Of a DNA stretch of 64,000 nt, positions 1 to 64,000 are shown piece by piece. The first letter of the stretch is position 1, and every line of letters begins with the position of its first letter. The stretch lies in the NCBI GenBank assembly GCA_002432655.1, contig DJFZ01000055.1:1643-65642 (forward strand), read 5' to 3'. Under the pieces are notes generated by a model, which did no database searches, had not been told where the DNA came from, and was given only the letters and a program-made list of their open reading frames with translations. Made by a program: the position numbers and the translations under genes. This DNA is from Thiotrichaceae bacterium UBA5859. Its GTDB lineage: Bacteria; Pseudomonadota; Gammaproteobacteria; UBA5859.

Positions 1-1
1 A

Positions 2-241
2 CTAAGCTGGCCGCCAGATTTGGCCAGAATGCAAGGTGCTTGTGAACAGATCCATACCCAGTGTGGACGAATCAAAGTGCTGATTAACAATGCCAGAATC
101 TCTCTGCCTACCAAGTATTGGGAAAATTTGCACAACTGGCATAAATTAATTGAGGTCAATCTTTGGGGTGTATTGATTGGTATCCATATAAGGCATCACT
201 GGGCGAAAAGCGTATTGAATGGGCCGCAGGCTATATACTAG
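2..241 (+). pseudogene. Truncated short-chain dehydrogenase/reductase (SDR) remnant. The frame runs in from the window edge and stops about 75 aa after the NNAG motif.
   Basis: Translation from position 2 gives ...GRIKVLINNARIS...LIEVNLWGVLIG. This matches the SDR motifs (vDVLVNNAGI ... VNLxGvf). The catalytic YxxxK region is absent because the frame ends at 241. ORF track 20..241. Confidence 0.35.
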
Positions 242-369
242 AAGACGCCCCGCCTTAAGGCATTTGAAGAGTTCATGAAGGAATAGCGGCTTACTTGTTT
301 CGTTCTTATTTAGTGTCACTATTACATAATAGCGCGGTGACGTAATTTGGCGATTGGTGATTTGCTCTG

Positions 370-702
370 ATGGGATATTTTATTCTAAAAATAATCTTAA
401 CTGCATGCATTGTGGCATTTGTCTCAGAGCTGTCCAGACGTTATAGTCTAGCCGCTGCGGTTATCGCTTCGTTACCCTTGATCTCTTTATTATCCATTAT
501 ATGGATCTATATAGAGACTCGTGATATTCAAAGACTAACAGAACTATCTTATAATATATTCTGGATGGTGTTGCCCTCCCTTGCCTTCTTCTTAATATTT
601 CCGGCACTACTGAAACAGGGTGTGGTTTTTTGGGTATCAATCTTGATCGCTAGCAGTTTCACTGCCCTACTATATGGTGTAGCGATAAGACTCCTCCAGT
701 AG
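370..702 (+). CDS. Small integral membrane protein, 110 aa with about four predicted TM helices. Possibly DUF3147-like.
   Basis: ORF 370..702 is strongly hydrophobic with segments of TM length. No catalytic motif is recognisable. Confidence 0.45.
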   Translation: MGYFILKIILTACIVAFVSELSRRYSLAAAVIASLPLISLLSIIWIYIETRDIQRLTELSYNIFWMVLPSLAFFLIFPALLKQGVVFWVSILIASSFTALLYGVAIRLLQ

Positions 703-726
703 TTGGCTTGTATTGCCGTAGACAAC

Positions 727-3700
727 TTAGACTTTATTCTCATTCTTGAATTGCAAAACAAAACTATAAATTACAGGCAATACCAGAAGATTCAGAATCA
801 TCACAGTCAACATACCACCGAGCATCGGTGCGGCAATACGATGGGTAACATCTGCCCCAACACCACTACTTAACATGATTGGCACCAATCCTGCCATAGT
901 AGACATGGCCGTCATCACCACAGGTCGCACACGCTTAGAGGTGGCAGACACCACAGCTTCCCTTATCTCTAACGTTGATAATGTAGTAGGATTGCGTGTG
1001 TTTCTGAGTTCGATTTCTCGATCTATAAAACTAAGTACCAATACACCAATTTCTGCGGCCATACCTGCCAGCGCAATAAATCCCACTGCTACGGCAACAG
1101 AAATATTGTAATCGTTAAAATAGACGAACCATATGCCACCTACTAATCCAAAAGGTATTGATAACATCACTACTAACGGCTCTGTGATGTTACGAAAGTT
1201 CAAATAGAGCAGCAAAAAGATTACGACTAAGGTAGCAGGCGCCACGATTCGTAGCCGATCAGCAGCACGTTGCATATATTCGAACTGACCAGACCAAGTT
1301 AGTGTATAACCAGATGGAATTGGTACTTCAGATCTCACCACCTCTTTAGCTTTAGCAACAAAACCACCGATATCGGATGTAGAGATATCTACATACACCC
1401 AGGCATTGGGACGTGCATCTTCACTTTTGATCACTGGGGGGCCACGTTGATAACTGATATCAGCCACCAAAGCGAGAGGGATCTGTGTTCCGGTAGGTGT
1501 CGGTATCAATACTCTTTTTAATGTTTCTAGATTGTCTCTTAGTTCTCTGGGATAGCGGAGATTGACCGGATAACGCTCTAGTCCTTCCACTGTTTCCGTA
1601 ATGTTCATGCCACCGATAGCACTTTTAATCACATCTTGGACGGCACCTGTGGTGAGACCATAGCGGGCGGCCTTCTCTCGATTAATGTCAAAATCCAGGT
1701 AGTATCCACCCACTGATCGATCACCAAAAGCCGACATGGTTTCCGGCATAGACTTCATCGCTTGTTCGATCTGTTCAGAAAGCTGTTGCAACACTTTAAG
1801 GTTGGATCCGGATATTTTTATACCAATGGGTGTCTTGATACCGGTCGACAACATATCTATTCGGGTCTTGATGGGCATGGTCCAGGTATTGGCTAGTCCA
1901 GGGAACTGAATGGCCTCGTCCATTTCTGCCATTAACTCTCTTGTGGTTTTATCAGCATCAGGCCACTGTTCTTTGGGTTTTAAGCGCACAGTGGTTTCAA
2001 TCATCGCTAAGGGTGCTGAGTCAGTGGCGGTTTCCGCTCGTCCCACTTTACCAAACACATGATGCACCTCAGGAAATTGAGTGAGGATTTTATCTGTTTG
2101 TTGCAATAGCTCCTTTGCTTTGGTTATGGAAATGCCAGGAAATGTCGTTGGCATATACAAAATATCGCCTTCATCTAAAGGTGGCATAAATTCACTGCCC
2201 AATTTCGACAGCGGGTAATAGGTGAAAACCAGTAATATTAAAGCGATTAACAGTGTGCACCGCCGCCAGCGCATTGCTAATTTAAGCGCAGGGCCATGTA
2301 CCGAATGCATGGCACGATTTAGCGGATTCTGTTGTTCGGCGAAGATTTTGCCACGCAAAAAATAACCCATCATCACCGGCACTAAAGTGATTGCTAGAAT
2401 GGCGGATGCGGCCATGGCATAGGTGGCGGTAAATGCCAACGGACTGAATAGACGCCCTTCCTGTGCTTGCATGGTGAAAATGGGTAAAAAGGAAACGGTA
2501 ATCACCAATAGTGAAAAAAACAGTGCCGGTCCCACTTCGAAACAAGATTCACCAATAGTGTGCCACCGCTCTTCTGTGGTGAGCGCTCTTTTTTTCTGTT
2601 CTGTGGCTATCGCCAACTTGCTGTGAGCATTTTCCACCATCACTATCGCACCGTCCACCATGGCGCCAATGGTGATCGCAATTCCACCTAATGACATAAT
2701 GTTAGCATTCAGACCTTGAAATCTCATGACAATGAAGGCCATCAGAATACCCAGTGGTAAAGTCACTATCGCCACAAAAGCGGATCGTGCATGCATCAAA
2801 AACACAATGACCACCAAGCTGACAATGATCAATTCTTGCAATAAAGAGGTATTTAAACTCTGGATTGCGCCCTCAATCAGATCCCCTCGATCATAAACTG
2901 GCAGGATCTCAACACCAGCTGGTAATCCCTGTTTTAACGCTTCTAATTTATTGCGCACAGCTTGAATGGTGCTGAGTGCATTTTCTCCAAAACGCATCAC
3001 CACTATCCCACCCACTACTTCGCCTTCACCATTCAGATCGACTAAACCACGACGCAATTCCGGGCCGATTTGCACATGAGCAACATCTTTTAAACGTATC
3101 GGTGTACCATTGCTATTGACACCCACGGGAATGCCATTGAGATCTTCAATGGAGCGAATGTATCCATGACCGCGCACCATATACTCCGTTTCAGACATTT
3201 CTACCAAGCGGCCGCCCACATCCTGGTTTGACATTTGTATTGCCATTTTTATTGTGTTCAGGGGGATCTGATAACGTAGCAGCGCATTGGGATCGACTTC
3301 CACCTGATATTGTTTCACGTGGCCACCTACGGAAGCCACCTCTGCGACACCTTCAACTGTTTGCAATGGATAGCGTAGATACCAATCTTGTATCGATCTC
3401 AAGTGTGCCAAGTCGTGTTTACCGGATCTGTCCACTAATGCATATTCATATATCCAGCCAACTCCGGTGGCATCGGGCCCTAATGTCGGCGTCACTCCTT
3501 TCGGCAATCGCCCGCTCACATAGTTGAGTGATTCCAACACCCGGGAGCGCGCCCAATACATATCGGTATTATCTTCGAAGATGATATACACAAAGGACAT
3601 GCCGAAAAACGAATAACCACGCACCACTTTAGTATTCGGCACAGCCAACATAGATGTGGTTAATGGATAAGTGACTTGGTCTTCTACTACTTGGGGAGAT

Positions 3701-3867
3701 TGACCGGGATATTCAGTAAACACGATGACCTGAACATCCGACAGATCGGGGATCGCATCCAGAGGAATATTAATATAAGCGTATACTCCAGCTAAAGCAA
3801 TCACGGCTGCAGCGATTAACACCATGAATCGATCTCGTATGGAAGCCTCTATAATCGTTTTAATCAT
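727..3867 (-). CDS. cusA: Heavy-metal efflux RND permease, CusA type (Cu/Ag efflux pump inner-membrane subunit).
   Basis: The ORF is 1066 aa. From the internal Met (MIKTIIEASIRDRF...) it is collinear with E. coli CusA along its whole length (GPDATGVGWIYEYALVDRSGKHDL, MLSTGIKTPIGIK...). The start was moved to the ATG at 3867, which overlaps the cusB stop by 8 nt. Confidence 0.9.
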   Translation of the reverse strand: MIKTIIEASIRDRFMVLIAAAVIALAGVYAYINIPLDAIPDLSDVQVIVFTEYPGQSPQVVEDQVTYPLTTSMLAVPNTKVVRGYSFFGMSFVYIIFEDNTDMYWARSRVLESLNYVSGRLPKGVTPTLGPDATGVGWIYEYALVDRSGKHDLAHLRSIQDWYLRYPLQTVEGVAEVASVGGHVKQYQVEVDPNALLRYQIPLNTIKMAIQMSNQDVGGRLVEMSETEYMVRGHGYIRSIEDLNGIPVGVNSNGTPIRLKDVAHVQIGPELRRGLVDLNGEGEVVGGIVVMRFGENALSTIQAVRNKLEALKQGLPAGVEILPVYDRGDLIEGAIQSLNTSLLQELIIVSLVVIVFLMHARSAFVAIVTLPLGILMAFIVMRFQGLNANIMSLGGIAITIGAMVDGAIVMVENAHSKLAIATEQKKRALTTEERWHTIGESCFEVGPALFFSLLVITVSFLPIFTMQAQEGRLFSPLAFTATYAMAASAILAITLVPVMMGYFLRGKIFAEQQNPLNRAMHSVHGPALKLAMRWRRCTLLIALILLVFTYYPLSKLGSEFMPPLDEGDILYMPTTFPGISITKAKELLQQTDKILTQFPEVHHVFGKVGRAETATDSAPLAMIETTVRLKPKEQWPDADKTTRELMAEMDEAIQFPGLANTWTMPIKTRIDMLSTGIKTPIGIKISGSNLKVLQQLSEQIEQAMKSMPETMSAFGDRSVGGYYLDFDINREKAARYGLTTGAVQDVIKSAIGGMNITETVEGLERYPVNLRYPRELRDNLETLKRVLIPTPTGTQIPLALVADISYQRGPPVIKSEDARPNAWVYVDISTSDIGGFVAKAKEVVRSEVPIPSGYTLTWSGQFEYMQRAADRLRIVAPATLVVIFLLLYLNFRNITEPLVVMLSIPFGLVGGIWFVYFNDYNISVAVAVGFIALAGMAAEIGVLVLSFIDREIELRNTRNPTTLSTLEIREAVVSATSKRVRPVVMTAMSTMAGLVPIMLSSGVGADVTHRIAAPMLGGMLTVMILNLLVLPVIYSFVLQFKNENKV

Positions 3868-5173
3868 GATTATGTGCACCAGCGGAAGAGCCTTCCTCCT
3901 CATTGGGGGTAGGATTCTGTTCTGCATTCATCGTCTCTAACATTTTGGCAGTGGCTTCTCTTAGTTTTGATTCGGAATCCAATAAAAACTGTGCAGAAGT
4001 CACCACCTGTTCGCCGACATCTACACCCGATAGTACCGACACTCTTCCTTCGGACTCCACACCTAGTTGTACAATCCGAGGCTCATACTTTCCGGTAGCA
4101 CGCACCACGAAAACTTGAGTTCGACTACCACTGCGTACCACAGCCTCAGAGGGAATAACAATCGCATCTTTTTCAACATCCGATTGTATTTTGATGTCTG
4201 CAAACATGTCCGGACGCAGCAGCTGCGCCTGATTATCGAACACCATTCTGACTTTCGTGGTACGAGTGCTAGAATCTGCGTAGGGATATATGTAGGAGAC
4301 CGCACCCATAAATGTCTTCCCCGGTACAGCAGCCAAAGTCATTTCCACTTGGTCGCCAATTTTGACCCAAGGAAGTTCATATTCATACACGTCTGCGTAC
4401 ACCCATACGGTATTTAAATCTACAATCATGTATAGCTCTGTTTGTGGCGTGACAAACTGACCTTGTCTGGCGCCGATGCGGATTGCAGTACCCTTAACAG
4501 GTGAATGAATATGCAGACTCTTTTTTATTTCTCTAGTTTGTTCTAATTCCAGAATTTGATGCTCCGGCACGTCGAGAAGCGTCAAGCGTTCACGAGAACT
4601 TTTTACCAAATTAATTGCGCCGCTTCTCACTTCTTTGAAGGGACTGGTTTCCAATGCAGCCAAATTGTTCAATGCCAATAGATATTCCTGCTGCGCGGAG
4701 ACCAATTTAGGTGAATAGATCCTGAGTAACATTTGGTTGTGCTCTACGGCCTGACCGGTTTTATCCACCCAGATCTCTTCTATCCATCCATCTACCTTTG
4801 GATGTAAATGAATCATGCTCTCTTCATTAAAGTCCACTCGCCCCGCTGTTCGCACCAGTCGACTCATCGATTCTAGTTTTGCCTGCGCTGTACGCACGCC
4901 AATGTTTTGCACCACCACTGGATCGATCTCAACCGTGCCTACCACCTCCTGCTGACCCGAATCTGCATAAACCGGTATGTAGTCCATGCCCATAGAGTCC
5001 TTAGTTGGTATGGGTGAAGTAATAGTAGGATCCATAGGGTTACGGTAAAACAGAGGCGTTGAACTCTCTTGCACAATAGGTTCTGCAGGTGAGTGAAAAG
5101 TAGATAACCCATAACCAACAGCTAAACCCACCAACAACATAAAAATAGCCACAATAACAGTAGACTTACTCAT
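3860..5173 (-). CDS. cusB: Efflux RND periplasmic adaptor subunit, CusB-like. His-rich C-terminus.
   Basis: The N-terminal metal-binding segment YRNPMDP...KDSMGMDYIPVYAD parallels CusB (YDPMYP...KSPFMDMDLVPKYAD). It is a membrane-fusion-protein fold, and the C-terminus ends GAHNHD as in CusB (ATHAH). It overlaps the cusC start by 8 nt and the cusA start. Confidence 0.85.
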   Translation of the reverse strand: MSKSTVIVAIFMLLVGLAVGYGLSTFHSPAEPIVQESSTPLFYRNPMDPTITSPIPTKDSMGMDYIPVYADSGQQEVVGTVEIDPVVVQNIGVRTAQAKLESMSRLVRTAGRVDFNEESMIHLHPKVDGWIEEIWVDKTGQAVEHNQMLLRIYSPKLVSAQQEYLLALNNLAALETSPFKEVRSGAINLVKSSRERLTLLDVPEHQILELEQTREIKKSLHIHSPVKGTAIRIGARQGQFVTPQTELYMIVDLNTVWVYADVYEYELPWVKIGDQVEMTLAAVPGKTFMGAVSYIYPYADSSTRTTKVRMVFDNQAQLLRPDMFADIKIQSDVEKDAIVIPSEAVVRSGSRTQVFVVRATGKYEPRIVQLGVESEGRVSVLSGVDVGEQVVTSAQFLLDSESKLREATAKMLETMNAEQNPTPNEEEGSSAGAHNHD

Positions 5174-6542
5174 AGACTGATTCCGTTCCCACAGCTGCCT
5201 GTATTCGCGCTAAAGCTTGATTCGCTTCAGCGAGTGCTTGCCAATATTGAAGTTCGTAATTGAATAAAGTTACCTGGCTGCGTACCAAGTTTAAAAAGTC
5301 CACAACATTTACCTGATAACCGGCAAGCATGGACTCTACTGTTTGTGTCGCTTGGGGTACGATTCCACTAGAAAATAACAGGTATTGTTCCTGTGCGCGC
5401 CGAAAGTCAACCACAGCAGCAGAAATTTGAGACCGCACCTCTTCTTGTTTGTCTTGCACCGAATATTGATTGCTTTCTAATTCTTTACTCATCTGGGCGA
5501 CTGCCTGAGATTGCTTTTGTCCCGCATAAAGCGGTACTTTGACACCCAGCATCAGGGTGACAAGATCAGCACGTTTGTCACCATTGCCAGGGTTCTCACC
5601 TGTGCGCTCACCAAACATAAGACCAAGATTAAAGTTAGGATAATAGTTTCGTTGAGCCAGAGTTAGTCTAGTTTCTGCAGCGTCAAGACGATGTTGGACA
5701 AGCTTTAGCAATGGCCTGTTATTCTCGGCCAAGTCATAGAGTGCTTCTGTGGACCGCAAGTTAGGGATCTCTCTAGTCACATCAGTAGGCAATAAGATGG
5801 CTGACTCGGAAGCTCGATTCATTAGCAAATTAAAACCAATACTTTGGGTTTGACGAGCAGCTAATAATTGAATTCGTCGATCCAATAGTCTCGATAGCTC
5901 TAGTTGTGACAGCAATACATCCTGTTGTAACCCTTTGCCTGTTTCATATTTGGTTTGAGCGACAGTGATAAATTGTTCCAATAACACTTGAGTCTGATTA
6001 ATCGTCTCCAGTGCGCGATCTAGATAATAAAGCTGCCACCATGTATCTTTAACCTTTTTAATTAATTGCAGCCGCGCTTCTGCCAAGTTTTGCTCAGCAA
6101 CTTTTGCCATTAATTCTGCTATCTCCCCTTTTAATCGTAATTTTCCGGGAAAAGGCAGCGACTGGCTGATGCCAATCTGTAATTGCGTCATGGGCTCTTG
6201 CTCACGGTCGAAAGTATCTACCGGGAAGTTCATCGCATTGAGATGAATCATCGGATCCGGTAAAGCACGCTGTTGGGCCGGCAGCAGGGATAGCGATTGA
6301 AAACGTGAATCTATTTCTGCCAAGTTGGGGTTGTCTCGTACCGCGATGTCGATCGCCTTACTTAATTCAAGAGGTTCTTCGGATCCGTTGTTTGCTAGTA
6401 CGTTCGGAGTCGATGACAACAGTGCGTAGGCCAAAAATGTTGGTAGAGTCAATCGTCGATTGACATTCAACCAATATCCAATAACCCAAATATCTCTAAT
6501 TCGGTTGATTGTGGTGATTAATATGGTGCTCATAGTGGACAA
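5166..6542 (-). CDS. cusC: Outer membrane efflux protein (TolC/OMF family, CusC-like). Apparently not a lipoprotein.
   Basis: 458 aa with two-repeat OMF coiled-coil architecture. It is first in operon order, overlapping cusB. The N-terminus has a signal-peptide-like stretch ...LAYALLSSTPNVLA but no lipobox Cys. Confidence 0.8.
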   Translation of the reverse strand: MSTMSTILITTINRIRDIWVIGYWLNVNRRLTLPTFLAYALLSSTPNVLANNGSEEPLELSKAIDIAVRDNPNLAEIDSRFQSLSLLPAQQRALPDPMIHLNAMNFPVDTFDREQEPMTQLQIGISQSLPFPGKLRLKGEIAELMAKVAEQNLAEARLQLIKKVKDTWWQLYYLDRALETINQTQVLLEQFITVAQTKYETGKGLQQDVLLSQLELSRLLDRRIQLLAARQTQSIGFNLLMNRASESAILLPTDVTREIPNLRSTEALYDLAENNRPLLKLVQHRLDAAETRLTLAQRNYYPNFNLGLMFGERTGENPGNGDKRADLVTLMLGVKVPLYAGQKQSQAVAQMSKELESNQYSVQDKQEEVRSQISAAVVDFRRAQEQYLLFSSGIVPQATQTVESMLAGYQVNVVDFLNLVRSQVTLFNYELQYWQALAEANQALARIQAAVGTESVYE

Positions 6543-6762
6543 TACATTTCTAATATAAGTTTTCTTAAACAGTTCTTGTGGTTTTTGAGATTACAAACTC
6601 GTTCGAATGAAGTTCGCCCGAGATCTACCCTCATTTCTCCTGGCAGATTCTCCAGCAAGTGCCAGTAGTACCATTAAATACAAATGTTCGGATCGTCAGG
6701 TATAAGCAATCGCCACATTGAATACGGTATTAGCCAAGCGCTAATGACAGAGCCGCAAGATT

Positions 6763-7140
6763 TTAGGAAAAGAGAATAGGAGGACGATAAATAGAATGAT
6801 TCAAGAGTTGTCTTAATGGATCTTCTACGAGACCAAATTGCGTGGTAGTCGTCAGGCTCGTTGTAGAGGCTAGAGCGACAGGACCGAAACCCACTTTTAC
6901 ACAGTGACCCAAGGAGGCACAAATATCGTTAGTATCACAACAATCAGTTTGATTCGTGCCCATCTCATCAATATTCGAGACATCAACAGTGTGGTTTGTG
7001 TGATCAACCATCTCCATGGTGACCACACCAGCATGCACTGTACCCATCGTGCAACTAGGTACGGCATAGGCCAGCGACTGCCCCATAAAACAGAGCAGAA
7101 CAAACATGTACAGTGTTGATTTCAAATTCTGAAATTTCAC
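6763..7140 (-). CDS. Small secreted Cys/His/Met-rich protein immediately upstream of cusC. Putative periplasmic metal-binding protein (CzcI/DUF2946-like).
   Basis: Signal peptide MKFQNLKSTLYMFVLLCFMGQSLAYA. The mature part has H-x-H and Met-rich segments (VHAGVVTMEMVDHTNHTV), a CC...C...HC cluster (DCCDTNDICASLGHC) and a C-terminal RPP motif. It sits on the same strand 220 bp upstream of cusC, and there is no CusF homologue elsewhere in the operon. Confidence 0.5.
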   Translation of the reverse strand: MKFQNLKSTLYMFVLLCFMGQSLAYAVPSCTMGTVHAGVVTMEMVDHTNHTVDVSNIDEMGTNQTDCCDTNDICASLGHCVKVGFGPVALASTTSLTTTTQFGLVEDPLRQLLNHSIYRPPILFS

Positions 7141-7230
7141 GGTTTTTGCTGGATAATTAATTTGTCAACTTATAAATAGTCTAGCTTAACTGATTATATC
7201 GACGCAAATCAGCCAATCTTCATTGTTGGT

Positions 7231-8922
7231 TTAATCGTATTGACTAGGATCTGAAATTACTAAGGTATGTACATTTAGTTCAGCTTCAATCTGCTGTACG
7301 GCTTTAAATTGACTCAAAAACACCTCTCCAGTGAGATCGTCAAGAAAACTTGTCAATTTAAGTTTATCCATTACAGGCCCTTTTACCTCAGACAAATGAA
7401 AACAGACTCCTGCGTCTTTCAATCGCAGATTGATCGCTTCCATACTCTCTAGCGCGCTCGCATCGATGGCATTAATCGCTGAACACATTAAGATCACATG
7501 TTTCGCTTCGCTGTTGGCGGTAATTAACTCGAAAATTTTATCTTCGAGAAAACGGGCATTGGCAAAATAGAGGCTTTCGTCCACTCTTAAAGTAATAATA
7601 TGTGGATTAGTTAACACCGCATGTCGATGAATATTGCGGAAATGTTCGGTGCCGGGAACTTGGCCCACCACCGCACAGTGTGGACGACTGGTGCGATATA
7701 AAAATAGCAGCAAAGAAAGCACCACGCCGGTTAAGACTCCCGACTCAATGCCAAACATCAATGTGCCCAGCAAGGTGGCTGCCATGGCGATAAAATCACT
7801 CTTGGAATATCTCCAAGTTTTAAAAAAGGCAGGGATATCCACCAATGATAAAACAGCGACAATGATGGTCGCAGCGAGCGTCGCTTTCGGCAGATAATAC
7901 AACGCAGGTGTCAGAAATAGCGCCACTAGTGCGATACCCATGGCCGTCAGAGCGCCGGCTGCCGGCGTACGCGCACCGGCATCAAAGTTGACCACGGAGC
8001 GTGCGAATCCTCCGGTAACAGGATAGCCTCCCGTTAATCCTGCCGCCACGTTAGCTGTCCCCAAGCCGATCAGCTCCTGATTAGGATCAATGCGTTCACG
8101 TCGCTTGGCTGCCAAAGTTTGGGAAACAGAAACCGACTCGACAAAACCGATCACACTGATAAGAACCGCGGAGCGGGAAAGATTAAGCCAAAGTTCTTTA
8201 TCAAAAGCAGGTAGTGTGAATGGTGGAAGACCTTGAGGCACACTGCCCACAGTGGCCACGCCCACAGAGGCCAAATTCGCGATAATGGTCACCCCCGTGG
8301 TCACTACAATCGCCACAATGGGTGCAGTTTTAGTCAGCAAAATTGCGGAACGTTGAGGCATTCCCACGGTTTCTAAAACGGACTGTAACTGAACACGCAC
8401 CAAATATAGAAACACTAGACTGGACACGCCTATAGATAGGGTGGGTATATTGGTGTTCATCAAATCGCTCACGGTAGCGCTGATTAGGGAGATAAAATTA
8501 TTACCGCTGACTTCGAGCCCCAGTATATATTTTACTTGGCTGGTTGCGATGAGTATTCCTGCCGCAGATATAAACCCTGAAATGACGGGATGGCTGAGAA
8601 AATTGGCCAGAAATCCCGCCCGCAAAGCACCTAAGGCCATTAAAAAAATACCCGATAAAAAAGCTAATGTGAATGCGGCACTCCAATACTCGGTCGTTCC
8701 CAATGGTGCGACTTTAGAAATCGCTTCCGCCGTCATGAGCGAGACGATCGCCACGGGCCCAATCGCCAATACTCGGCTGGTGCCGAAAATGGCGTAAAGT
8801 AAAAGTGGGGCAATACTGGCGTACAATCCTACTTCTGCAGGCAATCCAGCCAATAATGCGTATGCGAGGGATTGTGGGATTAACATCAAAGTGACAATAA
8901 CTGCCGCCACCATATCATCCAC
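7231..8922 (-). CDS. SulP family inorganic anion (sulfate) permease with C-terminal STAS domain.
   Basis: N-terminal SulP signature (LIPQSLAYALLAGLPAEVGLYASIAPLLLYAIFGTSR) with multi-TM core. The C-terminal STAS domain reads HVILMCSAINAIDASALESMEAINLRLKDAGVCFHLSEV. Confidence 0.85.
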   Translation of the reverse strand: MDDMVAAVIVTLMLIPQSLAYALLAGLPAEVGLYASIAPLLLYAIFGTSRVLAIGPVAIVSLMTAEAISKVAPLGTTEYWSAAFTLAFLSGIFLMALGALRAGFLANFLSHPVISGFISAAGILIATSQVKYILGLEVSGNNFISLISATVSDLMNTNIPTLSIGVSSLVFLYLVRVQLQSVLETVGMPQRSAILLTKTAPIVAIVVTTGVTIIANLASVGVATVGSVPQGLPPFTLPAFDKELWLNLSRSAVLISVIGFVESVSVSQTLAAKRRERIDPNQELIGLGTANVAAGLTGGYPVTGGFARSVVNFDAGARTPAAGALTAMGIALVALFLTPALYYLPKATLAATIIVAVLSLVDIPAFFKTWRYSKSDFIAMAATLLGTLMFGIESGVLTGVVLSLLLFLYRTSRPHCAVVGQVPGTEHFRNIHRHAVLTNPHIITLRVDESLYFANARFLEDKIFELITANSEAKHVILMCSAINAIDASALESMEAINLRLKDAGVCFHLSEVKGPVMDKLKLTSFLDDLTGEVFLSQFKAVQQIEAELNVHTLVISDPSQYD

Positions 8923-9025
8923 TAACAGTTCGCTGTTATAAGTCCGTGCCCACTCGAGACAAGGCAGATAAGACCTTAAAGTGCGGTTAATCGTCTATCT
9001 CCAAGTCTAACAACTGGAATGATTG

Positions 9026-9475
9026 TTAATCTGAGGTTCCCCCACGAGTCTCTATACGGGCCCTAAGAGAGGAAAGATCGTACCCTGCCTGGTGGCAACG
9101 TGAGAGGATTTCTTCTGTGTTTAATGTGCCAACTTGAGACAAAGCCCACAACACAGTGCAACGGGTACCGGTTCGGCAGAACGCTAGCACGGGGCCTTCT
9201 ACCGAATCCAATAATTGCTCAAAAATATCTATGTCTTGATCTGTGATGTTGCCAGAAATGACAGGCTGATGGTGATATTCGATTCCTTCTTTTTGCGCAA
9301 CCTCGGCCAATTGGGAAGAGCTGGGTTGATTATCCGCTTCATCATCTGGGCGGTTATTGATAATGGTTTTGAATCCCAGTTTGGCAATCTCTGGCACATC
9401 ATCAGGGGAAATTTGAACGCTCACTGCGAATTCGGATGTTAGATGACTGCATTGCATGCTTTTTTGTCCTACCAA
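9026..9475 (-). CDS. DUF442/TIGR01244-type sulfurtransferase-like (phosphatase-fold) protein. This is the beta-lactamase-hydrolase-like N-domain family that is often fused or adjacent to persulfide dioxygenases.
   Basis: 149 aa with a Cys-containing P-loop-like motif (LAFCRTGTRCTVLW). It lies 3 bp downstream of the MBL-fold gene on the same strand. Confidence 0.55.
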   Translation of the reverse strand: MVGQKSMQCSHLTSEFAVSVQISPDDVPEIAKLGFKTIINNRPDDEADNQPSSSQLAEVAQKEGIEYHHQPVISGNITDQDIDIFEQLLDSVEGPVLAFCRTGTRCTVLWALSQVGTLNTEEILSRCHQAGYDLSSLRARIETRGGTSD

Positions 9476-9477
9476 AA

Positions 9478-10341
9478 TTAAAATACATCAATGGGAATTT
9501 TTAAATATCGTTGTCCATTCTCTTCTGGAGATGGCAGGTTTCCACCTCTCATATTGACCTGAATAGAAGGAATGATCAATTCAGGCAAGTCTAAAGATTT
9601 GTCTCGTTCATGACGCATGTTGACAAATTCTTCTTCAGTGACACCTGCATGCACATGGATATTTAACTGCTTCTGTTTTGCAATGGTAGTTTGCCAACAA
9701 AACTGGTCTCGATTTTTTGGTTTATAATCGTGGCATAAATATAGTTTCGTCTCATCAGGTAGCGTAAACAATTTTTGAATGGACTGATACAAGTGACGGG
9801 CGTCGCCACCAGGAAAATCAGCCCTGGCAGTGCCATAATCCGGCATAAAGAGTGTGTCACCGACAAACGCACAATCATCAATTACGTAAGTGATACATGC
9901 AGGAGTATGGCCTGGCGTGTAGATGACAGCGGCGGGAATCGAACCAATCATAAATGTATCGCCCTGCTCAAATAGCACATCGAACTGACTACCGTCTAGC
10001 TGAAAATCTGATCCAGCATTGAATACCTTGCCGAAAGTGCTTTGTACTTCAATAATCTTTGCACCAATGGCCAATTTACCGCCGAGCTTCTGTTTGATGT
10101 AAGGTGCCGCCGAAATATGGTCGGCGTGGACATGGGTTTCTAGTATCCATTCCACTTTAAGTTTGTTACTTTGAATATATTCAATGATGCCATCCGTGAA
10201 AGTGGACGAAGTTCTCCCAGAACGCAATGAAAAATCCAATACTGAATCAATAACGGCACAAGCTTTCGTTTTCGGATCAATGACCACATAGCTTATGGTA
10301 TTGGTAGGAAAATTAAAAAATCCTGCTACCTCTGGTTTCAT
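9478..10341 (-). CDS. MBL-fold metallo-hydrolase, ETHE1/persulfide dioxygenase-like.
   Basis: The HxHxDH motif (ILETHVHADHISAAPYI) and downstream His/Asp ligands are present. It is 287 aa, which is typical of bacterial persulfide dioxygenases. It forms a gene string with DUF442 and SulP. Confidence 0.75.
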   Translation of the reverse strand: MKPEVAGFFNFPTNTISYVVIDPKTKACAVIDSVLDFSLRSGRTSSTFTDGIIEYIQSNKLKVEWILETHVHADHISAAPYIKQKLGGKLAIGAKIIEVQSTFGKVFNAGSDFQLDGSQFDVLFEQGDTFMIGSIPAAVIYTPGHTPACITYVIDDCAFVGDTLFMPDYGTARADFPGGDARHLYQSIQKLFTLPDETKLYLCHDYKPKNRDQFCWQTTIAKQKQLNIHVHAGVTEEEFVNMRHERDKSLDLPELIIPSIQVNMRGGNLPSPEENGQRYLKIPIDVF

Positions 10342-10780
10342 TGAGCACTCCTCTATTTAGATCCAGAATCCACACAATATCGTATACTGAATAGCATTTC
10401 TCGGTGAAGCGGTTACAGCGCGCCTGAATGCTAATTTTAGATGGAAACCGACCCCCGTCATAGCGTAAATGTTTTACTTAAAACTATTGTTTAGAGTGAG
10501 GTGGCTAAAATCATGAGTATGTCACCGATGCTATTTTCCCATTTTCGAGGTTTTTGTAGCAACGAGCTGCCGTACCTGACCCAGAGTTGAGTGAATTCAT
10601 GAAAGTTATTGGATTCGGAAATCATCTTTCTCATGCTAAAAAACAACTCTCCCACATCACCGCTTTGTCCGAACAGGAGATCAGAGATTGGTCTTAATAA
10701 TTAAGAATCCACATTAAGAATCATACACAACGACATATAATCAGTATGATAACAATGAGTTATAGTTGTTTTCTAATATT

Positions 10781-11248
10781 TTATATATCTTCCAGGCGGT
10801 TGGCACTCTGTACCATTCGCATCGACTCATGTTCCTCTAATGAAATGAGTTGCGCCAATAACTCTTTCACTGATTCCGTGTCTGCCTGCTCCTCAAGATG
10901 ACGATAAAGTTCTAAAACTTGTTTATGTTTTGCCATTACAGAGTTGATAATCTCCTGCGTTCCCATCTCAGCATAAGATCTTCTATGCTCGGCCTCTATT
11001 TTAAGAGGATGATTGGAGATAAATTCATAACACCAAGTATTCAAAGCCTTGGCATCTGCAGTGTCTTCAAATCGTTTTAGTAGTTGGCTAAGTGTTGACT
11101 CATGATCGGCTAAATATTTCATGAGCATCTTTGCACGCTCATTTTGTTGCCTATCTGCATCTTTAGCCACATGCTCAGCCAGATGTTGATGCACCTGTCT
11201 AGACCAATCAATGATATCGCTCAAAGTCTCGATTTGCATGTCACTCAT
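10781..11248 (-). CDS. Hypothetical protein, 155 aa, acidic and predicted helical.
   Basis: Clean ORF on the same strand, 87 bp downstream of the Prs-like gene. No recognisable motif. Confidence 0.4.
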   Translation of the reverse strand: MSDMQIETLSDIIDWSRQVHQHLAEHVAKDADRQQNERAKMLMKYLADHESTLSQLLKRFEDTADAKALNTWCYEFISNHPLKIEAEHRRSYAEMGTQEIINSVMAKHKQVLELYRHLEEQADTESVKELLAQLISLEEHESMRMVQSANRLEDI

Positions 11249-11334
11249 ACCTTTTTAAGAAATAAGAAACAACACCCAGCGTTGCTACGACATTTTCGCC
11301 ATTCGCATCTTTAGGCTCTTTAAACAACTCTTGC

Positions 11335-12249
11335 TTAATTCTCAAGAAAGCTGTTAAGGGCGCTGCTTAAGGTAGGTGCAATGTCGATCTTGTTGGTGCT
11401 GTGAGGAATTGTGTTTGTGGTAACAATCGGCGTCAATCCTTGTTCTGCAAAAACTTGATCCACGTCATCTGCGAATATGCCATGAACTGCAACGCAACCA
11501 ATATTTGTAATGTGTTGCCTTTTTAAGGCTTGAGCGCACGCAAGTATCGTGTGACCGCTGGAAATGATGTCGTCGACAATCAAAGCTGAATTTCGGCTGT
11601 ATTTAGACAGATTCGGCAGAGTAATTTTGACCTCACGATCGCCCACTCTGATTTTTTCAGCAATCACGAAATCATGCCCACTCAAAGTCGATAAGTCAGA
11701 GAGCCACTGTTCACTTTCTTTATCTGGGCCAACTAACAATAGATCCTGCGTATCAGAGAGAAAATCTGCCAAAGCGGCGGCACCATGTACTACCTTAGTC
11801 GGTACAGAATAGAGTTGAGACAACGAGTGGTAACGATGCAAATGGGGATCGACCGTCATCAACCAGTCAATATGAGGGTTAAGCAGCGAAGCAAAATATT
11901 GAGCGCTCAAAGCCTCTCCAGGATGGAAACAGGTATCCTGTCGCAGGTAACAAAGATAAGGTGCCACCAAACCAATTCTTCCAGCGCCAAGAGATCTTAA
12001 AGTGTCTAAAAGAAAAATAAGAGGCAAAAACTTTTCATCTGGACGTGACAGATCTGCTAGTACAATGCAATCACGATTCTCCACTGCTGTATCAACACGG
12101 ATGTAGGACTCTCCATCTGGAAATCGCCGATGTGACCATTGCCCTACATTCGCTCCCAATGACTGACAGAGTGACTGAGCCAGGGCATCAGAATGCATGG
12201 AGAATAGAATGGTGCCGCGGCTAGATGCGATCTTCATTGGATTATTCAA
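11335..12249 (-). CDS. Ribose-phosphate pyrophosphokinase-like phosphoribosyltransferase (Prs family).
   Basis: Contains RRFPDGESYIRV (Prs FxDGE motif) and the PRPP-binding loop ALIVDDIISSGHTIL. It overlaps the stop of the upstream phosphorylase-family gene by 8 nt. Confidence 0.75.
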   Translation of the reverse strand: MNNPMKIASSRGTILFSMHSDALAQSLCQSLGANVGQWSHRRFPDGESYIRVDTAVENRDCIVLADLSRPDEKFLPLIFLLDTLRSLGAGRIGLVAPYLCYLRQDTCFHPGEALSAQYFASLLNPHIDWLMTVDPHLHRYHSLSQLYSVPTKVVHGAAALADFLSDTQDLLLVGPDKESEQWLSDLSTLSGHDFVIAEKIRVGDREVKITLPNLSKYSRNSALIVDDIISSGHTILACAQALKRQHITNIGCVAVHGIFADDVDQVFAEQGLTPIVTTNTIPHSTNKIDIAPTLSSALNSFLEN

Positions 12250-13750
12250 TATGAAACAGATCCATATTAGCCTGATAGTAGCTTAACGCATAGGCCAATT
12301 CCCCTGGACTCTCGCTAAATAGTTCAAAGAGCGGATCGCCCTTTGATACTTGACAACCAATATTCACGCTGAGTCGTAAGCCTGCGGCAGGGTCAAAAGG
12401 TGCACCGGCAAGTTTCGCCAAACGAGCCAATCTTCGATTATCAATGCTGTGAATGATGCCGGAGCGAGCAGAGTGGATTGTCTGTCTATAGTGCGGCGAT
12501 GGCAATGGCTTCAAACCACCCTGAGCTGCTGCGATAGACTGGAATTTTGCCCAAGCTTGACCACTTTCTAAAATAGAACGCGCTTGATGCAAACCTGCCT
12601 CGTAACCAAAGTGGTAAGCCATGTCCAACAGATGTGCGGCTAGAAATAACGCACGCTCTGTTAAATCTGCCGGTGCATCTGCTTGACCTTTCAACACGGC
12701 AAGTAGATCTCGGGCTTCTTCTGCTGGGCCGATTCCAGCGCCAATTGGACGACTGCCATCAGTGATTAGGCAACGTACGTAGAGATCACAGGCTTTTCCC
12801 ACTTCAGTAAATAACCACGCTAATCGATCTGCATCTGCCTGGTTGCGTACCTTGGCAGTTTCGCCCACTGGAATGTCGATAATGGCATGAGTAGAGCCTG
12901 CCGCAATCTTTTTGGATAATACCGACGCAATTAGTTGGCCTTCCACATCGAGATCCAATGCCCGCTCGATGCGAATCATTAAATCATCTGCGGGGCTAAG
13001 GTTGACCGCCCCACCCCACGCTAAGCAAGCGTCCGTCTTAGCCACTACCTGCCGAATTTGATCGATGGTTAAATTAACATTCATCAGGGTGTCCATGGTG
13101 TCCGCCGTTCCAGAGGGTGAGGTAATAGAACGAGAAGAAGTTTTCGGTACCGTCAGGCCCGCAGCGCTGGCAATGGCCACCACAAGAGGTGTGGTACGAT
13201 TCCCTGGAAGGCCGCCAATACAGTGTTTATCGAATATGCGCTCTTTACTAGGCCACTCAATATGTTCACCACAGGCCACCATGGCCCGTGTCAGACTGAT
13301 AATCTCATCAAGATTGAGACGATCGCCGGCACACACGCTTAGAAAACTAGCGATTTCAATGTCACTATATTTATGGTCATTGATATCTACAATGATCTGA
13401 TCGATTTCTGAGCTATCCAACGCATGGCCATGAATTTTTTTACGTACTGCCCCCAGTGAGAGTACGATAGGTGCTTGGCTAATAACCAACATATCACCCT
13501 CACCTACGTCCAAACGCCGTTGGGCAATTCGGGACAATCCGATGTTACCGCTTGGTAACTTGTTGCTATCGACAATGTTTAAAGTAGCTATTAATTCTTT
13601 ATTATTTGTCGCCCTAATTAATATTCTAGAAGTGGCATTGAAGCCTTCTGCGCGGCAAACTGGGCAGTCCTCGCGCATATAAACCACGGGCTCCTGATGG
13701 GTATTAATGCCCATGGCGTATGCAAATAGATGTCTCCCATTTTTATCCAT
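12242..13750 (-). CDS. Thymidine phosphorylase family protein, long form with an N-terminal extension. This is the AMP-phosphorylase-like TIGR02645-type that pairs with a Prs-like gene.
   Basis: 502 aa. It carries the pyrimidine-nucleoside phosphorylase glycine-rich phosphate loop (DKHCIGGLPGNRTTPLVVAIASAAGLTVPK) and the SxxGTADTMD motif. Confidence 0.75.
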   Translation of the reverse strand: MDKNGRHLFAYAMGINTHQEPVVYMREDCPVCRAEGFNATSRILIRATNNKELIATLNIVDSNKLPSGNIGLSRIAQRRLDVGEGDMLVISQAPIVLSLGAVRKKIHGHALDSSEIDQIIVDINDHKYSDIEIASFLSVCAGDRLNLDEIISLTRAMVACGEHIEWPSKERIFDKHCIGGLPGNRTTPLVVAIASAAGLTVPKTSSRSITSPSGTADTMDTLMNVNLTIDQIRQVVAKTDACLAWGGAVNLSPADDLMIRIERALDLDVEGQLIASVLSKKIAAGSTHAIIDIPVGETAKVRNQADADRLAWLFTEVGKACDLYVRCLITDGSRPIGAGIGPAEEARDLLAVLKGQADAPADLTERALFLAAHLLDMAYHFGYEAGLHQARSILESGQAWAKFQSIAAAQGGLKPLPSPHYRQTIHSARSGIIHSIDNRRLARLAKLAGAPFDPAAGLRLSVNIGCQVSKGDPLFELFSESPGELAYALSYYQANMDLFHIE

Positions 13751-13907
13751 TAAATTCTATATACACCTCAATAGTGTGCGGTTTACTTATACGAATAGGC
13801 TGTCCCTAAATTCACATACTAAATTCTTCAATTGATGCAAATCAACCAAATAGTTCCTAAAGGGTGTCAGACTCAATATGAAATTATTTTTTAGAGGGAA
13901 CGCAAAA

Positions 13908-14351
13908 ATGAAACTTTCATACATCAAGTTAATGGCATCTTTTTTAATATCTACTTCGCTCTTTATGGCACCAACCATAAGTTTGGCAGAAAAAGCTGAA
14001 ATCTGCGGGTTGTGCGGTACGGAAATCACCGCAGGAAGTAACCTATTCGAACTACAATTCAAAGATGGCTCTACCCAGACCTACGGGTGTCCAGCCTGCG
14101 GTTTAACCATGATGAAAAGTCCAGAAGTGATCTCCGCTAAGACTATGGACTTTTTGTCTAGAAAAATGCTCGATGCAAAAAAAGCTTATTATCTAAAGGA
14201 TACCGACGTGGGATATTGCTGTGAACCACATTGGCTTTCCTTTGATAGCAAAGAAAATGCGGAAAAATTCGCCAAAGGATTCGGTGGAGAGGTGTTATCC
14301 TATCAACAGGCTATACAAGCAAAAAGCTTCCATGAAGAACATACTCATTAA
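13908..14351 (+). CDS. NosL-like copper-binding protein, secreted. It is an orphan, with no nos genes nearby.
   Basis: Signal peptide, then an EICGLCGTEI (E-C-x-x-CG) motif, then C-terminal FAKGFGGEVLSYQQAI (compare NosL GGrVLrFeEi). The start was placed at the second Met (13908), which has a GAGGG ribosome-binding site (RBS). ORF track 13878..14351. Confidence 0.5.
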   Translation: MKLSYIKLMASFLISTSLFMAPTISLAEKAEICGLCGTEITAGSNLFELQFKDGSTQTYGCPACGLTMMKSPEVISAKTMDFLSRKMLDAKKAYYLKDTDVGYCCEPHWLSFDSKENAEKFAKGFGGEVLSYQQAIQAKSFHEEHTH

Positions 14352-14387
14352 AACGCGTTGAACTAAAACTCATGTTGAATCGAACGC

Positions 14388-14416
14388 CCGCAGTGATAGT
14401 AAACAACACTGCGGGT
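14388..14416 (+). terminator. Hairpin downstream of the NosL-like gene (cccgcagtg...cactgcggg). Weak T-tract.
   Basis: A 9-bp perfect stem 35 nt after the stop. It lies in the convergent gap with the cytochrome c gene. Confidence 0.35.
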
Positions 14417-14530
14417 ATCGATATTCTGCGATTAGAGAAGTGCGTTTTAAATGGCATGACTACAAAACCCTGTTTGTAAGGGTTTCGCAATTGTGGCCAA
14501 GATGTAGTCAGTTTGATGGCGCTTCGCGAA

Positions 14531-14989
14531 TCAATATTTAGTCATGTGATTAATGTAGTTCACAAGATGCCACACATCTTCTTCTGTGAGTTGCGGATCC
14601 CAGGTGGGCATATGACCCCGACCATTCTTGATTTTCCAAGCTAGTGCACCATCTGTATCCAGATCATCTGGATTATCATGTTCCGGCTGTACCACTCGTT
14701 TAGCGGTGACCGAATTACTTTCATTCATTGGCCCATGGCACTTGACACAATTCTTTTTAAATAGCTCTTCGCCTTTCATGACAGATTTGCGTGTTTCGCG
14801 CACGGGATTCTGTGTGGCGATGGCTTCCGCAGGCGCCTTCCAGCGCTCTGGATAAGTGACAGTGTTAGCGGAATCTAGCGCCTTATTAGAGGGGGAATCG
14901 TGGCTATGATCCGTCCCGCCCGCTGCAAACAGTGCCGATGTAGGAACCATGATAGAAATAGCAAATGCTACTATTTTTTTTGATTTCAT
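14531..14989 (-). CDS. Secreted mono-haem c-type cytochrome.
   Basis: CVKCHGP haem-binding motif. N-terminal signal MKSKKIVAFAISIMVPTSALFAAGG. The start was moved to the Met at 14989, which is preceded by AGGAG. Confidence 0.75.
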   Translation of the reverse strand: MKSKKIVAFAISIMVPTSALFAAGGTDHSHDSPSNKALDSANTVTYPERWKAPAEAIATQNPVRETRKSVMKGEELFKKNCVKCHGPMNESNSVTAKRVVQPEHDNPDDLDTDGALAWKIKNGRGHMPTWDPQLTEEDVWHLVNYINHMTKY

Positions 14990-15335
14990 TTTGTACTCCA
15001 TCTCCTGATGAGGCATAGTTTGTCCTGAAGCAACTACTCCCCTCCTACTCATACATTAAAACCCACCCTTAACCTCACTCGCCAAGAGCCAGTCTCGGTA
15101 ACCACAAGCCAACACGTTTATAGAACGATTTACAAGCAGATTATCTCCCCACGTCTGATCGGCACGATTTGATCTTACGCAGATTTTTTCGAGTTTGTCG
15201 ATAGCCTAAGCATTTAGCTCGTTTGATTATAAGCACATCAGCGACGTTTAAATCTTCGTTAAACAGACTACTACTAGACGATATAAACCCGTGCGAGCCG
15301 CAATGAAACCCCTTGAGCTCGCACGGTTAACCTAC

Positions 15336-15839
15336 TTATTTTATTTCGATTTTTTTCTTCTTGGATTGTTCTGATTTTGGCAATCTAATGGTTAGCAAGC
15401 CATTCTTGCAGGCTGCTTCCACCTTATCTGCATCCACATAGTCCGGCAGAGTAAGTGTTCGAGAAAAAGATTCCTCTCGACGTTCTTTACGGTAGATCTC
15501 CCCCTCCTCTGACTCTTTTTCCTCAGTATGGCTGCCTCGTAGTGTTAAGGTGCGATCCCCCACCAACACCTCAATATTTTCGCCTTGCATACCCGGCACT
15601 TCTGCCTTCACGATAATTTCCTTATCTTTATCCACAATATCTACTCTCGGAGTAGAGCCCTCAATCAAGTGCAGCGGATCAGCGAAAATCGGTTCGTTGA
15701 ATAAATTTTGAATACTCCTTGGATACCACCACTGTTTTTCAGATTCTAATGTGTCAAATGGGCTGAATAGACGTGAATGTAACTTTCTAGGGATCACCCT
15801 CTTCGACGATGGGTCAGAATCAGTTGCTTTTTCACTCAT
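15336..15839 (-). CDS. Hsp20/alpha-crystallin family small heat-shock protein.
   Basis: Alpha-crystallin domain with ...IEVLVGDRTLTLRG... and the C-terminal GLLTIRLPK motif. Confidence 0.85.
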   Translation of the reverse strand: MSEKATDSDPSSKRVIPRKLHSRLFSPFDTLESEKQWWYPRSIQNLFNEPIFADPLHLIEGSTPRVDIVDKDKEIIVKAEVPGMQGENIEVLVGDRTLTLRGSHTEEKESEEGEIYRKERREESFSRTLTLPDYVDADKVEAACKNGLLTIRLPKSEQSKKKKIEIK

Positions 15840-16084
15840 AGTAAACTCCCTTTTATTTGTTTTACCGTCTGTGAAATATAACGTCGCTTAGCGCCAGAGA
15901 TTCTGATTTAGATCAAGCCACAAATCTAATATATTTAATTTTGGCAAGCATATTTATTTATAATAAATAAAGAAAAACCTGATAGGTTTCTATGCCCACA
16001 AAAAACCCATGTCGGTTTCTTGCGCATCCTGTGGTGACGAGTAAGATTGACACCAAACCAGTTAAAAAAGGACACTGAAAATCC

Positions 16085-18478
16085 ATGTTACTTGGCCCAG
16101 AGCAACTTCACCAAAATTGTGACCTAGAACAATACGGCTTCGAAACCACTGCTGAGCTGACGACTGAACAGCAGCTATTGGGTCAGAACAGAGCAGTTGA
16201 TGCGTTCAAATATTCCCTCAATGTTAAGGATGGTGGACACCACCTATTCGCAATGGGATTGTCAGCCGGTAGCCGCGTAAATATTGCGCTTAATCTGGTC
16301 ACAGAATTGGGTTCCAATCGACCCACCGCTCCAGATTGGTGCTATGTCTACAACTTTTCTCAACCCAATTCGCCCAACGCCCTTTCCCTAGAAGCAGGCA
16401 TGGGATGTCTATTTAAACACGATGTTGCTCAATTAGTAGAAGATCTGACGACCATGATTCCAGCAGCATTTGAAAGCGAAGAGTATCAGGGACGACGCCA
16501 AGCAATTGAGCATAGATTACAGGAACGGCAGGAAGAGGCTCTCAACGTTCTAGGCAAAAAGTCACGGGAGTTAAATGTGGAACTGATCTCCACTCCTTCC
16601 GGCTTCGCCTTTGCTCCGATTAAAGAAGGCCAAGCCATCTTGCCTGACGCCTTTCAAGCTCTTCCTGAAGCTGAACAAAAACAGATTGAAAGTACAATTA
16701 AACAGTTACAAAAAGAATTACAAGAAACCTTGCGTCAATTTCCTAGCTGGCAAAAAGAGACGCTACAAGAAATTCGCACCCTAAATCATGAGGTCACTTC
16801 TAGCGTTGTAGATAGCTTAATCGGTGAACTGCTGATTAAGTATGAAGACCATGAGGAAATTTACGAATATTTGAGTGATTTTAAAAACGATGTCGTGGAG
16901 CATAGCGCCAGCTTCTTGCATCGACCGGAGTCGGAAAACCCCTTGGTGGCCGCACCAGACTTTTCCCGTTACCAGGTAAATGTCCTCGTCGCTCAGCCAA
17001 GTGATCGATCTATACCCGTGATCTATGAAGATAACCCTAGTCTGCCAAATCTAGTAGGACGTATAGAACACGAAGCGCAATTTGGTACCCTAACCACTAA
17101 TCATACTCTCATCAAATCCGGCGCACTACATCGTGCAGTCGGTGGGTTTTTGATTTTAGAGGTGGAAAAACTACTCACTAAACTCATGGCTTGGGAAGGA
17201 CTAAAACGCAGCCTATCTTCAGGGCTTATTCATTTTGACTCGATTGAACGCAGTTATGGTTGGGCCACAACAATAGGTTTAGATCCTGAACCTATACCGC
17301 TAGACACAAAAGTTATTTTAGTAGGAGATCGGCGCTATTTTTATCTGCTATCTGAATACGATCCAGAATTTTCTTCGCTGTTTAAAGTAGTTGCTGACTT
17401 CGATGAAATCGTTCCACGCAGTGTAGAAAATAATCTTAAATTTCCTAATCTGATTGCCAAGATTGTGGCAGAGGAACAGTTACTTCCCTTCAATCGCAGA
17501 GCAGTGGCGCGCCTAAATGAATTTAGTGCGCGGATGGCAGAAGATGCAGAAAGACTGTCAGTTAATCGCGATAAAATCCGCGATCTAATGATTGAAGCCA
17601 ACTATATCGCACAGCAAAATAATCAGTCTGTCGTTGAAGACAGCAATATCAATGATGCTCGTCGGTCTGCCATGTTTAGACATGATCGAATTCGAGAACG
17701 AGTTCAGGAACAGATATTACGCGAGACCTTATTGATAGACACCTCCGGGGAAAAAATTGGTCAAATTAATGGGCTGGCGGTTTATAGCTTAGGGCAAATG
17801 ATGTTTGGCAAACCTTCCCGAATTAGTGCCAGAGTTCGGCTGGGCAACGGTAACGTTTTAGATATTGAACGCAAAGCTGAATTGGGTGGCCCTACGCACA
17901 CTAAAGGGGTGATGATACTTTCAAGCTTTTTGGCGTCAAGATACGCTGCAGAAGCGCCTTTATCACTGTCGGCTAGTTTAGTCTTTGAACAATCCTATGG
18001 TGGGGTCGATGGTGATAGCGCCTCTTCCACTGAACTATATGCGCTCATGTCGGCATTAAGTGGTTTACCAATTCGTCAATCCTTTGCTGTGACAGGTTCA
18101 GTCAACCAGTTTGGCGACGTCCAAGCGATTGGGGGTGTGAATGAAAAAATAGAAGGATTTTTCGATATTTGCCAAACTCGAGGGCTAACTGGTGATCAGG
18201 GGGTGATTATTCCATTGGCGAATGTCAAAAACCTGATGCTTCGTGAAGATCTAGTGCAAGCTGTTCGTGATGAGCAGTTTCATATCCACGCGGTGCAACA
18301 TATTGATGAGGGCATCGAAATCTTAACCGGTATTCCGGCCGGTGAAGAGATAGGTGATAACGCATTTCCAGAAGGGTCAGTCAATGCGCTGATCATGGAA
18401 AAATTAAAAAGACTACAAGAGAAGAAAAAATCGATGCAAAAAAATGGTACAGATAATTCTAACCAGGAGAGTGAATGA
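16085..18478 (+). CDS. Lon-like protease homologue, YcbZ/LonC (COG1067) type. Degenerate AAA-like domain plus S16 Ser-Lys protease domain.
   Basis: The C-terminal half is collinear with E. coli YcbZ (RETLLIDTSGEKIGQINGLAVY..., IERKAELGGPTHTKGVMIL, SYGGVDGDSASSTELYALMSALSG, GGVNEKIEGFFDICQ). The candidate Walker A GLSAGSR lacks the Lys. It is divergent from Hsp20. Confidence 0.8.
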   Translation: MLLGPEQLHQNCDLEQYGFETTAELTTEQQLLGQNRAVDAFKYSLNVKDGGHHLFAMGLSAGSRVNIALNLVTELGSNRPTAPDWCYVYNFSQPNSPNALSLEAGMGCLFKHDVAQLVEDLTTMIPAAFESEEYQGRRQAIEHRLQERQEEALNVLGKKSRELNVELISTPSGFAFAPIKEGQAILPDAFQALPEAEQKQIESTIKQLQKELQETLRQFPSWQKETLQEIRTLNHEVTSSVVDSLIGELLIKYEDHEEIYEYLSDFKNDVVEHSASFLHRPESENPLVAAPDFSRYQVNVLVAQPSDRSIPVIYEDNPSLPNLVGRIEHEAQFGTLTTNHTLIKSGALHRAVGGFLILEVEKLLTKLMAWEGLKRSLSSGLIHFDSIERSYGWATTIGLDPEPIPLDTKVILVGDRRYFYLLSEYDPEFSSLFKVVADFDEIVPRSVENNLKFPNLIAKIVAEEQLLPFNRRAVARLNEFSARMAEDAERLSVNRDKIRDLMIEANYIAQQNNQSVVEDSNINDARRSAMFRHDRIRERVQEQILRETLLIDTSGEKIGQINGLAVYSLGQMMFGKPSRISARVRLGNGNVLDIERKAELGGPTHTKGVMILSSFLASRYAAEAPLSLSASLVFEQSYGGVDGDSASSTELYALMSALSGLPIRQSFAVTGSVNQFGDVQAIGGVNEKIEGFFDICQTRGLTGDQGVIIPLANVKNLMLREDLVQAVRDEQFHIHAVQHIDEGIEILTGIPAGEEIGDNAFPEGSVNALIMEKLKRLQEKKKSMQKNGTDNSNQESE

Positions 18479-19323
18479 TGATGACTTCTGAGTTGTCCGG
18501 TCTACCCAGGCAGATAGCACTAGCACTTGATGCGACGCCGGAAAGTATTCGGGTTTTGGATAGAGTGGCAGAAATTGCCTCAATTCTCGAAGCACGATTG
18601 GATGCTGTTTTTATAGAAGACGAAGCATTGTTGAGCTTAAGCGAATATCCTTTTTCTGAAGAGATTAGCCTCTACTCTCCCCGGCAACCGCTACAAAAAA
18701 CTCGCTTGGAGCAGGAATACCGGGCGCTCTCCAAGCAGCTGCAAAAGGCATTGGAGCAGAGTGCGAATAGATGGAAGTTACACTGGCAATTTAGAACTGT
18801 CCGCGCAAATTTAAACCAAGCATTGGAGCAGATCTCAAGTGAGATAGATCTAATCACATTGATGACAACGTGCCGAGGGCTCCAACGTTCCTATCAGTTT
18901 GAACACCATAGTGCCACTATCATGAGTCGCTTTCCCGGTTCTTGCATTATCTTACCTAGGCACATCACTGCGGGTAAGGAAGTGATGGTATTGATAGAAT
19001 CCGAGGAAAGTCGTCTCCCTCTCATGGCATTAGCGCAACGTTTTGCCAGCGCTGGTGAAAAACCGATGGTAGTTTTAGTACCCACCACTGAACAGCACCC
19101 TAAGCCGCGAGAAGAACTGTACCGACAGAGCCTTCTAGGGAAAAAGATCGACACGATACAATTAATTCCCATTGACACTACAGAGCCCAAAAAGTTAGCT
19201 AAGATGTTAGAAAATCGAAGTGTCCATATGTTCATAACTTCTAAATCAGACACTATTTTTTCGGTCGAAACTAAAATAGAAATGGCAGAAAAGTTTAAAG
19301 CGCCCCTGTATTTACTAGGTTAG
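18475..19323 (+). CDS. Hypothetical protein, 282 aa, translationally coupled to the Lon-like gene.
   Basis: Its start codon overlaps the Lon-like stop (TGATGATGA). Coding potential is clean and no motif is recognisable. Confidence 0.5.
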   Translation: MMMTSELSGLPRQIALALDATPESIRVLDRVAEIASILEARLDAVFIEDEALLSLSEYPFSEEISLYSPRQPLQKTRLEQEYRALSKQLQKALEQSANRWKLHWQFRTVRANLNQALEQISSEIDLITLMTTCRGLQRSYQFEHHSATIMSRFPGSCIILPRHITAGKEVMVLIESEESRLPLMALAQRFASAGEKPMVVLVPTTEQHPKPREELYRQSLLGKKIDTIQLIPIDTTEPKKLAKMLENRSVHMFITSKSDTIFSVETKIEMAEKFKAPLYLLG

Positions 19324-19406
19324 GAGTTATATTCACGCCTGTGCACTATTCCTGTGAGTCGCGGTACTCATATAGTTGTTCCGAGAGTAGTACAATGCCA
19401 CCTGTA

Positions 19407-20576
19407 TTATTGAGCACGTTGTAAGGCGATGCGAGCAGTGATAGTTCCAATGATTTCAAAAATGATAGTGGAAGCCACAATGGTAGTGAGTAGGATCTGG
19501 CTATATTGCGGGAACTGATTGGCGGCCACCAATGCCATACCAAGTGCTGCACTGGCTTGGGGTAACATCGCTAGCCCAATCCATCTTTTCGTATGCACGT
19601 CCGCTTGGCCAATTACGGCAGCAGTCCAACCCCCAGCCATTTTGCCGACTACCCGTGCAAATAGATAGATCAATCCAATAAATCCAATTGAGGAGAGCGC
19701 TGAAACGTCCAATGAAGCACCTGCCAATACGAAAAAAATAACAAACATGGGCCACTCTATTCCCTCTATCGCGTCAAAGGGATATTGATGATGGGATGCG
19801 AAATTAGCCACCATACTCCCCATCACCATAGACGCGATCAAATAAGAGACATTCAACCAGATTGCCAACCCACCACAGAGAAAAATGAGCCCAAGTGCTT
19901 CAGTCATCATCGGTTGCCCAGGATGGACCCTACCCGTTAAGTACGCAGCAGGTAATCCGATAAGTATTCCCAGCACAATCCCCCCTCCCACGTGGCTAAA
20001 ACCCAGTAGCCAACCGGTCGTACCCACCTCCGCTTGGGACAAAACTGAGGCCAAGGTCAAACCTATTCCGAATAGGATCATGCCCCAAGCGTCATCCAAC
20101 GCGACTACAGATAACAGATTTTGCGAAAACGCTGAGCAAAATTCGGACTCCTCAATAAGCTCTAGGATGGCCGTGCCATCGGTCGCTGCAGCAATCGATC
20201 CAAGTAAAATGGCGACGGCCAGAGGTACTTTAAACAAGAGCAGAATCGAGGAAACAATCACAGCAGTCAATGTGGCAGCTAAAATTGAGAGTGTGGCAAT
20301 GAGTTTTCCTTTTTCTTTTAATGATTCAAAGGTCAATGTACCACCCAGCATAAAGCCCACCATGACTAAGGTCATCTGAGCTATCAGTTCAAACTGTTCG
20401 ACAAAGAAGACGGGAACAAGTTTAAATACATACGGCCCGATCAAAATGCCAAACATGAGAAGTAACGTCACTCGAGGAAGGAAAGTTCGTCGCCCTAAAA
20501 AGTCAGTAGCCAGTCCGAGCAGCAATATGCTGCCTAAGAACAGTAAAAATTGGTAGCCATCTCCATTTTGGGCCAT
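19407..20576 (-). CDS. Cation:proton antiporter (Na+/H+ exchanger, CPA1 family).
   Basis: 389-aa polytopic membrane protein. It shows NhaP-type organisation, with a Gly-rich N-terminal TM (FLGRRTFLPRVTLLLMFGILIGP) and ATDGTAILELI. Confidence 0.8.
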   Translation of the reverse strand: MAQNGDGYQFLLFLGSILLLGLATDFLGRRTFLPRVTLLLMFGILIGPYVFKLVPVFFVEQFELIAQMTLVMVGFMLGGTLTFESLKEKGKLIATLSILAATLTAVIVSSILLLFKVPLAVAILLGSIAAATDGTAILELIEESEFCSAFSQNLLSVVALDDAWGMILFGIGLTLASVLSQAEVGTTGWLLGFSHVGGGIVLGILIGLPAAYLTGRVHPGQPMMTEALGLIFLCGGLAIWLNVSYLIASMVMGSMVANFASHHQYPFDAIEGIEWPMFVIFFVLAGASLDVSALSSIGFIGLIYLFARVVGKMAGGWTAAVIGQADVHTKRWIGLAMLPQASAALGMALVAANQFPQYSQILLTTIVASTIIFEIIGTITARIALQRAQ

Positions 20577-20776
20577 ATAGCGTTACTCTATTTCTCACAG
20601 TGATCGATGCCCAGAATTATGCCAAACGGAGCAGTCGATTGAAGCTTGGATTTGAATGCAACTCTCAGAAGTCTCCAGGCTGTGACTAATACGCTTATAT
20701 GATGACGTATGCCATGCAAGTAATCATATTTAGTACACCTTGATGTGAAGAATATAATTCTAGACGAGATCGTGGA

Positions 20777-20816
20777 TAAAAAAACACCCTGCATGCCCCC
20801 CGACAATACAGGGTGT
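20777..20816 (-). terminator. Rho-independent terminator on the minus strand downstream of the orphan 170-aa gene.
   Basis: acaccctg...cagggtgt stem preceded on the plus strand by an A8 run, which is a T-run on the minus strand. A second 11-bp hairpin (ccaagtggtta...taaccacttgg, 20938-20986) lies right after the stop of the gene. Confidence 0.5.
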
Positions 20817-21007
20817 TATAAAAAGTTAACTATATACTATAACTAACTGTTTATATGTTAATTATTATTGTATGCGCAGACGGAGGATGCGCTAAAACAC
20901 ACCGGTCTTTTGTCAAATCTTACTGAAAAGAAAGATACCCCAAGTGGTTATTTATATCAACACTAATAATAACCACTTGGGCAGGAGATAAAACTATCGG
21001 AAAATTA

Positions 21008-21520
21008 CTACTCAGATGAGGACGCTAATTTTAACAGTCTCTCAACGATGGCAGGATCTGGGGTAGGTGCGCGATATCTAGAATTCATAATAGAAAGTAT
21101 GGAATATATATTTTCTAATTTTTCTTCGCTGATATCTTCCAATTCTAAGCCGAGTTTCTCCGCTTCTTCGTGCACCCTGATGTATATCTTACTAAGCGCG
21201 AGATGGTTAATTTCATCTTCAGTTTGTCCCGGAAGAGTCTCAAATAGTAACCACATTTTTAAAGTGGTTGTGTCTGGGAACTGCGGGCAATATGGTAGTA
21301 AATCTTCACAAATTTGGTTTAATGTCCTCGATTTAGGTGGACGATCTTCTCGTAACCAAATTCTGCCACTTGATTTGCTGGCGCGATAACGTTCGGCAAT
21401 TGCCAACGCTCGACCATATTCTAATGGGGGCATATCCGGCACACCGTCAAGCAAGCTATTGAATCTGTTTGAAAAGCCATCTATCTGGCTGGTTTTCTTG
21501 GAGTACTTTGATTGGCTCAT
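21008..21520 (-). CDS. Hypothetical protein, 170 aa. Orphan gene inside an AT-rich islet.
   Basis: Clean ORF bounded by AT-rich DNA on both sides, with two hairpins downstream. No motif is recognised. Confidence 0.45.
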   Translation of the reverse strand: MSQSKYSKKTSQIDGFSNRFNSLLDGVPDMPPLEYGRALAIAERYRASKSSGRIWLREDRPPKSRTLNQICEDLLPYCPQFPDTTTLKMWLLFETLPGQTEDEINHLALSKIYIRVHEEAEKLGLELEDISEEKLENIYSILSIMNSRYRAPTPDPAIVERLLKLASSSE

Positions 21521-21687
21521 TTCTCTTCGTCTAATTTTATATGTATAAATTCGATTGATGGAATTAACGTTTGTTTATAGGAAACAACAGTATATTATTA
21601 AATAAAATAAATAAATCTGGCTCCGCGTGGGACTTATTATTTCATTAACGATTAAAAAATGTCCAGTTCAATTACGCCAGGATAAAG

Positions 21688-23559
21688 ATGAAAACCATTC
21701 AAATGAAAATTAAAACCAGTCATTGGTTACAGATGTTGCTCTTTATTCCCGCTATTCTATCGTTCGGGACAGTATTCTTGTTTTCGTGGTGGGAGCACGA
21801 TAAGACCGTCCAGGAGATGATTCATCACGAAGGTGAGCTATTGATGCGACAACTGACAGTCGCATCTCGATTCGCCTTGACAGCGAATGATCCTGCTCGG
21901 CTCAAAGAAATTGTGGCGTCATTGGCCGACGCGCCGGAGATCCGCAGTATTAGGCTACTCAACCACAACAATCGAGCTATTTTTGACTACGAGAGCGACT
22001 TTATTTACGACGATTCCTTTTACGAATATTCCCAACTCATTCTTGATGAATCTGTTGAACCCGTCGCCTTGCTAGGCGCGATTAAGTTGCAGATGTCTAA
22101 ACAATATTATCTTGACAACAAAAATATACTACTCACCTCACTGATCCCCATAATTTTGATCTATTCCTTTGTACTAATGCTTGTGGGCCTCTGGCACCGG
22201 AGAACAATTGCCACTCCTATCGATGCGGCAATCCGCAGCATACATCTCATGAAGCATGGTACAGCTATCTCTGTTACCGATAAACTTGGTGGCGAAATCG
22301 GACATCTCATTAAAAATATAAATGCCCTTTCGGAACATTTACAGAAAAGTAAAGAGCAAGACCAAAAACAAAAGCGCGCGCTCAAGTCCCAAGTTAATAT
22401 GTTAGCTCGTTCACAACAGGAAACCCTAGATGCCCTAAACAGTAACGAAGGCTTCTTGAATATTCTCAATGAGGAAATCAGAGGGCCAGTAAATACGATT
22501 AAGTTAATGTTGAATATGATAGCGAATACGAAAAGCGCGACCTTAAAAGAAAGATACCTACACTCTGCAGAAAAAAATGCGGACTATTTAGAAGCGCTGG
22601 TAGAAGAAGCAAGTGAATTTACCCGGCTGGCGTCAGGACAGTTTGATTTTAATGCGCAACCCTGCGATCCCCATATGGTGATCGAAGAATGTGTCGAGTC
22701 GCTGAATGAACTGTCTAAAGAAAAAAAAGTACGTTTGACTATAGAACCTTTGCAATTACAGATAATTGATAATCACCTAATTCATACCGATCCTAATTAC
22801 CTTGCTCAGGTAATAATCAACCTCTTGCATGGCGCTATCATGCATCCGAATATCGAACAAATTGTGTTGAAACAACCATGGCTCCAGTCTACAGCAGATA
22901 AGGTATCCCTAAATCTGACAATAGAAATGTTCGGTGGTAAAGCGTTAAATCCCGCGCAGCTGGATCAAAGCGTCACTATAACAGTTGCTAAACGCATTCT
23001 TGAGAACCTTTCAGGTGACTTGACTGTAGCATCAGAACATGGGAACCATCTCTTAATGTTTAATTTGGAGATTCCGGTGGATGTTATACCAATTATTGAA
23101 CCGGAGCGGACAATCGCCACAGGTGAACAGCCCAATCAGGCGGACATGCTTTTTTTTTCCCACGACTTGCGAGAAGCAAATTTAATCAAATCACAGTTTA
23201 TTAGTTCAACTCAAATGTTGGAGACTTCTAATGAATTTGATCGCTGCGGAGAAATATATCTAAAGTATAAAACTTCTATTGTTATATTAGAAATCTCAGC
23301 AGACCCTTTTAGCCAAGGTGCCGCAGCTGAAATCAGAACCATAGAAAAACAATTTGATATCGAACCTTGCTTACTGGTGGCATTATATACCGATCATACC
23401 GATTCTAATATTGTGATAGATACGCCCCAACAAGCATTATTTGACTTAGTATTGCCGAAACCGGATGGCATTCTCACTTTGTACAGGTTGCTCGCCGATC
23501 TTGGCTCTGCGAAGATGGATGTCGATATCTATCTGGACTCTCTTTGTTTGCCAGATTGA
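21688..23559 (+). CDS. Histidine-kinase-like sensor with a degenerate H-box (phospho-acceptor His replaced by Glu) and a degenerate C-terminal receiver-like domain.
   Basis: Two N-terminal TM segments and a HAMP-like linker (GGEIGHLIKNINALSEHLQKSKE). The dimerisation box LNILNEEIRGPVNTI aligns to SHELRTPLNAI with H replaced by E. The ATPase region lacks clear N, G1 and G2 boxes. The C-terminal alpha/beta domain has ILEISADP where a receiver would have LDxxMP. Confidence 0.6.
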   Translation: MKTIQMKIKTSHWLQMLLFIPAILSFGTVFLFSWWEHDKTVQEMIHHEGELLMRQLTVASRFALTANDPARLKEIVASLADAPEIRSIRLLNHNNRAIFDYESDFIYDDSFYEYSQLILDESVEPVALLGAIKLQMSKQYYLDNKNILLTSLIPIILIYSFVLMLVGLWHRRTIATPIDAAIRSIHLMKHGTAISVTDKLGGEIGHLIKNINALSEHLQKSKEQDQKQKRALKSQVNMLARSQQETLDALNSNEGFLNILNEEIRGPVNTIKLMLNMIANTKSATLKERYLHSAEKNADYLEALVEEASEFTRLASGQFDFNAQPCDPHMVIEECVESLNELSKEKKVRLTIEPLQLQIIDNHLIHTDPNYLAQVIINLLHGAIMHPNIEQIVLKQPWLQSTADKVSLNLTIEMFGGKALNPAQLDQSVTITVAKRILENLSGDLTVASEHGNHLLMFNLEIPVDVIPIIEPERTIATGEQPNQADMLFFSHDLREANLIKSQFISSTQMLETSNEFDRCGEIYLKYKTSIVILEISADPFSQGAAAEIRTIEKQFDIEPCLLVALYTDHTDSNIVIDTPQQALFDLVLPKPDGILTLYRLLADLGSAKMDVDIYLDSLCLPD

Positions 23560-23725
23560 ATCGTTATAATTGCCATTCCCACCAACCACATATCAACATC
23601 AATGGTAACAACCTAGCGTGCGCAGATAGTTCCTATGCAATATCTATCACATCTGGGAATTGCTACCAAACCATCGAATAAGTTTCAGACAGGGGTGGTA
23701 AAAGGCATCAACGGATTAGAGGCAA

Positions 23726-25237
23726 TTGCAAATGGAATCATTACTGCCGTTAATTGAGGGTCCGGTATTCAAGGGACTGATACTGCTAGCGGGTCTGTTC
23801 ATCCTGTTTTTGGGAACAGGATTCTTGTTATTGCTCAGCATGGCAATCGTAGATCGTATTCAAACCAAACAGGCCATACGTCGCAATTTTCCTCTGGTCG
23901 GCCGATTCCGTTATTTATTTGAAAAAATGGGAGAGTTTTTTCGCCAATACTTTTTCGCCCTCGATAGAGAAGAAATGCCATTTAACCGTGCGCAACGAAG
24001 TTGGGCATATCGTGCAGCAAAAAATCTGGATAACACCGTGGCTTTTGGCTCCACAAAAGATATCAAGCCTGAGGGAACAATATTGTTTGTAAACTGTCCT
24101 TATCCTACCTTAGATTCCGAGGCAATGAGTCCTTCACAACTGGTGGTGGGGCCGTACTGTCGTACCCCCTACCATACCGATAAAGTGTTACACATTTCCG
24201 GCATGAGTTACGGGGCGATATCCAAACCCGCTGTGATCGCCTTATCCAAAGGCGCCGCCATGGCCGGCTGCTGGCTCAACACCGGAGAGGGCGGGCTATC
24301 CCCATACCACTTGTCAGGCGGTGCAGATCTAGTATTTCAGATAGGCACTGCCAAATATGGCGTGCGACATCAGGACGGTAGTTTAAATCCAGATGCACTG
24401 CGAGAAATCGCCCGTCATGAACAGGTACGTATGTTCGAGGTCAAACTCAGTCAGGGAGCAAAACCGGGAAAAGGTGGAATTTTGCCGGCAGAGAAAGTGA
24501 CTGAAGAAATCGCCAGAATCAGAGGCATTGAAGCTGGAAAAGCGTCTATTAGTCCCAACCGGCATGTAGAAGTCACAGATGAAATCTCCCTATTACAACT
24601 GGTACAACAAGTGAGGGAGATAACCGGGAAACCGGTAGGCATTAAATTCGTGCTGGGTGCTTGGGCATGGTTGGATGATTTATTTAGTGAAGTCAGTCAT
24701 AGAGGGTTAGAATCCGCTCCGGATTTTATTAGCTTAGATAGTGCCGACGGGGGCACTGGGGCAGCACCCATGTCGTTAATGGATGATGTGGGTATGAGTG
24801 TCCGAGAATCATTACCCTTCTTAGTAGATAAGCTAGAGGAATACGGCTTACGGGAAAGAATAAAAGTAATAGCATCCGGTAAGCTGATCACCCCTTCTGA
24901 TATCGCTTGGGCACTCTGTATAGGCGCAGATTTTGTCGTATCTGCCCGTGGGTTCATGTTTGCCTTGGGATGTATTCAAGCCATGCAATGTAACAAGAAC
25001 ACCTGTCCATCCGGAGTCGCAACCCATGATAAGCGACTACAGCGAGGCTTAGTACCCAAAGAAAAAGCTATGCGAGTGGCCAACTATCAAATGAACATGG
25101 AAAAAGAGCTGGGGATAATAGCCCATTCCTGTGGCGTCAAGGAACCAAGACGATTAAAACGATATCATGCGCGCGTAGTCACAAAAGGCGGGCAATCTGT
25201 TCCATTGGACGAGTGGCATACTCAATCGATAAATTAA
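23726..25237 (+). CDS. FMN-binding glutamate synthase (GltS) domain family protein with N-terminal membrane anchor.
   Basis: Glu_synthase central-domain signature (GMSYGAISKPAVIALSKGAAMAGCWLNTGEGGLSPYH... with downstream GG/ASGK motifs). One to two N-terminal TM helices. Confidence 0.8.
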   Translation: MQMESLLPLIEGPVFKGLILLAGLFILFLGTGFLLLLSMAIVDRIQTKQAIRRNFPLVGRFRYLFEKMGEFFRQYFFALDREEMPFNRAQRSWAYRAAKNLDNTVAFGSTKDIKPEGTILFVNCPYPTLDSEAMSPSQLVVGPYCRTPYHTDKVLHISGMSYGAISKPAVIALSKGAAMAGCWLNTGEGGLSPYHLSGGADLVFQIGTAKYGVRHQDGSLNPDALREIARHEQVRMFEVKLSQGAKPGKGGILPAEKVTEEIARIRGIEAGKASISPNRHVEVTDEISLLQLVQQVREITGKPVGIKFVLGAWAWLDDLFSEVSHRGLESAPDFISLDSADGGTGAAPMSLMDDVGMSVRESLPFLVDKLEEYGLRERIKVIASGKLITPSDIAWALCIGADFVVSARGFMFALGCIQAMQCNKNTCPSGVATHDKRLQRGLVPKEKAMRVANYQMNMEKELGIIAHSCGVKEPRRLKRYHARVVTKGGQSVPLDEWHTQSIN

Positions 25238-25351
25238 GTCTTGAATTTAACGTTGCAATTGGCAGTAGCCGTTAACTATTTATATAACAGATTGATTGAG
25301 CTTTTGAGTCTTCCGACTCTTTGTTGATCAGACAGGGAAACCACTTAGATC

Positions 25352-27139
25352 ATGTCCTTCTTGGAGCAAGTCGTTGTTTATCTTGCCGCTGCTACTATTG
25401 CCGTGCCGCTGTTTCACCGCTTTAAGTTAAGTGATGTACTGGGCTATTTAATAATTGGCGTCGTGCTTGGTCCATCGGGAATCGCGTTTGTCAGCGATCC
25501 CGAACGGATCATGGAATTTGCTGAGTTGGGCGTGGTATTTCTGCTATTCATCATAGGATTAGAACTCAACCCTGCCCGTTTATGGGTATTCCGTCGCTAC
25601 CTCATTAATCTAGGTGCCACCCAAGTGTTTGTGGTGGGTACATTTCTAGCCGTGCTCGCACGGCTATTGGGACTAGATTGGGCAGCTGGATTTGTCATCG
25701 GATTCGCCTTAGCGCTTTCCAGTACTGCGTTCGTATTACAGTTCCTCAGAGAGCGTAACCACTTGATGCGTCCACATGGGCGCGCTGCTTTCGGTATTCT
25801 CTTGTTTCAGGATATTGCCATTATTCCCTTGTTGGGAATCATGTATGCGATGGCTCCAGCCACAGAATCGCCGGTTAACAGTCATATGCTTCTGCAGCTC
25901 GTCAGCTCCTTGGGATTGATCGCTGCATTCATCCTCTTTGGACACTTTCTGCTACGCCCGGTATTCAGATTGTTGGCTGAAGTGCAAATTAGAGAAGCTT
26001 TCTTAGCGGGGGCATTATTATTGGTATTAGGCTCAGGACTATTGATGGAGTATGCCGGCATGACCATGGCGTTTGGTGCGTTTCTGGCTGGAGTGCTGCT
26101 AGCCGACTCGGAATATCGCCATCAACTAGAAGCCGATATAGCCCCTTTTAAAGGTCTGCTACTTGGTTTGTTTTTTATTGCCATCGGTATGCTTGCCGAC
26201 CTCAGTTATCTCTCTACTGAACCACTCACGGTGTTGATGCTAGTCACCATCTTAGTAGGCATGAAAACCAGTCTAATCTTTTTTCTTGGGCGTGGATTTA
26301 AATTATCTCTACAGGACTCCTTTGGTTTGGGGATCTGCCTCTCTCAAGGTGGGGAATTGGCATTTGTCATTTTGACGGAAGCGGCGAACGTCAATCTGAT
26401 CACACAAGAAGTTCAGTCGATACTGGTACTGGTGGTTACCTTATCTATTGCCACCACCCCCATTCTCTATTTTTTTTACGAACGTTTTTTTCGTTCGTTA
26501 AAAGATGAAGAGTATGACGCCAACCTGCCGGGAGAGTCTGAAATCATTATTGCCGGTTTTGGTCGCTTTGCACAGATCATCGCGCGCGTGCTGGCATCAA
26601 AGAATATCCCCTTTACCGCCATCGAGAAAAACCCATCCCGGGTGGAGTTTGTGCGACGGTTTGGCAACAAGATTTATTTTGGCGACGCCACCGATCTGGA
26701 TCTACTCAGAGCCGCCAATACTGAACAAGCTAAAATTTTCATTCTAGCGGTGGACGACCTGGAAGATTCCGTGCTGATCGCGCAATTGATTCGCGAATAC
26801 TTTCCGCATCTAGTGATTTTGGCACGCGCACGCAATCGGCAACATGAATTGGTACTCAGAAGTCTGGGTGTGCAAAATGTGGTGCGCGAGACGTTACATT
26901 CGAGTCTCAATTTAACGGAACAAATACTCACGGAACAAGGCTTCAGCCAGGAGGATGCCCATTCCATCGTCGAAACCTTTAAAGAGCATGATGCAAAAAC
27001 ACTCATGATGCAGCTGGCAGTACATCAAGATGAGGAAGCGCTAATCCAGACCGCAAAAAGTGCCGCTGAAGAGTTGAGAGCACTATTTGATCGAGATGAG
27101 CAAGCTAAAGAGCACATAGATGAAACAGGCCCCCAATAA
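25352..27139 (+). CDS. Monovalent cation:proton antiporter-2 family K+ efflux protein (KefB/KefC-like) with C-terminal RCK/TrkA-N domain.
   Basis: The N-terminus parallels KefC (LAAATIAVPLFHRFKLSDVLGYLIIGVVLGPSGIAFVSD). The C-terminal Rossmann region reads IIIAGFGRFAQIIARVL...FGDATDLDLL. Confidence 0.85.
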   Translation: MSFLEQVVVYLAAATIAVPLFHRFKLSDVLGYLIIGVVLGPSGIAFVSDPERIMEFAELGVVFLLFIIGLELNPARLWVFRRYLINLGATQVFVVGTFLAVLARLLGLDWAAGFVIGFALALSSTAFVLQFLRERNHLMRPHGRAAFGILLFQDIAIIPLLGIMYAMAPATESPVNSHMLLQLVSSLGLIAAFILFGHFLLRPVFRLLAEVQIREAFLAGALLLVLGSGLLMEYAGMTMAFGAFLAGVLLADSEYRHQLEADIAPFKGLLLGLFFIAIGMLADLSYLSTEPLTVLMLVTILVGMKTSLIFFLGRGFKLSLQDSFGLGICLSQGGELAFVILTEAANVNLITQEVQSILVLVVTLSIATTPILYFFYERFFRSLKDEEYDANLPGESEIIIAGFGRFAQIIARVLASKNIPFTAIEKNPSRVEFVRRFGNKIYFGDATDLDLLRAANTEQAKIFILAVDDLEDSVLIAQLIREYFPHLVILARARNRQHELVLRSLGVQNVVRETLHSSLNLTEQILTEQGFSQEDAHSIVETFKEHDAKTLMMQLAVHQDEEALIQTAKSAAEELRALFDRDEQAKEHIDETGPQ

Positions 27140-27245
27140 TAACATTTTGGGAGCAGTCGATTTTTCATTAAAATAGCCGCCCATTAGCAAACCAAACGCT
27201 GATCGCTATACAGTCAAACCTGCAAATATCACACGGAGTGTTGAA

Positions 27246-27542
27246 TTGATTAAAGTGAAACAGAGTGCCATACATGGCAAAGGCTTGTTCGCCTCTCGCC
27301 CCATACGAGAAGGTCAATGGTTAGGAAAATGTATGATCCGACACGGCGTGAAAAAAGTCGGGCCCTACTCTCTTTGGGACGATTCCGGCGAAACATTCGT
27401 CGAAGTGATGTGTCGGCTCAGATTCATTAACCATTCAAAAGAGCCCAACGTGGAATATCAAGATGATTTATCTGTCATTGCGCTTCGGGACATTCGTCCA
27501 GGAGAAGAACTCACCCATGACTACGGGGACGACTGGGAATAA
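27246..27542 (+). CDS. Minimal SET-domain protein (putative lysine methyltransferase), 98 aa.
   Basis: Contains FINHSKEPN (NHSCxPN SET signature with Cys replaced by Lys), the N-terminal GxG region (IHGKGLFA) and the C-terminal ELTHDYG (ELTxDY). Confidence 0.7.
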   Translation: MIKVKQSAIHGKGLFASRPIREGQWLGKCMIRHGVKKVGPYSLWDDSGETFVEVMCRLRFINHSKEPNVEYQDDLSVIALRDIRPGEELTHDYGDDWE

Positions 27543-27931
27543 CGGGCACTCCGCCAAAGGTGTAAATATATTTGACATAATTGGCTGAAAATCTGGCCGC
27601 TTGACTAACAATTAGACATCCAATTCTTCAAATATAATGAAATCACTGATTTTTTGCGATTTCGGCTGACATTTATATCGATTTCATTCAGGAGACTGTC
27701 TATTTTACTGACACTTCTGGAAAAATATGATTATAAAATAACCAAATTAGTTTGAAATTATCGTTTTGAAAGGATTTTCTTACCCTCATGTAAATTTGCC
27801 AATTTGCCTAAATACTAGTTAAGTAATTGATTGCATTGATAATTATAATTGGCATGTGGATTGCAATACAGAAAAACGAAATATCGGTTTAAACAATAAA
27901 AAATCTATTTGTATTTTTCTGGAGGTATTAA

Positions 27932-28543
27932 ATGAAATTCTTGAGAAACACTGTCCTCGCGACTTCACTCACATTCCTAAGCTTTGGTGCCTCTGCGGCA
28001 ATTGTCACCACCGATTTCTTAGATTACATCAGTAAGCCCAATCCGGCAGATTACGGTGATTTCCCCAGCCCGAATCTATGTGAACACGCAATTATCGGCA
28101 CTTGCGACAAGTACGAGTTGATTCAGATAGATTACGATTCTAGCCTATGGGGCAATGATTGGAACAATGTGCTGTCTGCCACCCTAGACGTATGGCTAAG
28201 TAAATTTGACTTCGAATTAGGCGCAGAAATCGCCGTTATCGAAAGCATTGAACTCAGTGCTATCGGTACCTACCTGTGGGCGGAAGTTGATGGATTTGCT
28301 CCTCAAGCATACGGTCCTGTAGATGTATTAAACTTCCTGAAGACCGGTAATGATGACGATGTGTTCACCGCATTATTGAAAGCTGAAAGCAACAACTTTG
28401 AATATCATCAAGCCATTCTCTCTGTGACTTATGAAGATGGCATTAATCCTCCAACTGGCGTACCTGCACCTACCACTCTCCTGTTAATGGGTCTGGGTCT
28501 GTTAGGATTGGGTGCCACCAGACGTCGGGTAGCTGCAGCTTAA
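27932..28543 (+). CDS. PEP-CTERM sorting-domain secreted protein (exosortase substrate).
   Basis: N-terminal signal peptide. The C-terminus reads VPAPTTLLLMGLGLLGLGATRRR, which is a PEP-like motif followed by a hydrophobic helix and an Arg cluster. A 390-bp AT-rich leader lies upstream. Confidence 0.75.
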   Translation: MKFLRNTVLATSLTFLSFGASAAIVTTDFLDYISKPNPADYGDFPSPNLCEHAIIGTCDKYELIQIDYDSSLWGNDWNNVLSATLDVWLSKFDFELGAEIAVIESIELSAIGTYLWAEVDGFAPQAYGPVDVLNFLKTGNDDDVFTALLKAESNNFEYHQAILSVTYEDGINPPTGVPAPTTLLLMGLGLLGLGATRRRVAAA

Positions 28544-28567
28544 AGCGGTTATCTCACGCGAGATTAA

Positions 28568-28596
28568 AAGCCGGGGTTTCCCCGGCTTTTTTTTTG
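28568..28596 (+). terminator. Rho-independent terminator after the PEP-CTERM gene.
   Basis: aaagccggggtttccccggc followed by T9. Confidence 0.7.
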
Positions 28597-28723
28597 CCCA
28601 ATAAATGATTGGATTCTTATAAACAAGTTTTATTCGCATGGCTAGCTGTTTGAACAGCTTCGGTGGTACTCTTGGCGGTGGATAATGACAATTAAATTAT
28701 AAAACCATGACCAGGAGGTAATC

Positions 28724-29191
28724 ATGTTGAGTCCACCCGTTGCAAAAATAAATCCACCAGGCGTCCCTATAGAGAGAGGGAAAATTCACGAATTTGCCTG
28801 CTCCATCTACGATGATAATCCGCTTTATCATGATTTAGAGGCAGCCAAAGCCGCTGGCTTACCTTCAGTGGTGGCGCCTCCCACCTATACATCCGTGCAA
28901 GCATTCTTCTTTGACCCAAAAGATGCAGGAGCAATTTTAGAAAGCGGTCTGGATCTCGATTTACGTTTTGTGCTCCATGGCGGCCAAGAGTTTTATTTCG
29001 AACGCCCAATTTTTGCGGGAGACGTATTGACGGCCCATCAGGGAGAGATGCGCACCTACGAAAAAGAGGGTAAGCGTGGTGGTTTAATGAAGTTCGCTGA
29101 GATGGAATCCTATTACACGGACGAGAATGACGAAGTGGTGTTACGCGTTAAAAACATTCTCATTCAGACTGCGGGGGTAGTGAAAAAATGA
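28724..29191 (+). CDS. MaoC-like hotdog protein, N-terminal type. HadA-like non-catalytic partner of an (R)-specific enoyl-CoA hydratase.
   Basis: 155-aa hotdog-fold pattern. Its stop overlaps the start of the downstream MaoC dehydratase (ATGA). Confidence 0.65.
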   Translation: MLSPPVAKINPPGVPIERGKIHEFACSIYDDNPLYHDLEAAKAAGLPSVVAPPTYTSVQAFFFDPKDAGAILESGLDLDLRFVLHGGQEFYFERPIFAGDVLTAHQGEMRTYEKEGKRGGLMKFAEMESYYTDENDEVVLRVKNILIQTAGVVKK

Positions 29192-29610
29192 GTGCTTCAG
29201 CTTTTGATAACATTAAAGAAGGGGATGAGTTCGAGCTGGTGCATAAAGGCTTCACTCGGACCGATTTTGTTCGCTACGCTGGTGGTGGCGGTGACTTCAA
29301 CCCCATTCATCATGATGAGAGCTTTGCCAAAATGTCAGGTAACGAGACAGTGTTCGGTATGGGTATGTTAACCGCTGGCATGTTGAGTCGAGTGCCTGCC
29401 AAATGGTTTGGCGCTGAAAACGTCAAGAGTTTTGGTATTCGCTTCAAATCCAGATTATGGCCTGGAGATAATGTCACTTTTAAAGGGGTGGTGAATAAGG
29501 TCTACGAGGAAAACGGTGTCAAACACGTGGATATGGATCTTAGTGCTATCAACCAGAAAGAAGAGTTACTGATCCAGGGTTTTGCAACCTGCCGTCCTTG
29601 GAAGTCATAA
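29188..29610 (+). CDS. MaoC family (R)-specific enoyl-CoA hydratase/dehydratase, HadB-like catalytic subunit.
   Basis: Catalytic motif GDFNPIHHDESFA (D-x4-H hydratase-2 signature) and the glycine-rich GMGMLTAG. Confidence 0.8.
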   Translation: MSASAFDNIKEGDEFELVHKGFTRTDFVRYAGGGGDFNPIHHDESFAKMSGNETVFGMGMLTAGMLSRVPAKWFGAENVKSFGIRFKSRLWPGDNVTFKGVVNKVYEENGVKHVDMDLSAINQKEELLIQGFATCRPWKS

Positions 29611-29632
29611 ATTCATCACCCTAATGGGTAAA

Positions 29633-29665
29633 AAGAAAGGCCCCGTCTGGGGCCTTTTGACTTTT
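29633..29665. terminator. Bidirectional hairpin terminator between the convergent MaoC and acyl-CoA dehydrogenase genes.
   Basis: aggcccc-gtct-ggggcct flanked by an A-run upstream and a T-run downstream. Confidence 0.6.
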
Positions 29666-29688
29666 CATGTAGGCAATTAAAAGAAGAA

Positions 29689-30969
29689 CTATGCCACTCT
29701 CGCTGAGGTGGGAATTTCATTGAAGGGAATGCCCTTGTCCACGCGCTGCTCTGAAGGCAGTCCTAACATGCGCTCACCAATAATATTTCGTTGAATTTCG
29801 TCCGTCCCACCGGCGATTCGAATCGCAGGAATACCTAAGTAAAGCTGCTGAAAGGTGCCATGGGCAAACGCATTTTCATCTACCAAAGCACCCATTGGTC
29901 CCTGAATTTCCATACAAAAAGCAGCCATCTCCTGCATTAACAGACCAATAGAGAGCTTCAAGGTTGAGCCCTCCACCCCCGGCACACCGCCCTTCGCTAG
30001 GCCGGACATCAAGCGATTCCCGGTCAGCTCCAATGCTTTCAAGCGGCTGTAATAGCTAGCGATACGTTGCCGGCTGGCAGAATCGTATATCGCCAATTGG
30101 CCGTTGACGTGATAGGTCTCTAAGATTTTAACTAAATTTCGCACCAGACCCACACCGCCAAACATGCCAAATCCACCACCAATGCCCATTCTTTCGTTCA
30201 TGAGTGTCGTCAAAGCCACTGCCCAGCCATTACCTACTTGATCTAAACGGTTGGCATCCGGTATGCGCACATCTGTCATGAACACTTCGTTGAAGTTAGC
30301 CCCCCCAGTGATCTGCTTGATGGGTCTCACTTCTATTCCCGGAGAATTCATATCCACCAAAAAGTAGGTCATCCCCTTATGTTTCGGCACCGTAGGATCT
30401 GTGCGCGTGACTAAGATCCCCCAATTTGAATAGTGGGCGCCTGAGTTCCAAACTTTTTGACCGTTGACAACCCATTCATCACCATCTTTCACGGCGGATG
30501 TGCGCAAGCCGGCCAGATCTGATCCGGCCGCTGGCTCACTGAAAAGTTGGCACCAGATATCTTCGCCACGCAGAATTCGTGGTAAGAATTTCTCTCTTTG
30601 CGCCTCGGTACCATGTACTTGGATGGTAGGACCGGCTAAGCCAATACCCAACATAAACACGCTAGTGTTCGGCACCTTAAACTTGGCTTCCTCTTGGGAG
30701 AAAATAATGTTTTCCAGAATGCTGCCTCCTCGACCGCCATATTGCTTTGGCCAGGTGACGCAGGCCCAACCGGCATCCGCTTTTGTCTGTTGCCACTCCC
30801 TAGCGGCAGTCACTATCTGCGAGAACTGCTCGTCGGAGCCCTCCTCTTCAAACATAGACATCATGCCTTCTTCTTCAGCATTGATGTCTTTCTCTTCAGC
30901 ATGTTGGGATAGAAACGCTCTTACCTCTTCACGAATTTTGGCTTCTTGTGGGCTATCATTGAAATCCAT
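29689..30969 (-). CDS. Acyl-CoA dehydrogenase family protein (FadE-like).
   Basis: 426 aa. ACAD N, middle beta-barrel and C-terminal helical domains are recognisable (GLAGPTIQVHGTEAQREKFLP, ...GGTDEIQRNIIGERMLGLP). Confidence 0.85.
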   Translation of the reverse strand: MDFNDSPQEAKIREEVRAFLSQHAEEKDINAEEEGMMSMFEEEGSDEQFSQIVTAAREWQQTKADAGWACVTWPKQYGGRGGSILENIIFSQEEAKFKVPNTSVFMLGIGLAGPTIQVHGTEAQREKFLPRILRGEDIWCQLFSEPAAGSDLAGLRTSAVKDGDEWVVNGQKVWNSGAHYSNWGILVTRTDPTVPKHKGMTYFLVDMNSPGIEVRPIKQITGGANFNEVFMTDVRIPDANRLDQVGNGWAVALTTLMNERMGIGGGFGMFGGVGLVRNLVKILETYHVNGQLAIYDSASRQRIASYYSRLKALELTGNRLMSGLAKGGVPGVEGSTLKLSIGLLMQEMAAFCMEIQGPMGALVDENAFAHGTFQQLYLGIPAIRIAGGTDEIQRNIIGERMLGLPSEQRVDKGIPFNEIPTSARVA

Positions 30970-31375
30970 AATTTTCTGCTCCCCTAGGTGATGTGGTTAG
31001 TCCTTATTTTAGCCATTCAAGTCATCGGGCTTTGTAATCTATCATGAATATTGAACTGTTAGTCTATTGAGACTCAGGATGAACCACAAGCGCAAATCGC
31101 GGAGACCGTTTAACCACCAGCATACTTAGCTATTAGTGAGTATTTTTGGTCAGAACCAATGCTTCTATTTTTTATTAAAAGACTCGCTTAAGTTTTTGAA
31201 TATCTGTTCAATTATTGCGCGAATTAACCGGATTAATTAAATGATAATTAGCTTTGAATCTGAGTGGCTTAGACAGTACATTAACCTTGCAGAGGAGATC
31301 ACACACTCTTGCTTTTGCTCATCTCTGCGAACAACAGATTGACTAATAATCAATTTTGAAATGGGGGAATAATTT

Positions 31376-32884
31376 GTGAAACAACTGAAAAAAAATATGA
31401 CTGTAGTTTGCTTAAGCATCGCCTGCTTGGGCGCGACTGTCAGCCATGCAAATGAACGTTACATAGTTAAATTCAAAGAACAGCGAGCGAATGAAGGTCG
31501 TGCTATCTTGGCCCTAGAAGGATTGCGTGAAATTAAAGCATTGGCTTCTGACAATGCTGTGGTCACCAAGTTAGATAGAAGATCTCTAACACGCTTAAAA
31601 CGAGTTGCAGCCATTGAATATATAGAACCTGACGCCAAGCGTTATCCGCAGTCAGTGGGCGAAATCACACCCTATGGCATTAATATGGTCAATGCACCGG
31701 CTATTTCCGATTCAGCTGCAGCCTCCCGCACAGTCTGTATTATTGACTCGGGATACCGAATCGATCACGAAGATTTACCTGCCGGAGCCAACGTCTCAGC
31801 CTCTCCTGATGGTGGTGCCGGAGATCCATATAGCCCGTTAAATTCCCACGGTACTCACGTAGCAGGCACGATTGCCGCGCTCTCCAACGGGCTCGGTGTG
31901 TTGGGTGTTTTACCTAGCGATCTTATCAACTTGCATATTGTCAGAGTGTTTAACGATGTTGGTAATTTCGTCTATGCCTCTGATCTCGTAGGTGCCCTAG
32001 ATGAATGCGTGGAGAATGGCGCAAACATTGTCAACATGAGCCTTGGTGGGCCACAATTTTCGATTACTGAATCAAGAGCATTTAGAAATGTGCTGCGCTC
32101 AAATATATTGTCGGTAGCAGCAGCGGGTAATGATGGTACACGCGCACGAAGTTACCCCGCCTCATATTCCTCTGTGATATCAGTGGCAGCGATTGATTCT
32201 GCCAAACAGCACGCCGCTTTTTCCCAGCAAAATCGTAGCGTCGAGCTTGCTGCGCCTGGTGTCGCCGTCCGCTCTACCGTAGTGCCAGGAACAGGATTTG
32301 ATGAGCGTTTAGCGGTAGACGGCATTGCTTACGAGGCGGCTGCTTTGATAGGTTCCGCCTCGGCGACAGGATCCGGACCCTTAGTGAGCTGTGGAATAGG
32401 GGATATGCCCTGCCCTGGTGGCTCTGGACAGGTCTGCTTGATTGAACGAGGCCAGGTCTCTTTCGCCGACAAAGTGAATAACTGCGCCGCAGGAGGAGGA
32501 GTCGCGGCCGTGATTTACAACAATAGCGCAGGGCTTTTTGTGGGAACCTTAGGTGGTGTTGCCACCACAATTCCTGCAGTCTCCATAGCAGGTGATGACG
32601 CATCAACTCTACTCTCTTCGGGTATTGGTGAAACCGCTAATGTTACTACCTTGGGTGGTGGAGACTATGCCTTTTTTGATGGTACCTCGATGGCCACCCC
32701 CCATGTGGCTGGCGTCGCTGCTTTGGTGTGGAGCCATCATCTAGACTGTAGCGCATCTGAAATCCGTGCAGCTTTGACAGAAACCGCCGAAGATATTGCT
32801 TCCCCGGGGAAAGACAGGCTAACGGGTTACGGATTGGTGAATGCCTCCGAGGCAAAAATTTATTTGGACAATAATGGTTGCTAG
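31376..32884 (+). CDS. Secreted S8 family subtilisin-like serine peptidase.
   Basis: GTG start with a GGGGGA RBS and a signal peptide. Catalytic triad motifs are present: DSGY (Asp), HGTHVAGTIAA (His), GTSMATPHVAGVAALV (Ser). Confidence 0.85.
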   Translation: MKQLKKNMTVVCLSIACLGATVSHANERYIVKFKEQRANEGRAILALEGLREIKALASDNAVVTKLDRRSLTRLKRVAAIEYIEPDAKRYPQSVGEITPYGINMVNAPAISDSAAASRTVCIIDSGYRIDHEDLPAGANVSASPDGGAGDPYSPLNSHGTHVAGTIAALSNGLGVLGVLPSDLINLHIVRVFNDVGNFVYASDLVGALDECVENGANIVNMSLGGPQFSITESRAFRNVLRSNILSVAAAGNDGTRARSYPASYSSVISVAAIDSAKQHAAFSQQNRSVELAAPGVAVRSTVVPGTGFDERLAVDGIAYEAAALIGSASATGSGPLVSCGIGDMPCPGGSGQVCLIERGQVSFADKVNNCAAGGGVAAVIYNNSAGLFVGTLGGVATTIPAVSIAGDDASTLLSSGIGETANVTTLGGGDYAFFDGTSMATPHVAGVAALVWSHHLDCSASEIRAALTETAEDIASPGKDRLTGYGLVNASEAKIYLDNNGC

Positions 32885-32905
32885 CTCCTGTTCTAAACAG
32901 AGTCA

Positions 32906-32940
32906 GGCGTGAAATCGAAAGGTTCCACGCCTTTTTTTTA
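32906..32940 (+). terminator. Rho-independent terminator after the S8 peptidase gene.
   Basis: ggcgtg...cacgcc stem followed by T8. Confidence 0.7.
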
Positions 32941-33013
32941 TGAAAAATCTATAAATAAGAACAATAGCTTTATAATGACTTTCTCGCCAAGTAGAGGAAA
33001 GTAGTGACATCAG

Positions 33014-34204
33014 ATGGGAACAAATCAATCACAATCAATTAACACACTTTGGCAAGATATCTTTCGACTGGCCCAACAGCTCAGTTCGGAAGAATTACTG
33101 ATATACCAAACCGCCAAACGCTACAGCGAAGAAAAGTTAATGCCACGCATTCTCGAAGCCAATCGAGAAGAGCACTTTGATGGAGCGATTATGCAAGAGA
33201 TGGGCGAACTGGGATTACTTGGATTAACGATTAAGGGCTATGGCTGTGCCGGTGCCTCCTATGTGGCTTATGGATTAGCCGCACGGGCGATCGAAGCTGT
33301 CGATAGTAGCTATCGTTCTGCTTTAAGCGTGCAATCTAGTTTGGTTATGTTTCCCATTGAGGCTTTTGGCAGCGAAAAGCAAAAGCGTCAATACTTACCC
33401 AAACTGGCGTCTGGTCATTACATAGGATGTTTTGGACTCACTGAACCCAACAGCGGATCTGATCCCTCAAGCATGCAGACCAAAGCGCAAAAAACCGAAC
33501 AAGGATATCTACTTTCAGGTCAGAAAACGTGGATAACTTCAGCACCACTTGCTGACTTATTTATCATCTGGGCAAAAGATGAGAGAGATCTAATTCGAGG
33601 ATTTTTAATAGAAAAAGACGCACCAGGATTAGTGGTACGCAGGATCAAAAATAAGTTATCCCTCAGAGCATCCTGTACCGGTGAGATTACCTTGGACAAT
33701 GTTTTTGTACCAGAAGAACAGTTACTGGGTAGTGTCACCGGTTTGAAAGGTCCATTTAGTTGTCTGAATCGTGCCCGATATGGCATTGCCTGGGGATCCT
33801 TAGGCGCAGCGGAATTCTGCTGGCAAGCAACTCGAGATTATGTGATGCAGCGCCATCAATTTGGCAAGCCGCTGGCGCATACGCAATTGATACAAAAGAA
33901 ACTCGCAGACATGCAAACTGAAATCACCATTGGATTGCAAGCCGCATTGCGGGTCGGTCGACTGATGGATGAGGATAGTTTTACACCGGAAATGATTTCT
34001 CTAATCAAGAGAAATTCCTGTGGTAAGGCACTGGCCATTGTCAGGGAAGCGAGGGACATGCATGGGGCCAACGGGGTGGCTGACGAGTACCACATCATGA
34101 GGCACATGTCGAACCTAGAGGCGGTCAATACCTATGAAGGAACCCATGACGTTCACGCATTAATTTTAGGTCGCGCGCAGACTGGGCTGAATGCCTTTTT
34201 CTAA
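33014..34204 (+). CDS. Acyl-CoA dehydrogenase, glutaryl-CoA dehydrogenase-like.
   Basis: 396 aa. It has the GCDH-like N-terminal region and the ACAD signature ([19 protein letters not shown]...). The size and motif order fit the GcdH subgroup. Confidence 0.75.
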
Positions 34205-34220
34205 TCTAAATAGAATAAGT

Positions 34221-35981
34221 TTATGCTCCTACAAAAAACCAATACAGAATCGTCAATTGACTTAATAACAGCAACAAACTGATTATTTGCCAAAAACGAA
34301 CTGGATTTCTCTCAATGAGGGGCAATCGATTTGTGTATACATATGACCTGCTTGGATGACGCAAATCATGAAGAAACTCAGACAGAGAATCATACCTATC
34401 TTTTTTCTCTATGCTCAAAGCTTTTTCTAAGGTTTTATCTAACCAGTCGGGTATCAAAGAATTAAATTCAGTACTCCGTTGATACTCCAACTGCTGATAA
34501 TCTTTTAACGTATGACATTGACTCAATTTGCCCTCGTAGGGTTTTCTTCCCGTCAACAACTCAAAAGCGATAACACCAATAGAGAAAAAATCAGACTCGA
34601 TAGTAGCGCCTGCACCCAAAAACACTTCAGGCGCGCTATACTCAGCGGTGCCTAATATTTTGTCTCTTGCAATCGGTGTATTGATTTCATCAATTCCCGC
34701 AATGTGCACTGAACCAAAATCAATGATTTTGATCTGTGCGTGATCATTGATCATTATATTGCCCGGTTTCAAATCTTGATGGATGACTTCTCGGCGATGA
34801 AACGCCCGCACACCTTTGGCAATCTGTTCAACTATGTGAATGATCTGCTGAATGTTGCTGGTCTGATTATGGGTTGCCATCCATTGTTCTAGGGTTTGAC
34901 CTTCTACCAACTCCGTTAAACTGTACATGAACTTTCGTGGTCTAATAGGTGCAACCACCTTCACCACATAGTCACTCTGTATGCGACTACCGATCCATTC
35001 CTCCATCACGAATCTTTCTATATAGGCAAGATCATCTTCATAATTCGCAGAAGGAGTTTTCATCACGTATTTATCACTGGTTGCAACATCCTCAACCACG
35101 TAGAGTTGACTACGTGAACTTGCGTGTATCTCTTGCAATATTCGAAACCCATCCAGTAACAAACCAGTTTTCAAGAAAGGCGGAAAGGGCAAATCTGCCA
35201 GGCGCTTTACCACATCATCAGCGGACTCTACCGGCAGGGAGGTGACTTTGATTATTTGACAACTAAGATTGTCATAACTACCTTGATCATAGGCTTGACG
35301 AACGATCTGTTCACACTTAGTTGTCAAATCGCCCTCTTCTTTGCTGACTATCTGTTGAATTTGTTTGGCATTTAACCAATCATGAACACCATCTGTGCTA
35401 CAAAAGAAGATATCACCCGAGCGCACGTCCAGTGCCCGATAATCCACATCCAACATTAACCCGATCCCCATAGCTCTGGCTAAATACGCTTTGCTACGAC
35501 CGATTTTAGCAACATGATCGTTTGTAAGTTGTTCCCAATCACCATCTCGTAAGCGACAAATTCGTGTATCCCCTACATGGAACAGATGTACTGTGCGTGA
35601 TTTCAATACCAATGAACTAAAGGTAGTGATGTATCCTTTATCCTCTTGAATATGATGTTGGCCTTGAGAATAAAGCCAGCGATTTAAAGCGGCCAATATC
35701 TTGTGCGCAGAGGTTTTTACCGTCCAGGAGTCAGGTGTGGAGTAGTAGTCCGATAAAAAGCTACGTACAGAAATTTCACTGGCTTCTTTGCCCTCCTCGG
35801 CACTGCTCACACCATCCGCGATAGCAACGGCGATACCTTTGGTCGTCAGCAGCGGTTCATCTGGAATCACATAGCCTAAACAATCTTCATTGAGTGCCTT
35901 TTGTCCACGGTCAGAATATTGCCCAACATGAACCTCAAGTTTGGTACTGAGATGCTCAATATCCATTTCATCACTATTCAA
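34221..35981 (-). CDS. Bifunctional PP2C phosphatase / Ser-Thr protein kinase with C-terminal transmembrane anchor.
   Basis: N-terminal PP2C motifs (VAIADGVSSAEEG..., CSTDGVHDW). Central Hanks kinase motifs (HRREVIHQDLKPGNIMIND, DFGSV, GTAEYSAPE). A C-terminal hydrophobic helix. It lies 17 bp downstream of narK on the same strand. Confidence 0.8.
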   Translation of the reverse strand: MNSDEMDIEHLSTKLEVHVGQYSDRGQKALNEDCLGYVIPDEPLLTTKGIAVAIADGVSSAEEGKEASEISVRSFLSDYYSTPDSWTVKTSAHKILAALNRWLYSQGQHHIQEDKGYITTFSSLVLKSRTVHLFHVGDTRICRLRDGDWEQLTNDHVAKIGRSKAYLARAMGIGLMLDVDYRALDVRSGDIFFCSTDGVHDWLNAKQIQQIVSKEEGDLTTKCEQIVRQAYDQGSYDNLSCQIIKVTSLPVESADDVVKRLADLPFPPFLKTGLLLDGFRILQEIHASSRSQLYVVEDVATSDKYVMKTPSANYEDDLAYIERFVMEEWIGSRIQSDYVVKVVAPIRPRKFMYSLTELVEGQTLEQWMATHNQTSNIQQIIHIVEQIAKGVRAFHRREVIHQDLKPGNIMINDHAQIKIIDFGSVHIAGIDEINTPIARDKILGTAEYSAPEVFLGAGATIESDFFSIGVIAFELLTGRKPYEGKLSQCHTLKDYQQLEYQRSTEFNSLIPDWLDKTLEKALSIEKKDRYDSLSEFLHDLRHPSRSYVYTNRLPLIERNPVRFWQIISLLLLLSQLTILYWFFVGA

Positions 35982-35998
35982 TGCGGCGTTCGGAGCAG

Positions 35999-37471
35999 CT
36001 ATCCTACATCGATAAGTTGCACACTACCATCGGGTAATATTTCCGCCATTTTACCCCGCGGCTCTACGAGGAACTGTACCGCAACCAATACCAAGATGGC
36101 TGATCCGCCTATAATCAAGAAAAAGGTACTGTAATCCACGAAGGTTAGTACTGTGAGAAAAATGACTGCACCCACATTTCCGTACGCACCCACCATGCCC
36201 GCGATTTGACCCGTCATACGTCTTTTTACTAGGGGTACTACCGCAAACACCGCACCTTCACCTGCTTGCACGAAAAAAGAACAGCTCATGGTGGCTAATA
36301 CGGCAAGAAAAATAGGCCATTGACTGTTTATTTGACTTAGAATTAGATAGCCAAATGATAGACCTAGTATTAAAAATGACAAACTTTTTCGTCGACCAAA
36401 GGTATCACTGAACCAGCCGCCGCTCGGGCGCGCCACTAAATTCATAAAGGCGAATCCAGAAGCCAACAAGCCAGCTTTTACGGGATTAAGATCGGTATAG
36501 GTTTCAAGAAAGAAGAGCGGCAACATGGATACCACTGCCAATTCGGAGCCAAAAGTTACTAAGTAAGCCAAGTCCAAGATGGCCACCTGCTTGAATTGGT
36601 AACGGTGTATCTCTTCTACAGGGCGTTTAAATACATCTATGTTGACGCGATAAATGTTATACACCTGGAAAATAAACAAAGCCACTAGTGCCAAATAAAT
36701 TGCGTAGCATATCTCAATTGCAAGCAAGCCAATATTTGAAGGAGATAATTTCCAAGTTAACACGGAAAGCGCCAGATACATGGGCAAATTCATAAAAATA
36801 TAGAAATAAAAATCTTTCACGCTCGACACTTCCAACCCACCATGTTTTTTTGGTTTAAAATAGGTTGAGCCTTTTGGCGTGTCTCTAGCCACTAAAAAGT
36901 AGACAATTCCATATACAAAGATAATTGCGGCAGTACAATAAAGTGCGTATCGCCAACCTTCATCCCCACCAAACCAATACGCAATTGCTGGCAAACTCAT
37001 TGCCGCCGCTGCCGAACCAAAGTTTCCCCAACCCCCATAGATACCTTCAGCAATCCCAACTTGTTTGGCGGGAAACCACTCCCCTACCATGCGAATACCA
37101 ATCACAAATCCGGCACCCGACACACCTAATAAAAATCGGAACAACGCAAGTTGATCAAAACTTTGTGCGCTGGCAAAACCCACACAGATAACTGAAGAGA
37201 GGATTAATAAGGTTGAATAGACCCGTCGCGGTCCATAGAGATCTACCATAATGCCCACGACAATACGTGCCGGTATCGTCAAGGCCACATTCAGGATCAT
37301 TAAACCCTTCACTTGTTCGCTACTCAATTGCAGCGACTCCTGGATCAAAACCAACAAGGGCGCATGATTGAACCAAACCACAAAAGAGAGAAAAAACGCA
37401 AACCAAGTGATGTGAAGCGTTCTGATTTTAGGATCGTTTACAGCCAATAGATTTAAATTTTCGGTACTCAT
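35999..37471 (-). CDS. narK: MFS nitrate/nitrite transporter (NarK/NNP family).
   Basis: 12-TM MFS with NNP-type glycine-rich motifs. It is divergent from nirBD-narGHJI. The start was set to ATG at 37471 (AAGGA RBS); the track ORF begins at TTG 37486. Confidence 0.75.
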
Positions 37472-37899
37472 GAATGTTCCTTGCAAGACAGCTTGTCTCC
37501 ACAGAGACGCAAAAGTTGCGCGCCTCAGAGCAATCCATATGCCATGCTGTGTACGTTGAAGGAGCGCAATGCTTTACCAACCAGTTAACAATAACTTAGC
37601 CGTCCTTTAGGATGAGAACTGCATACGCTTTGAACGGCATTGATGATTTTATAGTCAAGACTGTGCACCAGAATGTGGCCTCACGGGAATTGCCTCCCTC
37701 ATTTGGTGCTTAGAAACGCAGGTCAATTTTCCCTCAGGATTGTTTATTGTTTATATTCAATTGCTTATCATATCGATTCTAGTGGCATAGCTATTGCTGA
37801 GAGCCAGCGGAAACGAATGACCGTGGATCGCAAACAACCTGGGTCAACAAAACTGATGAACATCATCTTTTCAATATCAACTGAATAAACGGGGTACAC
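37472..37899. promoter_or_regulatory. Divergent narK / nirB intergenic control region with inverted repeats.
   Basis: 428 bp of non-coding sequence between divergent starts. Inverted repeats AGACA-gct-TGTCT (37486-37498) and TGATG-aa-CATCA (about 37853-37866) are present. No canonical FNR box was found. Confidence 0.35.
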
Positions 37900-40446
37900 A
37901 TGCGTGACGCGCATCGACCGAACATCATCGTCATCGGCAACGGCATGGTCGGCCAAAAATTACTGGAAAATCTAGTAGAAGCTGAAGTACATAAGCAGTT
38001 TAATATTCTGACTTTTTCTGAGGAACCTCGCCCAGCGTACGATAGAGTGGCGCTAAGTTCTTTTTTTTCAGGCAACCGTGCAGAGGATTTGTCTCTCGTA
38101 CCCGAGGGATTCTTTCAACAGAACGGTATCGGCTTACAACTTTCAGAAGCCGTCACTGAAATTGATAGGGCTAAAAAAGAAGTGTGTACCGAGGCCGGGA
38201 ATCGCTATACCTACGAGCTATTGATTCTTGCCACCGGATCTTATCCATTCGTGCCACCGTTACCGGGGCGTGATCGAAAACACTGCTATGTCTATCGCAC
38301 GATCGAAGATCTTGAAGCAATTGCTGCTTGCGGCAAACAGAGTCAGATCGGCGTCGTGGTTGGCGGCGGCCTATTGGGTTTAGAAGCCGCTAAGGCACTA
38401 AAAGACATGGATCTAGAAACCCATGTGGTAGAGTTCGCACCCAGACTCATGGCGGTACAGGTAGATGAAATCGGTGGACAGTTATTACGCAGTAAAATTG
38501 AAGCCTTAGGCGTACAGGTCCACACACAGAAAAACTCAAAAGAAATTGTGGATGGTAATCAACATCTGCATCGCATTAATTTCGTTGACGGCGAACATCT
38601 TGAAACCGACATGATTGTGTTTTCCGCGGGGATCCGACCTCAGGATGCATTGGCGCGCCAATGCGACTTAGCTTTGGGAGAGCGAGGCGGTATCGTCATC
38701 AATGACCATTGCCAAACCTCCGATACCTCTATTTACGCCATTGGTGAATGCGCCTTATGGCAAAATCGTATTTTTGGGCTGGTGGCACCCGGCTATCAAA
38801 TGGCAAAGGTAGCAGCAGAACATATCGCCGGCGGATCGGCTGCTTTTACTGGTGCAGATATGAGTACCAAATTAAAGCTATTGGGCGTGGATGTGGCCAG
38901 CGTTGGCGACGCTCACGCTCGTACGGAAGGTGCGCGTTGTTTCAATTATTTGGATGAAATTAAAGGTGTCTACAAAAAGGTGGTAGTAGACGCTAAACGC
39001 GAACGTCTGCTCGGTGCCGTGCTAGTAGGAGATGCTGAGGAATACGGTACACTCCTACAAATGACACTGAATGACATGCCGTTGCCGGAAAATGTCGATT
39101 CTTTGATTTTGCCACACTATGATGGCAGCGGCATGACAGGGCTGGGCGTCGACGCTCTGCCGGAATCCGCGCAAATATGCTCCTGTAACAACGTCAGTAA
39201 AGGAGATATCTGCCAGGCAGTGGGTTCGGGCGCAACCACACTTGCGGCCATTAAAGAGGCCACCAAAGCCTCTACTACCTGCGGTGGCTGCACCGCTCTA
39301 GTCGGTCAAGTATTAAATGCGGAATTACTCAAATTAGGTGTCGAGGTAAACACAGATATCTGTGAGCACTTCCCTCACACTCGTCAGGAGTTGTATCACA
39401 TAGTACGTATCAACAACATCCAAACATTCGCTGAATTGATAGAAAAACACGGCAAAGGTAGGGGCTGTGATATCTGCAAACCCGCGGTAGCTTCTATTCT
39501 GGCTTCTTGTTGGAATCAATATATTCTAAAACCGGAACATAGCCAGTTACAGGATACAAACGATAGATTCTTAGCCAATATGCAAAAAAACGGTACCTAC
39601 TCGGTAGTGCCTCGTGTGCCAGGTGGCGAAATCACCCCTGACAAACTCATTGCCATTGGTGAAGTGGCAAAAAAATACGACTTGTATACGAAAATAACCG
39701 GTGGTCAAAGAATAGATTTGTTCGGTGCCAGGCTCGAGCAGTTGCCCGCCATATGGGAAGAACTTATCGCCGCTGGATTTGAAAGCGGTCATGCCTATGG
39801 TAAAGCAATGCGTACGGTGAAATCCTGTGTAGGCAGTACTTGGTGTCGGTATGGCGTGCAAGACAGCGTAAGCATGGCGATTCAAATCGAAAATCGTTAT
39901 CGCGGCGTGCGCTCTCCCCATAAGTTAAAGCTAGCCGTATCCGGATGTACTCGAGAATGCGCTGAAGCACAGAGTAAAGATGTCGGTGTGATCGCAACTG
40001 AAAAAGGGTGGAATCTCTATGTCTGCGGCAACGGCGGCATGAAGCCGAGACATGCCGATTTACTGGCATCGGATCTCGACGATCAGACTTTGATCCAGTA
40101 CATCGATCGCTTTTTGATGTTTTATATACGCACGGCCGATCGTCTACAGCGCACTTCCGTCTGGTTAGACAATCTAGAAGGCGGTATTGACTATGTCCGA
40201 CAGGTAGTCTGTGAAGATTCTTTATCCATCGCCACAGAATTAGAAAACGACATGCAGTCTCTAATAGATAGCTATGTGTGTGAATGGCGCTACACTGTCG
40301 AAAATGAAGAAGAACGTAAGCGATTCTCTCATTTTGTAAATAGTTCTGAACCGGATAGCGGTGTTCAATTCGTCAAAGAGCGCGGGCAAATTCGCCCGGC
40401 TTCGACAGATGAGCTCCAGCAAATCCCTACGCAGGCAATAAATTAG
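37900..40446 (+). CDS. nirB: NAD(P)H-dependent nitrite reductase large subunit.
   Basis: 848 aa. N-terminal FAD/NAD Rossmann domain (IIVIGNGMVG), BFD-like [2Fe-2S] region and sirohaem/4Fe-4S Cys cluster (CVGSTWCRYG..., SGCTRECAEA). Confidence 0.9.
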   Translation: MRDAHRPNIIVIGNGMVGQKLLENLVEAEVHKQFNILTFSEEPRPAYDRVALSSFFSGNRAEDLSLVPEGFFQQNGIGLQLSEAVTEIDRAKKEVCTEAGNRYTYELLILATGSYPFVPPLPGRDRKHCYVYRTIEDLEAIAACGKQSQIGVVVGGGLLGLEAAKALKDMDLETHVVEFAPRLMAVQVDEIGGQLLRSKIEALGVQVHTQKNSKEIVDGNQHLHRINFVDGEHLETDMIVFSAGIRPQDALARQCDLALGERGGIVINDHCQTSDTSIYAIGECALWQNRIFGLVAPGYQMAKVAAEHIAGGSAAFTGADMSTKLKLLGVDVASVGDAHARTEGARCFNYLDEIKGVYKKVVVDAKRERLLGAVLVGDAEEYGTLLQMTLNDMPLPENVDSLILPHYDGSGMTGLGVDALPESAQICSCNNVSKGDICQAVGSGATTLAAIKEATKASTTCGGCTALVGQVLNAELLKLGVEVNTDICEHFPHTRQELYHIVRINNIQTFAELIEKHGKGRGCDICKPAVASILASCWNQYILKPEHSQLQDTNDRFLANMQKNGTYSVVPRVPGGEITPDKLIAIGEVAKKYDLYTKITGGQRIDLFGARLEQLPAIWEELIAAGFESGHAYGKAMRTVKSCVGSTWCRYGVQDSVSMAIQIENRYRGVRSPHKLKLAVSGCTRECAEAQSKDVGVIATEKGWNLYVCGNGGMKPRHADLLASDLDDQTLIQYIDRFLMFYIRTADRLQRTSVWLDNLEGGIDYVRQVVCEDSLSIATELENDMQSLIDSYVCEWRYTVENEEERKRFSHFVNSSEPDSGVQFVKERGQIRPASTDELQQIPTQAIN

Positions 40447-40558
40447 AGCCTGTTCCTGTTTGAATATTGCGCTGACTATTTTTGACCAACGGCACTCAAC
40501 AGCATGTATTTTGTTGAATGAATAGTTTGGCGTTAACCAATTTAGGAGCCGTCAACCC

Positions 40559-40900
40559 ATGACATTAAAGTGGACTCAAGTTTGTCTTCTTGAAGAGATT
40601 TTACCGAACACCGGTTGTTGCGCGTTGTATAATCAAATGCAGATCGCAATATTTCGGGTAGATAGTTCGGAACAACTATATGCGGTACAAAATTATGATC
40701 CCCTTGGCGAAGCGAATGTCTTATCGCGAGGCATTGTAGGCGATGTCAATGGAGAATTAGTTGTGGCTTCACCCCTGTATAAACATCACTACTCATTAAA
40801 AACAGGAAAATGTTTGGAAGACGAAACGGTTCAAATTCAAACCTATCCTATCCGAGTGGAAAATGGCCGAGTGGAACTCGGTACGGTTTCTTCACATTAA
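40559..40900 (+). CDS. nirD: Nitrite reductase small subunit (Rieske-like).
   Basis: 113 aa. NirD-like beta-sandwich pattern, directly downstream of nirB. Confidence 0.85.
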   Translation: MTLKWTQVCLLEEILPNTGCCALYNQMQIAIFRVDSSEQLYAVQNYDPLGEANVLSRGIVGDVNGELVVASPLYKHHYSLKTGKCLEDETVQIQTYPIRVENGRVELGTVSSH

Positions 40901-40921
40901 TACACTACTTAGGCAGTTTAA

Positions 40922-43900
40922 ATGAGTCATTTCCTAGATAGATTACAGTTTTTCAAAAAAAAACAAGGACAATTTGCGGACGGCCATGGTGAGATCAGCA
41001 ATGAAGATCGCTCCTGGGAAGATGGTTATCGTCAACGCTGGCAGCACGATAAAATTGTCCGCTCTACCCATGGTGTCAATTGCACCGGATCCTGTAGCTG
41101 GAAAATATACGTTAAAAACGGCCTAGTGACTTGGGAGACTCAACAGACGGATTATCCGCGTACTCGCCCAGACTTACCCAACCACGAACCGAGAGGATGT
41201 CCCCGGGGTGCCAGCTATTCTTGGTACATATATAGTGCTAATCGACTCAAATATCCATTGATTCGCAAAAAGCTGGTGCAATTATGGCGGGCCGCTAGGC
41301 AAACTCACGATCCCGTAGATGCCTGGGAATCTATCGTAGAAGACAGCGAGAAAGCGGCAACCTATAAGCAACAGAGAGGTTTAGGCGGTTTTGTCCGGGC
41401 AACTTGGGATGAAGTGAATGAAATCATCGCCGCTGCCAATACCTACACAATTAAACAGTACGGCCCTGATCGAGTATGTGGTTTTTCACCGATACCTGCC
41501 ATGTCGATGGTGTCCTACGCAGCCGGTACTCGCTATTTGTCCTTAATTGGCGGTACTTGTTTGAGCTTTTATGACTGGTATTGCGATTTACCCCCTAGCT
41601 CTCCTCAAGTGTGGGGAGAACAAACCGATGTGCCCGAATCTGCCGATTGGTATAACTCCAATTTTTTGATCTTATGGGGTTCAAATGTGCCGCAAACTCG
41701 AACACCGGATGCACATTTCTATGCCGAAGTACGTTACAAAGGCACCAAAAGCGTGGTCATTACTCCCGACTTTTCAGAGGCATCAAAGTTTGCCGACCTC
41801 TGGCTTGCGCCTAAACAGGGAACGGATGCTGCGCTCGCAATGGCCTTTGGGCATGTGATCTTAAAAGAGTTTCACGTAGACAATCCGAGTCCATACTTCT
41901 TGAATTATTGTCGTCAATATACGGATATGCCGCTGTTGGTCAAATTGGTGCCTCACGAAGACGGCGCCTTTAAAGCAGATCGTTTTCTTCGCGCTTCAGA
42001 TTTTAACGATGCGTTGGGTGAGGAGAACAACCCCGAGTGGAAAACAGTGGGCTATGACGAACATTCAAAGCAATTTTGTGTGCCCACTGGATCAATAGGT
42101 TTTCGCTGGGGGGAGCAAGGTAAATGGAATATTGAAGAGAAGGACGCCACTGGTCAAGCCACCCAGTTATCTCTGACTCTACTCGACCAACGAGATGAGG
42201 TGGCTTCCGTTGCATTCCCCTACTTTGGCGGAAACGAACGTGAACACTTTCAACATACGGCACACAACGATGTATTGTATCGCAACATTCCTACGAAGAA
42301 AGTGACTTTGTCTACTGGCGAAGAAGTCTTAGTTGCCACTGTCTATGATCTATTATTGGCTCACTACGGTATTGATCGCGGTTTAGGTGGCGACAATGTC
42401 GCGACAAGTTACGACGATGACATTCCTTGCACACCAGCGTGGCAACATAAAATTACTGGCGTTAAATCTCAAGATGTGATCACCGTAGCCCGTCAGTTTG
42501 CCGAGACCGCCCATAAAACTAAAGGGCGCTCCATGATTATCGTGGGTGCGGGGCTGAACCACTGGTATCACAACGATATGAACTATCGCGGCTTAATAAA
42601 TATGCTGTTGATGTGCGGCTGCGTGGGCCAAACAGGCGGTGGCTGGTCGCATTATGTGGGCCAGGAAAAACTTCGACCACAAACCGGATGGACAGCGCTC
42701 GCGTTCGCTCTCGATTGGAATCGTCCACCCAGACAGATGAATGGCACCTCTTTTTTCTATAATCATACCAGTCAATGGCGTTACGAAAAGGTGGGTATTG
42801 AAGAGATCCTTTCGCCGTTAGCGGATAAAGAAAAATATTCCGGTAATGTTTTAGACTATAACATTCGTGCCGAGCGTATGGGTTGGTTACCAAGCGCACC
42901 ACAACTGAATACTAATCCGTTGAATTTGGCTGCTCGAGCGGAAGAGAATAACTTATCAGTAGAAGAGCACCTATGTACCGAACTGAAGTCTGAACAGATC
43001 TCAATGGCTTGTGAAGATCCGGAAGATCCACAAAATTTTCCCCGTAATTTATTTGTCTGGCGTTCTAATATTTTGGGTTCAAGTGGTAAAGGTCACGAAT
43101 ATTTCTTACATCACTTGTTAGGTACCAAACATGGACTGTTGGGCAAAGAACTGGGTGACGACACGAACTTAAAACCAGAAGAGGTAAATTGGCATGAGCA
43201 AGGTGCCACCGGGAAGCTGGATCTGTTGGTCACTTTAGACTTTCGTATGTCTACCACCTGCCTCTATTCAGACATCGTGTTACCCACAGCCAGTTGGTAT
43301 GAAAAGGATGATTTAAACACCTCCGACATGCACCCTTTTATTCATCCATTATCTGCAGCAGTAGATCCAGTATGGGAATCGAGAACTGACTGGGATATCT
43401 ACAAAGGAATAGCGAACAAATTTTCTGAAGTCTGTGTCGGCCACTTAGGCAAAGAAAAAGATGTGGTATTGACCCCGCTGATGCACGATTCCCCTGGTGA
43501 AATTGCCCAGCCCTTTGAGGTAAAAGATTGGAAAAAAGGAGATTGCGATCCCATTCCTGGGAAAACCATGCCGCAGATTAGCGTCATCGAACGCGACTAT
43601 CCAAACACTTATAAAAAGTTCACCTCTCTTGGACCTTTGATGGAGTCCTTAGGCAACGGTGGCAAAGGCATTCATTGGGATACAAAAACGGAAGTAGAAT
43701 TCCTCGGCAAATTGAATCATCCCGTCTTAGATGAGGGTGTTTCTAAAGGACGGCCACAAATTGAAAGCGCCATTGACGCCGCTGAGGTAATCTTGTCTTT
43801 AGCACCAGAAACCAATGGTCAAGTCGCCGTAAAAGCCTGGGAATCCCTAGGTAAAATCACCGGCCGCCAACACACTCATTTGGCAGAACCAAAACAAGAC

Positions 43901-44674
43901 GAAAAAATACGTTTTCGAGACATACAAGCGCAACCGAGAAAAATTATCTCTTCCCCCATCTGGAGTGGGCTCGAAGATGAACATGTCAGTTACAATGCAG
44001 GATACACAAACGTGCATGAGCTGATCCCCTGGCGCACCCTAACCGGAAGGCAACAGTTCTATTTGGATCACCAATGGATATTGGCTTTTGGTGAAGGCTT
44101 TTGCCAATATCGTCCACCAATAGATACCAAGACTGTGAACCCGATATTAAATAAGACGCCTAATGGCAATCGAGAAATTGCGTTAAATTGGATTACGCCT
44201 CACCAAAAATGGGGTATCCACAGCACCTATACTGAAAACCTGCTGATGCTTACTCTTTCAAGAGGTGGTCCCATTATTTGGTTGAGTGAGGTGGATGCAG
44301 CAAAAGTCGACATTGCTGATAATGATTGGGTAGAAGTGTTTAACGTCAACGGGGCGTTAACCGCGCGCGCTGTGGTCAGCCAACGGGTAAATGAAGGCAT
44401 GACGATGATGTATCACGCCCAGGAACGTATCGTCAATAATCCAGGCGCTGAAACCACCGGCACCAGAGGCGGTATTCACAACTCGGTCACTAGAGTGGTA
44501 CTCAAACCCACCCACATGATAGGCGCCTACGCGCAGTTCAGTTATGGTTTTAACTATTACGGTACTGTCGGTTCTAATCGAGATGAATTTGTTATTGTGA
44601 GAAAAATGAATGAAATTGATTGGCTCGACGGTGAAAGTCAACCCTACAAGCAAACAGACGGAGCAGTAGTTTAA
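40922..44674 (+). CDS. narG: Respiratory nitrate reductase alpha subunit.
   Basis: 1250 aa. NarG N-terminal HGVNCTGSCSW Fe-S motif and Mo-bisMGD domains along the full length. It starts 21 bp after the nirD stop. Confidence 0.95.
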   Translation: MSHFLDRLQFFKKKQGQFADGHGEISNEDRSWEDGYRQRWQHDKIVRSTHGVNCTGSCSWKIYVKNGLVTWETQQTDYPRTRPDLPNHEPRGCPRGASYSWYIYSANRLKYPLIRKKLVQLWRAARQTHDPVDAWESIVEDSEKAATYKQQRGLGGFVRATWDEVNEIIAAANTYTIKQYGPDRVCGFSPIPAMSMVSYAAGTRYLSLIGGTCLSFYDWYCDLPPSSPQVWGEQTDVPESADWYNSNFLILWGSNVPQTRTPDAHFYAEVRYKGTKSVVITPDFSEASKFADLWLAPKQGTDAALAMAFGHVILKEFHVDNPSPYFLNYCRQYTDMPLLVKLVPHEDGAFKADRFLRASDFNDALGEENNPEWKTVGYDEHSKQFCVPTGSIGFRWGEQGKWNIEEKDATGQATQLSLTLLDQRDEVASVAFPYFGGNEREHFQHTAHNDVLYRNIPTKKVTLSTGEEVLVATVYDLLLAHYGIDRGLGGDNVATSYDDDIPCTPAWQHKITGVKSQDVITVARQFAETAHKTKGRSMIIVGAGLNHWYHNDMNYRGLINMLLMCGCVGQTGGGWSHYVGQEKLRPQTGWTALAFALDWNRPPRQMNGTSFFYNHTSQWRYEKVGIEEILSPLADKEKYSGNVLDYNIRAERMGWLPSAPQLNTNPLNLAARAEENNLSVEEHLCTELKSEQISMACEDPEDPQNFPRNLFVWRSNILGSSGKGHEYFLHHLLGTKHGLLGKELGDDTNLKPEEVNWHEQGATGKLDLLVTLDFRMSTTCLYSDIVLPTASWYEKDDLNTSDMHPFIHPLSAAVDPVWESRTDWDIYKGIANKFSEVCVGHLGKEKDVVLTPLMHDSPGEIAQPFEVKDWKKGDCDPIPGKTMPQISVIERDYPNTYKKFTSLGPLMESLGNGGKGIHWDTKTEVEFLGKLNHPVLDEGVSKGRPQIESAIDAAEVILSLAPETNGQVAVKAWESLGKITGRQHTHLAEPKQDEKIRFRDIQAQPRKIISSPIWSGLEDEHVSYNAGYTNVHELIPWRTLTGRQQFYLDHQWILAFGEGFCQYRPPIDTKTVNPILNKTPNGNREIALNWITPHQKWGIHSTYTENLLMLTLSRGGPIIWLSEVDAAKVDIADNDWVEVFNVNGALTARAVVSQRVNEGMTMMYHAQERIVNNPGAETTGTRGGIHNSVTRVVLKPTHMIGAYAQFSYGFNYYGTVGSNRDEFVIVRKMNEIDWLDGESQPYKQTDGAVV

Positions 44675-46261
44675 ATGAAAATACGCGCACAGATCGGTAT
44701 GGTATTAAATTTAGACAAATGTATTGGTTGTCATACCTGCTCTATTACCTGTAAGAACGTTTGGACTTCCCGAGAAGGCACCGAATACGCTTGGTTTAAC
44801 AACGTCGAAACTAAACCCGGTGTCGGCTATCCAAAAGAGTGGGAGAATCAGGATCGGTGGAAAGGTGGTTGGAAGCTGAAAGGCAATGGTGAATTGCAAC
44901 CTAAAATTGGTGGCAAATTTAGGGTGCTGGCCAATATTTTTGCCAATCCAGACTTACCAGAAATCGACGACTATTACGAACCATTCGACTTTGATTACCA
45001 ACACCTACATGAAGCGCCAGAGGGCAAACACCAACCCACTGCACGACCTCGCTCACTGATCTCCGGTGAACGCATGGAAAAAATAGAATGGGGGCCAAAC
45101 TGGGAAGAAATTCTGGGTACAGAATTCAAGAAAAGATCAAAAGACAAAAATTTTGACCAAGTACAAAAGGAGATTTACGGTCAATTTGAGAACACATTCA
45201 TGATGTACTTACCGCGTCTATGTGAGCACTGTTTAAATCCTGCTTGTGTAGCCACTTGCCCGTCCGGTGCAATTTACAAACGAGAAGAAGACGGCATTGT
45301 ACTTATCGACCAAGATAAGTGTCGTGGTTGGCGCATGTGCGTGAGTGGATGTCCTTATAAAAAAATCTACTATAACTGGAAATCAGGCAAGTCGGAAAAA
45401 TGTATCTTTTGCTATCCTCGTATAGAGGTGGGACAACCTACTGTTTGCTCCGAAACCTGTGTGGGTCGTATTCGCTATCTCGGTGTGTTGCTCTATGATG
45501 CAGATCGAATTGCGGAAGTGGCTGCCACACCCAACGATCAAGATCTCTATAAAAAACAGCTAGAGATATTCTTAGATCCGAATGATCCAGACATCATTGC
45601 GCAGGCCAGAAAAGATGGCGTTCCAGACAATTGGTTGGAAGCAGCGCAGCGTTCACCAGTTTATATGTTAGCAATGGACTGGCAACTTGCCCTACCCTTA
45701 CACCCGGAATACCGCACCTTGCCCATGGTTTGGTACGTGCCTCCCCTGAGTCCAATTCAGAGTGCTGCGGACAGCGGCGCCATCGGCATGAATGGCATCA
45801 TTCCAGATGTCGACAGTTTGCGGATCCCACTAAAATATCTTGCCAACATGCTCACCGCAGGAGACGAAGCACCAGTGTTACTGGCCCTAAAGAGACTCCT
45901 CGCCATGCGCGCCTATAAGCGAAGCGAAGAAGTGGATGGAGAAGTCAATCATAAAGTTTTGGATGAAGTTAACCTCACTCGCGAACAGGTTGAAAGCATG
46001 TACCGCTATTTGGCTATCGCCAATTATGAAGATAGGTTTGTCATCCCAACCGGCCACCGAGAATATGCAGTGGAGGCGTTCCCAGAAAAATCGGGTTGTG
46101 GCTTCAGCTTCGGTAATGGTTGCTCCGATGGGAACTCAAACCTAGGTCTATTTGGTAATAATCGCGCCAATTCAACCACAGTGAAGTCCTTGTCTGGATC
46201 TGAGTCTGCCACCGAAGGCAATCCATTAGAGATCCGTCAATTATTCTCCTCCCGACGCTAA
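44675..46261 (+). CDS. narH: Respiratory nitrate reductase beta subunit.
   Basis: Four Cys clusters (CIGCHTCSITC, CEHCLNPACVATCPSGA, CRGWRMCVSGCPY, CIFCYPR). Its ATG abuts the narG stop. Confidence 0.95.
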   Translation: MKIRAQIGMVLNLDKCIGCHTCSITCKNVWTSREGTEYAWFNNVETKPGVGYPKEWENQDRWKGGWKLKGNGELQPKIGGKFRVLANIFANPDLPEIDDYYEPFDFDYQHLHEAPEGKHQPTARPRSLISGERMEKIEWGPNWEEILGTEFKKRSKDKNFDQVQKEIYGQFENTFMMYLPRLCEHCLNPACVATCPSGAIYKREEDGIVLIDQDKCRGWRMCVSGCPYKKIYYNWKSGKSEKCIFCYPRIEVGQPTVCSETCVGRIRYLGVLLYDADRIAEVAATPNDQDLYKKQLEIFLDPNDPDIIAQARKDGVPDNWLEAAQRSPVYMLAMDWQLALPLHPEYRTLPMVWYVPPLSPIQSAADSGAIGMNGIIPDVDSLRIPLKYLANMLTAGDEAPVLLALKRLLAMRAYKRSEEVDGEVNHKVLDEVNLTREQVESMYRYLAIANYEDRFVIPTGHREYAVEAFPEKSGCGFSFGNGCSDGNSNLGLFGNNRANSTTVKSLSGSESATEGNPLEIRQLFSSRR

Positions 46262-46271
46262 GAGGTGATGA

Positions 46272-46958
46272 ATGAAAAACCTTAAGCTCATCTCTATTCT
46301 GCTCTCCTATCCAGAGCCTAGTTGGTTCTGTGAATTCGATAACATGATTGAATACATCAATGCAGATCAAGAGTTCACCCCGGAGCAGAAGCAAAAACTA
46401 TTAGAGTTTATTGAGTTACTCTCTTCTGAAGATGTTCTGGACTCTCAGGAGCGTTATGTGGCTACCTTTGATAGAGGCCGCTCTGTATCTATGTTGCTGT
46501 TCGAACATATCCACGGCGAATCAAGAGATAGAGGCCAAGCCATGGTGGATTTGCTGCACACTTACGAATCACGCGGATTTGAACTGAGCGTATCAGAACT
46601 ACCCGATCACTTAACTGTTTTTTTAGAATTTCTATCCCAATGTGCTCCCGAGGAATCTGTTCTATGGCTTTCTGAGGTTTCGAATATATTGGTTCTCATT
46701 TGTTCTAGACTCTACGAACGGCAGAACCCTTATTCAGATCTTTTCAAAATACTCTGCGAGCTCGGCGGAATAACTGAGTTTGATAACCAAACGCTGAACC
46801 AGGTGAAATTGGAGCCAAGGGATGATACACCCGATGCTCTCGACAAGGTTTGGGAAGAAGAGGCGGTACGTTTTGTTGGTAATAATGTCATGGGGGGCGT
46901 ACCCGCTTCTTCTGACCAACAATCTATAAACGACCTAACGCTTAAATCTATATCATAA
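46272..46958 (+). CDS. narJ: Nitrate reductase molybdenum cofactor assembly chaperone.
   Basis: 228-aa acidic protein at the canonical position between narH and narI. TorD/NarJ-like helical pattern. Confidence 0.8.
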   Translation: MKNLKLISILLSYPEPSWFCEFDNMIEYINADQEFTPEQKQKLLEFIELLSSEDVLDSQERYVATFDRGRSVSMLLFEHIHGESRDRGQAMVDLLHTYESRGFELSVSELPDHLTVFLEFLSQCAPEESVLWLSEVSNILVLICSRLYERQNPYSDLFKILCELGGITEFDNQTLNQVKLEPRDDTPDALDKVWEEEAVRFVGNNVMGGVPASSDQQSINDLTLKSIS

Positions 46959-46970
46959 AGGAGCCAAACC

Positions 46971-47663
46971 ATGGCATGGTTGAATCATTTCATTCACGAA
47001 ATTCTTTTTGGGCTTTTCCCTTATTTCGCTCTGACGGTTATGGTACTAGGTTCAATCATAAGATTTGACCGCGAACAATATACTTGGCGAAGCGGATCCA
47101 GTCAGATGTTGCGCAATAAATCATTTAGGTTGGCAAGTAACCTATTTCATTTCGGCATCTTATTTCTCATGCTAGGTCATTTTGTCGGACTCTTAACGCC
47201 ACCCAAAATCTATCATGCATTTGGATTATCGACAGCGGACAAACAGATCCTTGCTATGAGCGCTGGAGGGGCTGCTGGCATTGTTTGTTTTGTCGGACTA
47301 ACCATGTTGTTACATAGACGGCTCTACGATCCCAGGATTAGAGCAACGAGTTCATTTAGCGATATTTTGATTCTTCTACTCATTTATGCGCAGTTGATCT
47401 TGGGTCTTTTTTCAATTGTTGTTTCCGCGTTTCATATGGATGGTACACAGATGGTATTGCTGGCAGAGTGGGCCCAACGAATTGTCAGTTTCAGATCTGA
47501 TGCCGCCGATCAACTCCTACACGTGAATTGGGTATATAAGTTACATGTGTTTCTCGGACTCATTATCATCTTAGTATTTCCTTTCACACGATTGATACAC
47601 ATCATCAGTGCCCCGATATGGTATCTAGGCAGAAGTTATCAGATTGTGAGAACCAGAAGGTAA
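46971..47663 (+). CDS. narI: Respiratory nitrate reductase gamma subunit (dihaem cytochrome b).
   Basis: 230 aa with five TM helices and conserved haem-ligand His positions. Confidence 0.85.
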   Translation: MAWLNHFIHEILFGLFPYFALTVMVLGSIIRFDREQYTWRSGSSQMLRNKSFRLASNLFHFGILFLMLGHFVGLLTPPKIYHAFGLSTADKQILAMSAGGAAGIVCFVGLTMLLHRRLYDPRIRATSSFSDILILLLIYAQLILGLFSIVVSAFHMDGTQMVLLAEWAQRIVSFRSDAADQLLHVNWVYKLHVFLGLIIILVFPFTRLIHIISAPIWYLGRSYQIVRTRR

Positions 47664-47667
47664 GCAT

Positions 47668-48507
47668 ATGTCCAATCCCATCGAAATCAAAATATCAGAG
47701 CCACTACATACCCAGAGCCCAGCTGAATCTGTTGATACTGTTGTTAAAGTCAATGGGCAAACCATCAGCGAAGAGACCATTGCTCGGGAAATGCAATATC
47801 ACCCAGCAGACAATCAAGAGCAAGCATATTTTCTGGCCACCCAAGCGTTGGTGATCCAAGAGGTTCTCTGTCAACGTGCTGACTCTCTATTCGTCAATCA
47901 AAAAACCAAGTTAACTTTAAATACAGACAAAAAAATCGAAGCTGTGCTAGAAGAGGAAGTAGCAGTACCTACCCCTTCTGAGCCAGAACTCAGGCGGTAT
48001 TATTCTCAGAATGAAGACAAATTTAGAACCGGCGATTTGTTGGAAGTCAGCCATATCTTGTTGGCAGCCGCACCAGAAGATGCCGTCATGCGACAACAAC
48101 TGAAAGAAAAGGCGTATCTACTCATTGAACAATTAGTTAAACAACCCAAGAAATTTTCTAAATTGGCGAAAACCTATTCCGCCTGCCCTTCCAACAATAC
48201 GGGCGGCAGTCTTGGACAAATTAGCAAAGGTCAAACCGTTGTGGAATTTGAAAAAGCCTTACAAACCTTGCCTGAAGGACTTTCACCGCACCCAATTGAA
48301 TCTCGTTACGGCTTTCATATAATTCGTATAGACAGAAGAGTAGAAGGTAAATTGTTGCCATTTGAGTTGGCGCGAGATCGCATACATCAATACATGTTTG
48401 AACAGGTACAAAGACGCGCCATCAGTCAATACATTTCTCTATTATTAGCAGAGGCAGAAATTGAAGGCTTTGACATCAATACGCCTTCTAGTCCTCTGGT
48501 CCAGTAG
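47668..48507 (+). CDS. PpiC/parvulin-type peptidyl-prolyl cis-trans isomerase linked to the nar operon.
   Basis: C-terminal parvulin domain (SHILLAAAPED..., GFHIIRIDRR). It starts 4 bp after narI. A comparable ppiC-type gene follows narI in Pseudomonas. Confidence 0.75.
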   Translation: MSNPIEIKISEPLHTQSPAESVDTVVKVNGQTISEETIAREMQYHPADNQEQAYFLATQALVIQEVLCQRADSLFVNQKTKLTLNTDKKIEAVLEEEVAVPTPSEPELRRYYSQNEDKFRTGDLLEVSHILLAAAPEDAVMRQQLKEKAYLLIEQLVKQPKKFSKLAKTYSACPSNNTGGSLGQISKGQTVVEFEKALQTLPEGLSPHPIESRYGFHIIRIDRRVEGKLLPFELARDRIHQYMFEQVQRRAISQYISLLLAEAEIEGFDINTPSSPLVQ

Positions 48508-48509
48508 AA

Positions 48510-48541
48510 AAAAATAGCCACTCAACTAGAGTGGCTATCCG
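48510..48541 (-). terminator. Hairpin terminator, minus-strand oriented and possibly bidirectional. It closes both the nar operon and the convergent 484-aa gene.
   Basis: tagccactc-aacta-gagtggcta stem preceded on the plus strand by A7, which gives a T-run on the minus strand. Confidence 0.45.
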
Positions 48542-48567
48542 ATGGCCAGATGATGCTATCAATCTCT

Positions 48568-50022
48568 CTAAATGTTTCGCACACTCACCTTAGGCAGATT
48601 TTCGGTTTCTTTTTCTTTAAACTCTCCTGCCCCCATACCCAATTGATCAGGGAAGAAGAACTGCACATCTAGATCAATTTCTTGAAAGTCTTTAGGTAGT
48701 TCGTAGACATCGAAACCTGCCCTGGGATACGCACCTGGAAAATTTTCAAATTTCATTTCATCATTCGGATCATCTACATATAGTAGTTTAACGCCCACAG
48801 GAAAGGTCTCTGGTATATTGATTCTGGCAAATACGTCCCAACCGTAAGGACTAGATAACCATAGCCAAGAACGTTCACGATCGATGTCTAAATTCTTTTC
48901 AAAATCACTTAGTTTCCCGTCGACAATGCCCCAGGCGTTAACATCCGGGGAAATGGCAGAATTAAAACGTGCACCGGTCTGCTCGTTAAAATCTAATGCA
49001 ATATAGATGTGAGGCTCCACCAGAAAACGAGTCAAAATATCTGCTCCGGGGATATTAATTCGCGCCTTAAACCCAAGCATTTGATCAAAAATATTCATCT
49101 GTGCACGAATTTTAAATACAGGCACTTTGGCAACCACCACAGTCAATTTAATGATAACGTTGGTTTTTACGGGCCCGCTCACAGCGCCTACCGGCACAGC
49201 TTTAATATCTTCAAAAGTGTTGAGATTAACTCTGGGCGCGAATCTCGTTAATACGCCGGTATCTATTTCTGCAAACACAGAATCCAATACTCTAGCGCCG
49301 GCCATGGGTCCAATCAAAGGATAAAAATCTTCGAAATTGAGAAAATTTTTGGTATCAGTATCAAATCCGTAAAAGGTGGTTTTAGCAGCGGAAGTTTCGA
49401 AATCGTAAGTCACATAGCTGACTTCGGAACGTTGAGAAGACCCCTTCACAATGTATATGTATCTCTTATTACCGTCCCGCTCTAATTCTACTTCTTTGAC
49501 AATATCTAAACCGGTTTCTCCAGCCGTGGAGAGGTGCTCGCCGGTATCACGGTACATAAACACCAATTGATCGTTCTTATCTAAAATGCCTAATGTGCCG
49601 TCTATCTTGCCTTCACCTTCTAAATAAACCCAACCCTTAGTATCGTATTCATCAAATTGAAAGGGAATGGGGATCACTTTCCCATCTCGAATGGTCACTA
49701 CAGACAATTGCTCTAGTGATTCACCTAATAAATCTCCCAATTCTTCTCCCCGTAACTCAACTGGATATAAATAGGTAAAGTGGCTAAACCCCATTTCTGC
49801 GATTGCACTGGAAAGTTGTTCTGGAGAGAGTTGCGTCATTAATTCGCTATTCTTAGCGAGATAAGTTGGATCTTTCTTGTATTCTTTTAATAAAGATTGA
49901 AACTGTTCATCGGGCAAGTACTCAAATTTTGCTTGAATGCCCGGCGAGATGAGAAATACAGATAAAGAAAAAAACCAAGCATAACGACTTGCAAAAATTG
50001 ATTTAGATATTTTTTTTCTCAT
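48568..50022 (-). CDS. Hypothetical secreted protein, 484 aa. Possibly a DUF1329/LolA-like beta-rich protein.
   Basis: N-terminal signal peptide. Beta-rich composition with aromatic residues at alternating positions. No catalytic motif. Confidence 0.45.
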   Translation of the reverse strand: MRKKISKSIFASRYAWFFSLSVFLISPGIQAKFEYLPDEQFQSLLKEYKKDPTYLAKNSELMTQLSPEQLSSAIAEMGFSHFTYLYPVELRGEELGDLLGESLEQLSVVTIRDGKVIPIPFQFDEYDTKGWVYLEGEGKIDGTLGILDKNDQLVFMYRDTGEHLSTAGETGLDIVKEVELERDGNKRYIYIVKGSSQRSEVSYVTYDFETSAAKTTFYGFDTDTKNFLNFEDFYPLIGPMAGARVLDSVFAEIDTGVLTRFAPRVNLNTFEDIKAVPVGAVSGPVKTNVIIKLTVVVAKVPVFKIRAQMNIFDQMLGFKARINIPGADILTRFLVEPHIYIALDFNEQTGARFNSAISPDVNAWGIVDGKLSDFEKNLDIDRERSWLWLSSPYGWDVFARINIPETFPVGVKLLYVDDPNDEMKFENFPGAYPRAGFDVYELPKDFQEIDLDVQFFFPDQLGMGAGEFKEKETENLPKVSVRNI

Positions 50023-50278
50023 TTTTGGCCATCCTCAAAATTAATAATTGACATTAGTGACGATGCATCTTTAGCTACAGAATAAAAGGTCCATAGTCAA
50101 TATTGGACTGTTTATTCCCTACTAATTAGTCTGCTAATAGACTACTGCAATTTTTTTATTTAGAACTACTATTTATTTTTGATTCAATTCAACAGGCGAA
50201 AATTCTACGCATGTCACGCTAAAATCGCCAACATTTGTATTTATTGAACGTTAAACAAAAGCGGCCGTTGGACCATAC

Positions 50279-51907
50279 TTAATTCTCATTGGTGGAATAC
50301 ACTAAAAACACATTACCAGCTTTCTCACCAAAGATTTTATAACCGGAATTGACATACAGCTGGTTTCCCACGATCACCGGACCATCTGCATCCAAAGAAC
50401 CACCTTTACCGATCTTGCCATCAGTGGTTGGTACTTCCGCTGTCGTATCCACTTGCCAAAGCACCTTACCGTTAACCGCGTCATACGCACGTAAATGACC
50501 GTCCAGTGCCCCGGAGAAGATCACACCCGGAATCGCGCTCGGTGCGGCTGACAGTCCAGGATCACACTCTTCTCTATTTTCACAGATTGGCAGTGACGGC
50601 GTCTCCCACAAGACAGACCCATCTGTTGGAGACAGAGCATACAGACCAGGCACCTTGCTCATGCTCGGATCTTCCGGAAGTGGCGCATTTAAGCCGGGAA
50701 TTTCCTGAAGATAATCGGAAACTGGCACATATAAGCGCTCGCCATCAAAAGTTAACCCCCAGTGGATACCACCTAGTGCACCGCCCCGGCCGACGCGTTT
50801 TTGCCAGATGAGTTGACCACCGTTATCCGGATCTAATGCGTAAACAACGCCATTCTTTTGCCCTGCAAATATCATATCTTTGCCATTTGCCAAGGTTGCG
50901 AGTAATGGGGAAGCACCAAAATCCAAGTCTAATCCTGGGTTCTCAGGACAGTTAATTGCACCAGGTAGTGCGCAACCAAAATTCCAGGCATCATTGCTCG
51001 TGGCTTGGAACACCCACTTCATTTCCCCGTTTTTAAGATCCATTGCCAATATCGCATCACTGGTATTGGTGGCAGGATGGGAATAATTTTCACCTGTACC
51101 GACATACAATAGGCCGCGTTTTTCGTCTATGGTGGGACTGTTCCAGATGGGCGCTCCAGATGGCCCATACTGTGAAACAAACAATTTATTTCTTCCTTGT
51201 TTCGTAGGTGCCTCCGACACGTACTGTTGCCATATTATTTCACCCGATTTTGCATCTAAGGCGGCAACAGAGCCGCGAAATTTACAGCAGCTGTAAAACG
51301 GTATCGCCGGTAATGCTACCTCAAAGGACGAGACTGGTACGTAAAGTATGCCATTGTGGAGCGTGGGAGAACCAGTGATAGTTGCGGCAATGTGATCATC
51401 AAGGGAGGTCTTCCATACTCTCTCTCCAGTTGCGGCCCGCACCGCATGTGCATTGCCAAAAAAATCGCCAAAGAAAAGTAGTCTCTCCCCTCCAGCTCCA
51501 GCATAACCAATAGAAATCGCTGTTCTGATTTCCGGGCTAATACCGAATCCGTCACTAGTTTTATACTGCCAGCGTATACAACCTGTTTCTCTGTCTAAGG
51601 CGTAGAGCTTACCCTTCTGGCTACCAACAAATATCGTGTCCTCCGTTATCGCTGGTTGAGAACGCGCTTTATTTGCACGTGGGAAACGAAATGCCCATTT
51701 TAGGGTGAGCTTGGAGACCGAGTCTTTATCGATAGCAACTGTGTCACTATCTAAGTAGCGTGTGTTAGTAGGTGTGAATCCCCAACCACTAGCCAAAATT
51801 TTTGCGGTGTCATTGTAGTTTTGGTTGGTTTGTTCTGAACATAATTTGGCGGATACAGAAAAACTAAAAGTAACAGAAAATACAGCTAGAATAATTCTAT
51901 TCAACAT
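50279..51907 (-). CDS. PQQ-like beta-propeller repeat protein. Putative secreted quinoprotein-like dehydrogenase, not an MxaF/XoxF-type methanol dehydrogenase.
   Basis: Signal peptide. Repeated W-x-Y/W propeller blades (KLYALDRETGCIRWQYK, GEIIWQQY, GEMKWVFQ, GQLIWQKR, GSVLWETP, GKVLWQV). It lacks the MDH signature motif and the vicinal Cys-Cys. Confidence 0.6.
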   Translation of the reverse strand: MLNRIILAVFSVTFSFSVSAKLCSEQTNQNYNDTAKILASGWGFTPTNTRYLDSDTVAIDKDSVSKLTLKWAFRFPRANKARSQPAITEDTIFVGSQKGKLYALDRETGCIRWQYKTSDGFGISPEIRTAISIGYAGAGGERLLFFGDFFGNAHAVRAATGERVWKTSLDDHIAATITGSPTLHNGILYVPVSSFEVALPAIPFYSCCKFRGSVAALDAKSGEIIWQQYVSEAPTKQGRNKLFVSQYGPSGAPIWNSPTIDEKRGLLYVGTGENYSHPATNTSDAILAMDLKNGEMKWVFQATSNDAWNFGCALPGAINCPENPGLDLDFGASPLLATLANGKDMIFAGQKNGVVYALDPDNGGQLIWQKRVGRGGALGGIHWGLTFDGERLYVPVSDYLQEIPGLNAPLPEDPSMSKVPGLYALSPTDGSVLWETPSLPICENREECDPGLSAAPSAIPGVIFSGALDGHLRAYDAVNGKVLWQVDTTAEVPTTDGKIGKGGSLDADGPVIVGNQLYVNSGYKIFGEKAGNVFLVYSTNEN

Positions 51908-51968
51908 GACCTCGGCTCCTTGGGCAAACTGAACTTAGTATTATGATTATAAGTTTGCTTAAAGATAC

Positions 51969-53072
51969 CTAAATTTTATCTTGATTGATAGAATTAATCT
52001 CATCACAGGCCTGCAATGCAGCAGCCTCTGATCCAAGCACAATAGAGAGCCACTTAGTTGTGGGCTGTTCTTCCAATCCTACTTTTAATGCCATCGTTAG
52101 GGGCACAGAAAGCAACATGCCTACTGGACCTAATATCCAACCCCAAAATACTAATGAGAGAAAAACCACCAGTGTCGATAGGCCCAAACCTTTGCCCATC
52201 ACCCGAGGCTCGAGAATATTTCCCATGAATACATTAACTAATAGAAAACCACCAGCTACTGCGAGCGCCTGACCGACACCCAGTTGAACCAGTGCCAGAA
52301 GCACCGCCGGAAAGGCAGCAATAATGGAGCCTAGGTTGGGAATATAATTAAGCAAAAAGGCCACTAATCCCCAAAGTAATGCGTAGTCGACTCCCAATAT
52401 CAACAGCCAGACGGCGATGATGGCTCCGGTGGCCAGGCTGATAACTGTTTTAATCGCCAGGTAGTGACGAACGTTCACTAATATCTTTTTAAATTGCTGG
52501 AAGGAATCTTCTGAAGAACCGAAGATTGCCTTAATTTTAGCCGGATAACTTGTTATCTCCAGTAATATAAACACTACTGCCAATATAATTAGAAAAGCAT
52601 TCGTCAGCACACCTCCTAATTCAGTTAAGGTGCTGGCCACCACTTGCATGGCCACGGCGGGGTTAAAGTATTCAAACACCAATTCGTTGGAAATACGAAT
52701 ACCGAACCGTGATAACCAGTTAATAATATCGTCAAATATCATTTGCAATCTTTGTTGGTATAGAGGTAGATCCTCAGAGAACCCAGCCAGGGAAGTACCT
52801 ATCAACGCGCCCACCATGAGAAAAATAAATACTGACGCGATTAAAATTAGGCTTAAAGAAATTGAAGTGGGTATACCTTTGCTGTTTAACCAGATATAGG
52901 GGGGAGCAAATATAACCGCTAGAAATATGGATAATATAAACGGTACTACGATCGGTTGGGCCATGCGCATCCCAGCAATAATAATGATTAAGTAGGCCAA
53001 AACAGACAATACTTTTAAGGTGGTGCTTCCAGAATCATGATCATTAGGTTGCATAAGATTTATATCAATCAA
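51969..53072 (-). CDS. AI-2E family transporter (PerM/YhhT-like).
   Basis: 367 aa, 7-8 TM. AI-2E family pattern (NYIPNLGSIIAAFPAVLLAL...). Confidence 0.8.
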   Translation of the reverse strand: MIDINLMQPNDHDSGSTTLKVLSVLAYLIIIIAGMRMAQPIVVPFILSIFLAVIFAPPYIWLNSKGIPTSISLSLILIASVFIFLMVGALIGTSLAGFSEDLPLYQQRLQMIFDDIINWLSRFGIRISNELVFEYFNPAVAMQVVASTLTELGGVLTNAFLIILAVVFILLEITSYPAKIKAIFGSSEDSFQQFKKILVNVRHYLAIKTVISLATGAIIAVWLLILGVDYALLWGLVAFLLNYIPNLGSIIAAFPAVLLALVQLGVGQALAVAGGFLLVNVFMGNILEPRVMGKGLGLSTLVVFLSLVFWGWILGPVGMLLSVPLTMALKVGLEEQPTTKWLSIVLGSEAAALQACDEINSINQDKI

Positions 53073-53095
53073 TGTGATGCCGCAGGGCGTTTGAA

Positions 53096-55006
53096 TTAAG
53101 GTAAATCTAGATCTAAAACTTCGTTTAGTAGCTGTTTCAATTGTTGTGTGGTAAATGGTTTTTGTAAGAAACCAGAGATACCTTCATTGCGAAATTGTTG
53201 CATGGATTCTTGTTCAGTAAAACCACTCATGAGTAATACTTGGATTGCTGGATCGATCTCCTTTAGGGCGTGATAGGTCTCCACGCCGTTCATACGAGGC
53301 ATGGTCAAATCTAGGATCACTGCCGAAAATTCCGGATTTGATCGATAAAGTTCTACAGCTTGCTCGCCACTATTCACCATTTGGGTCCTTAACCCGAAAG
53401 ATTCAAGCATACGTACTGTAACAATTGCCACCGTTTCTTCATCATCAACCACCAGTATGGCATCACCTTGAGCATCTAAATCACTGGCGATAACTCTGCT
53501 CGTTTCGGCAATTTGAGCGACTGCGGGTAATAATATTTTTATTTTGGTACCTGCGCCTAATTCACTACTGACTTGAATGGCACCTTGGTGCGCACGCACG
53601 ATCCCCAACACAGCTGCTAATCCAAGCCCTCGCCCACCCGGTTTGGTGGAAAAGAAAGGATCAAATAATTTTTCTTGAGCAGGTTCGGTCAAACCAACAC
53701 CGTTATCCTCAACTTCCAAAAATACAAAGTCACCTGAAAAACTTTCTGGTGAATAGATCATCGTACTCGCGTCGTGACTTGTCACCCGTTGCATTCCGGT
53801 ACTCAAGCGAATCACGCCACTTCTGTGGCCAATAGCATCTGACGCGTTAGTGACCAAGTTCAAGAAAATTTGTCGTATTTGAGTGGCATCTGCCGAAATG
53901 TTCGGCAAACCCTCCTTCAGACAAAAATCTACAATAATTCCTTTATTCACTGACAACTTCAATAACTGTTTGCAATCTCGTAATAGGTTATTAATGTTTT
54001 GCGGTTGCACAAAATACTTGCCTTTGCCCGCGTAGGCTAACATCTGTTTACACAATTCTGCTGCGCGAATCGCGGAAGTCTCTATTTGCTCTAAATGGGA
54101 CTCCAATCGAGATTCTGGCTCCAACTGCATACGCGCTAAGTTTGCATTACCAAGAATACCGGTCAAAATATTGTTAAACTCATGGGCAATCCCCCCCGCT
54201 AGCATGCCTAGGCTTTCATACTTTTGCCCTTCTTGCATTTTCTTTGACATCATACGCCGGACATCTTCCGACACTTTCCTATCGGTAATATCCTGCAGCG
54301 TGCCGTTGATGCGTACCAGCTCACCAAACTCGTTTGTCTCTCTCTCAAGATTAGTGTAAACCCAACTCCAGCCATAGGCGCCGTGAAATATTCTAAATTC
54401 GATACTGGATATCTCTGAACCTTGCTTAATATTCTCTAAAGCTTGCCTCAGTTGCTCTCTGTCTTCTTCGTGTACCTTTTCTAAAATATTGTCGATGGTT
54501 AGGGGGCCACTGGTAAAATCCAATCCAAAGTGTTCGAATCCGTTGCCCAGAAACATGCGTTCCCCATTGGCTACATCGATAGTCCAGTTAAAGATTTTCA
54601 TGCGCTGAAAACCGCGCTCTAGGTTTCTTTCTCGCTCTATAGTTTCCTGGGAAGCACTATCTCCTGGCACAATGGTGATACATGCAGCTAATTTATCTTG
54701 AAAACTAATTGCTTGTGCAAAGGCTCGAGCCCACCTGCACTCCCCATCCCCAGGTTTTACCTTCACAATAAATGGATTGGCGGGAACAGGGTTCGACACC
54801 AATTGCTGCAGAACTTCAGCGATTCCGCTGGTACCAAAATCTATGATGAGATCTTGAAGGTATGACTGCTCCAGCTCCTCTTGAGACAAGCCAGTAAATT
54901 TTGACGCACCGCAATTCGCAAGCAGGATTTGCAAACTTTCCGGATCAACGACTACGTAAAGATGATGGGAGTTATCGAGAACAGTCCCGAAATAGGCTTC
55001 GTTCAT
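53096..55006 (-). CDS. PAS-domain hybrid sensor histidine kinase with C-terminal receiver.
   Basis: Two PAS/PAC regions. Intact H-box (IAHEFNNILTGILGNANLA). HATPase N/G boxes (NLVTNASDAI, DNGVGL, GGRGLGLA). Receiver domain (ILVVDDEETV..., DLTMPRMNG). Confidence 0.85.
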   Translation of the reverse strand: MNEAYFGTVLDNSHHLYVVVDPESLQILLANCGASKFTGLSQEELEQSYLQDLIIDFGTSGIAEVLQQLVSNPVPANPFIVKVKPGDGECRWARAFAQAISFQDKLAACITIVPGDSASQETIERERNLERGFQRMKIFNWTIDVANGERMFLGNGFEHFGLDFTSGPLTIDNILEKVHEEDREQLRQALENIKQGSEISSIEFRIFHGAYGWSWVYTNLERETNEFGELVRINGTLQDITDRKVSEDVRRMMSKKMQEGQKYESLGMLAGGIAHEFNNILTGILGNANLARMQLEPESRLESHLEQIETSAIRAAELCKQMLAYAGKGKYFVQPQNINNLLRDCKQLLKLSVNKGIIVDFCLKEGLPNISADATQIRQIFLNLVTNASDAIGHRSGVIRLSTGMQRVTSHDASTMIYSPESFSGDFVFLEVEDNGVGLTEPAQEKLFDPFFSTKPGGRGLGLAAVLGIVRAHQGAIQVSSELGAGTKIKILLPAVAQIAETSRVIASDLDAQGDAILVVDDEETVAIVTVRMLESFGLRTQMVNSGEQAVELYRSNPEFSAVILDLTMPRMNGVETYHALKEIDPAIQVLLMSGFTEQESMQQFRNEGISGFLQKPFTTQQLKQLLNEVLDLDLP

Positions 55007-55167
55007 GGATCTGGGATTCGTGTTTCTGAATTTGACTTAAACGCCGATCTAAACTTAACTGAATAATTTGGATACCCGAACGGCACAGGATGGGTAGTTC
55101 AATTAGTACACTCAGCAGCTTAGCTATGTTCAATTCGAGAAGCAAGTATTCTAACTAGTTCTGGTGA

Positions 55168-55940
55168 TTAAAATTCTTCAGACAGCTGGTAGAGCAAGTC
55201 CTGAACCTCTCCTATTATCACTTCCAAATGCTCCAAATCCAAGTCTAGGACGTCAAGAATCATATCACAAGAGCGCTGCCATTCAATATCTGCCAGGCAA
55301 TTCTGGCACTCTTTGCAATGATGTATCGACAGGTTGAGAATACCCACATATGAATTGTATTGTTTGGCATCCTTTCCCTCTAAGAACATAGTTTCAGAAT
55401 CGTGATGATTTCGAATCATGTGGCAAATTGACATCGGTAACGCTCAGAATTTAGCGACCATATAACCCACAAACGCGTGGTTCGTGTCATATTGTGCATC
55501 TTCCAAACTCACGAGACTGTCTTCTAAGTCAAATATATCTTCGTGGATTAAATCTTGATAGCCAGGCAACCTTCCCTGCAAAATGGCGATACCACAATCC
55601 TAAAAGAGTCCAATGATAATGCTATCGACTAAAAAGTGATTGCGGGCCAGTTAGAGACTAACATTGGCCACATTGCTGGCGGTTTCCCAACACTCTTCAA
55701 AAGAACAGATAGATCTGCTGGCGATGTGCGTTTGATTGCAACACCCGTGACCAAATTGATCACCGTACGCAGTCCCAAAACCACAACGGCATGCTTGATG
55801 GATGTGATTTCCTTACACAGACCGTCATTCAGAAGAATTAACAATTTTCAAGACTCCAGCAGCTATAGAAACATCTGGATGTATCAGACTAGTGATCTTC
55901 TCAATGTCGGGGTGATCTATCGCATTTTCCTTTCTTAGAT
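55168..55940 (-). pseudogene. Decayed HDOD-domain signalling gene upstream of the hybrid kinase. Two frameshifts and one in-frame TGA.
   Basis: Minus-strand translations in three pieces give HDOD-like sequence (…DHPDIEKITSLIHPDVSIAAGVLKIVNSSE* / LNDGLCKEITSIKHAVVVLGLRTVINL… / …YDTNHAFVGYMVAKF-TGA-ALPMSICHM…). Pieces two and three share a frame and are separated by TGA at 55444-55446. Piece one is in a different frame. Confidence 0.45.
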
Positions 55941-56212
55941 CTGCCAAATTTCCGCCTGAGGCCGGACTTCAATCCCCGACATTAGTTTACTGACCTCAGC
56001 TCGACTTTAAATATAATCTACACCATGGGCTATTTCCGCAGGTACAGCCACTGTCCTCATCGGGTTGCTGCGACAGAGGCAGCGAACACTGTCTAGATCT
56101 GCGGTCAATCAGGCACTAATCGTCACAAAAGGCAAATTTTAATGGTGACCAGGGGGCGAGAATATCGCTAATTTCGCAGTAATGAAATAAAACAGCCAAT
56201 CACATGCATGGT

Positions 56213-57385
56213 TTATTGGCTAGGTGGATAGACCGTTGGTATATAGCTCCTGTCTGTATTAACAAAGATATATTTCCAAGTGATGGCCAATGCCAGCAAG
56301 ACTGCTATTGCCGCGATGAAAAAAGTCTCTGAGGCCCCTAGCCTTTCCCATGCGTAACCACTGTATAGCGCCCCAGCGACACCGCCCAAACCAAATCCCA
56401 TACTACTGTATAACGCTTGTCCGCGACTCTGTGTGGGACCGACAAAATAGTGATGAATAAAACTGATAGCTACCGCATGACATGTACCGAAAGATACCGC
56501 GTGGAGTATCTGCGCCCCTAACAATAAAGGCAAACTTTGCACGCCGAACCCAATCAAAAGCCAGCGAACGGCAGAAAGCCACAAACTCCATAATAGGATA
56601 CGGCGAATACCCCACTTCAACATCCATCGGGGCATCAATAGAAAAATCACAATTTCCGCAATCACGCCAAGAGACCAAAGTACGCCAATCAAGTCTCCCC
56701 GGTAACCCGTAGACTCAAGGTAAATCGTATAGAAAGTGTAGTAAGGCCCATGAGCCATTTGTATCAGGAGATTAACCAGTAAAAATGCAATCACCTCCGG
56801 TCGGCGCAGAATCGGGCCAATTGAGGTATGACTATGTGACAGAGGAATTCTTTTAGGCCGCGCTACCATTAAACTGGCTACATAGATGGCGCAAAATAGT
56901 AAAAACAGAACATTCGGTAGAATAGAAATATGATAACGGTCAACCAACACGCCGAGCATCAGCGCCATCAGTACGAACCCGGCCGATCCCCATAATCTGA
57001 TTTGCGAATAGCGGTGCCCCTTATCCCCCAATTGGTTCATGGTAATAGTTTCGAACTGAGGTAATACGGCATTCCAAAAAAAACTGAATAGCGTCACCAC
57101 CATTAACATGGGCACAAAGCTTTGCACGACGAAAACAAGTGAAAATGACAGTGCTGCCAATAAGGAGCCCATTCTCACCATCGCCAAGTGCTGCTGTCGT
57201 CTGTCCGCTATCCAGGCCCATAGGTTTGGCGCTAGAATTTTTGTCAGCATTTGGACCGCGATGACTTGGCCGATTTGTGGTGGCGTAAAACCCAAATGAC
57301 TCAAATATAGCGCCCAAAAAGGTAACAGCGCACCTAAACTTGCAAAATAAGCAGCATAGAATGCCGCTAAACGCCAGCTAGGCAT
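56213..57385 (-). CDS. MFS transporter (HcaT/MFS_1_like type).
   Basis: 390 aa, 12 TM. Its start overlaps the aroC stop by 1 nt. Confidence 0.75.
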   Translation of the reverse strand: MPSWRLAAFYAAYFASLGALLPFWALYLSHLGFTPPQIGQVIAVQMLTKILAPNLWAWIADRRQQHLAMVRMGSLLAALSFSLVFVVQSFVPMLMVVTLFSFFWNAVLPQFETITMNQLGDKGHRYSQIRLWGSAGFVLMALMLGVLVDRYHISILPNVLFLLFCAIYVASLMVARPKRIPLSHSHTSIGPILRRPEVIAFLLVNLLIQMAHGPYYTFYTIYLESTGYRGDLIGVLWSLGVIAEIVIFLLMPRWMLKWGIRRILLWSLWLSAVRWLLIGFGVQSLPLLLGAQILHAVSFGTCHAVAISFIHHYFVGPTQSRGQALYSSMGFGLGGVAGALYSGYAWERLGASETFFIAAIAVLLALAITWKYIFVNTDRSYIPTVYPPSQ

Positions 57386-58485
57386 CAGTTGGCGGAAGCG
57401 GGGATAATTGGAGTTTGTAACTGAACTTCAGAGTTCTGGCCTCTATGACGCAACAGGTGATCCATAAGGACAATAGCTAACATTGCTTCGGCGATCGGTG
57501 TCGCGCGAATACCTACACAAGGATCATGCCTACCGGTAGTGATCACATCGTTATTTTTACCATTTATATCAATGGACTGAGCAGGTATTCTCAAGCTAGA
57601 AGTAGGTTTAAGCGCAATACTCACGAGGAGGTCCTGACCACTTGAGATACCACCAAGCACGCCTCCGGCATGATTGGATAGAAATCCCTCAGGGGTCATC
57701 AGATCTCTGTGTTCGGTGCCTTTTTGTTCTATACATTCAAAACCAGCGCCGATCTCCACCCCCTTTACTGCATTAATGCTCATCATGGCTTTGGCGATAT
57801 CCGCGTCGAGGCGATCGAAAACCGGCTCTCCTAAACCTGGGATCATACCAGTTGCCACCACATTAATTCTTGCGCCTATCGAGTCACCCGCTTTACGAAT
57901 GTGTTGAATATATTCTGCGAGCTTAGGCACCAAAGCAGCATCGGGACAGAAAAAATCATTTCTATCCACCTCCGACCAATCGAAATCTTGGATCTGATGC
58001 GGGCCGATCGCCGCCAGGTAACCTGAGATGCGTATCCCCACAGACTGCGCCAAGTATTTTTTGGCAATAGCCCCCGCCGCAACACGCATAGCCGTTTCCC
58101 GGGCAGAGGATCGCCCTCCTCCGCGATAGTCCCGCAAGCCATATTTTTGTTGATAGACATAGTCTGCATGGCCCGGTCTAAAACTGTCTTTAATTTTAGA
58201 ATAATCTTTCGAACGTTGATCCCTATTTTCAATCAGTAATCCGATTGGTGTACCAGTGGTATGCCCTTCGAATACGCCGGATAGGATCTTCACCTCATCG
58301 GTTTCCCGACGTTGTGTCGTATATTTCGATTGCCCTGGTTTGCGTCTGTCCAAATCTTTTTGCAAGTCAGTCTCTGTGAGTGCCATTCCAGGTGGACAGC
58401 CATCCACCACAGCGCCGAGCGCAGGCCCATGACTTTCGCCAAACGTGCTGACTTTAAACAAGTTCCCAAAACTACTACCGGCCAT
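57385..58485 (-). CDS. aroC: Chorismate synthase.
   Basis: N-terminal [18 protein letters not shown] and downstream signatures (RPGHADY..., GRHDPCVG). 366 aa. Confidence 0.9.
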
Positions 58486-58538
58486 GAGGTCTCCTTAGCG
58501 CCGAAATCATTAGGTTTTTAGCTGCCAACTTAAAGCGA

Positions 58539-59447
58539 CTATAGATGGTCAATCAAATCCTGTTTTTGAAGACAAAATACGCCCTCCCCACCGCGCTCAA
58601 AATCTAACCAATTGAAGGGCAACCTAGCAAAGTGTCGTTCCAGATTTTCACGGGAAAACCCCACTTCACATACTAATACTCCATTTTCAGTCAGGTAGTT
58701 AGGCGCGAATTCGATGATTTCCCGCACTATCTCCAATCCATTCTCGCCAGCGGCCAATCCTAAATCAGGCTCCCATCGAAACTCATCCGGTAACGCATTC
58801 ATCTCATCACTAGTGACATACGGGGGATTAGAGACAATCAAATCGTATTGCCTACCCTGCACGGGATCATAAAGATCCCCTAACAACAACTCGATTTGCT
58901 CTTCGGCATTGTGCTTGGAGATATTTTTTTGCGCAATTTCGAAGGCAGCCTCAGACAACTCAACTGCATCTACCATGGCATGGGGAAACCATGCCGCACA
59001 AGCCACGGCGATGCAACCACTGCCGGTACAGAGATCTAAAATTCGCTCAACGGCCTGAGGAATGACCCAAGGTTCAAACTGTTGTTCTATCAACTCTGCC
59101 ATCGGCGATCGAGGAATCACTACCTGCTCGTCCACATAGAATTCCATTCCTGCAAAAAAAGCCCTATTGACCAAGTAACAAACGGGCACTTTCTCCACAC
59201 AGCGGCGGCGAAACAACTCTGTGATTTTAAGTCTCTCTCTGGGCGTTAGCTTCGCCCCAGCATAGGCAGGCGGTAAATCATGAGGCAGGTAGAGCGCACC
59301 GAGAACCAGGGCGACTGCCTCGTCCCAAACGTTGTCAGTACCCTGTCCATAACAGAGCGGATATTGACTCATCTCGCTAGCACCCCAGCGGATGAAGTCT
59401 AAAATTGTCTCCAGACCATCTGGGGGTTGGATTTGTTCTATACTCAT
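58539..59447 (-). CDS. prmB: Ribosomal protein L3 N5-glutamine methyltransferase.
   Basis: From the internal Met (MSIEQIQ...) it is collinear with E. coli PrmB/YfcB. SAM motif DLCTGSGCIAVA and NPPY. The conserved prmB-aroC linkage is present. ORF track 58539..59543; the start was moved to 59447. Confidence 0.85.
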   Translation of the reverse strand: MSIEQIQPPDGLETILDFIRWGASEMSQYPLCYGQGTDNVWDEAVALVLGALYLPHDLPPAYAGAKLTPRERLKITELFRRRCVEKVPVCYLVNRAFFAGMEFYVDEQVVIPRSPMAELIEQQFEPWVIPQAVERILDLCTGSGCIAVACAAWFPHAMVDAVELSEAAFEIAQKNISKHNAEEQIELLLGDLYDPVQGRQYDLIVSNPPYVTSDEMNALPDEFRWEPDLGLAAGENGLEIVREIIEFAPNYLTENGVLVCEVGFSRENLERHFARLPFNWLDFERGGEGVFCLQKQDLIDHL

Positions 59448-59530
59448 GGGTGAAATTGCATCCAATAGAAGATAGAATTTGTTTTTAATTATAGTACAAT
59501 CAATAAGGTATGTCGTTAATTTAAAATAGT

Positions 59531-60106
59531 ATGGCACGTGCACGCAGCAAAAATAATCTTTCTAGGTCCGCGCGGTATACCTCGATCTCAGAGACCGACA
59601 GAGCTTTATTTCGTCAAAGTATCGAGAATGTTGTGCCGCTCGCTTCTGACCGTATTGCCTTACGCAAACCGCGGCCGAAGCCGAATGCCCGACACACCTT
59701 AGCGGACGACAAGGCAGTGTTGAGAGAGTTAGCCAATCCCTCTATAGATTTCGATTCCATTGAAAATGGCGATCAACTTCAGTTTGCTAGACCCGGCTTT
59801 CAAATTAGTAGACTACGGAAATTGAAGCGTGGTTGCTATAGCGTGGAAGCCGAGCTAGATCTTCATGGGTTGACGGTGCAACAAGCTCAACATGAAACGG
59901 CAAAATTTATACAAAATAGTCGGAAAGCGGGCTTTAAATGCGTTCGTATCATTCACGGCAAAGGTAATCGCTCTAAAGGAAACATCCCTAAAATTAAGCA
60001 AAACTTAGATAGATGGTTGCGCCAATGGGATGCTGTTTTAGCATACAGTAGCGCCCGCACATATGATGGAGGAACCGGTGCCCTCTATGTGCTCTTGAGA
60101 AATTAA
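59531..60106 (+). CDS. smrB: Smr-domain endonuclease (SmrB/YfcN-like ribosome-rescue nuclease).
   Basis: C-terminal Smr domain (LDLHGLTVQQAQHETAKFI...IIHGKGNRS). It is divergent from prmB, as in enterobacteria. Confidence 0.8.
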   Translation: MARARSKNNLSRSARYTSISETDRALFRQSIENVVPLASDRIALRKPRPKPNARHTLADDKAVLRELANPSIDFDSIENGDQLQFARPGFQISRLRKLKRGCYSVEAELDLHGLTVQQAQHETAKFIQNSRKAGFKCVRIIHGKGNRSKGNIPKIKQNLDRWLRQWDAVLAYSSARTYDGGTGALYVLLRN

Positions 60107-60623
60107 AACTCAACGAGCGGCATCCCCAATTTTTTTCTGAGCCACATTAATAAACTCGCCTGTTTCATTTCCTCTGATTAATTGTATTTATAGTAGGAAA
60201 TACAAGAAAATTTTTTGCAATTAGCCGACTAAATGTAGACAGGCTGTTGCTTCTTCTTGTTATTAACAAATGAAAATTGTAAAAGCCATTAAAGTAATAG
60301 TAAGCCCATATTCAACATCATTAGTTACAAATTCAAATAATTCGATTATATACCCCTCTTTTATAACCTGCCTTGAATCTCTTCTTATAATATTTTTAAT
60401 ATCATTCCATTTACCATAAGTTAGCTGTATTACTAACATAGGATAATCTATTCACGTAGTCCTAATATTTAAGTGGGCATCAAATCTGACTAATGTTTAA
60501 TAAGCAATAAATTAGTTTGAATGTCAATTTCGATGTGTGGATGCTAAAAAGATAGTCGCAATAGACTAGGCACGTAAATAACAAGTAATTAAATCAATTG
60601 GTGGACACTAACGGAGAATGCAT
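60107..60623 (+). promoter_or_regulatory. AT-rich 510-bp leader/promoter region upstream of the copper monooxygenase operon.
   Basis: No ORF. Strongly AT-rich with a TATAAT hexamer at 60386-60391. Canonical pmo/amo operons also carry long 5-prime leaders. Confidence 0.35.
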
Positions 60624-61430
60624 ATGGCTACAACCTTAGATAATCAGCGCACATTGCTGCGCGATGACATTCAGGTGAAAGAAGTTGAAGATCTGGACAA
60701 ACCACCAAAAGTACCTTGGTTAATGGCCATCGTTGGAGTTTCCGCAGGCGTAGCCATTTTCATCGCTTATCGACTGTATATGAATCATTACTCCTTTACT
60801 GTGGGTTTGGATTATTTTTCACAAGAATTTCAAGTTTATTGGATGCGAGTCTTCTGGGGACAACTAGCAATTATGGGTGTCATTTTTGCCGTGGCCGCTC
60901 CTTGGTTGTGGATGACAAGAGAAAAAGATCCTGCGGCTGTACCACCAAGGCTTGAGCTGAGAAGATACTATAGTATGTTTGCTATTTTGGCATTGGCTGC
61001 ATTTGCTGCCTTTGTGGCATTAGGTCTCTTCGGCGAAGCTGATGCAGCATGGCACCAAGTCACCATTAGAGATACAGATTTCACGCCAACCCATATTGGT
61101 CTGTTTTATTTTGCCATGCCGCTGATGTTTGGCGCTCTGTTGCTGGCATTTATTTGGATTCATACTCGTCTTCCGGATTTTATGAATCGAATATCCATTC
61201 CATTTGCTCTATTGGCTGCTGGTCCCTTTCTGATTTTCCCTAATCTTGGTTTTAACGAATGGGGGCATACCTTCTTCTATGCTGAAGAGTTATTTGGCTC
61301 ACCAGTACATTATGGATTCTTTGTATTGGGGTTTGGTTTCTTTGCTTTCGGCGGTTTTTTAGTTCAATGCTACAATCGCATCGCAAAATTAACAGACTTA
61401 GATGGTGACGAAGAACCCGATCACGCATAA
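60624..61430 (+). CDS. pmoC: Copper membrane monooxygenase subunit C (PmoC/AmoC family).
   Basis: Long collinear match to PmoC of Methylococcus, as recalled from memory: WHQVTIRDTDFTPTHIGLFYF..., TRLP..., ISIPFALLAAGPFLIFPNLGFNEWGHTFFYAEELF..PVHYGF. The start was set to the second ATG, which has a GGAGA RBS. ORF track 60618..61430. Confidence 0.85.
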   Translation: MATTLDNQRTLLRDDIQVKEVEDLDKPPKVPWLMAIVGVSAGVAIFIAYRLYMNHYSFTVGLDYFSQEFQVYWMRVFWGQLAIMGVIFAVAAPWLWMTREKDPAAVPPRLELRRYYSMFAILALAAFAAFVALGLFGEADAAWHQVTIRDTDFTPTHIGLFYFAMPLMFGALLLAFIWIHTRLPDFMNRISIPFALLAAGPFLIFPNLGFNEWGHTFFYAEELFGSPVHYGFFVLGFGFFAFGGFLVQCYNRIAKLTDLDGDEEPDHA

Positions 61431-61588
61431 TTAAAATATCTGCAAAAGCGGAAGTGCTAAACCCTTCCGCTTTTTTTTATTCGAAGTTAGATGATTATTT
61501 TTCTTCAATCATTTTTGCGTTAAACATTCTAAAACAATACTAACGCGCCCATTAATCCTAAAAATAGATTAATCACCAGAGGTAAATT

Positions 61589-62395
61589 ATGGCCATAGTC
61601 ACACCAGAGTCCAATGAAAGTCCCGACAAAGATCCCAAGTATAGTGGCGAGCGCAGCGCCAAGTCCGCCATAACCACTAGAGAGGAACAAATAGAAGCAT
61701 TTCGCAATATCGATCTGGTGAGTATTCCCATCATTATCTTATTGTTCGGTGGCATTACCGTATTTTTGTCCGCGGTTACGGTTGGAGACTGGGACTATTG
61801 GATGGACTGGCGGGATCGTCGTTGGTGGCCGTTAGTGACTCCGGCCGTCTACATTATATTCCCAGCGGTAATTGGTACCTTTACCTGGAAAAAATTTCGA
61901 TTACCCATTGGCGCCACAGCTACTATGTTTGCCTTTGTTATCGGTTTATGGCAAAGCCGATATTTCAACTTCCATTCTTTTGCAGGTTTTCCGTTAAACT
62001 TTGTTGCGCCCTCAACATTTATTGTTTTAGGAATTATTCTGGATGCCACTTTGCTGTGGACAAAGAGTTTTTTCGCAACCGGATTTATCGGTGCCTTCTT
62101 TTTTGGTGCCCTACCCTACGCAGTAAACTGGCCGGTGTTTGCATTATGGCATGTACCCGTATCTTACGACGGCAATTTGCTCACAGTCGCCGATCTTGCG
62201 GGGTATCAATATATTCGCACTGCCATCCCAGAGTATGTTCGCATCATCGAGGAATCTACCCTACGCACCTTCGGTGAGGCCGTGACACCGCTCACCGCTT
62301 TCTTTGCAGGGTTTGTCTGTGTACTCAACTACTACCTTTGGGTGGTGATTGGTAGTTACCTATCAGAAAGTCGTTGGACTCATAAAGTCTGGTAA
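61589..62395 (+). CDS. pmoA: Copper membrane monooxygenase subunit A (PmoA/AmoA family). Divergent, with a roughly 16-aa N-terminal extension.
   Basis: Matches PmoA as recalled from memory: GDWDYWMDWRDRRWWPLVTP..., RYFNF, PLNFVAP, ILDATLL, ALWHVPVSYDGNLLTVADLAGYQYIRTAIPEYVRIIEESTLRTFGEAV. AGAGG RBS. Identity to canonical gammaproteobacterial PmoA is about 50% by eye. Confidence 0.85.
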   Translation: MAIVTPESNESPDKDPKYSGERSAKSAITTREEQIEAFRNIDLVSIPIIILLFGGITVFLSAVTVGDWDYWMDWRDRRWWPLVTPAVYIIFPAVIGTFTWKKFRLPIGATATMFAFVIGLWQSRYFNFHSFAGFPLNFVAPSTFIVLGIILDATLLWTKSFFATGFIGAFFFGALPYAVNWPVFALWHVPVSYDGNLLTVADLAGYQYIRTAIPEYVRIIEESTLRTFGEAVTPLTAFFAGFVCVLNYYLWVVIGSYLSESRWTHKVW

Positions 62396-62430
62396 ATCTT
62401 TCTGTTAAGTACATTAGGAGTGTTGTTGAA

Positions 62431-63762
62431 ATGAAAACGAATCAAAACCGACAATCTAATTTGAGACAAATTCAAGTCAAGATCCGAGCACAAAAACCGC
62501 ATCAAGATATGAATCGAATCTTTGCTGCCACTTTCTTACTACTATTGATTCTCATGGCGACCTTTATTTTAGCCAGTAACGCTTATGCTCATGGTGAGAA
62601 GGCGCAACAAGCAGGATTACGCATGCGTACTCTGAACTGGTTCGACACGGAAATATACCCTAGGGAGATGTCTGTCAACGACAACTTGACGATCAAAGGT
62701 AAATTTATGCCTTCTGAACACTGGCCGCGACATATGGCCTCTATTACAGATACGGCATTTTTGAATGTAGGGGTGCCCGGTCCTGCCTTTATTCGAGTTA
62801 ATTCCAATGTGAATGGCACACCCATGATTCGCTCCACCAGTTTTGAACTTGGTAAGATCTATGAGTATGAAATCAATTTGAAAGCACGTATTCCAGGCCG
62901 CTATCACGTACACCCCATTATTAATGTGAAAGGTGCCGGACCTATTATTGGACCTGCTTTTTGGGTAAACGTGGGTGGTGATCAAGCAAACTTTGTCAAT
63001 ACAGCCACCACACTCGATGGCACCGTCATTGATATGGAAACCTACGGTTTAAACGCCTCAATTTGGCTCCATGTCTTTTGGGTTATTTTTGGGTTGGCGT
63101 GGATTGCATATTGGTTCCGTAATATGCGAAAAGATCCTGTTATTATGCCCCGCTTTAAAAAGGTAAAGATGTTAGGGCCAGAGAGAGCTGACGAATTAAT
63201 TACCCGTCGCGAAACCCTTATGGGCATGATAGTGCTGGGGGCAATGCTCACTATTATCACCGGAGGATTCTTCTTAACTCAGCAGGTTGTTCCGCAAACA
63301 ATTCCTTTACAAACTGGTTGGATACCTATTGAGCCCATAGAAAACCCCACCACCAATGAAGTAATTAAAATCAAAGTAGGAGAATCCACCTATCGAATTC
63401 CTGGTAGAAGTTTCCAAGTCGAAATGACCATCACCAATAATACGCCTCGCCCAATTCAGATAGGGGAATTTATGACGGCCAATATTCGTTTTATAAATTC
63501 TCAGGTACAGACTGTAATAGCAGAAGATACGCATCATCTAATTGCCTCCGATGCACTCCGAGTAGAAGGTGGCCCAATTCTGCCCGGAGAAACCAAAACC
63601 ATTAAGATGATCGCAGAAGACGCGCTTTGGGAATCAGAGCGATTGACTAGTTTGGTATATGATCCAGATAGCTTCTTCGCTGGAATGATATTCTTCTTTG
63701 ATGATGAGGGTAACCGCTATTATCGTGAAATCGGCGGTACTATGTTCCCTACCTTCATCTAA
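62431..63762 (+). CDS. pmoB: Copper membrane monooxygenase subunit B (PmoB/AmoB family).
   Basis: The signal peptide ends ...ASNAYA followed by HGEK (N-terminal copper-ligand His). It has the GRYHVHP HxH motif, NVKGAGPIIGP, a central two-TM hairpin and the C-terminal cupredoxin domain ending YDPDSFFAGMIFFFDDEGNRY. AGGAG RBS. The true start may be the internal Met 26 codons downstream. Confidence 0.85.
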   Translation: MKTNQNRQSNLRQIQVKIRAQKPHQDMNRIFAATFLLLLILMATFILASNAYAHGEKAQQAGLRMRTLNWFDTEIYPREMSVNDNLTIKGKFMPSEHWPRHMASITDTAFLNVGVPGPAFIRVNSNVNGTPMIRSTSFELGKIYEYEINLKARIPGRYHVHPIINVKGAGPIIGPAFWVNVGGDQANFVNTATTLDGTVIDMETYGLNASIWLHVFWVIFGLAWIAYWFRNMRKDPVIMPRFKKVKMLGPERADELITRRETLMGMIVLGAMLTIITGGFFLTQQVVPQTIPLQTGWIPIEPIENPTTNEVIKIKVGESTYRIPGRSFQVEMTITNNTPRPIQIGEFMTANIRFINSQVQTVIAEDTHHLIASDALRVEGGPILPGETKTIKMIAEDALWESERLTSLVYDPDSFFAGMIFFFDDEGNRYYREIGGTMFPTFI

Positions 63763-63817
63763 AAATCTGTTAGAAAGTTCGTTTTTTATTGGACGACTAG
63801 ATACAAACCATAAAAAA

Positions 63818-63847
63818 CCCCCGCGAAAATGCGGGGGTCTTTTGTTT
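63818..63847 (+). terminator. Rho-independent terminator after pmoB.
   Basis: cccccgc-gaaaat-gcggggg followed by tcttttgttt. Confidence 0.7.
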
Positions 63848-64000
63848 CTAAGTTTCCTAACCTTTAGGAGTAAGAAATTTAATAATACGCCGCATCCATT
63901 TTGGCGCTGATTGTCCATAGGGTTTGCTTAAAAATGGTGTCGGAGAAAAGGCATCTGCACTTTTTACCATGACCGACTTTTTATGAGAGAACTCTGCAAA

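Follow-up and report, generated by a model that had tools for sequence, protein, structure and literature searches.

What does the copper membrane monooxygenase (CuMMO) encoded near the end of this stretch of DNA oxidize? The window, i.e., the whole 64 kb that was analyzed, contains three consecutive plus-strand genes that public annotation labels methane/ammonia monooxygenase subunits. A sequence-only reading had taken them for PmoC, PmoA, and PmoB homologues of a divergent CuMMO, probably neither a canonical particulate methane monooxygenase (pMMO) nor an ammonia monooxygenase (AMO).

Three intact CuMMO genes with their own leader and terminator

The three ORFs are intact, the operon has a GC content of 43%, and coordinates and Pfam matches confirmed the family assignment.

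60618..61430, plus strand: pmoC/xmoC, CuC/CuD subunit (Pfam AmoC, 3e-61; dN/dS 0.045 vs L007)
61589..62395, plus strand: pmoA/xmoA (Pfam AMO, 3e-78; PDB alignment; dN/dS 0.016 vs L007)
62431..63762, plus strand: pmoB/xmoB (Pfam Monooxygenase_B, 7e-122; PDB alignments; dN/dS 0.034)

L007 is the closest relative of the window operon (PmoA 94% identical). The signal peptide of PmoB ends at AYA, followed by HGEK. PmoA has an N-terminal extension, as had been noticed, but the PDB alignment gives its length as 20 aa relative to Methylococcus capsulatus Bath instead of about 16 aa; the first 25 pmoA codons have a dN/dS of about 0.17, compared to 0.016 for pmoA. Directly upstream of the operon is the housekeeping block already described, which encodes Smr, a PrmB-type methyltransferase, and chorismate synthase. 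The AT-rich leader and the terminator were also found as reported.

60107..60617, plus strand: AT-rich leader that separates smr from pmoC (511 bp, 31% GC)
60495..60530, plus strand: conserved block of the leader, from alignment with the L007 leader
60611..60626, plus strand: ribosome-binding site ACGGAGAAT and two candidate pmoC ATGs (60618 and 60624), conserved
63812..63843, both strands: G+C-rich bidirectional intrinsic terminator hairpin, common to pmoB and a convergent aldehyde dehydrogenase gene
63860..64000, minus strand: 3′ end (last 47 codons) of the aldehyde dehydrogenase gene, located by tblastn with the L001 aldehyde dehydrogenase and in the source contig gene table

Translation of pmoC probably begins at the second ATG (60624), yielding a 268-aa product, since L007 has an ATG only at that position and gene callers also give 268 aa. 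Relative to L007, at saturated synonymous divergence, the block at 60495..60530 is the sole well-conserved leader segment besides the ribosome-binding site; it is a candidate promoter or regulatory site. An Rfam search of the leader returned no family, no sigma54 site was found in it, and its sigma70-like promoter hexamers did not exceed the number expected from shuffled sequence. The terminator stem has 13 pairs on the minus strand and 9 on the plus strand, with T runs on both sides.

Family models and copper ligands

The best PDB match of each subunit is a pMMO chain, and the copper ligands of pMMO are all present, which, like the public annotation, would suit a particulate methane monooxygenase in an unrecognized methanotroph; however, all three subunits fall below the TIGR03078/79/80 equivalog cut-offs. 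The same subunits could instead form the AMO of a nitrifier: PmoB exceeds the NCBIfam AmoB_BACT cut-off (512 vs 336), and the top models for PmoA and PmoC are AmoA_BACT and AmoC_BACT. Yet neither PmoA nor PmoC reaches an equivalog cut-off, be it of the CH4/NH3 or of the bacterial AMO models, and the AmoX_BACT label is no guide to substrate because these models also call methanotroph-plasmid pxmABC and Cycloclasticus genes ammonia monooxygenase.

Alignment to solved pMMO and AMO chains showed that, as had been claimed, every copper ligand is conserved: CuB in PmoB (H54, H159, and H161, equivalent to Bath H33, H137, and H139), and CuC (D142, H146, and H159; Bath D156, H160, and H173) and CuD (N213, H217, and H231; Bath N227, H231, and H245) in PmoC. 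One motif needs correction: DTDFTPTH had been named among the copper-site residues of PmoC, but the CuC aspartate lies within EADAAWH, and only the His of DTDFTPTH is a ligand. The PDB alignments place N69 of PmoB at the Bath-only bis-His site, which is thus not present. In PmoA, Bath His38, His40, Met42, and Glu100 are replaced by V58, L60, A62, and L120, while Glu195 is conserved. Beside CuD, PmoC carries W234F, F235Y, and M236A relative to Bath, residues unlike those of pMMO and Cycloclasticus; W234F and M236A are shared with the alkane-oxidizing actinobacterial HMO.

The operon belongs to a large proteobacterial radiation

The window operon is far from every functionally anchored CuMMO clade. 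BLASTP gives 41% identity between its PmoA and that of M. capsulatus pMMO (about half had been estimated). PmoA identity is 43% to Nitrosomonas AmoA (core), 40%–46% to Pxm, and 47% to Cycloclasticus/Group Z, and PmoB shares 38% with a solved AMO. In the trees, the operon falls inside a large proteobacterial xmoCAB(D) radiation (98%–100% bootstrap) with members from Porticoccaceae, Nevskiales, Macondimonas-like MAGs, and Polaromonas/Rhodoferax, apart from pMMO, AMO, Pxm, Group X/Haliea, Cycloclasticus, and actinobacterial HMO. PmoA carries the signature GDWDYW of this radiation, a motif not found in the whole CuMMO dataset of PMC12510462.

The lineage had been proposed to be undescribed, which does not hold: the operon is a member of an already noticed radiation of putative short-chain-alkane monooxygenases. 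A Solimonas CuMMO of unknown or putative alkane function appears in PMC6215863, the Polaromonas, Rhodoferax, and Solimonas CuMMOs are listed as of "unknown function" in PMC8630023, and in tar and oil communities, phmCAB of UBA5335/Macondimonas was interpreted as a monooxygenase of short-chain alkanes (bioRxiv 10.1101/2023.07.16.546273). The Polaromonas/Rhodoferax operons are, in the words of a title, encoded by alkane-utilising Betaproteobacteria (Rochman et al., 2020, ISME J 14:714).

With only 41%–43% identity to the pMMO subunits and a highly supported position outside the pMMO clade, the operon is quite improbable as a methane monooxygenase; related betaproteobacterial populations are, moreover, said to be incapable of methane assimilation, while labelling from 13C-ethane/propane and propane-induced transcription have reportedly been observed. 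We know of no enzyme of the radiation that has been purified or heterologously expressed, and of no assayed member of the window operon's subclade. Its position outside the AMO branch argues against ammonia in the same manner.

Gene neighborhood

The Pfam content of the rest of the window includes no methanol dehydrogenase, hao, cycAB, H4MPT, RuMP, or pmoD/copCD genes, in line with the sequence-only reading, and no methanol dehydrogenase or C1-assimilation genes were found in the 64 kb plus 10 kb, which further disfavors methanotrophy. The PQQ propeller at 50279–51907 was rejected as a methanol dehydrogenase, as it had been before: it reaches 147 bits where the PQQ alcohol dehydrogenase cut-off is 480, with only half of the model covered. 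The window also encodes nirBD and narGHJI. These genes indicate an active nitrogen metabolism, as a nitrifier would have, but they are reductive rather than nitrifying, and no hao, cycAB, amoED, or copCD lies nearby; we regard an AMO as highly improbable.

The aldehyde dehydrogenase gene is convergent to pmoB and runs past the window end; on the source contig, it is followed by a gene for an AMP-forming acyl-CoA ligase. Their best NCBIfam models are benzaldehyde dehydrogenase-like and medium/long-chain acyl-CoA ligase-like, respectively. Both proteins match these broad families below the equivalog cut-offs, and therefore neither chain length nor substrate class is indicated. Neither neighbor is conserved in L007, where downstream synteny ends at the terminator, and only about 16% of related loci have an aldehyde dehydrogenase gene at a distance of up to 10 kb, close to chance for a large family. 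In betaproteobacterial loci, GMC oxidoreductase, aldehyde dehydrogenase, and ligase genes are directly upstream of xmoC. The ligase is only 28%–29% identical to those adjoining actinobacterial hmoCAB.

The host has a second, fuller CuMMO operon

The DNA comes from Pensacola Beach Deepwater Horizon field metagenomes of marine beach sand, which may have been oiled or clean, and the host is an uncultured marine gammaproteobacterium whose AroC is at most 77% identical to those of named relatives. The nearest of these are neither methanotrophs nor nitrifiers; like the equivalog cut-offs and the trees, this supports the earlier view that the divergent CuMMO is unlikely to be either a canonical pMMO or an AMO.

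At least two CuMMO operons are present in the host. The second shares its MAG (GCA_003490045.1) and samples with the window operon. It has the order C-C-A-B-pmoD-multicopper oxidase and adjoins GMC oxidoreductase and aldehyde dehydrogenase genes; its pmoD matches PDB 6cpd (E 5e-12), and its aldehyde dehydrogenase is a paralogue (59% identical) of that at the window operon. The window operon is a "bare" C-A-B paralogue without pmoD. The absence of pmoD, asserted earlier, holds on the source contig but is not judgeable from the window alone, which ends 238 bp after pmoB. A full xmoCAB-pmoD operon also occurs in five genomes whose bare operon was verified. The earlier picture of the operon was right in direction but missed the second operon with pmoD, the flanking aldehyde dehydrogenase and ligase, and the lower identity to Methylococcus.

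A bare operon might be a decaying, non-functional extra copy, since pmoD and accessory copper genes follow most related operons. However, the frames and each metal ligand are preserved, several genomes of a sister subclade have kept this bare architecture, and purifying selection on pmoCAB is strong (dN/dS 0.016–0.045 at saturated dS) and equal to that on the housekeeping gene aroC (0.028). The selection analysis effectively refutes decay, to which we assign next to no probability.

Proposed function

Taken together, these results favor, with fair though not firm confidence, a functional particulate-hydrocarbon-type CuMMO with a small-hydrocarbon substrate, encoded by a bare paralogue that is presumably served by the second operon. 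Its most likely function, as judged from sequence, is small-hydrocarbon hydroxylation, neither methanotrophy nor nitrification; the earlier suggestion of a possible alkane/alkene oxidizer whose substrate is not assignable from sequence is supported. The three genes would encode a heterotrimer in which, by homology with pMMO and AMO, PmoB would provide the periplasmic CuB site, PmoC the CuC/CuD pocket for O2 activation and substrate hydroxylation, and PmoA would complete the membrane core. The likeliest substrate would be a small water-soluble oil or gas hydrocarbon, most probably a C2–C5 n-alkane. The resulting alcohol may then enter beta-oxidation by way of an alcohol dehydrogenase, an aldehyde dehydrogenase, and an acyl-CoA ligase: a GMC-type alcohol dehydrogenase adjoins the paralogous operon, and the latter two enzymes adjoin the window operon. 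The bare operon presumably uses pmoD and the other copper-handling genes of the second operon in trans, and the two operons probably differ in substrate range or affinity.

The substrate may instead belong to another small-molecule class, which we consider possible but unlikely: the enzyme might epoxidize alkenes (ethylene/propylene), as in Haliea, oxidize ketones such as acetone, as Methylacidiphilum PmoCAB3 does, or attack larger volatiles of oil (C5+, cyclic, or methyl-aromatic) as a bare paralogue specialized away from C2–C4 n-alkanes. CuMMOs have a relaxed substrate specificity, and further natural substrates have come to light, e.g., ethylene in Haliea and acetone for PmoCAB3 (PMC8630023). 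Paralogues of one genome lie in different old subclades, suggesting different specificities, an argument already made for Cycloclasticus (PMC12510462). The CuD-flanking residues and the best models of the adjoining dehydrogenase and ligase point the same way, but these matches are non-specific, the operon is only 36%–37% identical to Haliea PmoA-like proteins and outside their clade, and no epoxide-handling or acetol-pathway genes occur in the window or its flanks. The physiological evidence known for this radiation is confined to ethane and propane.

Comparison with known systems

Like Bath pMMO (PDB 1yew, 3rgb, and 7s4h, among others), the window operon has three subunits in C-A-B order with CuB, CuC, CuD, and PmoA Glu195 conserved. 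It differs in identity (41%, 43%, and 41% for A, B, and C), the missing bis-His site, the four PmoA replacements, the CuD-flanking substitutions, the N-terminal extensions, and a context without methanol dehydrogenase. The "Group X" enzymes (ET-SHO/ET-HIRO) and those of Haliea (ETY-M/ETY-NAG) are likewise CuMMOs of marine Gammaproteobacteria, with C2 hydrocarbons (ethylene/ethane) as their substrates, but their PmoA is 33%–41% identical, and they form a separate clade (92%) nearer pMMO/AMO than the radiation. Actinobacterial HmoCAB (Mycolicibacterium chubuense NBB4 and Rhodococcus sp. ZPP), which is linked to C2–C4 alkane oxidation, shares the adjoining AMP-binding gene and Phe234 and Ala236 of PmoC; it is nevertheless the most distant reference (35%–38%, 25%–26%, and 26%–31% for A, B, and C), plasmid-borne, and carries GDWSFW instead of GDWDYW.

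Cycloclasticus pHMO/Group Z, with the Deepwater Horizon plume "group 2" transcripts, are also CuMMOs of marine hydrocarbon degraders with several divergent paralogues per genome, and Cycloclasticus/Group Z are the nearest neighbors of the radiation (concatenated tree, 95%); the substrate of this clade is labelled "unknown" (PMC12510462). PmoA identity is 46%–48%, and Cycloclasticus, unlike the window operon, keeps the pMMO-type GDWDFW, His38/His40/Met42/Glu100, and FWFMEELF.

UBA5335/Candidatus Macondimonas phmCAB, reported as outside known alkane-oxidizer clades and far from methanotroph sequences (bioRxiv 10.1101/2023.07.16.546273), comes from oil- and tar-associated marine Gammaproteobacteria and belongs to the same radiation, and each genome carries several operons and additional copies of pmoC; PmoA is 64%–65% identical to Macondimonas-labelled loci. 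The window operon is in a different subclade, and its host, judged by AroC, is not demonstrably UBA5335. The Macondimonas-type loci analyzed consist of A-B, pmoD, and a multicopper oxidase gene with no adjacent C, in contrast to C-A-B without pmoD.

The Polaromonas/Rhodoferax xmoCABD operons (L043–L046) are only 51%–52% (A) and 47%–50% (B) identical, belong to another subclade and another class of host, have pmoD directly after xmoB, and come from freshwater oil sands rather than marine beach sand. They nevertheless share the radiation (98%–100% bootstrap), GDWDYW in subunit A, NEWGHTFFYAEELF and EADAAWH in subunit C, the lack of PmoA His38, the C-A-B order, several paralogues per genome, and nearby aldehyde dehydrogenase, GMC oxidoreductase, and acyl-CoA ligase genes.

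The window operon encodes all three CuMMO subunits and keeps the established copper ligands

A sequence-only reading of the window had described consecutive ORFs for pmoC, pmoA, and pmoB in the order C-A-B, with an AT-rich leader and a terminator. Coordinates and Pfam matches (cut-offs 23–28 bits) bear this out, as listed below.

Features of the window operon
60107–60617, forward strand: leader, 31% GC against 43% in the operon
60618–61430, forward strand: pmoC (Pfam AmoC, E = 3e-61, 207 bits)
61589–62395, forward strand: pmoA (Pfam AMO, E = 3e-78, 264 bits)
62431–63762, forward strand: pmoB (Pfam Monooxygenase_B, E = 7e-122, 408 bits)
63812–63843, both strands: bidirectional terminator hairpin, common to pmoB and a convergent aldehyde dehydrogenase gene

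With its three subunits encoded together, the operon is a member of the CuMMO (copper membrane monooxygenase) superfamily. The most likely start of pmoC is at 60624. Promoter-like hexamers and sigma-70-like sites in the leader were not above chance, and no sigma-54 consensus was found there; an Rfam search of the leader and operon returned no element, with sub-threshold matches only on the terminator hairpin.

Alignment to the solved pMMO and AMO chains showed that all established copper ligands are kept, as had been noticed by eye (equivalents in Methylococcus capsulatus Bath pMMO in brackets). In PmoB, the CuB ligands are H54, H159, and H161 (H33, H137, and H139), with H54 directly after the signal peptide (…NAYA, then HGEK). 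In PmoC, the CuC ligands are D142, H146, and H159 (D156, H160, and H173), the aspartate sitting in the motif EADAAWH, and the CuD ligands are N213, H217, and H231 (N227, H231, and H245); PmoA E215 corresponds to Bath E195. The bis-His site, which is confined to M. capsulatus, is missing in window PmoB, where the alignment places N69. Two estimates had to be revised: PmoA, taken to be about half identical to its Methylococcus counterpart, is 41% identical to Bath PmoA by BLASTP, and its N-terminal extension comprises 20 aa in the alignment rather than about 16. By homology, the enzyme would be a membrane trimer of XmoCAB protomers, in which copper in the CuC/CuD pocket of PmoC, identified for pMMO as its active site (PMC11725843), would activate O2 for the hydroxylation of a small hydrophobic substrate.

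The operon falls outside the pMMO, AMO, Pxm, Group X/Haliea, and HMO clades

None of the three subunits reached the equivalog cut-offs of the pMMO models TIGR03078, TIGR03080, and TIGR03079 (C, 191.2 against 280.6; A, 253.6 against 318.15; B, 391.9 against 394.9), and in neighbour-joining trees the operon branches apart from the gamma and alpha pMMO references, which makes methane an improbable substrate. Ammonia is favoured by PmoB, which passes the AmoB_BACT model (512.3 against 336), but PmoA and PmoC score below AmoA_BACT (268.7 against 290) and AmoC_BACT (235.6 against 319), the operon lies outside the AMO branch, and hao, cycAB, and copCD were found neither in the window nor in its flank; we therefore hold ammonia to be very unlikely. 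The NCBIfam AMO label itself is uninformative on substrate, since the same AmoX_BACT model family names the Methylomagnum plasmid pxmABC and Cycloclasticus genes 'ammonia monooxygenase'. PGAP calls the methanotroph-plasmid pxmABC (locus L095, positions 4070–6881) and the Cycloclasticus genes amoA/B/C.

Identity of the window subunits to reference groups
PmoA to pMMO: 39–41% (gamma and alpha pMMO references overall, 39–43%)
PmoA to AmoA (Nitrosomonas Is79A3, core only): 43%
PmoA to Pxm: 40–46%
PmoA to Haliea: 36–37%; to ethane oxidisers: 35–41%; to Group X: 37% (this set overall, 33–41%)
PmoA to Group Z/Cycloclasticus: 47%
PmoA to HMO: 35–38% (HMO set across subunits, 25–38%)
PmoB to Bath: 43%; to AMO (PDB 9leg_B): 38%; to HMO: 25–26%

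Trees were built by neighbour-joining with Kimura correction and 100 bootstraps from A, from B, from concatenated C+A+B (903 columns), and from A with functional references. The loci came from a scan of one genome per species, which yielded 80. All methanotroph loci among them have the order A-B-C and are pxm; the peptide patterns used in the genome-wide search led to matches to pxmABC instead of pmoCAB, so the canonical references were drawn from PDB alignments (Bath, 20Z, Methylocystis sp. M, OB3b, and one AMO), from plasmids (hmoCAB of M. chubuense NBB4, Rhodococcus ZPP, and M. dioxanotrophicus; Methylomagnum pxmABC), and from Supplementary Dataset S7 of PMC12510462 (Haliea ETY-M/NAG, ET-SHO/ET-HIRO, Group X, Group Z, DWH plume transcripts, several PmoA, and Nitrosomonas AmoA). 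The Pxm references formed their own 100% clade and are ordered A-B-C, whereas the window operon is C-A-B; Haliea, ET-SHO/ET-HIRO, and Group X formed a separate 92% clade; and the actinobacterial HMO/BMO sequences (NBB4, ZPP, and Nocardioides type) took an outgroup position. Pairwise identities and placement thus put the window operon outside all of the pmo, amo, pxm, and hmo clades. The view of it as a divergent CuMMO, neither canonical pMMO nor AMO, is upheld by the sub-cut-off PmoA and PmoC scores, the low identities, and the trees.

The operon belongs to a proteobacterial xmoCAB(D) radiation

The window operon was recovered inside a monophyletic proteobacterial xmoCAB(D) group, hereafter the radiation, with bootstrap values of 100% (A), 99% (B), 100% (C+A+B), and 98% (A with functional references). 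In the trees, the radiation comprises 63 sequences from Porticoccaceae, Nevskiales (Solimonas relatives, Panacagrimonas, and Sinimarinibacterium), Macondimonas-labelled MAGs, and the betaproteobacteria Polaromonas, Rhodoferax, and Acidovorax; pMMO, AMO, Pxm, Group X/Haliea, Cycloclasticus, and HMO lie outside it. The window operon forms a trio with WDNA12_a and NORP220_a (100% support), and the sister group of this trio consists of UBA3067_a, CTOTU26803_a, NORP74_b, and NORP120_a (79–90%).

The radiation is marked in subunit A by GDWDYW…WRDRRWWPL and PEYVRIIEESTLRTFG, and in subunit C by EADAAWH, where pMMO has EQDGTWH, and by NEWGHTFFYAEELF, where pMMO and Cycloclasticus have NEWGHTFWFMEELF; the changes between NEWGHTFFYAEELF and NEWGHTFWFMEELF fall between two CuD ligands. 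Around CuC/CuD, window PmoC has the substitutions W234F, F235Y, M236A, and V241G. The window operon carries GDWDYW and lacks His38 (Bath numbering) in PmoA, and has EADAAWH and NEWGHTFFYAEELF in PmoC. None of the reference sequences of the Cycloclasticus study contains GDWDYW (PMC12510462).

The window subclade is rare: among 5.8 billion proteins, just seven clusters at 90% identity are more than 70% identical to window PmoA. Searched exhaustively, 1.84 billion representatives gave 169 matches for the CuMMO-A family as a whole, with a top identity of 48%. These matches include a 985-aa protein (P0263) in which about 650 aa of unrelated sequence precede a C-terminal PmoA domain, and a PmoC-PmoA fusion of 514 aa (P0265).

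Two loci of the scan labelled Acidobacteriota (L018 and L066; DATLZY01, 'Candidatus Acidiferrales bacterium') cluster tightly with Macondimonas-type sequences and AMX-MBFR-76, and their label probably reflects mis-binning or a wrong name. Eight loci, Macondimonas-type ones included, have xmoA-xmoB and no xmoC in the available upstream flank (L015, L016, L017, L018, L019, L042, L025, and L063), which agrees with reports of separately encoded extra pmoC copies.

PmoA residues of the proposed tricopper site are replaced

The 'CuE'/tricopper site put forward by Chan and colleagues, which quantum refinement did not support (PMC12576850), is surrounded in PmoA by His38, Met42, and Glu100. At the positions of Bath His38, His40, Met42, and Glu100, window PmoA has Val, Leu, Ala, and Leu (residues 58, 60, 62, and 120; 61760–61948); the ligands of CuB, CuC, and CuD are retained without exception. 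His38 occurs in 0 of 61 radiation sequences, compared with 36/36 in the other sampled clades. We considered its loss as a unique hallmark of the radiation and rejected this, as His38 is also missing from 10 of the 21 near-full-length representatives of the family in the exhaustive search; the loss is therefore a clade signature rather than a singular feature. It is also a further natural indication that the 'CuE' site is dispensable.

The window organism carries a second, fuller operon

A second CuMMO operon was found in the MAG and samples that also carry the window operon.

Second operon
L090, 6746–16500; also L091 and L092 (GCA_003490045.1, DNIX01000228.1): fuller CuMMO operon

Its PmoA is 61% identical to window PmoA. 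A thiolase-like gene, an aldehyde dehydrogenase gene (its product 59% identical to that beside the window operon), a hypothetical gene, and a GMC oxidoreductase gene precede pmoC-pmoC-pmoA-pmoB, which is followed by a PmoD homologue (PDB 6cpd, E = 5e-12), a 559-aa multicopper oxidase, and, at the end, a weakly cupredoxin-like and a weakly alpha/beta-hydrolase-like ORF. Of the 80 loci, 56 have pmoD after xmoB, and in about 26 the multicopper oxidase follows as well. The window subclade and its sister have neither gene within 6–9 kb downstream, and the loci that lack pmoD, here called bare (the window operon, its closest relative L007 from the MAG Thiotrichaceae bacterium WDNA12_bin.8, and L009, L013, and L014 of the sister subclade), show that this is a variable feature and does not disqualify a locus from the radiation. 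All genomes in which a bare operon was verified, namely those of the window organism, WDNA12, NORP120, NORP74, and UBA3067, also carry a full one. The bare operon would encode an isozyme of different range or affinity, with pmoD and copper-handling genes supplied by the second operon.

In about 20–26 loci (between L011 and L084), xmoB is followed by a conserved accessory module of pmoD, a multicopper oxidase gene, hyp264, and hyp311, which spans several proteobacterial classes and includes Cycloclasticus. Neither hyp264 nor hyp311 had a Pfam or NCBIfam match above threshold, and a linkage of multicopper oxidase to xmoB-pmoD was not found in the CuMMO papers that the analysis covered.

The operon is resident and maintained in a poorly sampled lineage

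Compared with L007, and with synonymous sites saturated (dS 1.2–2.2), dN/dS was 0.045 for C, 0.016 for A, and 0.034 for B, on a par with 0.028 for the neighbouring aroC. These values, together with the copper ligands, make a non-functional operon hardly credible. Over its first 25 codons, pmoA is less tightly but still constrained (dN/dS about 0.17), and this constraint indicates that the N-terminal extension is translated. The GC content of the operon agrees with that of the window, and the upstream order MFS-aroC-prmB-smr is common to the window genome and L007. From dN/dS, GC content, and upstream synteny, we conclude that the operon is resident and maintained, neither a relic nor a recent import. 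Between L007 (12174–18118) and the source contig (L001, 11333–21332), synteny breaks exactly after pmoB: L007 continues with bacterioferritin-like, fatty-acid-hydroxylase-like, and DUF1111-like di-haem genes, and the source contig with aldehyde dehydrogenase, ligase, and esterase genes.

Identical proteins are encoded on a 181,739-bp beach-sand metagenome contig (SRR1570769, PRJNA260285) and in related runs; the NCBI MAG GCA_003490045.1, whose deposited name is 'Gammaproteobacteria bacterium', encodes them as well. PRJNA260285 covers the Deepwater Horizon field series from Pensacola Beach, of which SRR1570769 and SRR1570765 may represent the oiled or the clean phase. AroC of the host is 90% identical to that of the sister MAG and 77% or less to everything else, the nearest named organisms being Ca. 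Tenderia, Thiogranum, and Marinimicrobium; on this comparison, the host represents a poorly sampled gammaproteobacterial lineage and belongs to neither Methylococcales nor Nitrosococcales.

Genomic context

As the sequence-only reading had remarked, the families in the 64-kb window include no C1 or nitrification genes, and no methanol dehydrogenase or C1 assimilation or dissimilation genes were found in the window plus 10 kb downstream. The other window genes encode RND metal efflux, Lon, NarGHJI, NirBD, acyl-CoA dehydrogenases, MaoC dehydratases, and a PAS histidine kinase.

Neighbouring features
50279–51907, reverse strand: PQQ-repeat beta-propeller, 542 aa (147 bits against a cut-off of 480, PQQ alcohol dehydrogenase model)
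63860–64000, convergent on pmoB: last 47 codons of the aldehyde dehydrogenase gene, which shares the pmoB terminator

An assignment of the propeller to the alcohol or methanol dehydrogenases was rejected, in agreement with the earlier view: besides its low score, the match is confined to the first half of the model, and there are BamB-like partial matches. The adjacent 484-aa ORF (48568–50022) matched no family.

Past the window end, the aldehyde dehydrogenase, an AMP-forming acyl-CoA ligase, and a double esterase are encoded convergently on pmoB. In the betaproteobacterial loci, GMC oxidoreductase, aldehyde dehydrogenase, and ligase genes lie directly upstream of xmoC, and AMP-binding genes come after hmoCAB in NBB4 and ZPP. 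The neighbours would fit a route from alkane through alcohol, aldehyde, and acid to acyl-CoA, for which they are soft evidence. We downgraded this adjacency from strong evidence because it is not conserved in L007, the ligase is only 28–29% identical to those adjoining actinobacterial hmoCAB, and the dehydrogenase and ligase have broad-family matches below cut-offs.

Elsewhere in the window, narGHJI and a PpiC-type rotamase gene adjoin nirBD, which encodes assimilatory nitrite reductase, and a gene for an MFS transporter (40922–48507 and 37900–40800); from this gene content, the CuMMO host probably has the capacity to respire or assimilate nitrate, as reported for open-ocean Cycloclasticus. 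CusB/CzcB-type RND efflux genes (OEP, MFP, and ACR_tran), a weak NosL-like gene, and a cytochrome c gene (727–6542 and 13878–15052) may be relevant to copper handling.

Substrate and comparison with known systems

We rate a short-chain (C2–C5) n-alkane as the most likely substrate and lean towards it with some confidence; another small organic molecule is a distinctly weaker candidate. It is conceivable, though rather doubtful, that the bare C-A-B subclade (the window operon, its two closest relatives, and the sister subclade) is a substrate-specialised isozyme acting beyond C2–C4 n-alkanes, where C5+, cyclic, or methyl-aromatic volatiles of weathered oil might serve as examples. This subclade keeps only the CuB, CuC, and CuD ligands; the bis-His site, His38/Met42/Glu100, and a pmoD in cis are missing. 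If so specialised, it would be a naturally minimal CuMMO that could help to reveal the sites that catalysis requires and the determinants of substrate size.

CuMMOs are the gatekeepers through which methane, ammonia, and gaseous alkanes enter the carbon and nitrogen cycles, and automated annotation groups them all as 'methane/ammonia monooxygenase'. As the window operon illustrates, a pipeline could miscall an oil-associated heterotroph as a methanotroph or nitrifier, and organisms like the window host, whose PmoB passes AmoB_BACT, are at risk of annotation as nitrifiers. The radiation recurs in oil, tar, sand, and subseafloor metagenomes, and if the short-chain alkane assignment holds, such organisms would be part of a hidden sink for volatile hydrocarbons after spills. 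GDWDYW, FFYAEELF beside CuD, and the loss of the PmoA 'tricopper' residues with the PmoC sites kept offer handles for primers, probes, and mutagenesis.

Rochman and co-workers, in 2020, reportedly used SIP, single-cell genomes, and propane-induced transcription to tie betaproteobacterial xmoCABD to ethane and propane; they are also said to have ruled out methane assimilation for these populations. The Solimonas xmo was of unknown function in Khadka et al. 2018 (PMC6215863), as were the CuMMOs of Polaromonas, Rhodoferax, and Solimonas in Awala et al. 2021 (PMC8630023); Cycloclasticus has several divergent pHMO paralogues per genome, one clade with an 'unknown' substrate (PMC12510462), and a 2025 preprint again handled the substrates of divergent gammaproteobacterial xmo as hypotheses. 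Given these reports, the broad lineage is already known, and the suggestion of an undescribed one is not supported. The CuMMO literature contains no specific description of the window subclade and no biochemically characterised enzyme from the radiation. The window operon is a member of a small new subclade of bare architecture within a known, under-characterised group, and adds a well-resolved branch to a radiation with unproven substrates. Among known systems, the alkane-oxidising actinobacterial HMO shares the PmoC substitutions W234F and M236A with the radiation.
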